A stretch of 32,000 bases of DNA, taken from assembly GCF_000172995.2 (NCBI RefSeq), contig NC_014731.1, positions 307,011 through 339,010 of the forward strand, in the 5' to 3' direction. How positions within the stretch are numbered: the stretch's first letter is position 1; each line of letters starts with the position of its first letter. This document shows positions 1 to 32,000 of the stretch, one piece after another. Both the position numbers and the translations under genes were made by a program. The notes under the pieces are model-generated. The model made no database searches. It was not told where the DNA came from and was given only the letters and a program-made list of their open reading frames with translations. The DNA comes from Halogeometricum borinquense DSM 11551 (GTDB lineage Archaea; Halobacteriota; Halobacteria; Halobacteriales; Haloferacaceae).

Positions 1-9
1 ACGGACAGC

Positions 10-114
10 GATGAGTGAGGTGGGCTGGACGTGGGAACTCACAGCAACAGCACAGGACGTCCTTTCGGTCCTTTCTCCAACTGAGCAAGAGCGGATACTG
101 AAAATCTCGACGTG
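10..114 (+). pseudogene. RelE/ParE-like toxin N-terminal remnant (34 codons, premature stop)
   Basis: The ATG at 10 overlaps the end of a frame entering the window (..TDSDE*, stop 16-18), a toxin-antitoxin-like overlap. The translation MSEVGWTWELTATAQDVLSVLSPTEQERILKIST* resembles the N-terminus of haloarchaeal RelE/ParE toxins but stops about 60 aa early. The -1 frame continues NLDVIIDR. Confidence 0.3.
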
Positions 115-264
115 ATTATTGACCGAACAACCCGTGTGTGGTGGTAACTCTGCCCAAACAGATAGCACGGGGGTTAAAGAAGATCAAACAAGCCTGGATC
201 AATGAGACAGAATCCTTGATTAAAAAGATCCCTTTAATGAAAGGAGACTGCCTGTGTACCACGC

Positions 265-3200
265 CTAATTCGACGTAAGGGAATCAACCGGCGTGACTGA
301 TGTATCAGCATCAATCTGGAACTGAGGATCACCTTCATACTCCCCTACAACAACGTCATCTATTCGATACTGGTGTTCCTCTTCAAGAAGTGGAATGTCC
401 GTTGCCTCATCCTCGATTACGAATTTCAATTTATAACCGTCCTTCGTAACGAGTGTCCCAAGCTGACGTGAATTCCAGAACGGCTTTGCCTCACGTGTAT
501 CTTCCGCAGTGACTGTGATTGTCGTCCGTTCTGCGTCGGGATCAATAACTGTTGAATCCGTAATAACGTGGTTCTGGATTTCATCTAAGAACGGTGATTG
601 CTGATCAACTCGACTTTGAATATCCAGCCGTTCTTCAGCGCGCGTGAGTGCTACATAAAACAGACGACGTTCTTCGTCCATATGGGACCCTGTATCTATT
701 TCCACGAGTTGGGTGAGGCTTCGGTCCCGTTCAGTTGGGGGAAATCCGTCACTCATACCTCCAGCTGCATTAGCGATGATTACGTGACCTGCTTCTTTCC
801 CTTTTGCTTGGTGTGCTTTCGTTACCTCGACGCCGTTTTCTCCTCCAACAGGAATGTCAGCATCACGCAGTCGCTTTGATATTTCCCGAATGAATGGAGA
901 TCCTGATTGATTCCGGGCCAGCACCATCACGTCATTTGGCTTTCGGTCAGACTCTCGTACAGATGACTTCACTAATTGAACGATCTTTTTAATCCCATTT
1001 CGACGATATTGGAAATCATCGCTTCCAGGAACCAAGTGTACCCTCGGAGTTGTTTCGAGCGATTTGTGGGCTGTGACCGTTTTGTCTGTTTTCGCCTCAT
1101 TATTCTTGATGAGGTCATTCCCAGCTTTGACGACACTTGGTGGACATCGATAGTTGGTTTCTAGCCTCGTCTCTACAGCGGGTGAGAAGTGATCTGCGAA
1201 GTCGATAAAGTAGTCTGGTCGAGCACCCTTGAAGCCATAGATACTCTGCCAATCGTCGCCGACCGCAAACAACCTGGCGTCGTCATGTCGAGATAATAGT
1301 GCTTGAACGAATTCAATCTGAACCAGATTGAGGTCCTGAAACTCATCAACCATTACGTGCCTAAACTGAGCAATATTGTCGATTTCTCCGCTCTTGATGG
1401 CATCGGTCGCCATCACGATCATATCTACAAAATCATATGCATTGTATCGATCGTATACCGACTGATATTCTTGGAGCAATCTTGTTGCAGCGTGACTGAA
1501 ATGGTAGAGCTCTTCGTCCTCCGATTCAGAAAGATTGTCCAGTTGATCTTCCGGATTGATCCGATTCGTTTTTGCCTTTTTGACGAACTCTGCGAAGGTG
1601 GACTCGACGTCACGCCAGCAAATATTGTGCTCGTAGGTTTCATCCCGAAGGGCTTTCCCCCGAAGAGGACTCTCAAATGTGACGCCCAGTTTTTCCAGCT
1701 GTGTCTTGACAACCGTCTCAACACGGCTAGGATCAGTTTGGTCACCGGAGACGATCAGCAGCGTTTGATCCGTCCCCTCGAAAATTTTCTCCACCTCGTC
1801 ACGAGACCGTTTTTGATTGTACCAGCGTTTACGTTGACGGGTAGGTTCAGATGGAAGATACTCGATAACAATATTGTGTTCCGGGAGGCTGAAATCGGGG
1901 ATATATGCCTGGTCTTTTGGATTTCCTGCCCAAGCCGCATATTTACGATAGTGATATGAGATATCGTGTTTGAAGAGTAGATCCGCAACTGATGTGTGGG
2001 CGTCTTTTTCTTCATTGAACCGGGATTGTACTTCTTCCCCTCTAAGCGTTGTATCAGATTTGTACCTAAGAGAGTTCAGGAAATCACGTCGTTCTTTGTC
2101 ATCATCTTTGAGGTTTGCTTCCTTGTACAACTCGAGAAACTCATCGTAGTGTTTTCTAAACTCTTGATCTGCTTGGTAGAGTGATCGAATCAGACGCCCT
2201 ACCTCTCGTAACCGACTCTGATCTTCGATCTGAACCAGAGTTGGATCGATTTCATTCAGTGCTCTATTACCAAACGAATGCAGTGTCGACGTTTCCACGC
2301 CCGAAATATCGAACATCTCATCGAGTCGGTCTGACATCTCTGTCGCCGCTTTCCGTGTGAATGTCATGGCAAGAATATCGTCTTCAGAGACACCCTCTTC
2401 GACGAGATATTTGACCCGACACGACAGAGAAAAAGTCTTTCCTGTTCCTGCGCCCGCAATCACTTGGTTGTGGATATCGTTTCGATAGACGGCAAGTTCT
2501 TGTTCTGCATTGAGAGAGAGATCATCATCACCGAACCCACTGAACGTCTCTTCGTACTTGTCTCTCTGTTGCTCAATGAGTTTCTGGTTGTACCCTTCCA
2601 ACTGCCCTCGTATGTTAGCAATCTCACTAGCAATCGATTCAAACCGACTCCGATCCGAGTTCGCTAAGAGATTAAGATCGATATTTTCCTCGGTCTTCAC
2701 CACCCGAGATTGTGCCTCATCGAACCTTTTCTCGTAACACCTCTGCTCAGGAGTTGCCAGATACGACCTTTCGTTGAAAATATCTTCGACAGTCGATTTA
2801 AGCTCATCCGCCCATTCCTCTAACACTTCAATCTGATTGTCGAATGCTGATTTTGCGTTTACAAATTTACGAGTTCTCTGCAAGATCGAGCCGTACTGTC
2901 GAAGTTCGTCTTCCTGCTTGGCTGAGATATACTCGGTACTTCGCGAAGAGAGGAAGTCAGCTATTGATTCGAGGAGAGGATCGAGTTCGCAAACGATTTC
3001 ATCATGCTCTCGGGGAAGCGGAACCCCTTCTTCACGGGATTGTTCAACCTCGTGTTTGAGTTCGGGGACCTCAGATTCTAACCTACCAATCAACGATTTA
3101 TATGTGTCTTCTGTTTGCGATTCGTTATAGATGGTAACACGCTGACGTAGACCACTAGTTCTTTCAAAAAGCTCATCGAACCTTTCTAAATCTGTCTCTG

Positions 3201-3843
3201 ACAGTTGTCGGGTTTCTATATCTTCCTTTGCAGAAGTGATCCAACCTTCTGCTTTACTGACCCGTTCTCGGAGTTCTGACTCAGTTTCCTCACTGAGCAA
3301 TCCTTCAGCGCTACACTCCGCTTGAATTTCTGACTCTAATGCTTCGATAGCACCCTGTATTTCGGATATCTCAGCGTCCTGCTCTCGCTTCGCTTTGAGA
3401 TAGGACTCAAGTTCTTTTACATCTGAGCGGAGTGATTCTGCTGTCGTCTGTTCACTGGTGCGTAAGAACTGTTTATTGTCCTGGAGTAGTCCAGATAAAT
3501 CAGCACGGATTTCCTCAAGGGTTCTGAGGGATTCTTGGGCTTCAGATGGTAACGGCTCGCCTCGCCGGCGTGGCCCTCGTATCATCTCTTCCACTGTGGA
3601 GGTTATCTCACGCGCAGATTTGTTGAGAGAGTGGTATTCCTTCTCTATTTCTTGACGGCGTTGATCGGCAGATTCAATCTCAGCTACAAGACTCCCATAT
3701 AAAAGACGTTGCAGGCCTCCTGGAAGGATGTTAAATAGCGTTTTATTCTGCTTCTGCTCTAATTCTCGTTGATATTCGTCCCAGGAAGGTGGCGTTTTGG
3801 AATCCATAGATATGATCTGTGTGAGTGTTGTTACAGCTGACAA
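265..3843 (-). CDS. SF1 UvrD/REP (helicase IV-like) DNA helicase with long N-terminal coiled coil and embedded PD-(D/E)XK-like module
   Basis: 1192-aa ORF. Helicase motifs are present in order: LNAEQELAV, AGAGTGKTF (Walker A), MTFTRKAATEM, TLHSFG, VDEFQDLN (motif II), GDDWQSIYGFKGA, TNYRC, VTKAHQAKGKEAGHVII, RRLFYVALTRAEERL. The first ~440 aa are E/K/R/Q/L-rich and heptad-like. An insert carries DISYHYRKY...YIPDFSLPEHNIVIEY. Confidence 0.9.
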   Translation of the reverse strand: MSAVTTLTQIISMDSKTPPSWDEYQRELEQKQNKTLFNILPGGLQRLLYGSLVAEIESADQRRQEIEKEYHSLNKSAREITSTVEEMIRGPRRRGEPLPSEAQESLRTLEEIRADLSGLLQDNKQFLRTSEQTTAESLRSDVKELESYLKAKREQDAEISEIQGAIEALESEIQAECSAEGLLSEETESELRERVSKAEGWITSAKEDIETRQLSETDLERFDELFERTSGLRQRVTIYNESQTEDTYKSLIGRLESEVPELKHEVEQSREEGVPLPREHDEIVCELDPLLESIADFLSSRSTEYISAKQEDELRQYGSILQRTRKFVNAKSAFDNQIEVLEEWADELKSTVEDIFNERSYLATPEQRCYEKRFDEAQSRVVKTEENIDLNLLANSDRSRFESIASEIANIRGQLEGYNQKLIEQQRDKYEETFSGFGDDDLSLNAEQELAVYRNDIHNQVIAGAGTGKTFSLSCRVKYLVEEGVSEDDILAMTFTRKAATEMSDRLDEMFDISGVETSTLHSFGNRALNEIDPTLVQIEDQSRLREVGRLIRSLYQADQEFRKHYDEFLELYKEANLKDDDKERRDFLNSLRYKSDTTLRGEEVQSRFNEEKDAHTSVADLLFKHDISYHYRKYAAWAGNPKDQAYIPDFSLPEHNIVIEYLPSEPTRQRKRWYNQKRSRDEVEKIFEGTDQTLLIVSGDQTDPSRVETVVKTQLEKLGVTFESPLRGKALRDETYEHNICWRDVESTFAEFVKKAKTNRINPEDQLDNLSESEDEELYHFSHAATRLLQEYQSVYDRYNAYDFVDMIVMATDAIKSGEIDNIAQFRHVMVDEFQDLNLVQIEFVQALLSRHDDARLFAVGDDWQSIYGFKGARPDYFIDFADHFSPAVETRLETNYRCPPSVVKAGNDLIKNNEAKTDKTVTAHKSLETTPRVHLVPGSDDFQYRRNGIKKIVQLVKSSVRESDRKPNDVMVLARNQSGSPFIREISKRLRDADIPVGGENGVEVTKAHQAKGKEAGHVIIANAAGGMSDGFPPTERDRSLTQLVEIDTGSHMDEERRLFYVALTRAEERLDIQSRVDQQSPFLDEIQNHVITDSTVIDPDAERTTITVTAEDTREAKPFWNSRQLGTLVTKDGYKLKFVIEDEATDIPLLEEEHQYRIDDVVVGEYEGDPQFQIDADTSVTPVDSLTSN

Positions 3844-4114
3844 TAATTGGGAGACACGAACTTCTTTCGGTGTTTGTCTGCAGTTTGAACAGCTATCGAA
3901 GAATGTCGACGACCCCCTTCGACATAGCTGGTTGAGTAATCATTCTGTGGAAAATAGGGCTGACAGAACTGGTTAGAGAACATTGCTGTACGGATACTCC
4001 TAAGCGTCGTGATGCGTGACTAACAACAAGTATGACTTACCCTCAGACGGATTCACTATCACATATGATACTCTGACGAAGTGTTAAATACAACCGTCAT
4101 TTTATTTCGTTTGG

Positions 4115-5035
4115 GTGTACACAGTGAGAAAAGTCCGATCTTATGGGGTGTTGCTTGTCTTGTGCATACTGATGGTCTCTAGTGTGTTTGTAGCCACACC
4201 AGTTGCGTCTGCTGAGGATGATGATCATGGGGTCAATGAATCGAAATTACAAGAACAAGCAATTAATCCTGAGCTCCGACCGTTTTTGTGGAAAGACGGT
4301 GCGGGGCAGTACCCCTCGTACAAACGGCAGGAAGTCGCGGGGTTCAGCGGCTATCTAGAACGAAAAAGTGCAGATCGACTCACTACACTGCGGTATAATT
4401 TCAATGAATCTGTATTCAGCGACGAGTATGATACATATCTGGTCATTGCTCGCGTGGCGTGGCATGCAAATGGGAATGGAGACCAAGAACGCGCTGTGAC
4501 CAACCAAGGTCAACAGGATATCCCCGGCAGTAGTGCGAATGAGGACTGGGGAACCGTCCGGTTGCCGCTGGCTCCAGATGACGATCCGTTCGTCAAGCTT
4601 TCTGCAGAGTATGAAACTGGCTACTTGTCGTCTGGAACTGCCGTTGTGCGTGTACAACGTATTACTGTTATTCCTGCTCGCCTCGTTGGGAGACTCTCTA
4701 ATGAGGAGGTGCTGGAAATTACTTCACAGTCTGGTGATGCCGACACTACTCGGACCGTCACGAATACGGAGCCGGCTACAACACCATCTCCCAGTGTGCA
4801 ATCTACTTCTATCCCCTCTCCCACACCGACGGCTGTTCCTCCGACGGCCCAACCCATTGTCAGCCCTACGCCGATTACGCCTGATGTGACCACTGATTCG
4901 AAACTCTACGATGACCGCGGTCTATTCTTGCCGAACGACGAACTATTGCAGGCAGGGTTGAATGCGTGGGTGTTGTCTGTGCTTGGGTTTGTAGTTTCAA
5001 TCATAGGTGTTGGGTACTCAATGTGGAGGGACTAA
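4115..5035 (+). CDS. secreted surface protein with Sec-type signal peptide, Thr/Pro-rich linker and C-terminal TM anchor
   Basis: GTG start. The N-terminus VRKVRSYGVLLVLCILMVSSVFVATPVASA|EDDD looks like a signal peptide. A T/P/S-rich stretch (TEPATTPSPSVQSTSIPSPTPTAVPPTAQPIVSPTPITP) is followed by the terminal hydrophobic helix WVLSVLGFVVSIIGVGY. Confidence 0.7.
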   Translation: MYTVRKVRSYGVLLVLCILMVSSVFVATPVASAEDDDHGVNESKLQEQAINPELRPFLWKDGAGQYPSYKRQEVAGFSGYLERKSADRLTTLRYNFNESVFSDEYDTYLVIARVAWHANGNGDQERAVTNQGQQDIPGSSANEDWGTVRLPLAPDDDPFVKLSAEYETGYLSSGTAVVRVQRITVIPARLVGRLSNEEVLEITSQSGDADTTRTVTNTEPATTPSPSVQSTSIPSPTPTAVPPTAQPIVSPTPITPDVTTDSKLYDDRGLFLPNDELLQAGLNAWVLSVLGFVVSIIGVGYSMWRD

Positions 5036-5036
5036 C

Positions 5037-5666
5037 ATGTCTGGCTCAATTTCGCTCCTCTGGAGTCTCGTGTCTGGTGGGCTGTTGGCAATTGTTGGTG
5101 GTGTAATTGGATTAAACAGCAATCCGCCATTGATGTATGCCGGGTATCCCCCGGCGTTTTTCGGACTCTTTGCGATCCTCGGTGGGACGTATTCATACCT
5201 CCTATCCCCGCAGACGATGACTCCGCGCGGTGGGGAGGCAATTGTCTTTCAGACAGAGCCAACACAGTGGGTCGCTGGCAGTAAATCAGTCGGCGGTCTC
5301 GCTCTCGCATCAATCGGTGTGTGGGGCATTGCAGAAACGTCACTGCCGCTTGCGTATCCGGTTTGTGTCAGCGTCGTTGGCGTTTGGTTTTACACCCTCG
5401 GGCTGACTCGGCTCTGGCGCAACTCGCTAACGAAGTACTACGTCACCACCGACCGAGTCGTCGAAACGTACCAACTACTCAGCGTCACTCAGAAGACAAT
5501 GCCGCAACGACAGGTCCAGGGCATCGAAAAGCGGAAAACGCTCATCGAGAGGTTGTTGTCTGTCGGCCATGTCCGCATTGAGTCTGCGGGAGACACTGGG
5601 ACATCGAGAATCATCGCTCGGAATATCCGGGACCCAACACAGCTTGTCAACGCGATTCGAGAGTGA
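5037..5666 (+). CDS. membrane protein with bacterial PH (bPH_2/DUF304, YdbS/YdbT-like) domain
   Basis: The ATG at 5037 lies 1 nt after the stop of the upstream gene. Four hydrophobic segments are followed by YYVTTDRVVETYQLLSVTQKTMPQRQVQGIEKRKTLIERLLSVGHVRIESAG, typical of bPH_2 domains. The ORF-track start at 5007 overlaps the upstream gene and was not used. Confidence 0.7.
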   Translation: MSGSISLLWSLVSGGLLAIVGGVIGLNSNPPLMYAGYPPAFFGLFAILGGTYSYLLSPQTMTPRGGEAIVFQTEPTQWVAGSKSVGGLALASIGVWGIAETSLPLAYPVCVSVVGVWFYTLGLTRLWRNSLTKYYVTTDRVVETYQLLSVTQKTMPQRQVQGIEKRKTLIERLLSVGHVRIESAGDTGTSRIIARNIRDPTQLVNAIRE

Positions 5667-5781
5667 GTTCTCCCACTATGGAGGCAGAAAAGCCCGGTCT
5701 AAGATAGTTGGAATGGTTAACCCAGTGAGTCACCCAACAAGCAAACAAAGTGAGTTCCCTAGGACCTAGCCCCGAGGCGAT

Positions 5782-6753
5782 TCACTCAAGGTTGCCTTCA
5801 TTTTCGAGTCGCCGCATCACTTCTTTGTGTTGCTGTTCAGCGGCATCTTCAGGTGTATAGCGGTCACCACCCGTGTAATCGTCGTCTTCCCACGGTTTGT
5901 CAGGACCAACACCGACCGGCGGCGTATCACCGTGAGTCGTATCACACGTGAGGCAGGTCCAGAGTGCGACACCATCAACGTGGACCGAGGGGTGGCCCCC
6001 GTCATACCCGTCGAAAATATGCTGTGTCGCCTCGCCACAGTTCGGACAGCTCCGATTTCGAACTGTTTTGTCGGTGGTGTTGCGCTTGCGGTCGTAAAGG
6101 ACTGCAGGAACCACCCAGTAGTCGTGGCTCTCACAGTGTGGTTTCTCGTCGAAGTCTGCCAGTCGGTCCTTGTCAACGAGCCCGTCACCGTTCTCGGTGA
6201 AGATGTACGGGTCGCTGTCCGAAAGGGGTGAATTGGTCACATCGGGTGATTCTTCGACGGATAGTGTCGTCTCCCAGTCGGTCTTATCAACCGCGGTCTC
6301 GAAGAGTCGCTGCCCGTCGTTGGAGTCCAGCGGGACTGCGTCGGGGAGGCTTCCCCACCCAGCGGTCAGTATTTGGGCGGGGTCGTCGATATCGTAGAAC
6401 AGTTCATAGCTGCTACGCGACTTGTGGCCTCCGTCTCGAAGGCGGAACGATGAACTTCCGATGGCGAGCGCATGGTAGCGATTTGATGCTGGGATGATGG
6501 CGATCGCAGTCTTCGAAATCGACCACTCGTAGTCGGTAGCGTCGGCCGCTCGCGGCGATGACTCGCGGTGGTCGACACAGCGAGCGCGCGTCGGTGGAAT
6601 CGACCCGCCACAGACTTCACAGTGTGCTGGGCTGGCTTCGACATCGTGGTTTGCAAATTGCCACTCATGCTGATGAGACTGTCTTCCGGTGTGATTTGGT
6701 CCGCCTGCTGTGCCAGGGAGTTCCTCTCGTGGAATCCGACCTTCGTCGTCCAT
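5782..6753 (-). CDS. acidic zinc-ribbon protein, function unknown
   Basis: Start placed at MDDEGRIPREEL (ATG 6753-6751), because the 46 upstream codons are Y/I/V-rich and read through the AT-rich promoter region. Motifs are CEVCGG-x9-C-x2-H and CPNCGEATQH-x27-CLTCDTTH. Confidence 0.7.
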   Translation of the reverse strand: MDDEGRIPREELPGTAGGPNHTGRQSHQHEWQFANHDVEASPAHCEVCGGSIPPTRARCVDHRESSPRAADATDYEWSISKTAIAIIPASNRYHALAIGSSSFRLRDGGHKSRSSYELFYDIDDPAQILTAGWGSLPDAVPLDSNDGQRLFETAVDKTDWETTLSVEESPDVTNSPLSDSDPYIFTENGDGLVDKDRLADFDEKPHCESHDYWVVPAVLYDRKRNTTDKTVRNRSCPNCGEATQHIFDGYDGGHPSVHVDGVALWTCLTCDTTHGDTPPVGVGPDKPWEDDDYTGGDRYTPEDAAEQQHKEVMRRLENEGNLE

Positions 6754-6833
6754 CAGGCACCCATAGAGGCGGCTTGTATTTATGTTGTAAACATAATATG
6801 TCCGAATAGAATATACGTATTGATATTGAATAA
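6754..6833. promoter_or_regulatory. AT-rich divergent promoter region between the zinc-ribbon gene and the Rad3-like helicase gene
   Basis: An 80-bp spacer very rich in A/T (ttgtatttatgttgtaaacataatatgtccgaatagaatatacgtattgatattgaataaatg) offers several TATA-like elements on both strands. Confidence 0.4.
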
Positions 6834-9800
6834 ATGCCAATGCCACCGAGCGATGACCAGAATACTGGTGACTCACCCCATGTTCCCCCATGGATATCTG
6901 ACGGAGAGACGGCTGATCCAGACATTATCAACGTTGATTCGAAGCATGATTCGACAGAATCTCCTGACTCACTGACTAGAGGTGTGGGTCCGGTCACTGT
7001 TTCTGACCTCGACAGAACATGGGCACCCTACTTTCGGTACGACTCTGTCTACCAAGACCAGATTGATGCAGTTGATACGTTCCTTGAACTCCTCTCGGAG
7101 AACGGCTATTACGTTTTTGAGGGAGCATGTGGGACTGGCAAGACGTTGGCGGCCGTCACTGGCGGGATTCACGCGATTCGCGACCAGTCGACACTGACGA
7201 AGACCCTTGACAACGTTTCTGGAGACTTTCCTGACTACTCGCGGCTGTTCGTGGTTACGCCACTCAAACAGCAACTCCACCAGTTCGTCCGGGAAATGAA
7301 GGGTATCAATGCGTCCCTTCCTGAAGCTAAAGCTCCCGTCTCAACGGTCGTGATCAGGGGTCGAACTGATATGATGCCGTATGCGTACGTCGACTTCCCA
7401 CCGTTCGATAGACACGGTGTCGGTGAGAAGATGGATGATCTTAGGGAGATGACGCGAAAGCTCATCAAGTTCGATAGCGACATTCCACTGGACTGGCCGG
7501 GGGACATGTCACCACCAGATTTCTCAAAGGTTGACTACAACTGGGAAGAAGCTAGCTTGACAGCGGAAGACCACCGTGAACGGTTTCGATACGATCCCGT
7601 TCGAGCAGAGGCAGTCACCCGAATCGTCAAGGATATGGATCCAAGAGGCGACGAGAGTTTCGATCGCCTGACAGTCAATGGTGTTGAGACACCATATCCG
7701 GACCTCGTTCCTCATACGAACGACGTCGTCGATACAGACGTACTCCAGCGACGAGGGACAGGCCAACTTTCCGTTGGGCTTCAGGGCAAGTTCGATCCGT
7801 TCTATGCCGGGGCGTTCATGGAGGACGGTTTGCCGTTCGACTTCCATCACGCGGACCATCACGTATTCGACCAAGAGACGCTTTTCCAGACAGCGGCCTC
7901 TCGAGGTATCTGTCCACACGAGGCGATGGCGATGCTGGCAGGTCGGGCGGAGGTCGTTCTCGGGAACTACTACCACCTCTTCGACCCCCAGACCCGGCTA
8001 CTGACCGACGATAAAATTGGTCTACTGGACTCGGAAACCATCGTTGCCGTCGACGAGGGGCACCAGATTGAGGAGCGGGTCCGCGATATGCTCTCGATGT
8101 CGCTGGATATCTATACACTTGACCGGGCAATTAACGACATCGAGATCACACGAAATTACGCGGTGGGTGACCTCGCCAAGACGCCTACGCCGAACCTCAA
8201 TACCAGCGACGCAAGATTGGCCGAATCGCTGGCTGACAGCGCACTCGATACGGTCGGAAACTACTCTGTGACTCCTGAAGATCTCGCTGAGGTCGAACAG
8301 CTACTTCGATTCGCCAAGCAAAAGCTGACTGTCTACGGTTCGGACGCCGTGAGCGAGCGCTACCAGGACATCTCGTGGCAGGATGCCGTCGAACGCTGGG
8401 GTGCAGACCCTATCGAGAACGCGCTTTCTGACCCAGAGTGTCCCGACGAGTCCGACGAGTTCCTTACGGACGCGATTGCTGAGGACGACTTTGACACTCG
8501 CTCGTTCTTCAAGGTCTATCCGGCGATGTTAGGGACGAAGTTCGTGTTCGAGGCACTCGAAGAGGCGGGGATCCACGACCGAACCCCACAGGGCGTAGAG
8601 GTTGGGAAGTTCTTCAAACGCTGGGCAGCCGAGGGTACCGTTGAGTACCACCGTGAGGTCGTCCTCGACGACCGGCGAAAGGAGACCATACCGACGGAGT
8701 TCCCCGACTGGGTGAAGGCGTGGACACCGAAATTCCAGCTATTCAACTGCATCCCTCGGGACGAACTCCAAGCGGTGTTCGGAGAACTGGGCGGGGGCGT
8801 CCTCATGAGTGCGACCCTCCAGCCTGAGGAGGTTTATACTGAGGCGGTCGGCATCAACGATATCCCGTTCCCCACGGAAGACGAAGAGGACGACGATGCC
8901 GAGGAGACGGACGTGGTGACGAAGCCCTCTGCGGGAACGAGCCACGATAACTCCGACATCCGTCCAACCGCGTTTGAGCAGTACCCATTGCGATTCCCTC
9001 AGGAGAACCGGGTGTCGCTTATCGCCGACCTCCCGAAGTTCACGAACCGGAATCGAGGGAAACGAACGACTGACCCGCGCCAGATGAAGCCGGTCCGTAA
9101 GCAGTATGCAGATCTTATTGAACAAGCGATTGCCGGCCGTGGGAATATCCTCGTGGCGATGCCGAACTACCGGGAAGCGGAGTGGGCATATAACTATCTC
9201 AAGAAGCAAGGGTCGTCCAAACGGTTTCACCTCGACCAGTCGAGTTCGGCGCTCGAAACCGACGAGACGCTGGAGTCGTTCTTTGCCGACGGTGACGCGG
9301 TCATCTTCACCAGTTCGCGCGGCACGATCACTGAAGGCGTTGACTATGACGGCGAGAAGTTGCACGGATGCGTGGCCGTGGGGATTCCGCTTCTTCCAAC
9401 AAACTCGAAGCGTATTGATGCTGTGATAGAGGCCTATGACGAGCGTATTGGTGTCAAATCGGGATTCGAGACGGCGCTTATGATCCCAGCTGTTCGGAAA
9501 GTTCGCCAGGCGTTCGGCCGGGTGATTCGTGGGTCGGACGAAGCTGGCTTCCGTCTCCTCGTCGATGAGCGCTACGGATCGACAGGTTGGGACGGTGTGA
9601 ACGAGTACCTCTCCGAACAAGAAAGAGAAGAGTTCCAGACTGCAGACCCAGAATTCATCAGCCAGATGATCTCGACGTTTTGGGACGACGTGGACGAACG
9701 GGAACGGGAGCGAGAGGCGGAGGACGACCCGAAGAAGAGTGATATAGAAACGACGAGAACCACGGCGCCGACCGACGATATAGTCCAGAAGTCGGCTGTC

Positions 9801-10112
9801 GGGACGGAAGCAGGCGGTACCAATCAAAAATCCACGACCGAAGTGACGGCAACGAGTGATCCCTCGGCAACGTACTCGAAAATCTACTTTGGAGATGGTT
9901 CAAACCTCTCCAACTGGACTCCCATTAGGACCGATATCGCCGAGAACGAAATCATCCCTATCGTGCGTGAACACACAGTAGATGAAGAGAGCGGTACGGA
10001 GTACATCCAACTCAACTTCGCCAAGGAACTCTCAGTCAGTGGTTGGACAAAAGTCGATGCAGAGATTGTCCATACGCAAATCGAGCCGATAGCAAAACGG
10101 GCGAGGAAGTAG
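6834..10112 (+). CDS. XPD/Rad3/DinG-family SF2 DNA helicase (Fe-S cysteines absent) with C-terminal extension
   Basis: 1092-aa ORF. Motifs are FEGACGTGKTLAAV (Walker A), IVAVDEGHQIEE (DEAH-box variant), ICPHEAMAM...VVLGNYYHLFDP, VLMSATLQP, FTSSRGTITEGVDYDG, QAFGRVIRGSDEAGFRLLVDERY. An acidic linker and a ~90-aa terminal domain follow residue ~920. Confidence 0.9.
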   Translation: MPMPPSDDQNTGDSPHVPPWISDGETADPDIINVDSKHDSTESPDSLTRGVGPVTVSDLDRTWAPYFRYDSVYQDQIDAVDTFLELLSENGYYVFEGACGTGKTLAAVTGGIHAIRDQSTLTKTLDNVSGDFPDYSRLFVVTPLKQQLHQFVREMKGINASLPEAKAPVSTVVIRGRTDMMPYAYVDFPPFDRHGVGEKMDDLREMTRKLIKFDSDIPLDWPGDMSPPDFSKVDYNWEEASLTAEDHRERFRYDPVRAEAVTRIVKDMDPRGDESFDRLTVNGVETPYPDLVPHTNDVVDTDVLQRRGTGQLSVGLQGKFDPFYAGAFMEDGLPFDFHHADHHVFDQETLFQTAASRGICPHEAMAMLAGRAEVVLGNYYHLFDPQTRLLTDDKIGLLDSETIVAVDEGHQIEERVRDMLSMSLDIYTLDRAINDIEITRNYAVGDLAKTPTPNLNTSDARLAESLADSALDTVGNYSVTPEDLAEVEQLLRFAKQKLTVYGSDAVSERYQDISWQDAVERWGADPIENALSDPECPDESDEFLTDAIAEDDFDTRSFFKVYPAMLGTKFVFEALEEAGIHDRTPQGVEVGKFFKRWAAEGTVEYHREVVLDDRRKETIPTEFPDWVKAWTPKFQLFNCIPRDELQAVFGELGGGVLMSATLQPEEVYTEAVGINDIPFPTEDEEDDDAEETDVVTKPSAGTSHDNSDIRPTAFEQYPLRFPQENRVSLIADLPKFTNRNRGKRTTDPRQMKPVRKQYADLIEQAIAGRGNILVAMPNYREAEWAYNYLKKQGSSKRFHLDQSSSALETDETLESFFADGDAVIFTSSRGTITEGVDYDGEKLHGCVAVGIPLLPTNSKRIDAVIEAYDERIGVKSGFETALMIPAVRKVRQAFGRVIRGSDEAGFRLLVDERYGSTGWDGVNEYLSEQEREEFQTADPEFISQMISTFWDDVDEREREREAEDDPKKSDIETTRTTAPTDDIVQKSAVGTEAGGTNQKSTTEVTATSDPSATYSKIYFGDGSNLSNWTPIRTDIAENEIIPIVREHTVDEESGTEYIQLNFAKELSVSGWTKVDAEIVHTQIEPIAKRARK

Positions 10113-10360
10113 CAGATCAGGGTTCACCCATAGAAAAATCCGGTTCTGTAGTTTCGCTAGACCGAGACGCCGCACCTGCAATAAGATAACAGCCAATGAA
10201 CTGCATTGGAGAACTGCAGTTCTGTATTGTTAATCTGTGAAGGGATTAGAACTGATGAACGGGCTTCACGCGGAACGTATCTGGGTCAGCGTTCGGCGTC
10301 GTGGGCACCGTCCGGAAGAAACGCTGTCTGAGAATGAGAGTAGATCGCGAAAGAAGCATA

Positions 10361-11941
10361 CTATCCGTCTTCAGAATCGGTGATTACCTCCGTATATCCG
10401 AGCTTGATGTGGCGCCATTCGAGGTGTTTCGCATCCTGTTCGGCGGCCTTGAGCTTGGCTTGGTTCGCGAGCGCCTCTAGGTCAGCACCCGACCAGCCGT
10501 CAGTATGTTCCGCAAGACGCTTGACATGGTCTTCCGTCAATTTGTGTGGAACGTCCAGTACGGTCAGCTTGAGGATCTCTGTCCGTGCTTTGATGTCGGG
10601 GAGTCCGATCTCGAACTCACAGTCAATACGACCAGGACGAAGGATTGCTTCGTCCATCCCATCCCGCTGGTTCGTCGTCAGCAGCAGGATGAAATCCTGC
10701 TCCTCCTTGGTGAGCGCAGAGAGGAACATATTCGTGACCTTCTGATCCTCCGCGTGTGCGTTCTCACCCCGCGTGCGGTCGCTCAGTAGCTGTTCAGCCT
10801 CGTCGATGAAGACGACGCCGCCGAGGTGCTGCGCTTCCTCGAACAGCCGCTTGATGAGCTGTGGGCTCTTGTTAATGTACTCGTGGGTGAGGTCAGCCTG
10901 CGTCAGTTCGACGAAAGGCCGGTCAAGAGCGTTCGCGATCGCCCGAGCGAATAGCGTCTTCCCCGTCCCCGGCGGGCCTTGGAACAGGAGGCCACGCGAC
11001 GGCTCCACGTCGAACCGATCGTAGCTCTCGCTGTCCGACTGTAGCGGATTGATGACCTGACTGGAGAGTTCCTCCTTGACGTCGTTGTAGCCACCGATGT
11101 CTTCGAACCGAACCTCCGGTGGCTCCTCCCAGGGATACGCGAATGATTCTATCCCGGTGTCCTCATCGTCCTCATCGCCCTCGTCAAGGTACTCTTCGGT
11201 GCTGTCGGCGTCTTCTTCCGTCAAGGCTTCTTCCGCGTTCTGCTGGACTATTTTCACCAATTTCTCTTTGTCAATATCGGGCTCCGGATCACTCTCGGCA
11301 GGATTGATCGAGTGGTTGTGGTTCGATTGCTCCGCCTCCGACTTGTCGTTCGATTCAGTCGGTTGACTGGCCGGCGTGTCAGATCCAGTCTCTCCTACCG
11401 TGGAAGTGGAATCCGTTTGCCACTGGGTTTCACGATTCTTGGACTCAAATTCTGGGGAATACGTCCCGTATGGATGTTCTCCTCCGAAGGTTGCGTTTTC
11501 GTACTTTCTAGATCCGAAGGGGCTCGTATCCAGATACCTCTCAATTGGATTCCCGGTCATATGGGCGACGCATGCTGCGACTGCGGTCGCGATACCCGCG
11601 CTGGCGAACACCTCAGTATTGCCAGTCCCATTGATCCATTCGACAGGGGAATATCCTAGGGTAATCCCGTGGAGAGTAACGATTCCGACCGCGAAAGCGC
11701 CAGCAACGATGCCCGTGTGAATGGGCTCCCAGAGATCCACATGCAGGTGGATCAACGCGCTGAGAATGACCACTACCAATAGTAGCGCCGGAGCGTTTGT
11801 CATGCTGCCGAACGCAACCAGCAGTACGATCTGCAAGGTCATTCTCTTGAAGGGAAGCCGTTCTTCTTCTTCCCAGTAATAAAACCACGTCAGGCTCATC
11901 CAGATGTAGGCGATGGCAAATAGCAGTAAGCTAAGACTCAT
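10361..11941 (-). CDS. membrane-anchored AAA+ ATPase (classic AAA clade, no protease domain)
   Basis: The N-terminal ~135 aa hold 4-5 hydrophobic helices, followed by an acidic linker. The AAA module has GLLFQGPPGTGKTLFARAIANAL (Walker A), GGVVFIDEAEQLL (Walker B) and LLLTTNQRDGMDEAILRPGRIDCEFEIGLPD (sensor/Arg finger). Confidence 0.9.
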   Translation of the reverse strand: MSLSLLLFAIAYIWMSLTWFYYWEEEERLPFKRMTLQIVLLVAFGSMTNAPALLLVVVILSALIHLHVDLWEPIHTGIVAGAFAVGIVTLHGITLGYSPVEWINGTGNTEVFASAGIATAVAACVAHMTGNPIERYLDTSPFGSRKYENATFGGEHPYGTYSPEFESKNRETQWQTDSTSTVGETGSDTPASQPTESNDKSEAEQSNHNHSINPAESDPEPDIDKEKLVKIVQQNAEEALTEEDADSTEEYLDEGDEDDEDTGIESFAYPWEEPPEVRFEDIGGYNDVKEELSSQVINPLQSDSESYDRFDVEPSRGLLFQGPPGTGKTLFARAIANALDRPFVELTQADLTHEYINKSPQLIKRLFEEAQHLGGVVFIDEAEQLLSDRTRGENAHAEDQKVTNMFLSALTKEEQDFILLLTTNQRDGMDEAILRPGRIDCEFEIGLPDIKARTEILKLTVLDVPHKLTEDHVKRLAEHTDGWSGADLEALANQAKLKAAEQDAKHLEWRHIKLGYTEVITDSEDG

Positions 11942-12379
11942 GCTGTGTTCCTCCTTGAGTCGGGTGAACGGGAGAGAAGCCCAGCGCTCGGGCCGCAGGT
12001 GCGGGCACGCGCCGCCGGGAGTCGAGGTGGGCTTTCATCCGTTCTTACTACCTGTTTCTGAGATTTCAGTTATAAAGTTCCGCCTCTGAAAGGTAGATCG
12101 GAACTAGTACGGCGGCACGAACCGATGTTTGGAGAAGGAAGCCGAGAACGCGGCTACGAGTCACCGACTGCGAGTGTAACCGTTCGCAAAGCTGCGTCTT
12201 GGCTAACGCCATACACATCGACGAGGACGTTCGCGAGCTGGTCTCGAGATGGGTGCTCGCCGTTGTGCTCGTCCAGATAGTAGCTGATCGCTGGCCGGAC
12301 GCACCCACAAAGATACTCAGCTACGCCTCTATCTCTCTCCCGCGGAGTTGCGTAGCAAAAACAAACGAACAGCGACCGT

Positions 12380-13732
12380 CTACGCTCGACCGCTATTCCG
12401 CGCTAACTTGCGGCTCTGTCGAGCGATCTTGGAACCAGTTTTGATTCCGCGTTCAGTAAGCTGGCCGGCTTCAAGCAGGTCGGGGATGATGTAATCCTCA
12501 TAGGAGTCGATATCCATCCTGAGATCGTTCAGCCAGCGGGCTGGGAACGTCGAATCAGGCTTATGATCGACGCGGTAGAGACGCCATCCTGCACCAAATC
12601 GTGCTCCGACGATAGTGCCGGCGACAGCGCCGATCGTATCCGCATCACCGCCGTTGTTCACAGCGGAAACGATTGCGTCTTCGGCAGAGTCAGCGGTGAG
12701 GCCGTAGTAGAGCGCGGTCTCAAGCGTATCAAGGACGAATCCACTGTTCTCAAGGTCATCCTCACTGACCTCATCTGGAACCCGCTCCAGCCGTTCTACA
12801 AGTTCTGCGGGTGCGTCATCAGAGAGAGCCGTAAGAGCGACCTGCAGCGGTTCTTCTGAACCGTTGAGTATCGCTGCCAGCGTTAGGTTGAGGACCGCGC
12901 ATCCGTGCGTGCAACGCGGGTCTGCATGCGTGATTTCAGACGACTTCCGGCTCATCTCTTGGAGCATCTGTTGGTCGTCAGGGTACGCAATTGCGAGTGG
13001 AGCGCACCGCATTACACTCCCGTTCCCTGCAGCGTTGTTCGCACCACGAGATTCGAGCGTTTTGTGCCCGGCTTCACTAGCCGGGACACCATTCTGAAGC
13101 CACGTGATGGAACTAATCGTCGTCACGCCGACGTCGAATGGGTCCGACTCGAACCACTCCACCAACTGTTCAGCGTACCGGGCAGCGTTGAACTCACCGT
13201 GCGCAAGGAGGTTCGCAACTAGATAGAGTGCAAGGTTCGTATCGTCAGTAACCGTCCCTGCCGGCTGGTTGTGGCTACCGTCCCCGAAGAACTTGGTAAC
13301 GGTCCCGTGTTCCGCTTCGATTTCACTCGAGGACATGAACTCAACAGGACGCCCGAGCGCATCGCCACATGCGAGACCGAGGATGATACCGATAGAACGG
13401 TCGAGTCGCGTAATCAGTTCTTGGTCGTCGACGTCCCGCCCGATCGTGTTGTCTGCAGTTGCTTCCAGCCCCCACGTGCGCCGGATCCGCTCGGCCTGGA
13501 GAGAGAGTTGGCGACTGGACTGGTGCTCAGACGGCGTTTCGAGGAGGTCGAACCCGGTCAGGTCGGTGTACCTCGTGACGAGCTCGTAGTCGGACTTGAA
13601 GGGATGAAGTTCGTAGAAGTGACCTTCCGTCGGTAACGGCTTATCCAGGTCGCTGTATGGGGCGTGATCGTAGTTGTTCCCCTTAGTAAACGGATTCTCC
13701 GGAGGCATTGTAACATCCGACTCATCTTCCAT
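12380..13732 (-). CDS. ADP-ribosylglycohydrolase (ARH/DraG family) with ~115-aa N-terminal extension
   Basis: Motifs are GLACGDALGRPVEF, TDDTNLALYL, GNGSVMRCAPLAIAY and NGGDADTIGAVAGTIVGARFG. The start is uncertain: MEDESD at 13732, or 13759, or 13708. Confidence 0.85.
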   Translation of the reverse strand: MEDESDVTMPPENPFTKGNNYDHAPYSDLDKPLPTEGHFYELHPFKSDYELVTRYTDLTGFDLLETPSEHQSSRQLSLQAERIRRTWGLEATADNTIGRDVDDQELITRLDRSIGIILGLACGDALGRPVEFMSSSEIEAEHGTVTKFFGDGSHNQPAGTVTDDTNLALYLVANLLAHGEFNAARYAEQLVEWFESDPFDVGVTTISSITWLQNGVPASEAGHKTLESRGANNAAGNGSVMRCAPLAIAYPDDQQMLQEMSRKSSEITHADPRCTHGCAVLNLTLAAILNGSEEPLQVALTALSDDAPAELVERLERVPDEVSEDDLENSGFVLDTLETALYYGLTADSAEDAIVSAVNNGGDADTIGAVAGTIVGARFGAGWRLYRVDHKPDSTFPARWLNDLRMDIDSYEDYIIPDLLEAGQLTERGIKTGSKIARQSRKLARNSGRA

Positions 13733-13894
13733 ACCGAATCGGTAGATGACACTACACAATAATTACCTAGCTCATCACGGGGATCACGGACTGCAGCCGT
13801 TGGCTCCCCTGACTGAGAGGAATGCTCTGATGGCATCGGGATGTCAAGCGTCGAGATTGGGGAGTGTGCGGTTGGGACACATGCCCCAGTCTAA

Positions 13895-14080
13895 TTATGC
13901 CTCGCGTTGCAAGAGGAGACTCACTGTCGCGCCACGCTTGTCAGTAATCGGAGCGACGACATCCCAGCCATCTGCCCCGAGTTCGTTCAGTCGCCCAACC
14001 GGCGGGTCAACGTTGCCACCGAGTCCAGCCACCATGACGCTGCTGTCGACTTCGACAGTCCGATATTCGTAAGAGGGCAT
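13895..14080 (-). CDS. DUF4177 domain protein
   Basis: MPSYEYRTVEVD...LNELGADGWDVVAPITDKRGATVSLLLQRE has the size and the Y-E-Y / GW-(D/E)-(V/L)-V pattern of DUF4177. Confidence 0.65.
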   Translation of the reverse strand: MPSYEYRTVEVDSSVMVAGLGGNVDPPVGRLNELGADGWDVVAPITDKRGATVSLLLQREA

Positions 14081-14236
14081 GCGCATGCTCTGATGACGAC
14101 CAGTAGCAAACCTCTTGTGATTTTCGCAGTGGTGGAGAGGTGCTGCTGCACCACTGATCGGTACTCCGCGTTCACGCGGAGGAGGATGTCAACTGGCTCG
14201 GGTACCGAAGGGCGATATGCAGTCGTTCGCTCAACC

Positions 14237-14953
14237 ATGGGGACTATCAAAAGAGAGTATGATGTACCAGTATCGAGTTCAAAAGAGGCTCATGACGTGA
14301 CTCGTAAACCGCTCCCCACCGAACATCTCTCACCACTCGCTACGCTCGTGGATGAAGTACTTGCATGCGTTGGGTACGAGATGGCGGCCGCCACCGACAT
14401 CATCGACGACGCTGTCCCCGGCTACGGCGGCCTCTTCGACCCTGCGACGACCCCCGGAGAGTTGCGACACGCGCTCGACAGCGTGCTGGCATCAGACCTC
14501 AGCCGGCCTCCCGCCCCTGAGTCGACGGACGACTCGTTCATCCTTTACGTCGATGGCGGTTCACGCGGCAACCCCGGCCCAGCGGGTGCAGGCGCGGTCA
14601 TCATGGACGCCACCGAAACCGAACTCGCCCGGCTCGGCCGTCCTGTCGGCTCCCGGACGGGGAACAACACCGCCGAGTACGTTGCCCTCCAACTGGGACT
14701 TTCCGAACTACTGGCTCGCTACGACCCCCGGAGCCTAGAAGTACGCATTGACTCGATGACGGTCATCAGGGACGCCTGGGATGACGACGACCCGACAGAG
14801 CCAGGCGTCGAGACGTACAGCGAGGCGATCGCCACGGCACTCTTGAGCGTTCCAGAACACCGGTACACGCATCTCGCGGATAGTGACCCAAACCCAGCCG
14901 ATGCGCTGGCGACAGTCGGGGCCGATATCGCAGCATTAGGACCCGGATCGTGA
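14237..14953 (+). CDS. rnhA: ribonuclease HI (type 1 RNase H) with N-terminal extension
   Basis: FILYVDGGSRGNPGPAGAGAVIMD, GNNTAEYVALQLGLSEL and VRIDSMTVI supply the DEDD-type RNase H core. The start is ambiguous (14237, 14186 or 14093). The ORF-track start at 13907 overlaps the opposite-strand DUF4177 gene and was rejected. Confidence 0.85.
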   Translation: MGTIKREYDVPVSSSKEAHDVTRKPLPTEHLSPLATLVDEVLACVGYEMAAATDIIDDAVPGYGGLFDPATTPGELRHALDSVLASDLSRPPAPESTDDSFILYVDGGSRGNPGPAGAGAVIMDATETELARLGRPVGSRTGNNTAEYVALQLGLSELLARYDPRSLEVRIDSMTVIRDAWDDDDPTEPGVETYSEAIATALLSVPEHRYTHLADSDPNPADALATVGADIAALGPGS

Positions 14954-15060
14954 ACCGCCTCGCTTATCTGTAGAGCTTCATCGCCCGAGACCCCAGACCG
15001 AGCGCATCGTCAAGACGAACGATTGGTATCCCGTCAGCCGCAATGTACGGACACACTCGA

Positions 15061-15774
15061 ATGGACTCGCTACTCACGATCGATGACGAGCTATGCACTG
15101 GAACCATCGTCGACCGGCCCAATCGGTTCGTCGTCCGCGTTCGGTTCGAAGACGAGCCAGAACGTGTCTTCCTCGGGGACCCTGGCGCGCTCGAAGGGAC
15201 GATCGAACCGGGACACGAGATTCTCTGTGCACCAGTCGACGATCCGGAGCGGGCGACAGACTACGACGCTATCGCCGTCCATGTTGACACCGTGTACGTG
15301 AGCGTTCGACCGGCGTTAGCGAACGACCTCTTCGAGCGCGCACTCGGCCGCAACGCGATTCCTGCGTTCGACGGATACACCTGCCGAAAACGAGAACCTG
15401 CGCTGCCCGACCACGGCCGGACGGATTTCCGTCTCGAGACACCGAGCGGCAACACCGCCTCCGTCGAAATCAAATCCTGCACCCACGTCGAAGACCGCAT
15501 CGCCAAGTTTCCAGATCGGCAGACTGAGCGTGGTCGGCGTCACCTCCGAAGCCTCGAAGCGCTCTGTGAAGACGGCCACGAGACGCATGTCGTGTTCGTG
15601 GTGCAGCGACCTGACGTCGAACGCTTCCGACCCTACCGAGATGTCGATCCGGAGTTCGCCGAACTACTCAGCCAGGTGCAGGAAACTGGGGTGGGCGTAC
15701 ACGCGATAACCACCTCGTTTAAGCCGCCCCACTACGTGCTTCGGAAAGACGATCTGCCCGTGGACATCGACTGA
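15061..15774 (+). CDS. sfsA: SfsA-family protein (sugar fermentation stimulation protein homolog, nuclease fold)
   Basis: GTIVDRPNRFVVRV at the N-terminus, then RTDFRLE...ASVEIKSCTHVED...FPDRQTERGRRHLRSL, characteristic of SfsA. The start could also be 15043. Confidence 0.85.
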   Translation: MDSLLTIDDELCTGTIVDRPNRFVVRVRFEDEPERVFLGDPGALEGTIEPGHEILCAPVDDPERATDYDAIAVHVDTVYVSVRPALANDLFERALGRNAIPAFDGYTCRKREPALPDHGRTDFRLETPSGNTASVEIKSCTHVEDRIAKFPDRQTERGRRHLRSLEALCEDGHETHVVFVVQRPDVERFRPYRDVDPEFAELLSQVQETGVGVHAITTSFKPPHYVLRKDDLPVDID

Positions 15775-15822
15775 CAGGCGTCAGCTCAAGGATTGAATAA
15801 CGGCCAGTCCGTATGTGTTCGT

Positions 15823-16155
15823 ATGGCAAAGCGATTCGTTCGAGCCCGGCCGAAGCGCGATCAACTCCCGGACCTGCGGGAGCGACTCGAGAGCGGTGAG
15901 ATCGAAGCGATGGAGCCGTTCGGCCGTGCGATGACGAAGGCGTTAGAGAACGCGCGATTCGACCCGGCGAGTGGAGAGGCGATTTGGATCGAGGAGGATT
16001 ACTGCGTTCCACCACTCGCGATGGAACGGGCAGAAGTCCTTGACGACTACTTCACAGAGATCACGATCGTCGAGGAGGATGTCGACGAAGCCGCCGGGTG
16101 GCAACAGATAGACGACCTGCCGGGGTTGTGGGAGCAGATACTCGACCAAGCCTAA
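15823..16155 (+). CDS. acidic hypothetical protein
   Basis: MAKRFVRARPKRDQLPDLRERLESGEIEAMEPFG... has GC-rich, halophile-type acidic composition and no recognisable motif. Confidence 0.55.
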   Translation: MAKRFVRARPKRDQLPDLRERLESGEIEAMEPFGRAMTKALENARFDPASGEAIWIEEDYCVPPLAMERAEVLDDYFTEITIVEEDVDEAAGWQQIDDLPGLWEQILDQA

Positions 16156-16338
16156 CGATGGTCGGACTGAGGCGTTTGCTATTCCGTCGGCAGACTGCGT
16201 CTGGCGGGCACTCAGAACGCAGATCGGTCTGGTGACGCCCTGTAGGGCGGGGAGAATGTCGAATGCAGCACCGACAACCCGTGTCCAACCACCGGGATAA
16301 TTGAGGCATTATATGACACAGGCACGTTGGTCACAATA

Positions 16339-16820
16339 ATGAGAACCGTTGAGTCAGCTGATATCAACGATTCCCGCCCGCTCGAGAAACTTCGAGCGGT
16401 TCTACAGGAACACTCGGTACAGTGTGCACCCTCTTCGGTTCCCACGCCACCGGAACGACACATCCAACAAGTGATACCGACATTGCAGTAGAGCTTGAGA
16501 CGACCGACCGTGAGGACCCCGCGTACAACGACGCATTCTTCGGTCTCAGTGCGGATCTGAGCGATGCGCTCGGAACGGATGACGTATACCTCGTCGACAT
16601 CCACACACTCTCACCAAGCGTTGCTGCGTCGGTGTTCGAAGCGGGAGTTCTACGTATCGGCGACGTAGCTCATGCTGAAGACCTTCGTCAACGTGTGACC
16701 AATACAGACGCTCCAGACCAGTCCCCACGCGAACGTTTCGACACTGCACTTGCAAAGATTGATGACCATCTCGGTGGGTCTGGCGTCACGGCAACAGATG
16801 GCAACGACCGTGAGCGATGA
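16339..16820 (+). pseudogene. minimal nucleotidyltransferase (MNT/Pol-beta superfamily), apparently frameshifted near 16415-16425
   Basis: From 16422 the frame reads CTLFGSHATGTTHPTSDTDIAVEL (GS-x9-D-x-D NTase motif). The expected N-terminal helix (MRTVESADINDSRPLEKLRAVLQEHSVQ) is encoded from ATG 16339 in a different frame. Confidence 0.6.
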
Positions 16821-16857
16821 CAGATTACATGTTGTTAGGGCGTCGTGTTAGGGGTAC

Positions 16858-17130
16858 ATGGAGCAGAATAGCAAGTATGGTGGGTGGGGAAAAATCTCAG
16901 ACATAGGTGTTGCTGTGTTTTGCTTGCTGGGAAGCGTTTTCATATTATTTATGTCGCACGCGCTAGCTAGTGCTGGAATCTTGACCATTGCAGGGATCGC
17001 TCTATTGCGACTTCGATCGCAGGATGTGCGTGACTGGACCGACGAGCACACAAGACTGTTCCAGTTGATTTTGGTCCTAATCGGTCTAGTTATGCTAGTT
17101 GATGTGTATCCTGTGGAAGCGCTTCCTTGA
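16858..17130 (+). CDS. small membrane protein (3 predicted TM helices)
   Basis: A 90-aa ORF in a short AT-richer stretch. Its hydrophobic segments are IGVAVFCLLGSVFILFM, ASAGILTIAGIALL and LFQLILVLIGLVMLV. Confidence 0.4.
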   Translation: MEQNSKYGGWGKISDIGVAVFCLLGSVFILFMSHALASAGILTIAGIALLRLRSQDVRDWTDEHTRLFQLILVLIGLVMLVDVYPVEALP

Positions 17131-17139
17131 GATTGTTAT

Positions 17140-17773
17140 CTACGAGTAGTGGATGAGTTGCTTGGTCCCCGAGGTCGCAAAGGAGACGGCGAGGACGACG
17201 AACGGCACGAGTAGCGCGCCGACGGCTCAGGAGAAGGCGACGACCGAAACCGCAGTGGCCGCCGACGCCAACGCGAGATAGACGCCGTAGGTGAGCGCCC
17301 GACGCCGAAGGGAACGGCGGATCGCATCGCCGCCGCCGTCGGAGAGGGAAAAGCGGGGTCTTCTCGGTCCCGCGGATGGTCGGCGTCCCCGCATCGACGG
17401 ACAGCTCGCCGTGGACCGTCAGCCGGGCCCCCTCGGGGACGGCCTTCGACAGGAAGTAGTCGTTCTTCAGGTCGATGTCCGGGTCATCGACGACGACGCC
17501 TCGGAGCCGTTCGAGCGGCAGTTCCGTCGAGTGATCAGCCAGCTGGACGTACGGCGAATTCCTGAGGTAGACGTGCCCGTCCGGCTCGGGGGGAAGCCGA
17601 CCGGCCGTACCGCCGCCAGCCGGTCGGCGTCGTGGACGTCTCGCAGCCACCCCGGGTCGACCCGGAGCTTCCCGTTCTCGGTCGCGACGGTGAACGATCC
17701 GAACTCGACGCCGGAGGCGAACCGCACGACCGTCGCTCGAAAGGTTTCGGCCAGCTCTTCTCCGTTGGCTCAT
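17140..17773 (-). pseudogene. decayed gene for a membrane-anchored protein (at least 2 frameshifts and an in-frame TGA)
   Basis: Protein-like translation is only obtained by frame hopping. The segments are (M/V)RFASGVEFGSFTVATENGKLRVDPGWLRDVHDADRLAAV, then EPDGHVYLRNSPYVQLADHSTELPLERLRGVVVDDPDIDLKNDYFLSKAVPEGARLTVHGELSVDAGTPTIRGTEKTP, then SLSDGGGDAIRRSLRRRALTYGVYLALASAATAVSVVAFS*AVGALLVPFVVLAVSFATSGTKQLIHYS*. The first shift is at a G6 run (17588-17593) and the TGA is at 17227-17229. Confidence 0.6.
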
Positions 17774-18306
17774 TTCGTAGATGAGTTATTGACCGCAGTT
17801 GTACCGTTCACCGTAGTTGAGTTGGTCAATAAATTCCGTTGGACAGTAGACCTGCAGTTCCACGTCTCACAGATCTAAGTACGGTCTGCTGGAGTGATTG
17901 AGATTATTCGAGGGGGCAGAAAAGATTTCCAACGAACTTCCTTGTTCCTACAGATTGCAGATGAGAGAATGGAACTGATGTACGAGTCCACTCTATTAGA
18001 AAAATATTATCCATACTATTTTGCATATTTTTAAGTAATATCATCGATCCGACGAGGGTCGTGAAGAATACGATAACAACAACAGCTCTTCAGAGAGTCC
18101 TTGGCTCAGCATTTCCTCCAATAGCAACGCCAGCGAGCATAGCTACAATCAATGCAGTAAATAATTCAATAGAACTGAAATAATAACGGTCTCACATTCC
18201 TATTTCCCTGATTCGCGATTGTGTCGAGTCTATCTCTCTGGGATGGATTCGCGGTAGTCTGTCATTTCTAAAATGTATGATCTGCTCCAGTATTGTGGTA
18301 ATCTAC

Positions 18307-18720
18307 AGTTGGAAAGCGGCAGGTGTAGGCAGTAGTGCGTTCTCATATGCATTCTTAGTTATTTCACAGTACCCGAGTACTATTTAATATTAAAATAGTG
18401 TATCTACTGCTATAGTTCTTCTATATAGTAGTGTACATCGTAGATATACGAACAATCTGGCGATTGATTAGCGTCGGATTCAAAAATGTCGTGAAGTGTG
18501 GGTGGTCGAAGCGAAATTTGTCACCGATACCGTGTTTATTCTCCAATGTAGTTCTCCTGGAGACCTCCCGTCCGTCGTGTTCTGGGCTTGTGGCGTGCCA
18601 GCGAGTAAAATCGAGCAATCCGAATCGTGGGTACGTAGACGTTAATCATGTCATATGTTCTATCATTACAATATTATTCTTGTAAGGCCGGAATATGCCA
18701 GCCTCCATTCAGAATTCCAG
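18307..18720. repeat. left arm of a long imperfect inverted repeat (partner 23517-23919)
   Basis: By-eye alignment to the reverse complement of 23517-23919. Identical blocks include 18698-18720 (23/23), 18512-18535 (24/24) and 18571-18604 (33/34), plus gtaggcagtagtgcgttc and atttaatattaaaata. Weak similarity continues to about 18275 and about 18750. Confidence 0.85.
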
Positions 18721-18796
18721 TCGAACTGGAATCTTCTTCTGATCGCTTCGTACAGACCAATATCGAACGAAAACAAAAATAAAAAATTCGCGGCTG

Positions 18797-18833
18797 TAGC
18801 TGACAGGCAGTAATTGTTATATTTCGTCAGCTA
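18797..18833. promoter_or_regulatory. candidate operator: 8-bp perfect inverted repeat bracketing a TATA-like element upstream of the wHTH regulator
   Basis: TAGCTGAC (18797-18804) and GTCAGCTA (18826-18833) are separated by 21 nt containing tgttatattt. The site lies 25-60 nt upstream of the regulator start at 18858. Confidence 0.35.
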
Positions 18834-18857
18834 AGACAAGTGGCCGCAAGAGAAAAT

Positions 18858-19625
18858 ATGGAGACAACAATCCGAAAGCGCCATGACATCCTAGAGGAAC
18901 TCGTCGATAGCTCGCAGTCAAAGCCAGATTTGGTCTCTCAGATGGACCTTTCGAGGTCAACAATCGACCGAGGAGTGAACGAGTTGCTTGAGCACGACTG
19001 CATAACGAGGACTGGTTCGACCTACGAAGCCACGGAAACCGGTCGGTTAGCCATCAGAGAATACGAGCGGTACCTCCGGTTTGTAGAAACCATAAAAGCA
19101 TCACCGAAAATACTCAACGAAGTTCCGACGAATACGTTTGACACCGTTTTCTTACGAGATGCAGATTTCGATCTCGTTGACGACCAGCAACCGTGGGCGG
19201 TGCTCGAGAAGAGTACAGAACTTATGAAAAACGCGAAATCTCTGAAAGGCACGGTCCCCGTCATTTTCCAGCGGCATTTTGCTGACTTGACTGACTCCTT
19301 TGACACTGGCAAGGAAGTGGAACTAATCTGGGACAACTCCCTGTATCACTCGCTGAGTGAGGAAATGCAAGAGATGATAGCTACTTTTCAGGAGTACGAC
19401 CAAGCTACAATGTACCGAACTGATTTAACAGATTCATACGCAATCTGGATACTGGACTCTCCGGAAGGAAATCACGCTAGTATCGCGGTCTTCACGAATG
19501 GCGGAATTCGTGGAATCATCCGCAATGATACTTGTGCCGCGGTTGATTGGGCGCTGTCTCAATACGAACAGCGGAAAGAAAGTGCGGTAAGTATCACGTC
19601 GAGACACACCCACAACTGTAACTGA
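18858..19625 (+). CDS. winged-helix transcriptional regulator (HTH plus DUF1724/FilR1-like C-terminal domain)
   Basis: The N-terminal wHTH is RHDILEELVDSSQSKPDLVSQMDLSRSTIDRGVNELLEHDCITRTGSTYEATETGRLA. The C-terminal part (...YAIWILDSPEGNHASIAVFTNGGIRGIIRND) fits the haloarchaeal/methanogen DUF1724 regulator architecture. An alternative GTG start lies at 18840. Confidence 0.75.
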   Translation: METTIRKRHDILEELVDSSQSKPDLVSQMDLSRSTIDRGVNELLEHDCITRTGSTYEATETGRLAIREYERYLRFVETIKASPKILNEVPTNTFDTVFLRDADFDLVDDQQPWAVLEKSTELMKNAKSLKGTVPVIFQRHFADLTDSFDTGKEVELIWDNSLYHSLSEEMQEMIATFQEYDQATMYRTDLTDSYAIWILDSPEGNHASIAVFTNGGIRGIIRNDTCAAVDWALSQYEQRKESAVSITSRHTHNCN

Positions 19626-19629
19626 AAGA

Positions 19630-20121
19630 CTACTTAGAATTCGCGGTCGTTTGGTCTTTCGGCACTATGTAGTCGTCCACCATTGTTATCTCCCCGTTGG
19701 CCTGTTGGTGCCGCACGAGAATGAAGGTGTCACTGTCAGGAACCCACTCGAACTGAAGCACCAGGAGATACCGGTACAGAGAACGGTTTTGTTGAGCAGA
19801 TTCGACGTCTGCTTCCAGTCGGACATCGATGGTAGTGCGAGCCTCATTATTTACCGTAGGCACGTGCGCATAGAGATCGGTAAGTTTTCCGCTGGAGACA
19901 AAGTTACCCGTGATAACGAGTTCTGCTTCGTTTCGTGAGTAGAGTATCTGTGCTGTGTGGTCAGTGTCCGCCGTTTGGTTCTTTCTCCAAGTGACCTCGC
20001 GTGATTCAAGATTGATTGACCGCTCATTCGGGTTCTCGTCAAGTACTGTACATCCCGCAAGCGTTGTTAGTAGTACAGTGCCAACCGTACGCCGACTGAG
20101 AACGTGATCTCGCTCACTCAT
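19630..20121 (-). CDS. Tat-type lipoprotein, function unknown
   Basis: MSERDHVLSRRTVGTVLLTTLAGC has a twin-arginine followed by a lipobox (LAGC). The start was moved from the ORF-track 20223 to the ATG at 20121. Confidence 0.7.
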   Translation of the reverse strand: MSERDHVLSRRTVGTVLLTTLAGCTVLDENPNERSINLESREVTWRKNQTADTDHTAQILYSRNEAELVITGNFVSSGKLTDLYAHVPTVNNEARTTIDVRLEADVESAQQNRSLYRYLLVLQFEWVPDSDTFILVRHQQANGEITMVDDYIVPKDQTTANSK

Positions 20122-20311
20122 ATCTACGGTTTTGCATGTCATGGGGGATTTATCTTTTCTTTCAGGGTTAGTGATGTGCCTCACTCTCTGTGGGAATGAC
20201 CACCTGCTGACAAACTCTCTCAAAGGATACCTAAAAGTATAACAAGATGAAGATTCAGTCAGGAATTAAAATAAAGAAATCAGCAAAATCATGATGAAAG
20301 TGTCGTATACA

Positions 20312-21376
20312 ATGTCACGAGACAGCGAAAGCGACTTGGCAAAAAATGGCACAGGAGTGACTCGACGAGGCGCGCTGAAAGGCCTCGGTGGAGTAGTAGT
20401 TGGTAGTGCCGCACTTGGGTCGAGTGCAAGCACTGGTGCTGTAGCATACGAAACTGACCCGAACGCAGATTCTAACAAATGCGGACCCAGACCGAGCCCA
20501 TGGAAAGATCATGGTGAATATGATACGCAGTTCCCATCCGGAACTACCCATCACGTATGTTCAGTCCTAGATCTCACTCACTCCCATTACGAACCCAAAG
20601 ACGAAAACCAAAATATAGACGACTACTGGATACACGAGTTTCAATTTAGTAGTCAGGTCAGTGCAGTGGAGACCGAGTCAGGGGATCCCACCGACAAGCT
20701 CCGGTCTCAAGGAGTTCGGATCAAGAATAACAACACAACGAAAGTCCCAGTTCGTGCAGCGAAAGGCGAGCAAAACAACGCCCTAGCACCTCAGTCCAAC
20801 AATCCAGACAATGTCGAGGACTTTAATGGTGCAGTTATCAGCGCAGCCGGTCTTGCAATCACGCTTGCAGAAAAGACTCAGGCGGCGCTCGTACTGTCTG
20901 GTGCCCAACTTGCGAACTCGCTTGGACAGATAGCGTACGACAAAAAGACTCCCGATGACTCCGCGTCATTCATCTGGGAAGGCGGATACAGTGGAATTGA
21001 GAGGGGTGCCCATCAGGTTGTTTTCAGCGTCGCCAACTATCTAACGTCCTCATCTGACACACCGCCCGTCCAGATCAGTGCGCACGCAGGTCAAGCCTAT
21101 ACTGGTTGGGATCTCAAATTCTCCAAGTGCGACGTCTCAACATCTGGAAAAGATGGGTCCTCCAGTGAGGCGCAGGGACCGATGGGAGATCCGCGGAAGA
21201 TGTCTAAAGCAGAAAAAGAGGAATTCGGGATCAAGGAGGTTCAGCGATCACAACTTGCTAAGGAGGTTGGAGAACACCGTATACAAACTGAGAATGAACG
21301 GGTCTACGTCGCAGAAGACCCGCCAATCTCTGCTACTCCGATGAGTCGGGAGGAAAGTAAAAAACTCTGGGAGTAG
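20312..21376 (+). CDS. Tat-secreted protein, function unknown
   Basis: MSRDSESDLAKNGTGVTRRGALKGLGGVVVGSAALGSSASTGAVA matches the Tat consensus (T-R-R-x-x-L-K). No catalytic motif was recognised. It is transcribed divergently from the lipoprotein gene. Confidence 0.75.
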   Translation: MSRDSESDLAKNGTGVTRRGALKGLGGVVVGSAALGSSASTGAVAYETDPNADSNKCGPRPSPWKDHGEYDTQFPSGTTHHVCSVLDLTHSHYEPKDENQNIDDYWIHEFQFSSQVSAVETESGDPTDKLRSQGVRIKNNNTTKVPVRAAKGEQNNALAPQSNNPDNVEDFNGAVISAAGLAITLAEKTQAALVLSGAQLANSLGQIAYDKKTPDDSASFIWEGGYSGIERGAHQVVFSVANYLTSSSDTPPVQISAHAGQAYTGWDLKFSKCDVSTSGKDGSSSEAQGPMGDPRKMSKAEKEEFGIKEVQRSQLAKEVGEHRIQTENERVYVAEDPPISATPMSREESKKLWE

Positions 21377-21379
21377 GAA

Positions 21380-21740
21380 GGGTGTCAAGGTTGGCTGATG
21401 GCATTATGGTACGCGGCGAAGGCTTTGGCCCAGCGGTCGACTGATTTCTAGGAGCTATTGTGGGGAACTGGCTGTGAACCGCCCCGGGGTCAAGCCCCGA
21501 GGCACTCGCCTTGTTTTCTCTGTAGATCGACTTGATGAACCCAGTTGTGAACGGCGACCTCGCTCCGATCGATCCTAAACCTTCCGAGATACTTACTTAC
21601 CTCACGCAGCGACATGCCGGCCAAGTGACTGCGGATCCCTATTTCAATCGCCCAGCGCGGCGTTTGATCTCGCTCCACAAACGACAAGTCGATCTACATG
21701 ATTCGTTCGCTGAGGCGTTCGATTTCGGTCATAGACACTC
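21380..21740 (-). mobile_element. internally deleted IS6-family (ISH-type) element remnant
   Basis: The transposase N-terminus (21490-21687) reads MSFVERDQTPRWAIEIGIRSHLAGMSLREVSKYLGRFRIDRSEVAVHNWVHQVDLQ. A C-terminal tail in another frame (about 21386-21445) reads KSVDRWAKAFAAYHNAISQP*. The catalytic core is missing. Putative ends GGGTGTCAAGG (21380) and inverted GAGTGTCTAT (21740) are only partly complementary, so the boundaries are approximate. Confidence 0.5.
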
Positions 21741-21856
21741 TGAAGTGAGCGCCTCATCCTCTAACTTAACCCGAGCGAGCGGTTGTGAAGCAGGTTTCAG
21801 GTGGGTGATGGCCGCCGGAGTAGTTTCAACGAGTGAGTTGATGGCTCCTAGCGAGT

Positions 21857-22600
21857 TTAGTCTTGCGCGAGTGCGGCTTGTAGTTCGTCGTCGTCAGAGA
21901 GACCTTCGAGATCTCCGGTTTGGAGCCGCCAAAGGTCTGTATAGAGTCCATCTTGGGTGACGAGGGACTCGTGCGTTCCTTCCTCTTTGAGCTCTCCTTT
22001 TTCGATAGTAAGGATGTGATCGGCAAATCGGACTGTAGAGATGTTATGCGCGACGACGAACGTCGTGCGGTTCGCGGTAACCTCTCGGAGTGATTGCTGA
22101 ATGAGGACCTTCGTTCGATTATCAACGTCGCTGGTTGCCTCGTCGAGAATCATGATTTCGGGGTCGCCGACGACTGCGCGAGCGAGCGCGATGCGTTGCC
22201 GTTGGCCACCCGAAATCCGGTTGCCGCCTTCACCGACGTCGGTCTCGTATCCGTCGTCGAGGTCCTCGATGAACTCGTGTGCTTTTGCTTGTTTGGCGGC
22301 TTCGACAATTTTGTCTGTGGTTGTGTCTGGGGCTCCGTAGCTGATGTTCTCGGCGACGGTTCCAGCGAAGAGGTACGGGTCCTGACTGACATAGCCGATA
22401 GCAGACCGGTAACTGTGTTTCGAAAACTCGCGGATATCGGTGTCGTCGACGGTGATCGTTCCGCTGGTGGGGTCGTAGAAGCGGAAAAGGAGCTTGAGGA
22501 TTGTTGATTTCCCGGAGCCAGTCGGGCCGACGATGCCAACGGTGTCGCCGGACTCAGCATGGAAGCTGAGATTATTGATGGCTGGTTCGTCGATTGATAC
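21857..22600 (-). pseudogene. 5'-truncated ABC exporter: nucleotide-binding domain only
   Basis: The continuous frame reads VSIDEPAINNLSFHAESGDTVGIVGPTGSGKSTILKLLFRFYDP...GYVSQDPYLFAGTVAENISYGA...ISGGQRQRIALARAVVGDPEIMILDEATSDVD...VVAHNISTV. Walker A, Q-loop, signature, Walker B and H-loop are all present. There is no transmembrane domain and no start codon upstream of 22600. Confidence 0.8.
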
Positions 22601-23040
22601 CCGCCTGCGCCTGAAGACGCAGGAAGATGGCCATGTCTCACTCCGTGCGACGACGGGCGAGGTGCGTCCATCCAGCGATGATGGCTATAGCGACTACGAG
22701 GAATCCCCATGTGAAATGAGAACTGAAAGTACCTCGACGATACCAAACTTAACGCGCGTCGGAAAATCTCTCATACGAATTGCTTCGATAGCGGACATAC
22801 ATTAATTCGGCTCTATTGAAATTCTCAGCCGCTGATAATTTTCTGGGGCCGTGCTGAATACAGGGCGTGAGTCGGTCGCTGACAGGTGAATATCACTGTA
22901 CTCGGTGAAGATCGAACGATTCGGACACCTCCATGGAGCCAATGGCTGCTCAGCTAATTCGTGGATATTATTTGGATTGTTGTATGTGACGATAATATAT
23001 AATGTAACTATTTTTATTGTCGGGCTAGAGACTAAACGCA

Positions 23041-23290
23041 ATGTCGGCCGAAAACACAGGAGGAACTGTCGAACGGAGGAGCCTTTGGAGAATTTTGAAA
23101 AAGTACGGCGCCGATTATAAATGATATTTCATTGTAGGAGTCATCACAACCGCATTGACAAATCTCATTGGCCATGCTGCTCCGTTAGTGCTAGGTTCTG
23201 CAATCAATTCGATCTTCACCGATAGTGCTCCGCTGAACATTCCATTCCTTCCTGCGGGCTTGGTACCTACCGTAGAAACCAGCGGAGAAA
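23041..23290 (+). pseudogene. ABC exporter N-terminal (transmembrane domain) fragment with in-frame TGA
   Basis: MSAENTGGTVERRSLWRILKKYGADYK*YFIVGVITTALTNLIGHAAPLVLGSAINSIFTD... The TGA at 23122-23124 sits where Trp is expected. Protein-like sequence is lost after about 23280. Confidence 0.5.
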
Positions 23291-23516
23291 TCAGGATAGC
23301 AAATGAACATCACCACCAGCCCTACGACCTACGGATACATCAAAGTCTCTGCCCAAGAAGAAGACCATGACAGCGTCTGAGAGTACTTCCTTTCCGACAT
23401 CACCGAGAGTCAGACTGAGTCTGTCTCCCACGACGAGGAATTCAAAAACGACAAGGTGACAGTCTCGATCACGATGGAGAACGTCGCCCTCTGCGACCGG
23501 ACAAATTCTAATTCGG

Positions 23517-23919
23517 CTGGAATTCTGAATGGAGGCTGGTAGATTCCACCCTTACAAAAATGCTATTGTAATGGTGTAATAGATAACACGATTGACGTCC
23601 ACGTATCCATAATCTGGAGTGATCAATTACCCTCGCTGGTACGCCACAAGCCCAGAACACGACGGTCGGGTCTTAGGGGGAACTACATTAGTGGACACAC
23701 GGTATCGGTGACAAATTTCGATTCGATTCTCCACTACATTTTTGAATTCTATCCTAACGAAGAGCAAGATTGCTCGTATATATCGGACTTATACCACCAT
23801 ACAGAGGCATTATAGTAGTAGATATGTTATTTTAATATTAAATATCATCCAAGTATGGTGGTACAACCAGAGAACACATCTAGGAACGCACTACTGCCTA
23901 CATCTGCCAATTCCCAACT
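23517..23919. repeat. right arm of the long imperfect inverted repeat (partner 18307-18720)
   Basis: Reverse complement aligns to 18307-18720. Identical blocks are 23517-23539, 23697-23720 and 23632-23665 (33/34), plus the AT palindrome tttaatattaaa at 23831-23842. Confidence 0.85.
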
Positions 23920-23966
23920 CTTGCTGATTGGATTGGTGGGAGCCATAGTGATTCGGGTGACTGGCG

Positions 23967-24253
23967 TATGATTCCATTATACGAAGGAATATATCTTGAA
24001 GAGGGTGAGCGTGGTGAGATAGAATTTTTTCAGAGACGGTGAATCAACCGAGACCAACGATTTCCCGCGGAGATTTGAGGATCCCAAAAAGAACGCTATT
24101 GTCCAATATCTCTCAACCACTGAACCGACAGAAAGTGGGCGAGAGCGACGAGCAATGGTCTTTGCCCCAAAAAGAGATAGGACCGAAGAAATTGCTGAAA
24201 TGCTTGCTGACCATATTAGAGATGACTGGTCTTCTACGGAGTGGTTTGCGTGA
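23967..24253 (+). pseudogene. gene remnant with helicase-C-terminal-like segment, frameshifted at a T6 run
   Basis: MIPLYEGIYLEEGERGEIEFF is followed, in the next frame, by RDGESTETNDFPRRFEDPKKNAIVQYLSTTEPTESGRERRAMVFAPKRDRTEEIAEMLADHIRDDWSSTEWFA*. The two frames join if one T of the 24025-24030 run is removed. RAMVFAPKRDRTEEIAEML resembles the start of a helicase RecA2 domain. Confidence 0.3.
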
Positions 24254-24313
24254 GTCTCGCGCTCTCGAAGAGTCGAGAGACACCGTTGAAGCAACCGTAC
24301 GGAATCTCCACGA

Positions 24314-24871
24314 ATGCACTTCCTGCCGAAATATCTAGGAGATGCCGTCGTCGTGACTGATCCCGAACCCATCCATAAGGGTAGCATCGAGATCACGGCA
24401 CTTAGAAAACTCGTGTACCGGCTCGCTCCAGCAGACCGCGAGTACGATCACGTTGCTGAAGCTGCGTCTGCCGTCGTTGAACGATTCCAGAGCCTCGAAG
24501 AGGAAAGTGAGCAGCTCAGGGATAGACTCGACAAACTTGGCGACATTGGTGAACGGAAGACATCGAAAGAGGAGAAGATAGCGGCTATCGTCACCTTCGC
24601 AGCCCGAAAGAAAGGGGAGAAACCCGCTATCACGGTCAAGCCAAAGACGATCAAAGGCCTAATCGATTTCTCTCGTCGCTATGCCTACGATTTAGTTGAC
24701 GATATGCACGATGAGTATGAGTGGGCACACGACCCGACACAAGTCGATCAGTACGGGATGCTAGAAAAAGATACCTCGCAGAAGGGCATTCTCATCGACT
24801 TCGACGGAGTTCACGGAGACCCCGTACCTGTGAACAAGTTCACCACTGGAACAGCCGAACAGGGCCGCTGA
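24314..24871 (+). CDS. acidic hypothetical protein (possibly the tail of the degraded upstream gene)
   Basis: 185-aa ORF with halophile-like composition and a coiled-coil-like stretch (VERFQSLEEESEQLRDRLDKLGD). It is in the same frame as the 24023-24253 remnant and separated from it by two TGA codons (24251, 24287). Confidence 0.5.
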   Translation: MHFLPKYLGDAVVVTDPEPIHKGSIEITALRKLVYRLAPADREYDHVAEAASAVVERFQSLEEESEQLRDRLDKLGDIGERKTSKEEKIAAIVTFAARKKGEKPAITVKPKTIKGLIDFSRRYAYDLVDDMHDEYEWAHDPTQVDQYGMLEKDTSQKGILIDFDGVHGDPVPVNKFTTGTAEQGR

Positions 24872-25365
24872 CTGATGGTACCGTTACGAGACAAACCTCC
24901 GCCGCGTAAGCCAAGTTTAGAATTCGTGAGGCAGGTTGTGGAAGGAAGGAAGTGTTAGTGGTAGGTAGCTCAGCGGAAGCGCAGCAGAGCGTCCCAAATT
25001 GACCCCCTCAGCGCTGCTCACCCACGTGGTGAACACGTTCACATGAATGATCACAGCAAGATACAGAAATCGTAGCACTTCCCAGGTTCCAAACTAGCGC
25101 CGAGAGCTACGAAATCTTCCTGCTCCGGCATGGTATCTGGCGATAGACCGAGGTAAACGTGGTAAGCCACTTCTTGAGCAGGCTTGGCGTCGAGACATAA
25201 TATATCAGTTAGATAGGGAAGACTGCTGAGGTCTGCACATTCTGTTGCTTGGGGAAACGATACAAGCTATGAAACAATACTCATATGAGTAAGAACCCTG
25301 CAGGTCAAATTCAGCTTTATTATCCCTGATAGGGGAATCGCACTACGATTGTGTCTTGCTTATAT

Positions 25366-25596
25366 ATGGAGGCGCTTGCGTTCGCAAGCGTCTCCGCGAT
25401 TCTCATCGAGATTACGAGGGCGAACGGCTCCGAGGTGCGCCCCATGTCCGCTCTGAAGGAGCTGGGGACAGATACACCAGATGACGTTGTCGACCAAATC
25501 CGGCTGGACACCATCGACAACATTGGTTCATTTTTTAGAAACTCGAACTCGTCGGCGGGCTCTGTGCAGAGCGTTCCGTCACGTTTCGATCCGTAG
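25366..25596 (+). CDS. small acidic hypothetical protein whose stop codon lies inside the orphan CRISPR repeat
   Basis: MEALAFASVSAILIEITRANGSEVRPMSALKELGTDTPDDVVDQIRLDTIDNIGSFF... The opposite-strand ORF (25320-25616) has non-halophilic composition. No family was recognised. Confidence 0.3.
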   Translation: MEALAFASVSAILIEITRANGSEVRPMSALKELGTDTPDDVVDQIRLDTIDNIGSFFRNSNSSAGSVQSVPSRFDP

Positions 25597-25617
25597 TGGG
25601 TTCTCGTCGGCTGCAAC
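25583..25617 (-). CRISPR. orphan degenerate CRISPR repeat (type A)
   Basis: gtttcgatccgtagtgggttctcgtcggctgcaac matches the 37-nt unit at 26506-26542 with 2 substitutions and 2 single-nt deletions. The minus-strand reading begins GTTGCAGCCGACGAG; the canonical ATTGAAAC end is degraded here (ATCGAAAC). Confidence 0.5.
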
Positions 25618-25692
25618 GCGAGCCGCCGTCGGCGTTAGAACACGGGAGGAAACACGCCAACAGTCCCGCTGACAGTAGCGAAGACGAGTAGC

Positions 25693-26172
25693 CTACGGTT
25701 TGTCTAAGAGAAGCTCATTCAGGCTGTCTGTTAGCGATTCAGCCTCACCAAGTGTAGACCGGGAACGGGGCTCAGATTCCTCAAAGACTGTGTCCTCCTG
25801 CATTACGGACTCGAGATCGACATCGAGATCGACATCTGCGTCAGTAGCATCTATTTCTTTCCAGTTGGGGCCGTCTTCCTCACGGGGGAGTTCAACCAAT
25901 TCGTCGTGGACTTTCTCGACGTGGTGGTCGTCGAGAAATAGAAAATCGGCACCGCTCGACTCTGCAAGCATCACCCGGCTTACGGTACCCCAGACTTCGT
26001 ATGTTCCAGGTTCGTCAGGGATCGCGATTTCATCATCGGCGCTCAGTTCGAGCGGGTGGTCTCGGTGCGGGCGGTCAACTGCGATCGTGTCCCCCTCATC
26101 CCGAAGGACACGAATACGGACGCTATCGCCCGATTCAGGGGCGGAACGTCCGTCGACGAGTTTGTGTTCCAT
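25693..26172 (-). CDS. very acidic hypothetical protein located between two direct CRISPR repeats
   Basis: 159-aa ORF rich in D and E (e.g. DATDADVDLDVDLESVMQEDTVFEESE). The overlapping plus-strand 259-aa ORF is Ser/Arg-rich, as expected for the antisense of an acidic gene. Confidence 0.65.
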   Translation of the reverse strand: MEHKLVDGRSAPESGDSVRIRVLRDEGDTIAVDRPHRDHPLELSADDEIAIPDEPGTYEVWGTVSRVMLAESSGADFLFLDDHHVEKVHDELVELPREEDGPNWKEIDATDADVDLDVDLESVMQEDTVFEESEPRSRSTLGEAESLTDSLNELLLDKP

Positions 26173-26505
26173 ACCTGAAAGAAGAGAGTACGTTCATTTG
26201 AATCTGTTCACCCGACCATCGTCCAGATGCACACGGTGGTTTTTATCGTCCCGGTGTAGTGAGACTATGAATACAGAGAAGACTGCTTCAGGAGGAGAAA
26301 CCGGTGGAGAATCCGGGAGACTATTCGGGCAGCTGCCAGCAGAGGTGAGCGGATGGGAGCAGCATCAGCGCACGCCGGCTGACAGTCTCTTCAAGTATTG
26401 GAAGAAGGGGTCGACGCACATCGTGGAGCCTACGAGCAGGTCGTCGCGAAGGAGTTGCGTGATGGCGACATCCGCGTGACGAAACGTACCTACGACCAGT
26501 TCAAC

Positions 26506-26595
26506 GTTTCAATCCCGTAGTGAGTTTCTCGTCGGCTGCAACTCCATGAGCTTTGCATAGATGGTAGCGGGGACGTGAGTTTCAATCCCGTAGTG
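26506..26595 (-). CRISPR. CRISPR remnant: full 37-nt repeat A, 36-nt spacer, 17-nt partial repeat A
   Basis: Repeat 26506-26542 read on the minus strand is GTTGCAGCCGACGAGAAACTCACTACGGGATTGAAAC, with the canonical ATTGAAAC 3' end. The spacer is 26543-26578. Positions 26579-26595 repeat the last 17 nt of the unit exactly. Confidence 0.6.
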
Positions 26596-26632
26596 GTCGC
26601 AGTGCGGAAGAAACCCAACACGGGATTGAAAC
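26596..26632 (+). CRISPR. single CRISPR repeat of a related variant (type B) in opposite orientation
   Basis: GTCGCAGTGCGGAAGAAACCCAACACGGGATTGAAAC is 37 nt and matches the minus-strand reading of repeat A at 27/37 positions. Shared parts include GT-GCAG at the 5' end, GAAAC in the middle and ACGGGATTGAAAC at the 3' end. Confidence 0.5.
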
Positions 26633-27005
26633 TCCGCAGAGGATCCCCGCGAATCTCTTCGCACTGGGGGTTACAGTTCAACGAACACATTAGGAAAGCA
26701 GCTAATCCGGATTGGGATTATTCGTTTCACGCCATCTGGGAGCCTCTCCCCCTGTACGAGGGCGCCTATCACCATTAGCGACCGGAACACGCTACCACTC
26801 AAAAATAGGCGTCTCAGAGGACGACGACACCAATCCAATACGACCCCTGCAAATCACTGCTACGAAGACCTGATTACTGAGAATTGTTGATAGCTCTGTG
26901 TCACTTAATCTCCGGAGCGTCCTATTTCGCGTCGGAGAAACGAAACACGTCAATGAGAAGTACGTGGGCGCTAAGGGCTGAGAAGAGAAGTAAGCGAGTC
27001 CGAAG

Positions 27006-28214
27006 CTAGATGTCGCCGTTGATGATATCTGCGACGCGCTGGCGGTCGAAGAGCTTCGTGTCGCTGGTCACGTCCCCGAAGACATCCGGATACAGCTGCT
27101 TCGCGGCCCGCTCTGTCAGGAAGAGGTTGTGAATTGGTCCCTGGCGGAGGTAGCCACCGCGATAAACGCGGTTATTCTGCACAGCCGTCAATTCGCTGCC
27201 AACCGGATGATCCTTCATATAGGCAAGGACCGTATCGCGGAACTCTGACGCCGACTTCTGTTCGTGACCCCTGATCAGGAGCACGTCGGGGTCGACTTCG
27301 AGGAGGTTCTCGTAGTCGAGTTCGCCGCGATTATCGGTACTAAGGTTCTCGATGTCGGTTCCGGCGAGAGCGTCCGCCACGCCGAGATCGTTCCACTGCT
27401 TCTTGCTCGTCCCCTTGTCGGTCAGGCGGTACGGCGAGAATGTGTCAGGCTCGTTGGTCCCCTCAAACGTGAGCATCACGTTCGGGCGCTCGCCGGACGG
27501 CGGCATTCGCGACTGGATTTCGGTGATGAACTCATCGTGGTACTGCTTGAACGCCTCGTACCGATCGCGCTCCTGGAACAACTCGGCAACCTTCTCGAAG
27601 GCCTCGTATAGCGTGTAGAACCGGTAGTCATGCCAGCTGTCGGATCGTCGGAAGATCATGTTCCCGAGGAACGGCCCGACCTGCTCGCTAATCTCCGCGA
27701 TGTCCTCGTCCCTCCAATCGAACCAGTTCCGCAGCATCCCGGTGTCGATAATGTGGACGTCACTATCCATTTCGTAGAACAGTTCCTTCGACATCCCGGC
27801 TTCGACCAAGTCGTTCTTTTCGATCCGGTCTTTGTCAACACTCACACCGGGTAACTCCTCGTAGACGTACGTGTAGTACTCGCCGGGCTGCCCAATGCCG
27901 ATCATGCTGTCCGCATGACCCAGTGCAACACCCATGTCGGCGTAGTCACCGCCGTAGGGCACCCACTGCTCCGGGATCGAGTCGAACGTGACCTCTCCCA
28001 TAGGAGCCATCGTTACCGAGTAGCTGACATCCTCGGTCGCCGTCTCCGACTCGGTGCCGGTCGCCGTCACCGTTGATGTTTCGGTCCCCCCGGTGTCGTC
28101 GGGCGCAAACAGACCAGCGCAGCCAGCGAGAGCGCTGCTGCCGATGACTGCACCGCCGTATTTCATGTAGTCACGTCGCGTCGGTGCCTTGTGCCCACCG
28201 CTATCTTCGGACAT
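27006..28214 (-). CDS. ABC transporter substrate-binding lipoprotein (iron-siderophore/cobalamin-type periplasmic binding protein)
   Basis: MSEDSGGHKAPTRRDYMKYGGAVIGSSALAGC has a Tat motif and a lipobox, followed by a Thr-rich linker. The length and conserved stretches (e.g. PDVLLIRG) fit class III SBPs. Start placed at the ATG at 28214. Confidence 0.8.
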   Translation of the reverse strand: MSEDSGGHKAPTRRDYMKYGGAVIGSSALAGCAGLFAPDDTGGTETSTVTATGTESETATEDVSYSVTMAPMGEVTFDSIPEQWVPYGGDYADMGVALGHADSMIGIGQPGEYYTYVYEELPGVSVDKDRIEKNDLVEAGMSKELFYEMDSDVHIIDTGMLRNWFDWRDEDIAEISEQVGPFLGNMIFRRSDSWHDYRFYTLYEAFEKVAELFQERDRYEAFKQYHDEFITEIQSRMPPSGERPNVMLTFEGTNEPDTFSPYRLTDKGTSKKQWNDLGVADALAGTDIENLSTDNRGELDYENLLEVDPDVLLIRGHEQKSASEFRDTVLAYMKDHPVGSELTAVQNNRVYRGGYLRQGPIHNLFLTERAAKQLYPDVFGDVTSDTKLFDRQRVADIINGDI

Positions 28215-28521
28215 ACGTTTTAGGCCCACCTAAAACGATATAGTTTCTTCGGTCTGTAGACAGTTATGCTCAATTAGCAGTAGTTGAAAACCCGGAGATT
28301 CTATTCAGCAACGCCCCCCGGTAATCAGTCGATATCTGAGGTACTCAACCTACCCTTGAGAACGTCGGTGAATATCTATCGAGATTCTGCCAATTGAATT
28401 GGACTGGGTTTCGCGGGAGTCTTTGTCCATATCGTCACGAAGATTCCACACACTACCCTATCGGTTCTTAGTTAAGTTCCGGAGGTACGACTTGTATTAA
28501 ATCGTTCGCTGATGTAGATGG

Positions 28522-28973
28522 TCACGATATCCTTCTCGACGGCCATTTCAAACCCGTCTTCCCATTCGCCGTTGTCTCAATAATTGTCAAAGTAGAGGGC
28601 CCAATATTCGCGTTCACTGTAACCCCATACTGGTATATTCTCCTCGTATCCAGTTCGCCAAAGCAAGTACTCACCGACAGATTTGCTTCGTCCTCCTGAA
28701 TGAGTTGGTAGAGGTCGTAGAGTGTGATAACCACTATCCGTTCGTGTTCTGCGATTGGTCATGGATCTTGCCCATTCCCAATTGTTGATCGGCCCGCTCG
28801 TTACCAGAGTACAATGTGGGAAGAAATCCGTCAAGGATGACTATGCCGTCCGTATCCATCTCACCGGAGTTCTTGTTGCCGGTGAGGTTATACACTAAAC
28901 CGAATTCATCGTCTAGACTGTCAAGATAGTCTAGAGCGTTATCTATCTGATCGACAGCCTGAGTCACTTTCAA
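28522..28973 (-). pseudogene. probable frameshifted gene remnant, function unknown
   Basis: Three overlapping minus-strand ORFs each carry a protein-like piece: MKVTQAVDQIDNALDYLDSLDDEFGLVYNLTGNKNSGEMDTDGIVILDGFLPTLYSG, VITLYDLYQLIQEDEANLSV and GEYLLWRTGYEENIPVWGYSEREYWALYFDNY*. Confidence 0.35.
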
Positions 28974-29638
28974 TGTAAGTGATGGCTTAACCTGCTTCCA
29001 CTGGCGTGTTACGATTACGGTCCTATTTTTGACAATGGATGCTGTTCACCAATGTCTGTTGGAGCCTGCGATAATTTTATGACAGATACACATCAATTAT
29101 TATGATATTATGGGTGGAGGAAGTGGCGGTTATCATCGGCGGGGTGGAGGAGGGTCGGATGGCAGTGTAGGGTGCCTCTAGGGAGAGCGTGGGGGATGTC
29201 GATGCGGATATCCGCACTCTGTCCCCGTGTAGTCGGTATTTACAACACTGGATATATGTGAGTAAAACAGACAATCCCGCCGACATCGAAAGCAAATGTC
29301 CTCGAAGTTCTTTGAGGAGGCCTGGACGATGCTCTGCGAGGTGTTCATCGCGTATTCGTTTCCGCACCTGAGAGACTACCTCATGACGACTGACTGTTGT
29401 AGTTGACCAGATCACTATGAGTGGATTCCAGCGCTCAGGCACGGAAGGAAATCAAACCTGGTAGGCACGAGAGATTGTTTCGGTGCGTGTTAGGTTTTCA
29501 GTCCCCTATAAAACCCGCTGGAAGGCTGTATTTCCATTCTCATATTCCCTCACAATAGTATTCAATTCCATTATGACTCCCACATCCTGAAATGTAACCC
29601 AACAAATTAATTACTGCCTACACTTACTTGACAATTGC

Positions 29639-30742
29639 ATGTCAGAACGTGCTCAGGACGTATCTGACGAGGACGGCTATGTTGAAAAGTTGCGAGACAA
29701 AATTGGCTCCGGTGGTGGCTGTGCTGAGGCTTGGCAAGCAGCACAAGAGATCCGTGATTCTGGTTCGGTAAATGTGGGCCGGCGAAAACTACTGACTGGT
29801 ATCGGGGCCTCTCTCCTATTTGGAGTCAGTGCGACTGACGCCGTTGCTGCCACCAGTGGAGAAACATCGGAAGACTTGGAAACTGAGGTTACAGAACTAG
29901 ACGGGGCGAAAAAGAAAGAGGTCATCAAAACCGCCCAAGCAGACAGTTCCGTGCAGTCGGCGAGAAATAAACTACAGTCCCGAGGGTGGACAGCGAATGT
30001 TGACGAAGCTACAGCACACCAATCAGTCCATGAGGGCGAAAAGAACCTGACTGTCAGGATCCCGTACCAGAACAGCGATGCGTCTCCAAGTGGAGTTCAG
30101 GAAGATGCCGGTATTATCTGGAGCACCTGGAGTAGTGGCCTGACGCACGGTTTCATCAGTCGGCGTGAGGTCCGGAAAGGCGCATCCCTGTCCAAAGATG
30201 CGAAAGAAGCGTACGAGCAGAGCGATATTGACCTCCAATCTACTGACACGGTCCCTGTTGAGATCTCATATACGATCTTCAATGAGGATCAGTCGGACTC
30301 ATCAGATAGTGCCACAGTTCAGTCCACCAAGGGAACCGAAAATACGGGAGAGGACTCTTCTAATTCCCTGATTGTTCCTGTGCAGAAATCGTCGTCGAGG
30401 TCGGATTCGGTTAACTCTGGAGCCTCAGTTCAGTCTGCCGGGGAAGCCACAACCCAGGGCATTGCTGACTGCGCCTGCACCGCAACTCTGGGAACGAATC
30501 CTGTAACAGCATGTGCCCCCTGTGGTACCGTCAAGCCCGACTGCCTGGTACAGATAATCAGTAACTATGGGTCAGAAATCGGTGCTTGTGCTGGTTGCGC
30601 CACCGTTGCGGCCCTTACCAGTGGTGCGGGAGCCATTGCGGGAGGATGTCTTCCCTGTCTGGGGACGATTGGAGAAACTGTAGCTAGTGGTAAGATCAAT
30701 AGCGTTTGTTGCTGGTGTAACTTTGGCGGAGACATTATCTGA
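29639..30742 (+). CDS. Tat-signal protein with Cys-rich hydrophobic C-terminal region (halocin-precursor-like architecture)
   Basis: GRRKLLTGIGASLLFGVSATDAVAA is a Tat signal, and an in-frame GTG at 29774 would give a canonical short n-region. A ~230-aa acidic/Ser-rich middle part follows. The last ~93 aa contain 12 Cys in a Gly/Ala-rich context: DCACTATLGTNPVTACAPCGTVKPDCLVQ...GACAGCATVAALTSGAGAIAGGCLPCLGTIGE...SVCCWCNFGGDII. Confidence 0.8.
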   Translation: MSERAQDVSDEDGYVEKLRDKIGSGGGCAEAWQAAQEIRDSGSVNVGRRKLLTGIGASLLFGVSATDAVAATSGETSEDLETEVTELDGAKKKEVIKTAQADSSVQSARNKLQSRGWTANVDEATAHQSVHEGEKNLTVRIPYQNSDASPSGVQEDAGIIWSTWSSGLTHGFISRREVRKGASLSKDAKEAYEQSDIDLQSTDTVPVEISYTIFNEDQSDSSDSATVQSTKGTENTGEDSSNSLIVPVQKSSSRSDSVNSGASVQSAGEATTQGIADCACTATLGTNPVTACAPCGTVKPDCLVQIISNYGSEIGACAGCATVAALTSGAGAIAGGCLPCLGTIGETVASGKINSVCCWCNFGGDII

Positions 30743-30781
30743 CTAAACAACCTAATTCTTCTTAGAACGCCTACACCAGAT

Positions 30782-31066
30782 ATGGACCAGAAGCGTGTGA
30801 CTGGTATCGGATTTTTTGTATTTGGTCTCGCCGTCACAGCCTACAGCTACGTGACAGCCATCCCGTTCCTGGTATCACACACAGTAAACTTGTGGAGTGT
30901 CGGTGCTCTCATCATTATGATTTCAGGGGTCTGCCTCTCTCTCATTGGGATCTACTCCACAATTTCCCCAGAAGGTCGGTTTGCAGTAAATACGAGATAT
31001 CCTCTCATATTTGGAACTATTCTATTTATCTCTGCTATATTGATATTATTGGATATAATCACGTGA
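30782..31066 (+). CDS. small 3-TM membrane protein downstream of the Cys-rich precursor
   Basis: 94-aa ORF starting 40 nt after the upstream stop, on the same strand. Hydrophobic helices are IGFFVFGLAVTAYSYV, LWSVGALIIMISGVCLSLIGIY and PLIFGTILFISAILILLDII. Confidence 0.6.
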   Translation: MDQKRVTGIGFFVFGLAVTAYSYVTAIPFLVSHTVNLWSVGALIIMISGVCLSLIGIYSTISPEGRFAVNTRYPLIFGTILFISAILILLDIIT

Positions 31067-31467
31067 ATTAGAGCAGATATCTTTGATACCTTCTTTATTC
31101 ATGTCTCTACGATATGCGTTCGGTGATGTTTCCTTGGTATTTCTTAAGTGGGTACGTCAGATGTTTTCTCGATAGCACTGCCAGACATCGTATACGCTGA
31201 CAAGTACTATAACCAGGGCTAACAGTGCTAGTACCCACCAATTATGATTACCGCCGTCTCCGAGATGCGCTCAACGACCCACGACTCTCCACCGTCGAAG
31301 ACATATACAATCCACACAAGCACTATTAGCGTACTACCCCGGCGCAGGATGTCGTGGGAAATCTGTCGGTCATGAATCGGCTCTCCGTTCGAGAACGAAC
31401 GTTTCCGTACAGACTGTACGTATCTTCGCCTCATTAAGTGAGCAAACACCCTATACGAGTGTACGCG

Positions 31468-31600
31468 ATGATCGCCTGCTACACTCGGGTCTCAACAGAG
31501 GATCAGAACCTCGACCGACAAATTTGCCACTCGAGACAACTCGTCACCGCAGGGAGTTATAGATCTGTCTGGCTGCCGACCTCTGCGATGGTCAGTGCCA
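31468..31600 (+). pseudogene. serine recombinase (resolvase/invertase) N-terminal remnant
   Basis: MIACYTRVSTEDQNLDRQ carries the catalytic-serine motif (Y-x-R-V-S-T-x-x-Q). Recognisable sequence is lost after ~20 codons, and the region overlaps the 3' end of the convergent membrane-protein gene. Confidence 0.5.
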
Positions 31601-32000
31601 TTCCGAAAACGAATAACCCGTAGCCGGCGATCCCCGCCGCAAGCGACTGTTGGAGCAGGCCGACCGAGGTCCCTGCGCCGATTCCCCCACCAAGCATCCC
31701 GACCGTCCGTGACGAGCCCTCACCAGACGTGGCTCGGATCAGTTCTACGTTGTCGAGCGCAAACGCCGTCGTCGTCCCATATATGAGTGGAATCATCGCC
31801 ATGAGACCGGTGTTACCGTTGTCAACGACAGCTGTCAGTGCCATCACTCCGAGACCGACAACCGCCGAGAGGGCGTACCGAATGGACCGTCGCATACCGG
31901 TATGTCGTCTGCGTTTCACTTCACTGTCCGGGATTGTATCCTGTACGTCATTCCTATCAGTTTCTGAGGATTTCAACAGATCCAGTCTCCCCTGAATCAC
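31557..32000 (-). CDS. membrane protein, 5' end probably outside the window
   Basis: The ORF runs to the window edge, so the start is not trustworthy. Gly/Ala-rich hydrophobic helices are YALSAVVGLGVMALTAVV, LMAMIPLIYGTTTAFAL and AAGIAGYGLFVFGMALTIA. Confidence 0.5.
   Translation of the reverse strand: MIQGRLDLLKSSETDRNDVQDTIPDSEVKRRRHTGMRRSIRYALSAVVGLGVMALTAVVDNGNTGLMAMIPLIYGTTTAFALDNVELIRATSGEGSSRTVGMLGGGIGAGTSVGLLQQSLAAGIAGYGLFVFGMALTIAEVGSQTDL

Follow-up and report, generated by a model that had tools for sequence, protein, structure and literature searches.

The inverted repeats of plastid genomes undergo concerted evolution by gene conversion, whereby intramolecular, non-reciprocal exchange makes tracts of identity. 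The Halobacterium replicons pNRC100 and pNRC200 carry inverted repeats of 33-39 kb that are essentially identical and gene-bearing and that demonstrably invert (PMC1447603, citing Ng et al. 1991). Here, a much shorter inverted pair was analyzed on a plasmid of 339 kb from Halogeometricum borinquense DSM 11551. Its arms resemble plastid inverted repeats in the apparent non-reciprocal exchange between inverted copies, but conversion seems to be so rare and short-tract that the copies stay 75% identical and are not homogenized. As with the pNRC100/pNRC200 repeats, they are inverted duplicates on an IS-rich haloarchaeal megaplasmid with homologous recombination between copies, whereas they are about 0.42 kb long, 75% identical, and non-coding, and conversion was detected but inversion was not.

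Comparison of the window (the whole 32-kb stretch of DNA analyzed) with itself by blastn aligned the left arm with the reverse complement of the right arm over 427 columns at 75.4% identity (322 identities, 92 mismatches, and 13 gap columns; E about 1e-79), and this pair represented the only two copies of the arm in the window. The sequence-only reading, which had paired 18307-18720 with 23517-23919 by eye at roughly three quarters identity, was thereby upheld, the similarity being neither shorter nor weaker than judged. The weaker similarity that it had extended past the arms found no support on the outer side (52 mismatches in 92 columns between 18200-18306 and the right flank) and amounted to about 20 bp at most on the inner side, and no flanking DNA was found in common beyond the arms. 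The enclosed segment is indeed about 4.8 kb, with an inter-arm distance of 4772 bp by blast coordinates in place of the 4796 bp given earlier. The locus comprises the following features:

18307-18732, plus strand: left arm, non-coding, GC about 0.43, in a 427-column alignment with the right arm
18858-19625, plus strand: wHTH regulator gene Hbor_35890, HVO_A0261_N and FilR1_middle domains (PF25213, PF08350)
19630-20121, minus strand: Tat lipoprotein, 163 aa (SRRT...LAGC)
20291-21376, plus strand: Tat-signal secreted protein (TRRGALKGLGG)
21473-21780, minus strand: IS6-family remnant, an IS end plus the N-terminal part of the transposase gene
21857-22579, minus strand: ABC gene with an ATPase domain match and without a membrane domain
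23041-23292, plus strand: N-terminal membrane-domain fragment of a fused ABC exporter, with an in-frame stop
23505-23919, minus strand: right arm, non-coding, 99.5% identical in strain RZHH
23919-24239, plus strand: internal fragment of a DEAD/DEAH helicase gene (aa 193-305 of 941)

The cassette contents named from sequence alone (wHTH regulator, Tat lipoprotein, Tat protein, IS6 remnant, and ABC fragments) were all recovered. In some annotations, the Tat-signal secreted protein is 236 aa long and starts from 20666. The IS6 remnant, negative in a Pfam search of 21473-21780, matched an annotated IS6 transposase at 85% (H83) and multi-copy ends at 96-98% (H88-H90). The ABC membrane-domain fragment is oriented opposite to the ATPase domain, and the helicase fragment begins at the right arm's outer boundary, with the remaining part of the helicase gene absent from the far side, where it was sought. 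The region also shares a 97% patch with a Haloferax plasmid. As judged from these sequences, the region is a mosaic, IS-rich one, containing a helicase fragment, an IS6 remnant, a split and inverted ABC gene, and a Haloferax-like patch.

Both arms are non-coding, with stop codons in all six frames of each arm, arm-versus-arm mismatches without codon periodicity (39/26/27 by phase), and no Pfam match to their six-frame translations at E<=1. Their GC content is 0.39-0.44, compared with 0.50-0.69 in the surrounding DNA, in agreement with the AT-rich and non-coding character first attributed to them, and the transition to transversion ratio between them is 62:30. The perfectly conserved blocks that had been noticed within the arms are also real: identical runs of 25, 23, 23, 19, and 17 nt are longer than an alignment of 75% identity would give by chance (P about 0.001). 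Comparison with other strains placed the left arm within a longer unit, in which the following elements were delimited:

18200-18778, plus strand: full left-type conserved non-coding unit, with sharp homology edges in CP048739 and JAXCMF (579 bp, 95.2% identity)
18381-18397, no strand: TATTTAATATTAAAATA, a near-palindrome of A and T only that both arms share unchanged
18398-18438, plus strand: hairpin reading toward the regulator, retained in all six copies
18512-18534, no strand: block D, 23 nt without a difference among the six sequences
18572-18596, no strand: block F, 25 nt, likewise without a difference among the six sequences
18641-18707, no strand: hypervariable patch of the left unit, with 11 of 67 positions differing between DSM 11551 and CP048739 and 8 of 67 between DSM 11551 and RZHH
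18648-18663, no strand: apparent short gene-conversion tract, RZHH left arm with right-arm bases
18715-18731, no strand: perfect palindrome TTCCAGT-CGA-ACTGGAA at the inner end of the left-type unit
23506-23522, no strand: the same palindrome in degenerate form, with 3 mismatches, at the right arm's inner end

Strain RZHH harbored both arms in the same order and orientation as DSM 11551. A resolvase gene was present in RZHH only, 7.6 kb away, inserted at window position 31523. Strains CP048739 and JAXCMF each contained one left-type copy, inverted and displaced by about 7 kb to the other side of RNase H-SfsA, where it is joined at 18778 to a truncated lipoprotein paralogue; at >=90% identity, neither strain yielded a member of any protein cluster from the cassette or the right flank. 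L004, a regulator gene of 88% identity, shows homology that starts only at 18708, with the arm body absent. Consequently, outer homology ends fall at 18200 or 18307 and inner ends at 18708, about 18732, or 18778, and the overlap between unit and regulator is only 71 bp, palindrome included. The palindrome occurs once in the window, is kept in all left-type alleles, and has one mismatch in L004. Homology breaks off independently at three points no more than about 70 bp away from the palindrome; this clustering is a hint that the site is specific and the breakage not random. Outside the variable patch, the unit differed between distant strains at 17 of 512 positions versus 46 of 463 third codon positions, although SfsA alone (13/244) gives only a weak contrast; this fairly high conservation suggests a function. 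Each strain carried one or two copies of the module in the sequence examined.

Beyond these strains, blastn of the arm gave no match among 72,556 plasmids or 50,697 phage records, and no plasmid match to the surrounding 7.9 kb fell within either arm. The exact conserved blocks were absent from genome representatives, metagenomes, and viral contigs, where pattern-search matches were at chance only, and profile searching across 328 kb of related loci revealed no additional module copies. Searches of the arms against Rfam 15 (at gathering and at E<=5) and for tRNAs were negative. The possibility raised earlier that the arms are ends of a known multi-copy ISH or MITE was not borne out in the sequence searched, with two copies in the window, no terminal inverted repeat, and no match in plasmid, phage, or viral collections.

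A trace of exchange between the arms was found in RZHH, with the alleles of CP048739 and JAXCMF used as the outgroup. At 18648, 18655, 18661, and 18663, the RZHH left arm carries the right-arm base, while DSM 11551 and the outgroup alleles share the other base; four of the seven RZHH-specific changes thus switch to the right-arm base within 16 bp (P about 8e-4). The remaining left-arm changes, six or seven in number, have no counterpart in any known donor. This clustering of polarized changes toward the paralogue state, seen in one draft assembly, indicates a short and patchy right-to-left conversion tract at 18648-18663. The arms therefore still appear to be substrates for mutual homologous recombination, and gene conversion may account for part of the perfectly conserved blocks.

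Taken with some caution, the arms are probably old paralogous copies of a lineage-restricted non-coding module, inverted by segmental duplication and rearrangement. Two copies lie on one replicon without element-like ends, and across strains the copies have no fixed ends, with different and often truncated genes as neighbors; these differing homology ends fit segmental duplication or rearrangement and fit transposition less. In this setting, segmental duplication and rearrangement in an IS-rich mosaic plasmid region would have left the copies inverted, and conversion in repeated short events, possibly together with selection on binding sites, would have produced perfect blocks in a background of roughly 70%. 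The duplication event itself is not reconstructable owing to the lack of common flanking sequence beyond the arms, and the 25% divergence could alternatively mean that the right copy was transferred in from a different lineage. One candidate of the sequence-only reading, namely that an intergenic or regulatory region was duplicated or inverted long ago, is favored by the variable ends and by the left-type unit standing alone elsewhere. Its view of an unrecognized element class gives way to that of a segmental duplicate, low in copy number, in a part of the megaplasmid prone to rearrangement, and the arms are judged an ordinary lineage-restricted feature for which no new element class is needed. 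The module is perhaps intergenic regulatory DNA rather than an RNA gene or transposon, as its AT-rich, TATA-like palindrome is followed by a hairpin and a terminal palindrome. The block at 18381-18397, changed once (at 18387) in the CP048739 and JAXCMF alleles, would be the TATA-like element.

Known element classes explain these arms poorly, as had been argued from the sequence alone for IS terminal repeats, composite-transposon arms, and viral ITRs and as supported by the lack of transposase, target duplication, and element genes. Composite transposons, including those of the IS6/IS26 type, likewise place two inverted repeats around a few kilobases of cargo, and an IS6 remnant lies inside this locus; however, the arms have no transposase (stops in all frames, no Pfam match), are 25% diverged, and show no similarity to the IS6 remnant, a single internal fragment, and their flanks (...GGTAATCTAC before the arm and CTTGCTGATT after the arm) are unrelated, without a target-site duplication. 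The arms could also be what remains of the long terminal inverted repeats that bounded an integrated element (a virus, casposon-like transposon, or linear plasmid) whose genes were lost; this would match the geometry, with inverted repeats of roughly 420 bp enclosing a cassette on a plasmid rich in mobile elements, and likewise the IS6 insertion and deletions in the interior and a right arm starting exactly where the helicase fragment begins. Yet this origin, also among the earlier candidates, is highly improbable, because there is neither a target duplication nor a helicase remainder on the far side, no polymerase, integrase, Cas1, or capsid gene lies between the arms, no similarity to phage or viral collections was found, and in other strains the left-type unit is solitary, without the cassette, and reaches 107 bp beyond the repeat outward. 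Crossing over from one arm to the other would invert the 4.8 kb in between, and a programmed switch altering expression of the regulator and secreted proteins might be imagined from the inverted sites bracketing these genes, the recombination suggested by the conversion tract, and the inversion isomers that large inverted repeats yield on Halobacterium pNRC replicons (PMC1447603). Such a switch is exceedingly unlikely, considering that the same orientation was found in all four assemblies (the window, the AOHT draft, ERR481281 contigs, and RZHH), no recombinase gene lies in or beside the DSM 11551 cassette, the palindrome is degenerate in the right arm, and 75% identity is poor for efficient homologous exchange; a crossover at this identity would be expected only rarely, and no flipped segment was seen in the available assemblies. 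Haloarchaeal origins are recognized by repeated ORB elements, each with a G-string, on either side of an AT-rich stretch that adjoins orc1/cdc6 (PMC3936714). The arms share AT-richness, short palindromes, and a megaplasmid location with replication-origin or partition-type cis elements, but a role of this kind is scarcely conceivable, with no repeated ORB-like motif or G-string in the arms, no orc1/cdc6 or rep gene nearby, and no Cdc6-type domain in the window proteins.

Two further readings assign a role to the module itself. Each arm might give rise to a non-coding RNA, be it a long 5' leader or an sRNA, with the blocks as functional RNA segments, for which the hairpin present in all six copies in the regulator-ward orientation only (-14.3, -11.5, and -8.9 kcal/mol, weaker on the opposite strand), kept via G.U-compatible and shifting changes, a conserved-structure signal in alignment columns 31-150 (z = -3.6), and the left-arm fold (z = -2.8) speak. 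It is nevertheless very unlikely, since no Rfam family emerged even at E<=5, the rest of the arm is less conserved in structure than column-shuffled controls on both strands, the right-arm fold (z = -1.3) has a different MFE structure, and a candidate opposite-strand sRNA over blocks C-G was no better than shuffles (z = +1.1 and +0.5). A structured RNA family would show compensatory structure along the element, and a single hairpin region (columns 31-150) passes; of the paired cis-acting or RNA elements proposed earlier, the RNA part thus retains weak local support there. Alternatively, the unit could be a non-coding module that is portable or moves non-autonomously, resembling MITEs or acting as a putative mobile promoter, with its palindrome end as the joining site. 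It occurs as a discrete unit in three contexts and both orientations, twice adjoining truncated genes, it is separable from the regulator except for the 71 bp with the palindrome, the three breakpoints cluster near that palindrome, and its size and non-coding character fit. MITEs and other non-autonomous IS derivatives are similarly a few hundred base pairs long, non-coding, AT-rich, in both orientations, and beside disrupted genes. However, the unit has no terminal inverted repeats (none in 18200-18860, its ends being complementary at only about 5 of 7 nt), target-site duplications, or related IS, its ends vary by 25-107 bp between copies, it is present in one or two copies per strain and in no other genus or other haloarchaeal plasmid in the collections searched, and no partner transposase or recombinase is found in the DSM 11551 cassette. 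Putative mobile promoters are defined by >=46 of 50 bp identity upstream of non-paralogous genes, and the concept includes homologous upstream DNA before unrelated genes (PMC3575422). The unit is comparable to them as homologous non-coding DNA beside unrelated genes in differing contexts, two of the three having nothing but gene fragments downstream, but its promoter role is putative: its promoter-like elements are TATA-like AT blocks only, and the core promoter of the regulator, with a TATA-like box at 18817-18822 outside the repeat, likely lies outside the unit. Overall, a mobile or portable module is an unlikely, though not negligible, account.

Within the favored reading of an old, rearranged duplicate, the only conserved features of the module are the small hairpin and the terminal palindrome. 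That this unit of 0.45-0.58 kb is itself functional, as a discrete and portable regulatory cassette or small-RNA locus whose palindrome end is a preferred recombination joint, is unlikely. If it were, the module would be repeatedly spliced beside new genes in Halogeometricum, which would represent a transposase-independent movement of archaeal regulatory DNA, and its traces would be the three independent breakpoints clustered around the palindrome and the left-arm patch that varies most between strains.

Self-comparison of the window revealed exactly one inverted pair, formed by 18307-18732 (left arm) and the reverse complement of 23505-23919 (right arm), which lie 4772 bp apart and align over 427 columns with 322 identities, 92 mismatches, and 13 gap columns (75.4% identity, E ~1e-79). 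The long imperfect inverted repeats that the sequence-only reading had seen bracketing a cassette are thus real, and the pair is a genuine feature, not an artefact. GC content was 0.39-0.44 in the arms versus 0.50-0.69 in the surrounding DNA. On the outside, homology reaches its limit at 18307 and 23919, and the weaker similarity once claimed outside the arms did not hold up on the outer flank (52 mismatches in 92 columns within the next 100 bp); on the inside, it is gone by ~20 bp from 18732 and 23505.

The window belongs to the 339,010-bp plasmid of Halogeometricum borinquense DSM 11551 and matches AOHT01000017.1 without differences; its proteins are recorded as Hbor_35860-35890. The interior between the arms holds the following features.

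Features of the interior
18858-19625, wHTH regulator of the HVO_A0261/FilR1 type (Hbor_35890)
Interior, Tat lipoprotein
Interior, Tat-signal protein
Interior, IS6 remnant
21857-22579, minus strand, ABC ATPase domain
23041-23292, plus strand, ABC N-terminal membrane fragment

The last two are parts of a fused ABC exporter, ~460 bp apart and with the middle of the gene missing, and this split into opposed parts implies a separate small inversion and deletion beside the right arm. A 1-bp difference at 21980 in strain RZHH makes the ATPase ORF longer (282 aa, against 240 aa). An internal helicase-gene fragment (aa 193-305 of 941) begins where the right arm ends on its outer side; insertion of the arm into a helicase gene was rejected because this internal fragment stands alone, on one side only, with the rest of the gene absent. 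A duplication reaching the flanking genes was likewise rejected, since the two genes facing outward (186 aa and 185 aa) are unrelated rather than paralogous, and the right arm has no remnant of a regulator beside it. Plasmids from other genera match further patches at 81-97% identity. Judging from the truncated genes, the IS6 remnant, and the patches common to other genera, the region is a mosaic of fragments.

The GC-rich 535 bp at 17189-17723, part of a minus-strand 186/227-aa gene, shares 96.7-96.8% identity with a hypothetical-protein gene on Haloferax mediterranei plasmid pHME132/pHM100, far above the surrounding DNA, which suggests a recent inter-genus transfer. Moreover, the Fe3+-hydroxamate-type substrate-binding protein encoded at 27006-28214 has an at least 90% identical counterpart (86% at the DNA level) in the Haloarchaeobius amylolyticus chromosome, adjoining the bacteriorhodopsin and bat genes in an unrelated neighbourhood; this looks like a single-gene transfer between genera, and no arm-like DNA was found at that locus.

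Strain comparison proved decisive. RZHH (ELS19; GCA_004150395.1) is 99.5% identical over 17283-29627 and carries both arms, arranged and oriented as in the window. CP048739.1 and JAXCMF01 each contain one left-type copy with sharp edges, corresponding to window 18200-18778 (579 bp, 95.2% identity; hereafter the unit), which is inverted, ~7 kb away on the other side of RNase H-SfsA, and joined at its inner edge to the mid-part of a truncated paralogue of a Tat-lipoprotein gene. None of the cassette and right-flank proteins looked up had a cluster member from these two genomes at 90% identity or more. On a metagenomic contig (L004), the regulator gene is 88% identical, homology to the window begins only at 18708, and the preceding 268 bp bear no relation to the arm; a strong hairpin, GCCACCATGTGCCTGATGACAGGCACATAGTGGC, occupies L004:95-130 in its place. 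As judged from the solitary unit in CP048739/JAXCMF and the armless L004 regulator, the unit can occur apart from the regulator cassette, and vice versa. The homology limits vary among copies, falling at 18200 or 18307 on the outside and at 18708, ~18732, or 18778 on the inside. Fixed termini are expected of a transposable element, and none of a segmental duplication followed by rearrangement; the variable limits therefore point to the latter.

The strains also differ elsewhere. RZHH has a ~1.3-kb insertion at 31523 (L012:11885-13220) with a serine-recombinase gene (PF00239 Resolvase) that DSM 11551 lacks, and homology between the two strains breaks off at 17283 (L018:8424) inside a minus-strand gene; the DNA to its left in RZHH contains an IS6 transposase gene together with a 93-aa HVO_A0261_N fragment, the latter a second regulator from this family, truncated. 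A 12-bp tandem repeat at 25811-25836 (TCGAGATCGACA, 2.2 copies) shows a 6-bp length difference between strains, and a 4-bp indel occurs at 26236. At 17968-18183 (plus strand), RZHH has an intact 71-aa ORF ending 17 bp short of the unit, which a 1-bp deletion at 18027 breaks in DSM 11551; the opposite strand has a membrane-protein-like frame with interrupting stops. In CP048739/JAXCMF (L019:10843, set against window 15890-16979), SfsA is followed directly by homologues of 16979-17244 and 17491-17722; the genes that DSM 11551 has here (110-aa, nucleotidyltransferase [Polbeta], and 90-aa) were therefore inserted or relocated. These genomes have similar Polbeta and 186-aa genes across RNase H, on its far side, and a run of alternating eCIS_core (PF13699) and DUF7958 genes, absent from the window, lies after SfsA (L019:13041-18887).

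The arms themselves proved to be non-coding and low in copy number. Stops occur in all six frames of both arms, mismatches by phase are 39/26/27 (transitions:transversions 62:30), and six-frame translations of the gene-less 17879-18857 and 22747-24313 had no Pfam match at E<=1; hidden coding was rejected on open frames, codon periodicity, all-versus-all ORF blastp, and six-frame Pfam searches. No Rfam family matched an arm at gathering score or E<=5, arguing against an Rfam-type RNA, and no tRNA was found. Orphan CRISPR leaders were rejected, as the window has no CRISPR or tandem array and the scanned proteins no cas domains. No terminal inverted repeat was found within a single copy and no target duplication at the flanks; an IS terminus at the arm edges was rejected because the small repeats D4 and I8 have no extension. 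The arms did not qualify as IS or composite-transposon arms, MITEs, or viral or casposon terminal repeats, and a site-specific inversion system failed on the recombinase gene; in all four assemblies compared, the segment has a single orientation. ORB/G-string repeats and a cdc6 gene, taken as marks of a replication origin (PMC3936714), are absent, and an origin was rejected. Blastn at word size 11 against 72,556 plasmids and 50,697 phage records returned nothing for the arms, and plasmid matches to the surrounding region never fell inside either arm. Pattern scans used blocks A, D, and F (conserved arm stretches) and the palindrome motif: exact block scans of genome representatives, JGI metagenomes, and IMG/VR came back empty, and a tolerant palindrome pattern gave only two chance matches in the genome, metagenome, and viral collections.

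Comparison of DSM 11551 with RZHH uncovered 10/3738 differences in coding DNA, 2/415 in the right arm, and 11/426 in the left arm, the last against ~1.1 expected (P ~4e-8). With the CP048739/JAXCMF alleles as outgroup, seven changes belonged to the RZHH left arm alone; four of these (18648, 18655, 18661, and 18663, within 16 bp) switched to the right-arm base; the chance of this is ~0.07 per change, giving P ~8e-4. From these polarised, clustered switches we read a short, patchy right-to-left gene-conversion tract in RZHH, known from one draft assembly; 18660 within it is unconverted, and the six or seven other left-arm changes matched no known donor. The perfectly conserved blocks noted earlier stood as an observation, with identical runs of 25, 23, 23, 19, and 17 nt exceeding chance for a 75% alignment (P ~0.001); selection need not explain them, because conversion tracts offer a possible non-selective account.

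Outside a hypervariable patch (18641-18707, 11/67), the unit differs at 17/512 positions between DSM 11551 and CP048739, versus 46/463 at third codon positions of neighbouring genes, of which SfsA alone gives 13/244; this is only suggestive of constraint. The six aligned copies agree throughout blocks A, D, E, F, and G. A sliding test detected conserved structure only at columns 31-150 on the strand reading toward the regulator (z = -3.6), stemming from a hairpin at 18398-18438 that is kept in 6/6 copies and directly follows a pure A/T palindromic block (18381-18397). Elsewhere, structure conservation was below shuffled controls; a whole-arm structured RNA was rejected with the signal so confined, and so was an opposite-strand sRNA over blocks C-G, which folded no better than shuffled sequence. 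The inner end bears a perfect palindrome (18715-18731), degenerate in the right arm, with no further copies in the window and loci; because it is unique and does not recur ahead of a regulator homologue (56%), it was rejected as a regulon operator. The regulator's TATA-like box (18817-18822) lies outside the repeat, as does an inverted repeat GCTGAC...GTCAGC at 18800-18832, just upstream of the regulator start and around TATA-like TTATAT, plausibly an autoregulatory operator. We treat the unit as intergenic DNA, possibly regulatory.

We lean, with slightly better than even confidence, toward an old inverted duplication of a non-coding module confined to this lineage, whose copies still undergo gene conversion from time to time. 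The main rival, a non-coding module that is portable and prefers to be joined at its palindrome end, could accommodate the separability of unit and cassette and the clustering of the three inner limits (18708, ~18732, and 18778) near the palindrome; it appears unlikely, the limits at both ends being variable. Less probable still is a functional portable regulatory cassette or small-RNA locus that repeatedly joined new genes, with the palindrome end as preferred recombination joint; the three breakpoints clustered about the palindrome and the left-arm hot spot between strains would be its marks. The nearest analogues show only partial likeness: for the arm pair, the large inverted repeats of Halobacterium pNRC replicons, which yield inversion isomers (PMC1447603), and for the unit, 'putative mobile promoters' (PMC3575422).

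The chief value of this case is that of a worked negative: a striking repeat pair around a cassette represents no new mobile-element class, but a non-coding duplicate, low in copy number, within a rearranged part of a megaplasmid. It also documents, in a small, clean haloarchaeal case, ectopic short-tract gene conversion between inverted repeats of 75% identity, and is a reminder that selection need not lie behind perfect blocks within diverged repeats. If the clustering of breakpoints at the palindrome were to prove site-specific, the case would be relevant to the reshuffling of regulatory DNA on archaeal plasmids.

Follow-up and report, generated by a model that had tools for sequence, protein, structure and literature searches.

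The 32-kb stretch of Halogeometricum borinquense DNA analyzed here (the window) contains, within a low-G+C horizontally acquired region, a small set of CRISPR repeats that are probably the remnants of a single type I-D CRISPR-Cas locus. They form a vestigial orphan array of known kind; the one unusual detail is a gene-bearing fragment lodged in the slot of a spacer.

The core of the locus is as the original prediction described it: a 37-nt repeat on the minus strand (variant A), a spacer, and then the final 17 nt of that repeat again, without a mismatch; directly against this partial copy, with no spacer between them, lies a complete repeat of a related variant on the plus strand (variant B) (Table 1). 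By direct count A and B match at 27 of 37 positions and differ at 10; at up to three mismatches the A sequence has no match in the window other than repeat A itself (0 expected). There is no regular series of repeats with spacers of ~33-39 nt. A single canonical unit (17-nt partial repeat, spacer, full repeat) is followed by an interval of 888 nt, and B is solitary.

Table 1. Features of the locus and of the fragment in its spacer slot (positions in the 32-kb window).
Feature	Position	Strand	Description
A'	25583-25617	-	degenerate variant A copy, trailer-distal end of the A array; GTTGCAGCCGACGAGAACCCACTACGGATCGAAAC
Fragment X	25618-26505	-	888 nt of a conserved haloarchaeal mobile element in an inter-repeat (spacer) slot
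HNH gene remnant	25620-25691	+	final ~24 codons of the HNH endonuclease gene carried by the element (EPPSALEHGRKHANSPADSSEDE, stop)
159-aa protein gene	25693-26172	-	intact, conserved; 15 homologues at 52-98% identity
277-aa gene start	26267-26505	+	first 80 codons; frameshift at codon 53/54; ends exactly at the border of repeat A
Repeat A	26506-26542	-	complete 37-nt repeat, variant A; GTTGCAGCCGACGAGAAACTCACTACGGGATTGAAAC
Spacer	26543-26578	-	36 nt; TCACGTCCCCGCTACCATCTATGCAAAGCTCATGGA in array orientation
Truncated A	26579-26595	-	3' 17 nt only, exact copy; CACTACGGGATTGAAAC
Repeat B	26596-26632	+	complete 37-nt repeat, variant B; directly abuts truncated A
Inverted repeat	26577-26634		hairpin-forming; 15 perfect pairs (26577-26591 with 26620-26634), 28-nt loop

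The degenerate A-type unit beyond the 888-nt interval (A') is also genuine: it shares 33 of 37 positions with A, the differences being two substitutions and two deletions of 1 nt each, and includes an exact 17-mer. A' keeps the CCCA of the family consensus at the place where A has CTCA. Relative to that consensus the mutation peculiar to A is C20T, and those peculiar to A' are two deletions and one substitution; separate mutations in the two copies fit neutral decay. The most degenerate copy is the terminal one, as is typical of arrays (for example, that of locus L040). Against a profile made from 68 repeat variants taken from related arrays, B scores 41 bits (E 5.6e-12), A scores 24.6 bits (E 8.7e-7) and the 17-mer reaches E 3.8e-4. 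The Rfam model CRISPR-DR60 gives B 27.3 bits, under its 45-bit cut-off.

The 36-nt stretch that follows A' (25618-25653), ending AACACGGGAGGAAAC, had been taken for a degenerate copy of variant B and thus for a possible second junction. It is not a repeat, and there is no second junction. The stretch belongs to a segment homologous to mobile elements of other haloarchaea, which read AACTGGGCAGGGAAC at this place, and it encodes PPSALEHGRK, a sequence conserved at the C-terminal end of the product of an HNH endonuclease gene.

A second H. borinquense strain carries the same structure on an 848-kb contig, with 99.5% identity over 4.5 kb and identical repeats, and an assembly from an independent read set carries it too; the arrangement is therefore not an assembly artefact. 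Identity of the relic in two strains is expected for close relatives and is also compatible with selection.

Both A and B fall in one 37-nt haloarchaeal repeat family, members of which form bona fide arrays (10-43 repeats of 37 nt, 33-39-nt spacers, ~72-nt period) in Halarchaeum, Natrialba, Haloferax chudinovii, Halobaculum, Haloplanus, Halococcus and others. The genes adjoining these arrays are cas10d/csc3, cas3', cas4, cas1d, cas2, cas6 and csa3, with E values of 1e-139 for Cas10d/Csc3, 1e-88 for I-D Cas3' and 4e-113 for Cas1d. The original assignment to types I-D, I-B or III can thus be narrowed to I-D. As in the type I-D arrays of Synechocystis (CRISPR1) and haloarchaea (PMC10212523), a 37-nt repeat is combined with a spacer of ~35-36 nt, a small stem-loop lies just upstream of the 8-nt 3' tag ATTGAAAC, and the arrays of relatives adjoin cas10d/csc3; unlike those arrays, the locus here lacks cas genes and a leader, has a single canonical repeat-spacer-repeat unit, and includes a repeat that is truncated. 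Repeat B has both the tag and the CCC-N5-GGG hairpin of the family. The stem is predicted to form in B as well as in the family consensus. In A, CTC replaces CCC. Variant A has diverged from the consensus in the part of the stem adjoining the Cas6 cut site. The single spacer has a length that is the mode of 514 spacers of the family.

No parent array with the exact sequence of variant A or B was found in 185,579 species genomes, JGI metagenomes or IMG/VR, a point that weighs against the reading as a relic. The relatives of variant A found in the genome scan are of CCCA type only. Eleven metagenome matches to the 5' half of A lack the 3' half and are all due to chance. An apparently conserved junction in Halostella and Salinibaculum plasmids proved to be an ordinary array in which the end of a spacer resembles the 17-mer by chance.

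The layout of intact loci suggests how the present arrangement may have come about. Across about 20 loci the order is array(-) csa3(-), then cas6(+) cas10d(+) ... cas1 cas2(+) array(+): the cas genes lie between two arrays, one beyond csa3 and one beyond cas2, which are transcribed in opposite, outward directions. The two arrays of one locus use different repeat variants, which differ at 5 positions in Haloferax chudinovii (L019/L039) and likewise in Natrialba asiatica (L035/L014). Since intact loci have two outward arrays of differing variants, the head-to-head junction of A and B is best read as the scar of a cas deletion. Such a deletion would have removed csa3 through cas2 together with both leaders and would have joined a 5'-truncated A, reading leftward, to the first base of a rightward B; the missing 5' 20 nt of the truncated A would mark one deletion end. 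The survivors of the A array would be the truncated repeat, a spacer of 36 nt, a single full repeat, an over-long slot and a degenerate terminal repeat, and the second, oppositely oriented array would be represented by one repeat. Intermediate stages of this decay are seen in other haloarchaea: in one locus (L010) minus-strand repeats are followed by a frameshifted cas2 pseudogene and then by plus-strand repeats, in another (L021) a solitary repeat adjoins a cas2 fragment, and in a third (L030) an inverted repeat pair lies 34 nt apart. The 10 differences between A and B are twice those between the two arrays of intact loci, and A and B may therefore stem from two different loci.

That the remnant lacks cas genes and a leader, as originally predicted, is borne out by our searches, which covered the 32-kb window. 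No cas homologues were detected there, and tblastn with all open reading frames of 39 related loci and seven I-D Cas proteins returned, in place of cas pseudogenes, the noise of translated repeats. A 1092-aa helicase (6834-10112) that PADLOC labels 'type IV DinG' belongs to the Rad3/DinG family (NCBIfam); its Csf4 score is 27 bits against a cut-off of 400 bits. For the genome as a whole, the absence of cas genes is taken from published work, in which H. borinquense is listed with one CRISPR locus and zero cas genes (PMC3404096, 2012), and from the 120 best Cas10d homologues, among which Halogeometricum has no entry. There is no leader upstream of the first repeat: on the 5' side of each array lies the other array. 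The flanks have nothing in common with those of the 39 related loci. The genome has no reported Cas6d, Cascade or Cas1-Cas2, and the locus has no leader; the relic most likely produces no crRNA and confers no immunity.

Orphan arrays composed of haloarchaeal repeats without cas genes have been described in H. borinquense, Natrialba magadii and Haloquadratum walsbyi DSM 16790, and have been read as the outcome either of cas loss or of the acquisition of arrays alone (PMC3404096). The locus analyzed here likewise has repeats of a haloarchaeal family in a genome reported to lack cas genes; it differs in that its anatomy is resolved, in that two variants are joined 5' to 5', as would fit the loss of a cas cassette from between two arrays, and in that a gene-bearing fragment of a mobile element fills a slot.

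Deletion of a cas cassette leaves this fragment (fragment X) unaccounted for. Independent copies of the mobile element are about 70-74% identical to it in nucleotide sequence, and no closer source, above about 74%, was found. In blastn the homology stops at 25623/25626 towards A' and at 26503-26505 towards A; the borders of the fragment match the repeat borders within 0-3 nt. The remnant of the HNH gene, which includes the stretch once taken for a degenerate variant B, is recovered by tblastn with the HNH protein of locus L047 (E 5.8e-5, 900-nt target). The start of the 277-aa gene is recovered with the Halosimplex protein in two frames (residues 1-53 and 54-80, E 5e-26). An open reading frame inside the decaying locus L010, considered as a homologue of this gene, has no homology to it. 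Between the HNH remnant and the start of the 277-aa gene lies the gene for the 159-aa protein, which retains its own upstream region within the fragment. Its product has an N-terminal beta-barrel and a disordered acidic tail (AlphaFold pLDDT 80-88 over residues 1-100) and has no match in Pfam, PHROG or PADLOC. The best Foldseek matches of this predicted structure are OB-fold proteins, a weak resemblance (E 0.004-0.1).

Kilobase gaps occur in other arrays of the family too, where they hold an insertion sequence (L009) or PIN/AbrB-like modules located between tandem arrays (L017, L024, L033). Such an insert either is an entire element that has its own ends or is located in a trailer or leader region, whereas fragment X is cut short at both ends exactly at repeat borders. 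Because its borders coincide with those of the repeats, the fragment probably entered by a process specific to repeat borders, while the CRISPR system was still active. A narrower proposal, that CRISPR-linked chemistry placed it in the spacer slot of a still active system, we consider possible but somewhat doubtful. Two routes might be imagined. Two neighboring spacers derived from one invader could have recombined with it, such that spacer-repeat-spacer was replaced by contiguous invader DNA; alternatively, Cas1-Cas2 could have integrated an untrimmed, gene-sized prespacer. To our knowledge, no case has been reported in which 888 nt of contiguous DNA from an invader took the place of spacer-repeat-spacer. 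Recombination between spacers and their targets (Varble et al. 2019, Watson et al. 2018, both as cited in PMC8616872) would explain invader DNA joined at spacer borders; in the cases as cited there, unlike here, CRISPR loci were moved by transduction in bacteria. Spacers of the 514-spacer family set show matches to copies of the mobile element of only 15-17 nt, which is the level of chance.

The mobile origin of fragment X gives some weight to a different explanation of the locus, one that we nevertheless judge unlikely, in which a mini-array and solitary repeats are carried by a mobile element and, in a type I-D host, would borrow the Cas6d and Cascade of that host. Such a mobile mini-array may attack a competing element, serve as a decoy, or recombine with host arrays. 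In form the locus resembles published viral mini-arrays and solitary repeat units (PMC8616872): one spacer lies between a complete and a truncated repeat (26506-26595), there are lone repeats, and the surroundings are a low-G+C island with mobile/defence-type genes, an IS6 transposase fragment and pseudogenes. A repeat identical to B at 36 of 37 positions is, moreover, part of a cas-less two-repeat orphan mini-array on plasmid pHM100 of Haloferax mediterranei. The region itself has no match among records of phages and plasmids or in IMG/VR. Against the explanation by a mobile mini-array, the repeats of viral and proviral mini-arrays (Faure et al. 2019, Medvedeva et al. 2019, via PMC8616872) are described there as matching an active host system, whereas the present host is reported to be cas-less (PMC3404096) and has nothing to lend. 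Most mini-array spacers have targets, usually in a competitor (PMC8616872), whereas a search of phages, plasmids, IMG/VR, the window and related copies of the element found nothing that matches the spacer here. IMG/VR does not contain the repeat family, and none of about 14 loci with copies of the mobile element carries such repeats. Drift of the variant A stem beside the Cas6 cut site also argues against a mini-array in use.

The remaining explanations are less probable still. That the unit is a regulatory or addiction RNA resembling a crRNA (the CreA or cr-like kind), which would direct Cascade to a promoter of partly matching sequence, is very improbable. The form of a degenerate mini-array would suit it, and bases 1-11 of the spacer recur at 27068-27078. 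But these 11 nt, the only partial match, are no more than chance would give (E 0.94); they fall within a coding region, and the three bases before them are TGG instead of the GTN of type I-D. Elements of this kind sit in cas operons and require Cascade, and neither is found here. Slightly less credible still is the original proposal that two opposed arrays recombined homologously within a shared segment. The 13-nt segment ACGGGATTGAAAC is indeed exact in A and B and inverted in orientation. From the known geometry of recombination, crossing over between inverted copies of a segment would turn round the DNA that lies between them and form chimeric repeats; it would not place a truncated repeat directly beside a complete one. 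Here the junction (26595|26596) falls outside the shared segment and leads from position 20/21 of A to base 1 of B, the 13-mer is intact in both of its copies there, and the expected chimeric repeats are absent. We give the least credence of all to a dispersed repeat of non-CRISPR kind, such as a miniature transposable element with its ends at 25583-25617 and 26596-26632. The inverted orientation of A' and B, about 1 kb apart, is what such an element would show; yet the motif, which the original prediction allowed might be a dispersed repeat or MITE end, is confined to one locus in the window and elsewhere forms regular arrays beside cas genes, and the DNA between the proposed ends is the fragment of a larger element, truncated on both sides and not self-contained.

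Read as the relic of a type I-D locus, the structure is of interest mainly as a document of the death of a CRISPR-Cas locus, in which the cas cassette is lost and the flanking arrays collapse together. For annotation, inverted solitary repeats of this 37-nt family may serve to mark former type I-D loci. Were the placement of fragment X indeed linked to CRISPR activity, then an array would have captured and kept a whole gene of an invader with nucleotide-exact borders; arrays would be sites at which invader genes are captured, and invaders could erase the spacers directed against them by gene conversion. A single example with no traced source is insufficient to establish capture of this kind.

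One further feature of the junction deserves mention. The perfect 13-nt inverted repeat with a 28-nt loop claimed for it is real and its loop is as given, but its length is not: the arms comprise 15 pairs. The sequence folds with a dG of -31.6 kcal/mol (z -4.4), and the hairpin is a by-product of the joining of A to B.

The repeats had been read as a cas-less CRISPR remnant formed by recombination within a shared 13-mer, with a second, degenerate junction beside A', the third A-type copy. That observation is largely right: the CRISPR reading stands, although the mechanism and the second junction do not. What survives is an orphan, vestigial array of a sort previously reported from H. borinquense. 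The window matches contig AOHT01000017 of assembly GCA_000337855.1; the AOHT prefix belongs to the H. borinquense project (PMC3783009). Reading of positions 25400-26900, together with a repeat search, bore out the coordinates of the repeats. Variant A has a single match in the window at ≤3 mismatches (0 expected; window motif search), and variant B is identical to it at 27 of 37 positions. A' has kept CCCA, as in the consensus, at the site that reads CTCA in A; the two have thus drifted independently from a common ancestor. Folding predicts a hairpin at the junction with 15 perfect pairs (26577-26591 with 26620-26634; dG -31.6 kcal/mol, z -4.4). A second H. borinquense strain, whose repeats are identical, and an independent read-set assembly show the same arrangement, which rules out an assembly artefact. 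At 27068-27078, inside a periplasmic-binding-protein gene, the 11 bases that begin the spacer reappear, preceded by TGG and not by GTN; this match we judge to be coincidence.

Features of the relic, its surroundings in the window and the pHM100 mini-array
Feature	Position	Strand	Remarks
UvrD/GajB-like helicase	265-3843		
Rad3/XPD-DinG-like helicase	6834-10112		
AAA ATPase resembling IteA/IetA	10361-11941		
ADP-ribosylglycohydrolase	12380-13759		
RNase H/RVT_3 protein	13907-14953		
IS6-type transposase, N-terminal fragment	21490-21687	-	
ABC transporter ATPase pseudogene	about 21857-22582	-	
A'	25583-25617		2 substitutions and 2 single-base deletions relative to A; exact 17-mer in common (repeat search)
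HNH gene	in 888-nt fragment		last ~24 codons
159-aa gene	in 888-nt fragment		complete
Intergenic region	in 888-nt fragment		
277-aa gene	in 888-nt fragment		first 80 codons; frameshift at codon 53/54
Variant A	26542-26506	-	full 37 nt; reads GTTGCAGCCGACGAGAAACTCACTACGGGATTGAAAC
Spacer	26543-26578		36 nt
Truncated A	26579-26595		exact copy of the last 17 nt of A
Variant B	26596-26632	+	full 37 nt, abuts truncated A directly; reads GTCGCAGTGCGGAAGAAACCCAACACGGGATTGAAAC
pHM100 mini-array (L041)	NC_017942.1, 4930-5037		two 37-nt type I-D-family repeats, 34-nt spacer, cas-less

When 185,579 species genomes were scanned for the 3' 23 nt common to A and B, 37 stretches came back, most of them regular arrays with a period of ~72 nt and 10-43 repeats (in Halarchaeum, Natrialba, Haloferax chudinovii, Halobaculum, Haloplanus, Halococcus, Natrinema and others). 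The 514 spacers of these arrays measure 33-39 nt (mode 36), and the adjoining genes encode Cas10d/Csc3, type I-D Cas3', Cas4, Cas1d, Cas2, Cas6 and Csa3. The family agrees with type I-D in its repeat length, its 8-nt tag and the small stem directly preceding the cut site (PMC10212523), and the remnant is thus narrowed to that type. By the family repeat profile B is a good member, whereas A is more divergent; exact A had no second occurrence in the genomes, metagenomes or viral contigs searched. At 36 of 37 positions B matches the mini-array on plasmid pHM100 of Haloferax mediterranei, a species known for its type I-B system.

Window-wide homologue searches found no cas genes in the 32 kb. One helicase matching the PADLOC 'type IV DinG' profile was rejected as a cas gene, scoring 27 bits against a curated Csf4 cut-off of 400 bits. 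Lynch et al. (PMC3404096) list one CRISPR locus and zero cas genes for DSM 11551, and a Cas10d search, with no match labelled Halogeometricum among the 120 best, lends support that is weak, since organism names are missing from many of the matches.

One new result is that the head-to-head junction can be clearly accounted for. About 20 loci share a common architecture: a minus-strand array and csa3 (-), then cas6, cas10d ... cas3', cas4, cas1 and cas2 on the plus strand, followed by a plus-strand array. The paired arrays of intact loci are divergently oriented, and each has its own repeat variant; the two variants differ at five positions in Haloferax chudinovii (L019 versus L039) and in Natrialba asiatica (L035 versus L014). 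Deletion of everything between two such arrays would join their leader-proximal ends 5' to 5', and this is the geometry seen at 26595|26596. A crossover in the shared 13-mer, as the original prediction had it, does not fit, since that segment does not contain the junction and exchange between inverted copies would yield an inversion and chimeric repeats. A and B differ at 10 positions, twice the number within intact loci, so that an origin from two loci is possible.

Earlier stages of the same decay by deletion are shown by three loci in other genomes. In Halobacteriales archaeon YIM A00010 (L010, 668-1641), minus-strand repeats are followed by a frameshifted cas2 pseudogene (819-1066), a leader-like stretch and plus-strand repeats, among them a tandem pair of partial 3' ends (1554-1580); the repeats enclose a 103-aa ORF. 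At a further locus (L021) a solitary repeat adjoins a cas2 fragment. The metagenome-assembled genome of Halobacteriales archaeon QH_7_65_31 (L030, 6200-6307) carries an inverted pair of family repeats, 5' to 5' and 34 nt apart, beside a gene that we take by eye to be antitoxin-like; this pair may be another scar of cas-cassette deletion.

The stretch beside A' once taken for a degenerate B is the end of an HNH gene, where relatives read AACTGGGCAGGGAAC. It opens an 888-nt fragment (25618-26505) related, at 64-74% identity, to a mobile element conserved in haloarchaea, copies of which occur on the Halosimplex pelagicum chromosome, on Halomicrobium mukohataei plasmid pHmuk01 and on several metagenome contigs; the element was not found in IMG/VR. 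Its gene order is TBP, FUN14, 146 aa, 277 aa, 155 aa, optional HNH, 214 aa, 248 aa, thioredoxin-like, 289 aa and DEAD helicase. A methyltransferase is also among the genes of copies L043, L045 and L047-L056. The fragment consists of four pieces in element order (HNH end, 159-aa gene, intergenic region, 277-aa gene start); the remaining parts were not found in the window, and none of the copies elsewhere carry family repeats. Six non-redundant copy types cover the A side; homology ends at 26505, the base adjoining A, in four of them and at 26503-26504 in two. On the A' side the distance from the end of homology to the first base of A' is about 3 nt at most. These matching borders mean that the fragment occupies an inter-repeat slot like a spacer, and this slot is the oldest in the A array.

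Where family arrays elsewhere have kilobase gaps, these contain complete IS elements, or toxin-antitoxin modules that separate tandem arrays, whereas this insert is a truncated fragment with repeat-exact borders. At three loci from two different genera (L017, 791-2608; L024, 824-2383; L033, 5943-7648), the space between tandem type I-D arrays contains PIN-domain and AbrB-like toxin-antitoxin genes, and the same conserved trailer AGGGGGTGATTGTTGGAGTATAGGCCC precedes each module.

A gene-bearing insert in a spacer slot is likewise new. Exact borders would result if an invader recombined with two neighbouring spacers derived from it, if an untrimmed long prespacer were integrated, or if breaks at the repeat borders were repaired. 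The sole hint on the route is a GTN pattern, GTN being the type I-D PAM in Synechocystis (PMC10212523). The three bases upstream of the fragment start in related copies are GTG in two of five and ATG in three; GTN also lies upstream of a 35- or 33-nt terminal segment of the fragment. As seven spacer lengths are possible, chance alone would produce this in roughly one case in three. We record the pattern without counting it as a finding.

The embedded 159-aa protein has 15 homologues (52-98% identity) and a predicted structure in which an N-terminal beta-barrel, modelled with confidence (pLDDT 80-88), is joined by an acidic tail that is disordered; structure searches gave a weak likeness to OB-fold proteins (E 0.004-0.1, TM about 0.3). 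The gene retains its own upstream region and may well be expressed. Between the two H. borinquense strains, positions 25300-26900 contain six differences, all within the 888-nt fragment, among them a 6-nt indel in the part of the 159-aa gene that encodes the acidic tail; neither the repeats nor the outer flanks differ.

Positions 265-14953 hold a series of defence-island-type genes (helicases, nucleotide-processing), among which no complete known defence system was recognised. G+C in the window ranges from 42 to 61%. The IS6-type fragment and the ABC ATPase pseudogene are signs of decay, and the region looks like an acquired, decaying island.

Follow-up and report, generated by a model that had tools for sequence, protein, structure and literature searches.

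A remnant type I-D CRISPR locus on the megaplasmid of Halogeometricum borinquense DSM 11551 was found to hold, between two direct repeats, 888 bp of DNA that by its sequence is an arbitrary piece of foreign DNA occupying the place of a spacer, and no cassette. The DNA analysed (the window) is the final 32 kb of the 339,010-bp megaplasmid contig, and the 888 bp occupy 25618-26505 on its minus strand as a collinear fragment of a foreign three-gene cluster. An earlier note on this DNA had listed insertion into an array or gene capture in a decaying array among its readings, and this much stands: foreign DNA is held in an array that has since decayed. The explanation that we prefer, with somewhat less than an even chance of being right, is that the segment is a kilobase pseudo-spacer left by a mis-processed Cas1-Cas2-Cas4 integration. 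Among haloarchaea, and for type I-D, it is the first pseudo-spacer we can document; the kind to which it belongs is very rare and already known from Sulfolobus. The known case, SiL-E1 in CRISPR_2 of Sulfolobus islandicus LAL14/1, is about 2 kb long and contains five ORFs (Jaubert et al. 2013, Open Biol 3:130010; PMC3718332). SiL-E1 was the only parallel found in the literature on long, giant, oversized or pseudo-spacers, and no later paper on such a case turned up there.

The genome comprises 3,944,467 bp in six replicons, and equal figures for size and replicons have been published (PMC3035229). The same layout of repeats and insert was present in a second assembly, GCA_004150395.1, with 99.5% identity over 11.8 kb. 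This result ruled out that the locus is an assembly artefact. The earlier note had proposed looking for an uninterrupted array at this site in related strains; the sole close strain has the identical layout, and the five other genomes of the genus gave no match to the region, so that comparison with an empty site yielded none. The wider region around the locus contains many gene fragments.

The 888 bp are bracketed, as the earlier note had described, by two repeats in direct orientation, R1 (25583-25617, 35 nt) and R2 (26506-26542, 37 nt), both on the minus strand. R2 is a full A-type type I-D repeat and reads GTTGCAGCCG...ATTGAAAC on the minus strand, and R1, now degenerate, was the terminal repeat of the upstream (A-type) type I-D array. 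The two aligned at 33 of 37 positions, R1 carrying two 1-nt deletions and two substitutions, and they have an exact 17-mer in common (genome-wide BLAST, E 0.004). The local-alignment score of R1 against the repeat was 54, compared with a maximum of 28 over 20 shuffles. The end of R1, ...ATCGAAAC, resembles the degenerate last repeat of the living array of a relative (G017, below). The flanking repeats are thus not identical, unlike those of SiL-E1, which is consistent with R1 being a terminal repeat; because R1 differs from R2 at four positions, a duplication of the repeat is not directly visible.

To the right of R2 lies an ordinary spacer (26543-26578, minus strand) of 36 nt, the modal length of 834 haloarchaeal I-D spacers, followed by a partial A repeat (26579-26595, minus strand) which consists of the 3' 17 nt of the repeat and is an exact copy of R2 positions 26506-26522. 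The partial repeat directly abuts, head-to-head and in opposite orientation, a complete 37-nt B-type repeat (26596-26632, plus strand), the sole remnant of the downstream (cas2-side) array. Where a leader would be expected, there is this inverted B repeat instead. Further copies of the A or B repeat were found neither within 23500-27100 nor in the rest of the 3.94-Mb genome. The periodicity of repeats and spacers thus amounts to one canonical unit (R2, the 36-nt spacer and the partial repeat), short of three units, and the locus is a remnant and no working array. Other rearrangements are clearly present at the locus. No protospacer for the 36-nt spacer was found in phages, plasmids, IMG/VR, the genome itself or the fetched I-D loci. 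A similarity of the spacer to the 3' end of the ORF in the insert (14 of 19 nt) was dropped, since by our own estimate chance alone would produce its exact 8-nt core about 0.8 times. The small ORF to the left of R1 stops at a TAG within the repeat; we take this to be chance, the repeat itself bearing ccgTAG.

The repeats were assigned to a subtype by comparison with relatives. When 40 relatives were searched at the DNA level, only the B repeat matched, with 85% identity, in a four-repeat array of G017 that lies directly downstream of a complete type I-D operon (cas10d-csc2-csc1-cas3'-cas4-cas1d-cas2). Csc2 was present in 36 of 401 Halobacteria genomes, from which 20 strong loci were fetched for comparison. 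The 21 living haloarchaeal I-D loci compared have one layout, with an upstream array on the opposite strand, the cas operon, and a downstream array on the same strand. The upstream array is short and the downstream one longer, each has a separate repeat variant, and all repeats end in GGGATTGAAAC. These two variants resemble A and B: the reverse complement of the A repeat, GTTGCAGCCG...ACGGGATTGAAAC, is close to the upstream variant of G164, with matches over the first 10 nt and the 3' half, and the B repeat resembles the downstream variant. By this resemblance, the A and B repeats are members of the haloarchaeal type I-D family, with A read on the minus strand, and the reading of the flanking 35-37-mers as CRISPR repeats in the earlier note is borne out. 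A living array with the A repeat (at most three mismatches) was found in none of 400 Halobacteria genomes, and the only hit to it among plasmids was a solo repeat of Halocatena.

The cas genes themselves are gone. The Cas1 and Cas2 families (PF01867, PF09827) had no match in the genome, which is 99.99% complete, and tblastn with eight I-D Cas proteins found nothing there, in agreement with the absence of cas genes in H. borinquense in Lynch et al. 2012 (PMC3404096). The locus is a whole I-D unit, upstream array, cas operon and downstream array, minus the leaders and the cas operon. In common with canonical haloarchaeal I-D loci (G017, G100 and G164) it has the 37-nt repeat family GT[CT]GC...GGGATTGAAAC, two opposed repeat variants, 36-nt spacers and a degenerate last repeat. 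It differs from them in that the leaders and all cas genes are lost, that two and a half A repeats and one B repeat are left, and that one of the two remaining spacer positions is filled by 888 bp.

The origin of the insert was traced through its genes. A single BLASTN HSP aligned window positions 25626-26503 collinearly with the Halosimplex pelagicum chromosome (CP058909) at 70.4% identity. The counterpart there covers an HNH gene over its final ~25 codons, a complete 155-aa gene on the opposite strand, the divergent intergenic region, and a 277-aa gene up to codon 80. In the window, the 3' remnant of the HNH endonuclease gene (25618-25691, plus strand; ~25 codons and the stop) aligns with the C-terminal tail of the Halosimplex HNH protein (PF01844) and with a Halomicrobium remnant. 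It is followed by the intact acidic gene of 159 aa (25693-26172, minus strand) and by the divergent intergenic, or promoter, region of the donor pair (26173-26266), which is kept whole with blocks identical to Halosimplex. The first 80 codons of the 277-aa gene (26267-26505, plus strand) start with the ATG at 26267, lose their frame through a 1-nt deletion at 26424/26425, and are cut at 26505 by R2; accordingly, tblastn recovered them in two frames, aa 1-53 in one and aa 54-80 in the other, up to 26505. The protein-like stretch that the earlier note had seen running into the right repeat is therefore real, being the N-terminal 80 codons of a 277-aa gene family. The remainder of the HNH gene and of the 277-aa gene is absent from the whole H. 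borinquense genome. Because the repeat borders cut both neighbouring donor genes, the unit is an arbitrary fragment and not a cassette.

The donor would be a plasmid- or island-type element, its nearest relative being 70% identical. The divergent 155/277 pair recurs in metagenome contig LKMJ01000058.1, which has a Zn-ribbon protein, 146-aa and 289-aa proteins, a DEAD helicase and an N6/N4 methylase in common with the neighbourhood in Halosimplex. One homologue of the acidic protein lies on the Halomicrobium plasmid pHmuk01, adjoining VapBC and Orc1/Cdc6, and the Halosimplex homologue belongs to an island that also carries HNH, methylase and helicase genes. Members of the family are few and scattered: they occur in 5 of the 401 Halobacteria genomes and, among 1.84 billion representatives, form 19 clusters. 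The earlier note had proposed checking whether homologues lie in viruses or plasmids or next to CRISPR arrays; apart from the plasmid copy on pHmuk01 this was not seen, as no virus matches to the insert family were found and no CRISPR repeats lie beside the homologues. What it named as refutation, chromosomal housekeeping homologues outside CRISPR contexts together with flanking 35-37-mers not derived from CRISPR, was borne out by half: homologues do occur in non-CRISPR contexts, but they are patchy plasmid and island genes rather than housekeeping ones, and the repeats are genuine.

The 159-aa ORF has a pI of 4.15 with 45 Asp and Glu residues, and about 15 homologues of ~155 aa and 52-98% identity were found. 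The dN/dS of 0.12-0.23 across the family showed the gene to be genuine. As the earlier note had claimed, the ORF runs sense to the array, because the repeats likewise read on the minus strand. In the AlphaFold model, residues 1-100 are all-beta (pLDDT ~80-93), and residues 105-159 form a disordered acidic tail, at the end of which stands a conserved NELLL motif. The best structural matches were nearly all OB folds (RPA, Ten1, Teb1 and the AspRS N-domain) and all weak (Foldseek E of at least 0.02; VIA Z of at most 4.8, with rmsd 3.3-3.7 over 83-84 residues for the OB matches), and Atlas pointed weakly to TRAM/DUF7513 with scores of 0.78-0.87. The modelled fold suggests that the product is probably an OB/TRAM-like, nucleic-acid-binding protein of a rare haloarchaeal mobile-element family; that it acts like an SSB in the donor element's DNA metabolism would be a reasonable guess and no more. 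In the type strain a nearly invariant Arg is replaced (R61W), while it is kept in the other strain, which hints at relaxed constraint on the protein. The gene would then be a passenger, by chance complete with its own promoter.

A different view of this gene, raised in the earlier note as repeat-flanked cargo of an anti-CRISPR kind, is that the repeats express, regulate or mobilise it as a functional module, be it an anti-CRISPR, mini-array cargo or CreTA-like control. In its favour, the gene is intact, reads in the same direction as the repeats and retains its promoter, and its acidity recalls that of some DNA-mimic inhibitors; such acidity, however, is normal for haloarchaeal proteins. The neighbouring genes are cut by the borders, all other family members occur without repeats, and neither cas genes nor Cas6 are left to act on the repeats. 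The ORF matched no Acr, defence, Pfam, PHROG or PADLOC family, and the R61W change at a nearly invariant position in the type strain is a further point against such a module. We consider it very improbable, and its case is largely refuted.

The joints between insert and repeats were then compared with the homologues. At the right junction the window reads ...CAGTTCAAC followed directly by GTTTCAAT of R2, where the metagenome contig has ...GATTCAAC followed by CAT and Halosimplex ...AATTCAGT followed by CAT (TTCAAC/CAT and TTCAGT/CAT, the slash marking the junction). This alignment showed that donor homology reaches the last base before R2. On the left, homology is secure from 25626 onward. The 8 nt before that point are ambiguous, because the nearest donor relative is only 70% identical, and for that reason this end and the donor flanks are uncertain. 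No microhomology that explains the joints was found.

Several other origins disagree with these observations. Insertion into a pre-existing spacer would leave about 36 nt of old spacer, and at most 8 nt are unaccounted for. A single crossover of a whole plasmid followed by internal deletion predicts a permuted insert with duplicated ends, whereas the insert is collinear in one HSP and its ends differ. An IS element or transposon was rejected as well: the insert encodes no transposase domain, its ends lack terminal inverted repeats, and the CRISPR repeat is the only duplication.

A PAM was derived from five distinct spacers of the 80-repeat I-D array of G100, which had 100% matches to Halorubrum tailed viruses (OP630574-6). 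The 5' flanks of the five protospacers were ACGGCG, GAGGCG, AGGGCG, GCGGCA and CCTGCA, which gave 5'-GC[G/A], usually GGCR, as the PAM of this one array of another genus. Searches of further arrays against the phage collection gave no additional protospacers. GTN is the PAM of other type I-D systems; it was not supported by the five haloarchaeal protospacers, and the empirical motif was used. In array orientation the insert contains TTGGCG, after which exactly 37 nt follow up to R1. The trailer-side 37 nt (25618-25654, minus strand) are thus protospacer-like, the adjoining PAM-like GGCG occupying 25655-25658 within the insert. The 888 nt contain five GGCR motifs in all, and the chance of finding one at one of the five usual spacer lengths is ~0.03 (~0.12 for plain GCR). 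At the R2 end both homologues have ATG, part of a conserved His codon, at -3 to -1 and no GC[G/A]; in L018, GCA lies two bases further out at this end.

The flush ends, together with a PAM one spacer length from the older repeat, argue for the CRISPR machinery rather than random recombination, and we infer that an integrase made the joints. A working type I-D system on the megaplasmid would have captured plasmid- or island-type DNA with its Cas1-Cas2 and Cas4. The PAM-distal end would have been measured and joined beside the old repeat, giving the 37-nt stretch of protospacer length at R1. The PAM side would have escaped cutting by Cas4, and the far end of the ~0.9-kb fragment would have been joined at the other repeat border with duplication of the repeat, so that the outcome would be repeat, arbitrary gene-cutting fragment, repeat. 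Later, the leader-cas-leader centre would have been deleted and both arrays would have shrunk to a functionless fossil. Spacer length is measured by Cas1-Cas2 complexes, and we know of no demonstration that they join kilobase DNA in vivo. The spacers of haloarchaeal I-D loci range from 31 to 48 nt (mode 36, 834 spacers), and none of ~830 spacers in 39 arrays of living loci exceeded 48 nt, one locus being duplicated within a genome; apparent spacers of 136 nt and 180 nt in L060 were runs of N. The event would therefore be very rare or tied to the decay of the locus, and this absence is the main evidence against the integrase route.

The PAM and the flush ends could also have come from homologous recombination guided by spacers. 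If the array had contained two neighbouring ordinary spacers, taken ~0.9 kb apart from one strand of the element and in matching order, spacer-repeat-spacer would be replaced, by a double crossover or by gene conversion, with a continuous donor stretch whose flush ends are the old spacers. Priming often yields neighbouring spacers from one element, which counts for such a course. It accounts for both flush ends and for collinearity, and predicts a canonical PAM with a 37-nt unit at the R1 end, where such a unit is seen. It would also place a PAM before the spacer on the R2 side, and there both homologues have ATG and not GC[G/A]. Moreover, two crossovers within homologies of 36-37 bp and a lucky arrangement of spacers would be required, and no strain with the presumed precursor is known. 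Both routes have precedent in the discussion of SiL-E1, for which faulty processing by the Cas machinery and a double crossover via two older spacers were proposed (PMC3718332). The lack of a PAM at the R2 end mildly favours mis-processed integration, and we regard recombination between spacers as possible, if doubtful.

The rarity of long spacers fits with non-specific illegitimate recombination in a decaying, cas-less locus, by end joining or replication slippage with later deletions that happened to end at repeat borders. None in living arrays is what an event linked to decay would leave, and the locus is scrambled, with its cas operon and leaders gone, a partial repeat fused and the B array reduced to one repeat, in a region rich in gene fragments. 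Against this, the joints lie within 0-1 nt and 8 nt of the borders in a 73-nt unit, for which we roughly estimate a chance of ~0.5%. The PAM at spacer distance would be a coincidence, and there is no microhomology by which such joints could be explained. We consider this origin unlikely.

The insert can be compared with SiL-E1, since both are gene-bearing foreign DNA between two direct CRISPR repeats. In SiL-E1, donor homology extends up to the repeats with no unaccounted bases (PMC3718332), whereas the insert of the window is flush on the right and ambiguous over 8 nt on the left. SiL-E1 has perfect repeats in a living crenarchaeal array and 82% identity to pING1-type plasmids (PMC3718332), while the present insert is 888 bp long and lies in a cas-less haloarchaeal I-D remnant, beside a degenerate terminal repeat, with a donor at 70%. 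It differs further in the PAM-like motif that lies one spacer length away from the repeat on the trailer side.

The length of spacers is generally held to be set by a molecular ruler in Cas1-Cas2, and natural exceptions show how the ruler and PAM processing can fail. The published record consists of a single example; the locus extends it to another archaeal lineage and to a further subtype, I-D, which has Cas4. A PAM retained in the insert, one spacer length from the older repeat, is what failed Cas4 cutting after a correct first integration predicts. The case also means that CRISPR arrays can, rarely, import a whole expressible gene, although for H. borinquense the locus is a functionless fossil.

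Such exceptions further tie CRISPR adaptation to the casposons from which it descends, where kilobase DNA is moved by an enzyme of this type. In casposases, which are Cas1 homologues, and in off-target neo-CRISPR integration by Cas1-Cas2, a Cas1-type integrase joins ends with a fixed stagger and the target is duplicated, and casposases handle kilobase DNA. The insert differs from casposons in having no terminal inverted repeats, family B polymerase or casposase gene, and from both in that what was duplicated is a true CRISPR repeat within an array and not an ectopic site.

A bolder extension of this idea, which we rate as quite improbable, is that all odd joints of the locus were made by the type I-D integrase acting on long unprocessed DNA. 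The 888 bp would then be a prespacer whose PAM-distal end was trimmed by the ruler to 37 nt from GGCG and integrated in the normal way, Cas4 having failed on the PAM side, and the head-to-head fusion of A and B would be an intramolecular integration by which the system excised its own cas operon. The broken A repeat directly meets base 1 of the B repeat; this position is the border between leader and repeat, where the integrase attacks first. A near-identical head-to-head joint is present in a cas-less plasmid of Halocatena salina (L019 1404-1468), and by analogy this joint hints that self-destruction by the integrase may recur.

At window 26579-26632, the 3' 17 nt of an A repeat, in inverted orientation, was joined flush to base 1 of a complete B repeat, so that the two variants stood head to head. 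At this first base of the B repeat, the leader of the downstream array formerly met the array's repeats. The A/B joint marks a deletion of about 11-12 kb that took the cas operon and both leaders. The two arms of the joint can form a hairpin of 20 nt with 90% complementarity.

A second I-D remnant, likewise without cas genes and of the same architecture, was found on the Halocatena salina plasmid NZ_CP096021.1 (fetched region L019, 1404-1468 and 3303-3555). There, an inverted 31-nt partial repeat of one variant was joined to a solo repeat of the other, at most 1 nt from the repeat start. After the joint came a stretch of about 1.83 kb, annotated with two CDSs, and then a four-repeat array, which seemingly retained its own upstream, leader-like sequence. 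Together, the window and Halocatena remnants suggest that loss of the cas operon by a joint of this type is a recurrent route.

Living I-D loci were analyzed in other haloarchaea. In genome G100, an array of 80 repeats (region L056, 11645-17404) was compared with OP630574-OP630576, tailed viruses of Halorubrum from Deep Lake, and contained spacers 100% identical to them. Two spacers were present twice in this array, at positions 3 and 29 and at positions 9 and 35. The flanks of the G100 protospacers gave a PAM of GC[G/A] and not GTN, the PAM of other I-D systems. Genome G291 carried two copies of a type I-D locus on contig C1, about 60 kb apart (regions L064 and L065, ~550-570 kb and 610-630 kb), and their downstream arrays were equal in repeat sequence, repeat number (41) and length.

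The acidic tail of the 159-aa ORF contained a 12-nt tandem duplication, TCGAGATCGACA in 2.2 copies, at window 25811-25836. Because the other strain (GCA_004150395.1) was 6 nt shorter at this place, the Asp-rich tail varies in length by slippage. On Halomicrobium mukohataei pHmuk01, the HNH gene next to the homologous 155-aa gene was reduced to its last 37 codons (region L009, 6473-6583), and the 277-aa partner gene was absent. As in the window insert, only the 3' end of the HNH gene was present beside the small gene. The surroundings of the 155-aa gene are prone to recombination in further replicons besides that of the window.

On the H. borinquense chromosome, an orphan CRISPR array of about 6 repeats was found at G000:C1:838759-839089. 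Its repeat includes CCACAAGGGTTCGTCTGT and looks like a haloarchaeal type I-B repeat in reverse reading. The array probably corresponds to the one CRISPR that has been reported for the H. borinquense genome.

The left half of the window (265-17773) contained genes for a UvrD-type helicase (1192 aa), a DEAD_2/Helicase_C_2 protein (1092 aa), an AAA ATPase, an ADP-ribosylglycohydrolase, an RNase H-like protein and SfsA, a group that may represent an island for defence or repair.

Follow-up and report, generated by a model that had tools for sequence, protein, structure and literature searches.

Halocin S8 is a 36-aa microhalocin, which is excised from a 311-aa Tat precursor. Precursor sequences are known for three halocin families only, namely H4, C8 and S8 (bioRxiv 10.64898/2026.07.27.741052), and the same report refers to Makarova et al. 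(2019) for the placing of S8 and C8 in one superfamily. The C8 precursor of Natrinema sp. AS7092 (ProC8; TIGR04449, PF22862 Hac8_like_N) comprises HalI and HalC8. HalI is reported to remain associated with the membrane, probably sequestering the halocin (PMC3387779), and HalC8 lyses sensitive cells, with the neighbouring halU, halR and halT genes being uncharacterised and not conserved everywhere (bioRxiv 10.64898/2026.07.27.741052). In the Haloferax mediterranei system, the halolysin HlyR4 frees the active fragment (PMC12893001).

The window analysed here is a stretch of 32,000 nt from Halogeometricum borinquense DSM 11551 (contig NC_014731.1, positions 307,011 to 339,010), and all coordinates below are counted from its first nucleotide. 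It encodes a 367-aa protein, which is likely to be a Tat-exported halocin-type (archaeocin) precursor, built on the chassis of ProC8 and carrying a different warhead.

The putative precursor gene and its parts

The following features were located at the locus:

29604..29613, + strand: AT-rich TATA-like element AAATTAATTA, read by eye, centre ~30 nt upstream of the ATG
29639..30742, + strand: precursor gene, 367 aa, the NCBI hypothetical protein C499_05960
29639..29779, + strand: pre-RR module, aa 1-47, conserved, predicted helix-loop-helix
29711-29734, + strand: motif GGGCAEAW, aa 25-32, inside the pre-RR module
29780..29854, + strand: twin-arginine motif R48 R49 K L L and 16-residue uncharged h-region, aa 48-72, ending in AVAA
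29855..30283, + strand: middle alpha/beta domain, aa 73-215, divergent counterpart of the HalI / Hac8_like_N pro-region domain
30284..30457, + strand: Ser/Thr/acid-rich variable linker, aa 216-273, with a conserved SLVVPVxK strand, ending in ATTQ273
30458..30739, + strand: candidate mature peptide, aa 274-367, 94 aa, 12 Cys
30782..31066, + strand: orphan ORF of 94 aa with ~3 TM segments, 39 nt 3' of the precursor gene
31468..31524, + strand: serine recombinase (resolvase) remnant, first 19 codons, found by tblastn

The 367-aa protein is 100% identical to the NCBI entry, a gene without functional annotation, and has nine homologues (29-67% identity), all 12 Cys being kept. Judged by sequence, the precursor gene is real, with an identical database entry and nine homologues behind it. 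The ORF is full length, every conserved motif and 12/12 tail Cys are intact and the sequence is the same in three assemblies. The position of the TATA-like element would fit a leaderless haloarchaeal transcript.

The first-pass annotation had recognised a twin-arginine signal, GRRKLLTGIGASLLFGVSATDAVAA, and we located it at aa 47-71. RR is invariant in the alignment of the N-terminal module and nearly invariant in the family alignment, and is followed by a hydrophobic segment at aa 51-73. Tat-signal HMMs match many relatives and give a weak match to the 367-aa protein; aa 48-72 are designated here as a predicted Tat signal or signal-anchor. Ahead of the RR lies a conserved module of 47 aa that was absent from the earlier description. 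G25, G26, G27, C28, E30, W32 and R39 of this module are invariant among 27 diverse precursors, and of 132 full-length relatives, 89 have GCxExW, placed 9-31 aa ahead of RR. C28 is the thirteenth Cys of the protein and stands outside the 12-Cys tail. The AF2 model places helices at aa 11-22 and 28-40 of the module with low confidence.

The central region had been described as acidic and Ser-rich throughout, a description that holds for the 58-aa linker (aa 216-273; 22 S+T and 9 D+E, variable within the family alignment) but fails for aa ~81-215, where a conserved, folded alpha/beta domain is predicted. This domain is modelled with confidence (AF2, pLDDT 75-94 for aa 81-190), the rest of the full model being of low confidence, and in ProC8-type relatives PF22862 covers the corresponding part of the protein. 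Relatives of like tail type also resemble each other in the middle domain (same/different ratio 1.78), but not in the N-terminal module (1.04), and this comparison is biased by the relatives having been fetched largely via the N-terminal module. The pro-region, whose middle domain co-varies with the warhead type, is regarded as an immunity candidate.

The string SSSRSDSVNSGASVQSAGEATTQG, with which the central region had been said to end, indeed stops at Q273/G274, and ATTQ273 is the predicted processing site. Throughout the superfamily, the junction motif [STVI][STAIVP]Q is ~8-fold enriched 3-8 residues before the first Cys (56/130 vs 5.2%), with a modal distance of 5-6 residues to that Cys. 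This distance agrees with the start of mature HalC8 in a Natrinema gari homologue, which we take to be DIDITGC. The HalC8 peptide was used solely to place the start of the mature peptide, and as a query it retrieved one database protein only, at 88% identity.

Relationship to ProC8 and the Cys-rich tail

Pfam and NCBIfam scans of the 367-aa and 94-aa proteins gave no useful match, and none to TIGR04449 or PF22862. The search with the Halocin_C8 profile, which had been proposed as a check, came out negative, TIGR04449 being without a match at E <= 1 on the 367-aa protein. Neither model matched any of the 10 subfamily members, and PF22862 was absent even at E <= 10. Membership of TIGR04449 (halocin_C8_dom) stands for the 10-Cys mature peptide at a score of at least 24 bits, the cut-off, and ProC8-type positive controls reached 26-58 bits with this model and E = 2.5e-11 to 7e-3 with PF22862. 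A family profile search among 1.84 billion representatives returned 207 relatives, with genuine ProC8-type precursors among them; TIGR04449 was detected in nine of the best 146 (lowest E-value 1.2e-15) and PF22862 in seven.

Alignment of the family with seven bona fide ProC8-type precursors by hhalign gave a probability of 99.4% (E = 2e-21, 139 columns), spanning aa 7-150 of the family against 9-149 of the ProC8-type. This interval includes the pre-RR motif together with the Tat signal and reaches into the beginning of the HalI-type domain. Given this profile-profile homology over aa 7-150, the architecture is therefore homologous to that of ProC8, not merely analogous. The first-pass annotation had stated that homology to known halocins could not be established by eye; direct HMM scans fail as well, and hhalign at 99.4% succeeds. 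Its proposal of a diverged or new member of the C8/S8 kind is borne out by the N-terminal homology to ProC8-type precursors, with a new class of warhead.

As used here, the superfamily is marked by GGGCxExW 9-31 residues ahead of RR, a hydrophobic h-region and a hydrophobic C-terminal domain, 55-100 aa long, whose conserved Cys are even in number (at least 6). In the 367-aa protein, these features are GGGCAEAW (aa 25-32), RR (aa 48-49), the h-region (aa 51-73) and a 94-aa tail with 12 Cys and a GRAVY of +0.80. GGGCxExW, RR and a Cys-rich hydrophobic tail recur throughout the superfamily, and Cys counts of the tails peak at 8, 10, 12 and 14 (130 relatives). By composition-corrected clustering, about 37 tail sequence types (at least 37 among 130 representatives) sit on the common N-terminal module. 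Uncorrected blastp clustering of the tails was discarded, since Cys/Gly/Ala bias merged almost everything. A profile search of genome contigs with the whole-family alignment (middle-domain patterns) confirmed no locus and also missed the source genome.

The candidate mature peptide has a mass of 8.95 kDa and a pI of 4.1. Its Cys residues stand at 278, 280, 292, 295, 302, 317, 320, 337, 340, 357, 358 and 360, so that the hydrophobic 12-Cys C-terminus noted at first sight is present with its C-x-C, three C-x2-C and CC-x-C arrangements, in a tail of 94 aa. The layout is an 8-Cys core, invariant or nearly so in 40 class members and spaced C-x2-C-x16-C-x2-C-x16-C-x2-C, with an N-terminal extension bearing the extra Cys. 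The tail is homologous to the 8/10-Cys class, the largest of the tail classes (hhalign 98.4%, E = 7e-15), and its alignment with the HalC8 domain showed no relationship (hhalign 0.3%, E = 0.23). As the tail is unrelated to the HalC8 peptide, the earlier wording "new member" applies in so far as the warhead is of a new class; on these alignments, the predicted C-terminal peptide is of a different warhead class from HalC8. The 36-aa HalS8 peptide scored 3.4 bits against the class-0 HMM, a value that establishes no relationship. No curated model covers the class of tails with the 8-Cys core, and in the literature searched we found no report of an experimental test of any of its members.

The tail is modelled as helical with a mean pLDDT of 60 (AF2, low confidence), and Foldseek against the PDB gave no match for the full model and none at E <= 10 for the C-domain model. 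A relationship to a structural or enzymatic Cys-rich domain had been named as the result that would speak against a halocin; Pfam/NCBIfam scans, the PDB profile search and Foldseek yielded no match of the tail to any enzymatic or structural Cys-rich domain. In the PDB profile search, the tail class picked up zinc-binding domains of the LIM, RING and eL40 kinds (the strongest, a paxillin LIM domain, at E = 0.016); these matches are not significant and were dismissed as products of Cys spacing. A CxxC-x16-CxxC pattern would be just as compatible with metal binding.

The downstream membrane protein and the genomic context

The 94-aa ORF had been reported 40 nt downstream with three TM segments; the shared strand and ~3 hydrophobic segments were confirmed, but the gap is 39 nt. 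Its sole homologue is 98% identical and belongs to the same species. Searches of the ORF and the window flanks against close-homologue loci by tblastn/tblastx revealed no conserved neighbour at the sequence level. In position, however, small TM genes are enriched: a small 2-3-TM ORF stands directly 3' of 11 of 28 precursors, against 2 of 181 control genes (p = 2e-9), and a looser small-TM test gave 15/24 vs 31/143 (p = 1e-4). These small membrane proteins are homologous solely within one tail type, and the closest homologues of the precursor have their small TM gene elsewhere in position and without homology to the 94-aa ORF. The enrichment of small multi-TM ORFs after superfamily precursors lends statistical support to the earlier idea of an immunity or export helper, and we consider the 94-aa protein a candidate accessory, either immunity-like or an export helper.

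The locus had been called AT-richer than the core genes, in agreement with the values obtained (window GC 0.49-0.53 vs 0.55-0.63 in core stretches). GC3 is 0.50 for the 367-aa gene and 0.47 for the 94-aa ORF, against 0.78 in the adjacent binding-protein gene. The neighbours are this Peripla_BP_2 gene on the opposite strand, ORFs without family assignment and the resolvase remnant, and halR, halU and halT1-T3 (ABC transporter) are absent beside the precursor gene. The suspected recombinase remnant was identified as codons 1-19 of a resolvase at 31468-31524. The gene is intact in H. borinquense ELS19 (216 aa, PF00239; 100% identity over aa 1-19), and the truncation corresponds to ~1.3 kb deleted at 31523. 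The family is spread patchily over Halogeometricum, Halorubrum and Haladaptatus, and homologues adjoin Kiwa, restriction-modification, integrase, transposase and resolvase genes. To all appearances, the precursor gene acts as a conflict module that is self-contained and moves horizontally.

Proposed action, alternatives and comparison with known systems

Transcription would probably yield a leaderless mRNA, possibly joint with the 94-aa ORF. The RR and h-region (aa 48-72) would direct the precursor to the Tat translocase, and if the signal stays uncleaved, the 47-aa module would remain cytoplasmic and the h-region would anchor the pro-region in the membrane, which would match the membrane-associated HalI. 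The HalI-like domain (aa 73-215) would then lie at the outer membrane face. A cytoplasmic pre-RR module is awkward for direct binding of an extracellular peptide. The example of ProC8 and the conserved junction motif suggest a cut in the Ser/acid-rich linker near ATTQ273|G274, and a halolysin-type protease is plausible for this step. Cleavage would free an acidic, hydrophobic 12-Cys peptide of 94 aa and ~8.95 kDa, whose Cys would probably form up to six disulfides and render it very stable. Such a peptide may attack the envelope or membrane of rival haloarchaea, the producer presumably being shielded by its own pro-region and/or the downstream small membrane protein.

The same gene could be read as coding for a secreted or membrane-anchored Cys-rich protein without antagonistic function, which would serve in metal binding (zinc-ribbon or LIM-like) or redox chemistry, be exported folded by Tat for the sake of its cofactor and release no toxic peptide. 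The regular C-x2-C-x16 spacing of the core resembles zinc fingers and the class profile weakly matches LIM, RING and eL40 zinc-binding domains, but these PDB matches are non-significant and reflect Cys spacing only, Foldseek found no fold match for the tail and the stretches between the Cys, being hydrophobic and predicted to form helices, do not resemble zinc knuckles. Tat is generally known as the classical route for cofactor-bearing proteins; however, most haloarchaeal secreted proteins use it, with a cofactor or with none (PMC3387779). We hold this role to be improbable, as the N-terminal half is homologous to that of a proven halocin precursor, and the extreme polymorphism of the tails together with the mobile and defence islands is more easily reconciled with a conflict system than with housekeeping.

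Very improbable, in our judgement, is a peptide that signals or marks kin instead of killing, acting in quorum sensing or self/non-self recognition with the tails as identity tags and the small TM proteins as receptors. One chassis is indeed common to many tail types, and a middle domain and small TM partner that both vary with the tail type would also be expected of recognition systems, but HalC8, the sole kind of relative to have been characterised, lyses sensitive cells and the locus has no linked sensor kinase or regulator. To our knowledge, no such identity tags are on record for haloarchaea, which also counts against such a role. Several observations would fit decay: the resolvase is cut down to 19 codons, surrounding ORFs are without family assignment, truncated copies of superfamily genes occur at other loci and the 94-aa ORF has no homologue beyond the species. 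These would be expected if the gene were a relic in H. borinquense, an intact ORF unexpressed or unprocessed in a degrading mobile element, followed by a chance hydrophobic ORF in AT-rich DNA. The 367-aa ORF is, however, full length with all motifs and 12 Cys intact, three assemblies agree on its sequence, it is preceded by a TATA-like element and a small ORF with at least two TM segments arises by chance in that position in ~1% of cases in the same kind of DNA (2/181), so we find a relic unlikely.

With a Tat-exported halocin-type precursor as the preferred reading, the locus is a good and explicit candidate for a further archaeal antimicrobial class, a ~8.95-kDa, 12-Cys peptide starting near G274 and accompanied by a predicted self-immunity determinant. 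It could help with the question of producer self-protection, and the conserved [ST]xQ junction motif offers a concrete clue to how halocin precursors are processed. The halocin C8 precursor chassis has apparently been reused with many unrelated warheads, and the recurrent small membrane protein beside precursors suggests that a second component serves immunity or export. We tentatively extend this to a universal N-terminal chassis bearing dozens of mutually unrelated Cys-rich warheads, each with a co-varying pro-region and often a small, fast-evolving TM partner of its own, in a polymorphic-toxin-like arrangement with two candidate immunity layers, of which the H. borinquense 12-Cys peptide might represent a new halocin class. 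Searches by TIGR04449 or PF22862 miss most such precursors. The survey of July 2026 counted C8 homologues only with TIGR04449 (bioRxiv 10.64898/2026.07.27.741052), a model found on only ~6% of the best relatives (9/146), and surveys demanding it would miss most of the superfamily. The biology extends a known theme and adds no new principle.

Among known systems, ProC8 is alike in being a single-gene precursor of ~280-370 aa with a pre-RR helix-loop-helix bearing GGGCxExW, a twin-arginine signal, an alpha/beta pro-region domain and a variable linker, followed by a hydrophobic Cys-rich C-terminal peptide of 76-94 aa. It differs in that the HalC8 domain has 10 Cys, whereas the H. borinquense tail has 12 on an 8-Cys core behind a longer Ser/acid-rich linker, and in that halR, halU and halT1-3 stand at the halC8 locus where H. 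borinquense has the small 3-TM ORF instead. Halocin S8 also derives from a Tat-signal precursor giving a small hydrophobic Cys-containing peptide, but HalS8 has 4 Cys and is excised from the interior of its precursor. HalH4 and HFX_0892 (HapP) of Haloferax mediterranei are likewise secreted as precursors and become active only after extracellular proteolysis; they differ in being larger, not Cys-rich and, as far as tested, unrelated in sequence, and HapP releases an N-terminal helical fragment. The protease-precursor system described in mBio in 2026 (HFX_0892) was set aside as a different protein family. Class II bacteriocin operons carry a structural gene and then a small membrane immunity gene, and share with our locus, as a functional analogy, a small fast-evolving membrane gene directly 3' of the toxin gene; polymorphic toxin systems share, again by functional analogy, one conserved delivery module with many unrelated C-terminal warheads. 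Neither has any sequence relationship to the H. borinquense precursor. The bacterial systems export via a leader-peptide ABC transporter or Sec, whereas the H. borinquense precursor would leave by the predicted Tat route and, unlike them, carries a candidate immunity domain in cis.

The precursor and the halocin C8 family

The first-pass annotation had proposed a halocin-type precursor followed by a small membrane protein, and both ORFs were found exactly at the positions it gave.

29639..30742 (+): precursor, 367 aa, 100 % identical to 'hypothetical protein C499_05960' of Halogeometricum borinquense DSM 11551
29711-29734: GGGCxExW motif, aa 25-32 of the precursor
30782..31066 (+): 94-aa protein with about three TM segments
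31468-31524: resolvase remnant, first 19 codons only

The smaller ORF lies 3' of the precursor on the same strand, with a gap of 39 nt instead of the 40 nt reported. A TATA-like AT-rich element is located ~30 nt upstream of the precursor ATG, which is consistent with an mRNA that would be leaderless. The proposed twin-arginine signal was recovered as an RR motif and, after it, a hydrophobic stretch without charged residues (GRRKLLTGIGASLLFGVSATDAVAA), and a 47-aa conserved N-terminal module precedes the RR. The central region had been described as acidic and Ser-rich; it does contain a Ser/acid-rich stretch ending in ...ATTQG, but it is not low-complexity throughout, because a conserved alpha/beta domain (aa ~81-215, modelled by AF2 at pLDDT 75-94) precedes a 58-aa linker that is variable in the alignment with nine homologues. 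The 12 Cys fall within a Gly/Ala-rich hydrophobic tail (residues 278-360), as had been noticed. These homologues (29-67 % identity, word-index search) were found in Halorubrum, on a Haladaptatus replicon and in hypersaline metagenomes, and the alignment is conserved in four parts, namely the motif SGGGCAEAWEAAQE upstream of the RR, the RR with its h-region, the middle domain (GIIWSSWSxGLTHGFISKRE) and the C-terminal domain, where 12/12 Cys are kept. A first pattern scan of genome contigs with middle-domain peptides matching the precursor itself gave no confirmed locus; the source species was expected in the collection, and either the gene is missing from its representative or this stretch is masked there.

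The halocin C8 family is defined operationally by the models TIGR04449 and PF22862 (July 2026 preprint, bioRxiv 10.64898/2026.07.27.741052). Pfam and NCBIfam scans of the precursor gave no significant match, including to these two models, and so it is filed outside the C8 family. The July 2026 survey demanding TIGR04449, which counted only 82 archaeal homologues (bioRxiv 10.64898/2026.07.27.741052), would not include it. Although the direct scan with the halocin C8 profiles, a check suggested at first pass, was negative, a profile of the precursor's own family does reach precursors of the halocin C8 (ProC8) type. Used as the query of an exhaustive profile search, the family alignment detected 207 representatives at E <= 1e-3, most of them 260-350 aa long and covering only profile positions ~5-170. 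Among the best 146 of these 207 matches, TIGR04449 is present in nine (best E = 1.2e-15), PF22862 in seven and NF040679 ('halocin C8 precursor-like') in three. Seven relatives were individually verified as ProC8-type, all above the 24-bit cut-off of TIGR04449 and all with PF22862 at residues ~85-190 (over its 27-bit cut-off in four, sub-threshold in three). Profile-profile comparison of the precursor family with these seven (99.4 % probability, E = 2e-21, 139 columns) pairs precursor residues 7-150 with residues 9-149, indicating homology to ProC8 across the N-terminal module, the Tat signal and the start of the pro-region domain. The idea of a diverged or new system of the halocin C8 kind is therefore supported at the level of sequence: the protein would be a halocin-type precursor with a Tat signal, its N-terminal half being homologous to ProC8 and its tail uncharacterised. 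Its export, cleavage, disulfides, killing and immunity are inferred.

The Cys-rich tail and its junction

Makarova et al. reportedly 'substantially expanded' the C8 family in 2019. In our superfamily of ProC8-like precursors, composition-corrected BLAST (E < 1e-8) groups 130 Cys-rich tails into ~37 clusters, the HalC8 type being one of them, and their Cys counts peak at 8, 10, 12 and 14. Two members of about twice the usual length, P0048 (667 aa) and P0056 (614 aa), carry the usual N-terminal module and a tail of class 0 around a much longer middle region. The precursor's C-terminal domain alone presents no detectable relationship with the HalC8 domain (hhalign 0.3 %, E = 0.23) and is homologous to the largest tail class of the superfamily (98.4 %, E = 7e-15). 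Alignment of 40 members of this class revealed an 8-Cys core (C22, C29, C44, C47, C64, C67, C84 and C87 in mature-peptide numbering), to which the 12-Cys subfamily, that is the precursor and its nine homologues, adds a CC doublet and, at the N-terminus, ~18 residues that bring three further Cys. None of the curated Pfam/NCBIfam models covers this class, which is widespread in haloarchaea; the 12-Cys peptide itself is uncharacterised.

A less likely alternative to a warhead role is that the tail binds metal. Its class profile does return zinc-finger sequence matches, but these are weak (best E = 0.016) and are probably due to the CxxC spacing. AF2, run on the tail alone, predicts a helical structure at moderate confidence (mean pLDDT 60), and structure search found no PDB neighbours for this or the full-protein model. 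For a released, disulfide-bonded peptide, a possible processing signal can be described. The motif [STVI][STAIVP]Q occurs at most 14 residues ahead of the first Cys in 56/130 precursors, compared with 5.2 % of background windows, across tail types and at a modal distance of 5-6 residues. In the precursor the junction reads ATTQ273/GIADC278, and a cut after Q273 is predicted to yield a peptide of 94 aa with a pI of 4.1 and a GRAVY of +0.80, whose mass would be 8,960 Da when reduced and ~8,948 Da if six disulfides form. The junction of the HalC8-like protein of Natrinema gari (...TPA/DIDITGC) has no Q. The mature HalC8 N-terminus, which we take to be DIDITGC..., is placed six residues before the first Cys in that protein, hence in the same register as the junction predicted here. 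According to the July 2026 preprint, the protease cutting ProC8 is unidentified (bioRxiv 10.64898/2026.07.27.741052).

A variable genomic neighbourhood

The locus is indeed AT-richer than the core genes (GC 0.49-0.53 vs 0.55-0.63), with a GC3 of 0.50 at the precursor vs 0.78 in the adjoining binding-protein gene. The recombinase remnant recognized earlier is the start of a resolvase that is intact (216 aa; L005 11830-12480) in H. borinquense ELS19 (GCA_004150395.1). Approximately 1.3 kb of ELS19 is missing from DSM 11551, with the breakpoint at 31523 of the window and flanks 99.5-99.8 % identical, and the resolvase hit by this deletion directly follows the precursor and the 94-aa ORF. The precursor is the only superfamily gene in the window. 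The genes halR, halU and halT1-3, which flank halC8 (bioRxiv 10.64898/2026.07.27.741052), are absent among the neighbouring genes checked.

Genes of the 12-Cys subfamily are located in variable regions, adjoining the resolvase in H. borinquense, methyltransferase fragments in Haladaptatus, a DDE transposase on a metagenome contig and, in Halorubrum, Kiwa (KwaA/KwaB), an Eco57I-type restriction-modification system, an orc1/cdc6 gene and an integrase. The surroundings of the Halorubrum homologue (L001, AOJO01000035) are a defence island with a gene set on each side (9189-11889 and 1-7085), KwaA/KwaB and an orc1/cdc6-like gene on one, an Eco57I-type restriction-modification gene, a D12 methyltransferase and a PLD/SNF2 helicase on the other. 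Elsewhere, window 265-16000 is possibly another cluster for defence or repair; it encodes a 1192-aa UvrD-type helicase with a ~440-aa N-terminal extension, a 1092-aa DinG/XPD-type helicase, an AAA+ ATPase, an ADP-ribosylglycohydrolase, an RNase H/RVT_3-like protein and SfsA. Two more AT-rich patches (~17500-20500 and ~23000-24500, GC 0.42-0.49) were observed, one containing a FilR1/HVO_A0261-type transcription regulator (18840-19625); the family scan assigned no family to their other ORFs.

Conserved modules and small membrane-protein genes

The best-conserved element across the superfamily is GGGCxExW, before the twin-arginine motif and with an invariant Cys. Its region is predicted by AF2, at low confidence, as helix 11-22, loop and helix 28-40, and is the obvious candidate for the motif reportedly described by Mei et al. 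Being upstream of the RR, GGGCxExW should remain cytoplasmic, provided that the signal is uncleaved, which is hard to reconcile with direct binding of the exported peptide; its function may lie in membrane anchoring, or in a step that precedes or accompanies Tat export. Among 84 full-length relatives, a set retrieved largely via the N-terminal module, this helix-loop-helix/Tat module is equally conserved whatever the tail type (same/different ratio 1.04), which argues that its role is a generic one (export or anchoring, for example), while middle-domain similarity follows tail type (ratio 1.78) and pairs alike in the middle domain but unlike in the tail are almost absent. A cognate binding domain, for immunity or as chaperone, would show such co-variation. 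The pro-region of ProC8, HalI, stays associated with the membrane and is likely to sequester the halocin (PMC3387779).

Some superfamily copies are truncated or frameshifted, retaining the N-terminal module and losing the Cys-rich tail:

L013 5974-6423: Halorubrum sp. CSM-61
L015 5986-6450: Natronorubrum sulfidifaciens
P0009: a further such copy

They suggest frequent decay, or are possibly 'immunity-only' orphan genes.

The 94-aa ORF has no homologue beyond H. borinquense, no sequence counterpart at the loci of the precursor's close homologues, and no match among the small TM proteins of the other loci. Its position is statistically typical of the superfamily. In a survey of 34 further loci, drawn from named haloarchaeal genomes and from metagenomes, 11/28 dereplicated intact precursors are followed on the same strand by a 58-100-aa ORF with at least two TM segments, starting -4 to +41 nt past the stop, compared with 2/181 control ORFs of at least 150 aa at the same loci (Fisher p = 2e-9); relaxing the criterion to either strand and either side within 300 nt gives 15/24 and 31/143 (p = 1e-4). 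The closest relatives of the precursor carry small TM genes too, in other positions: they lie upstream and divergent at L001 and L004, both of Halorubrum type, and upstream in Halapricum (L009), and that of Haladaptatus (L003) lies 267 nt downstream. These proteins are homologous only within tail type (L003 with L009 at E ~ 1e-12, L001 with L004, L026 with L028, L014 with L031). Class II bacteriocin operons of bacteria carry small membrane immunity genes, and the pattern of small TM genes in the superfamily resembles these, an analogy that supports, and does not prove, a role of the 94-aa protein as immunity or export helper.
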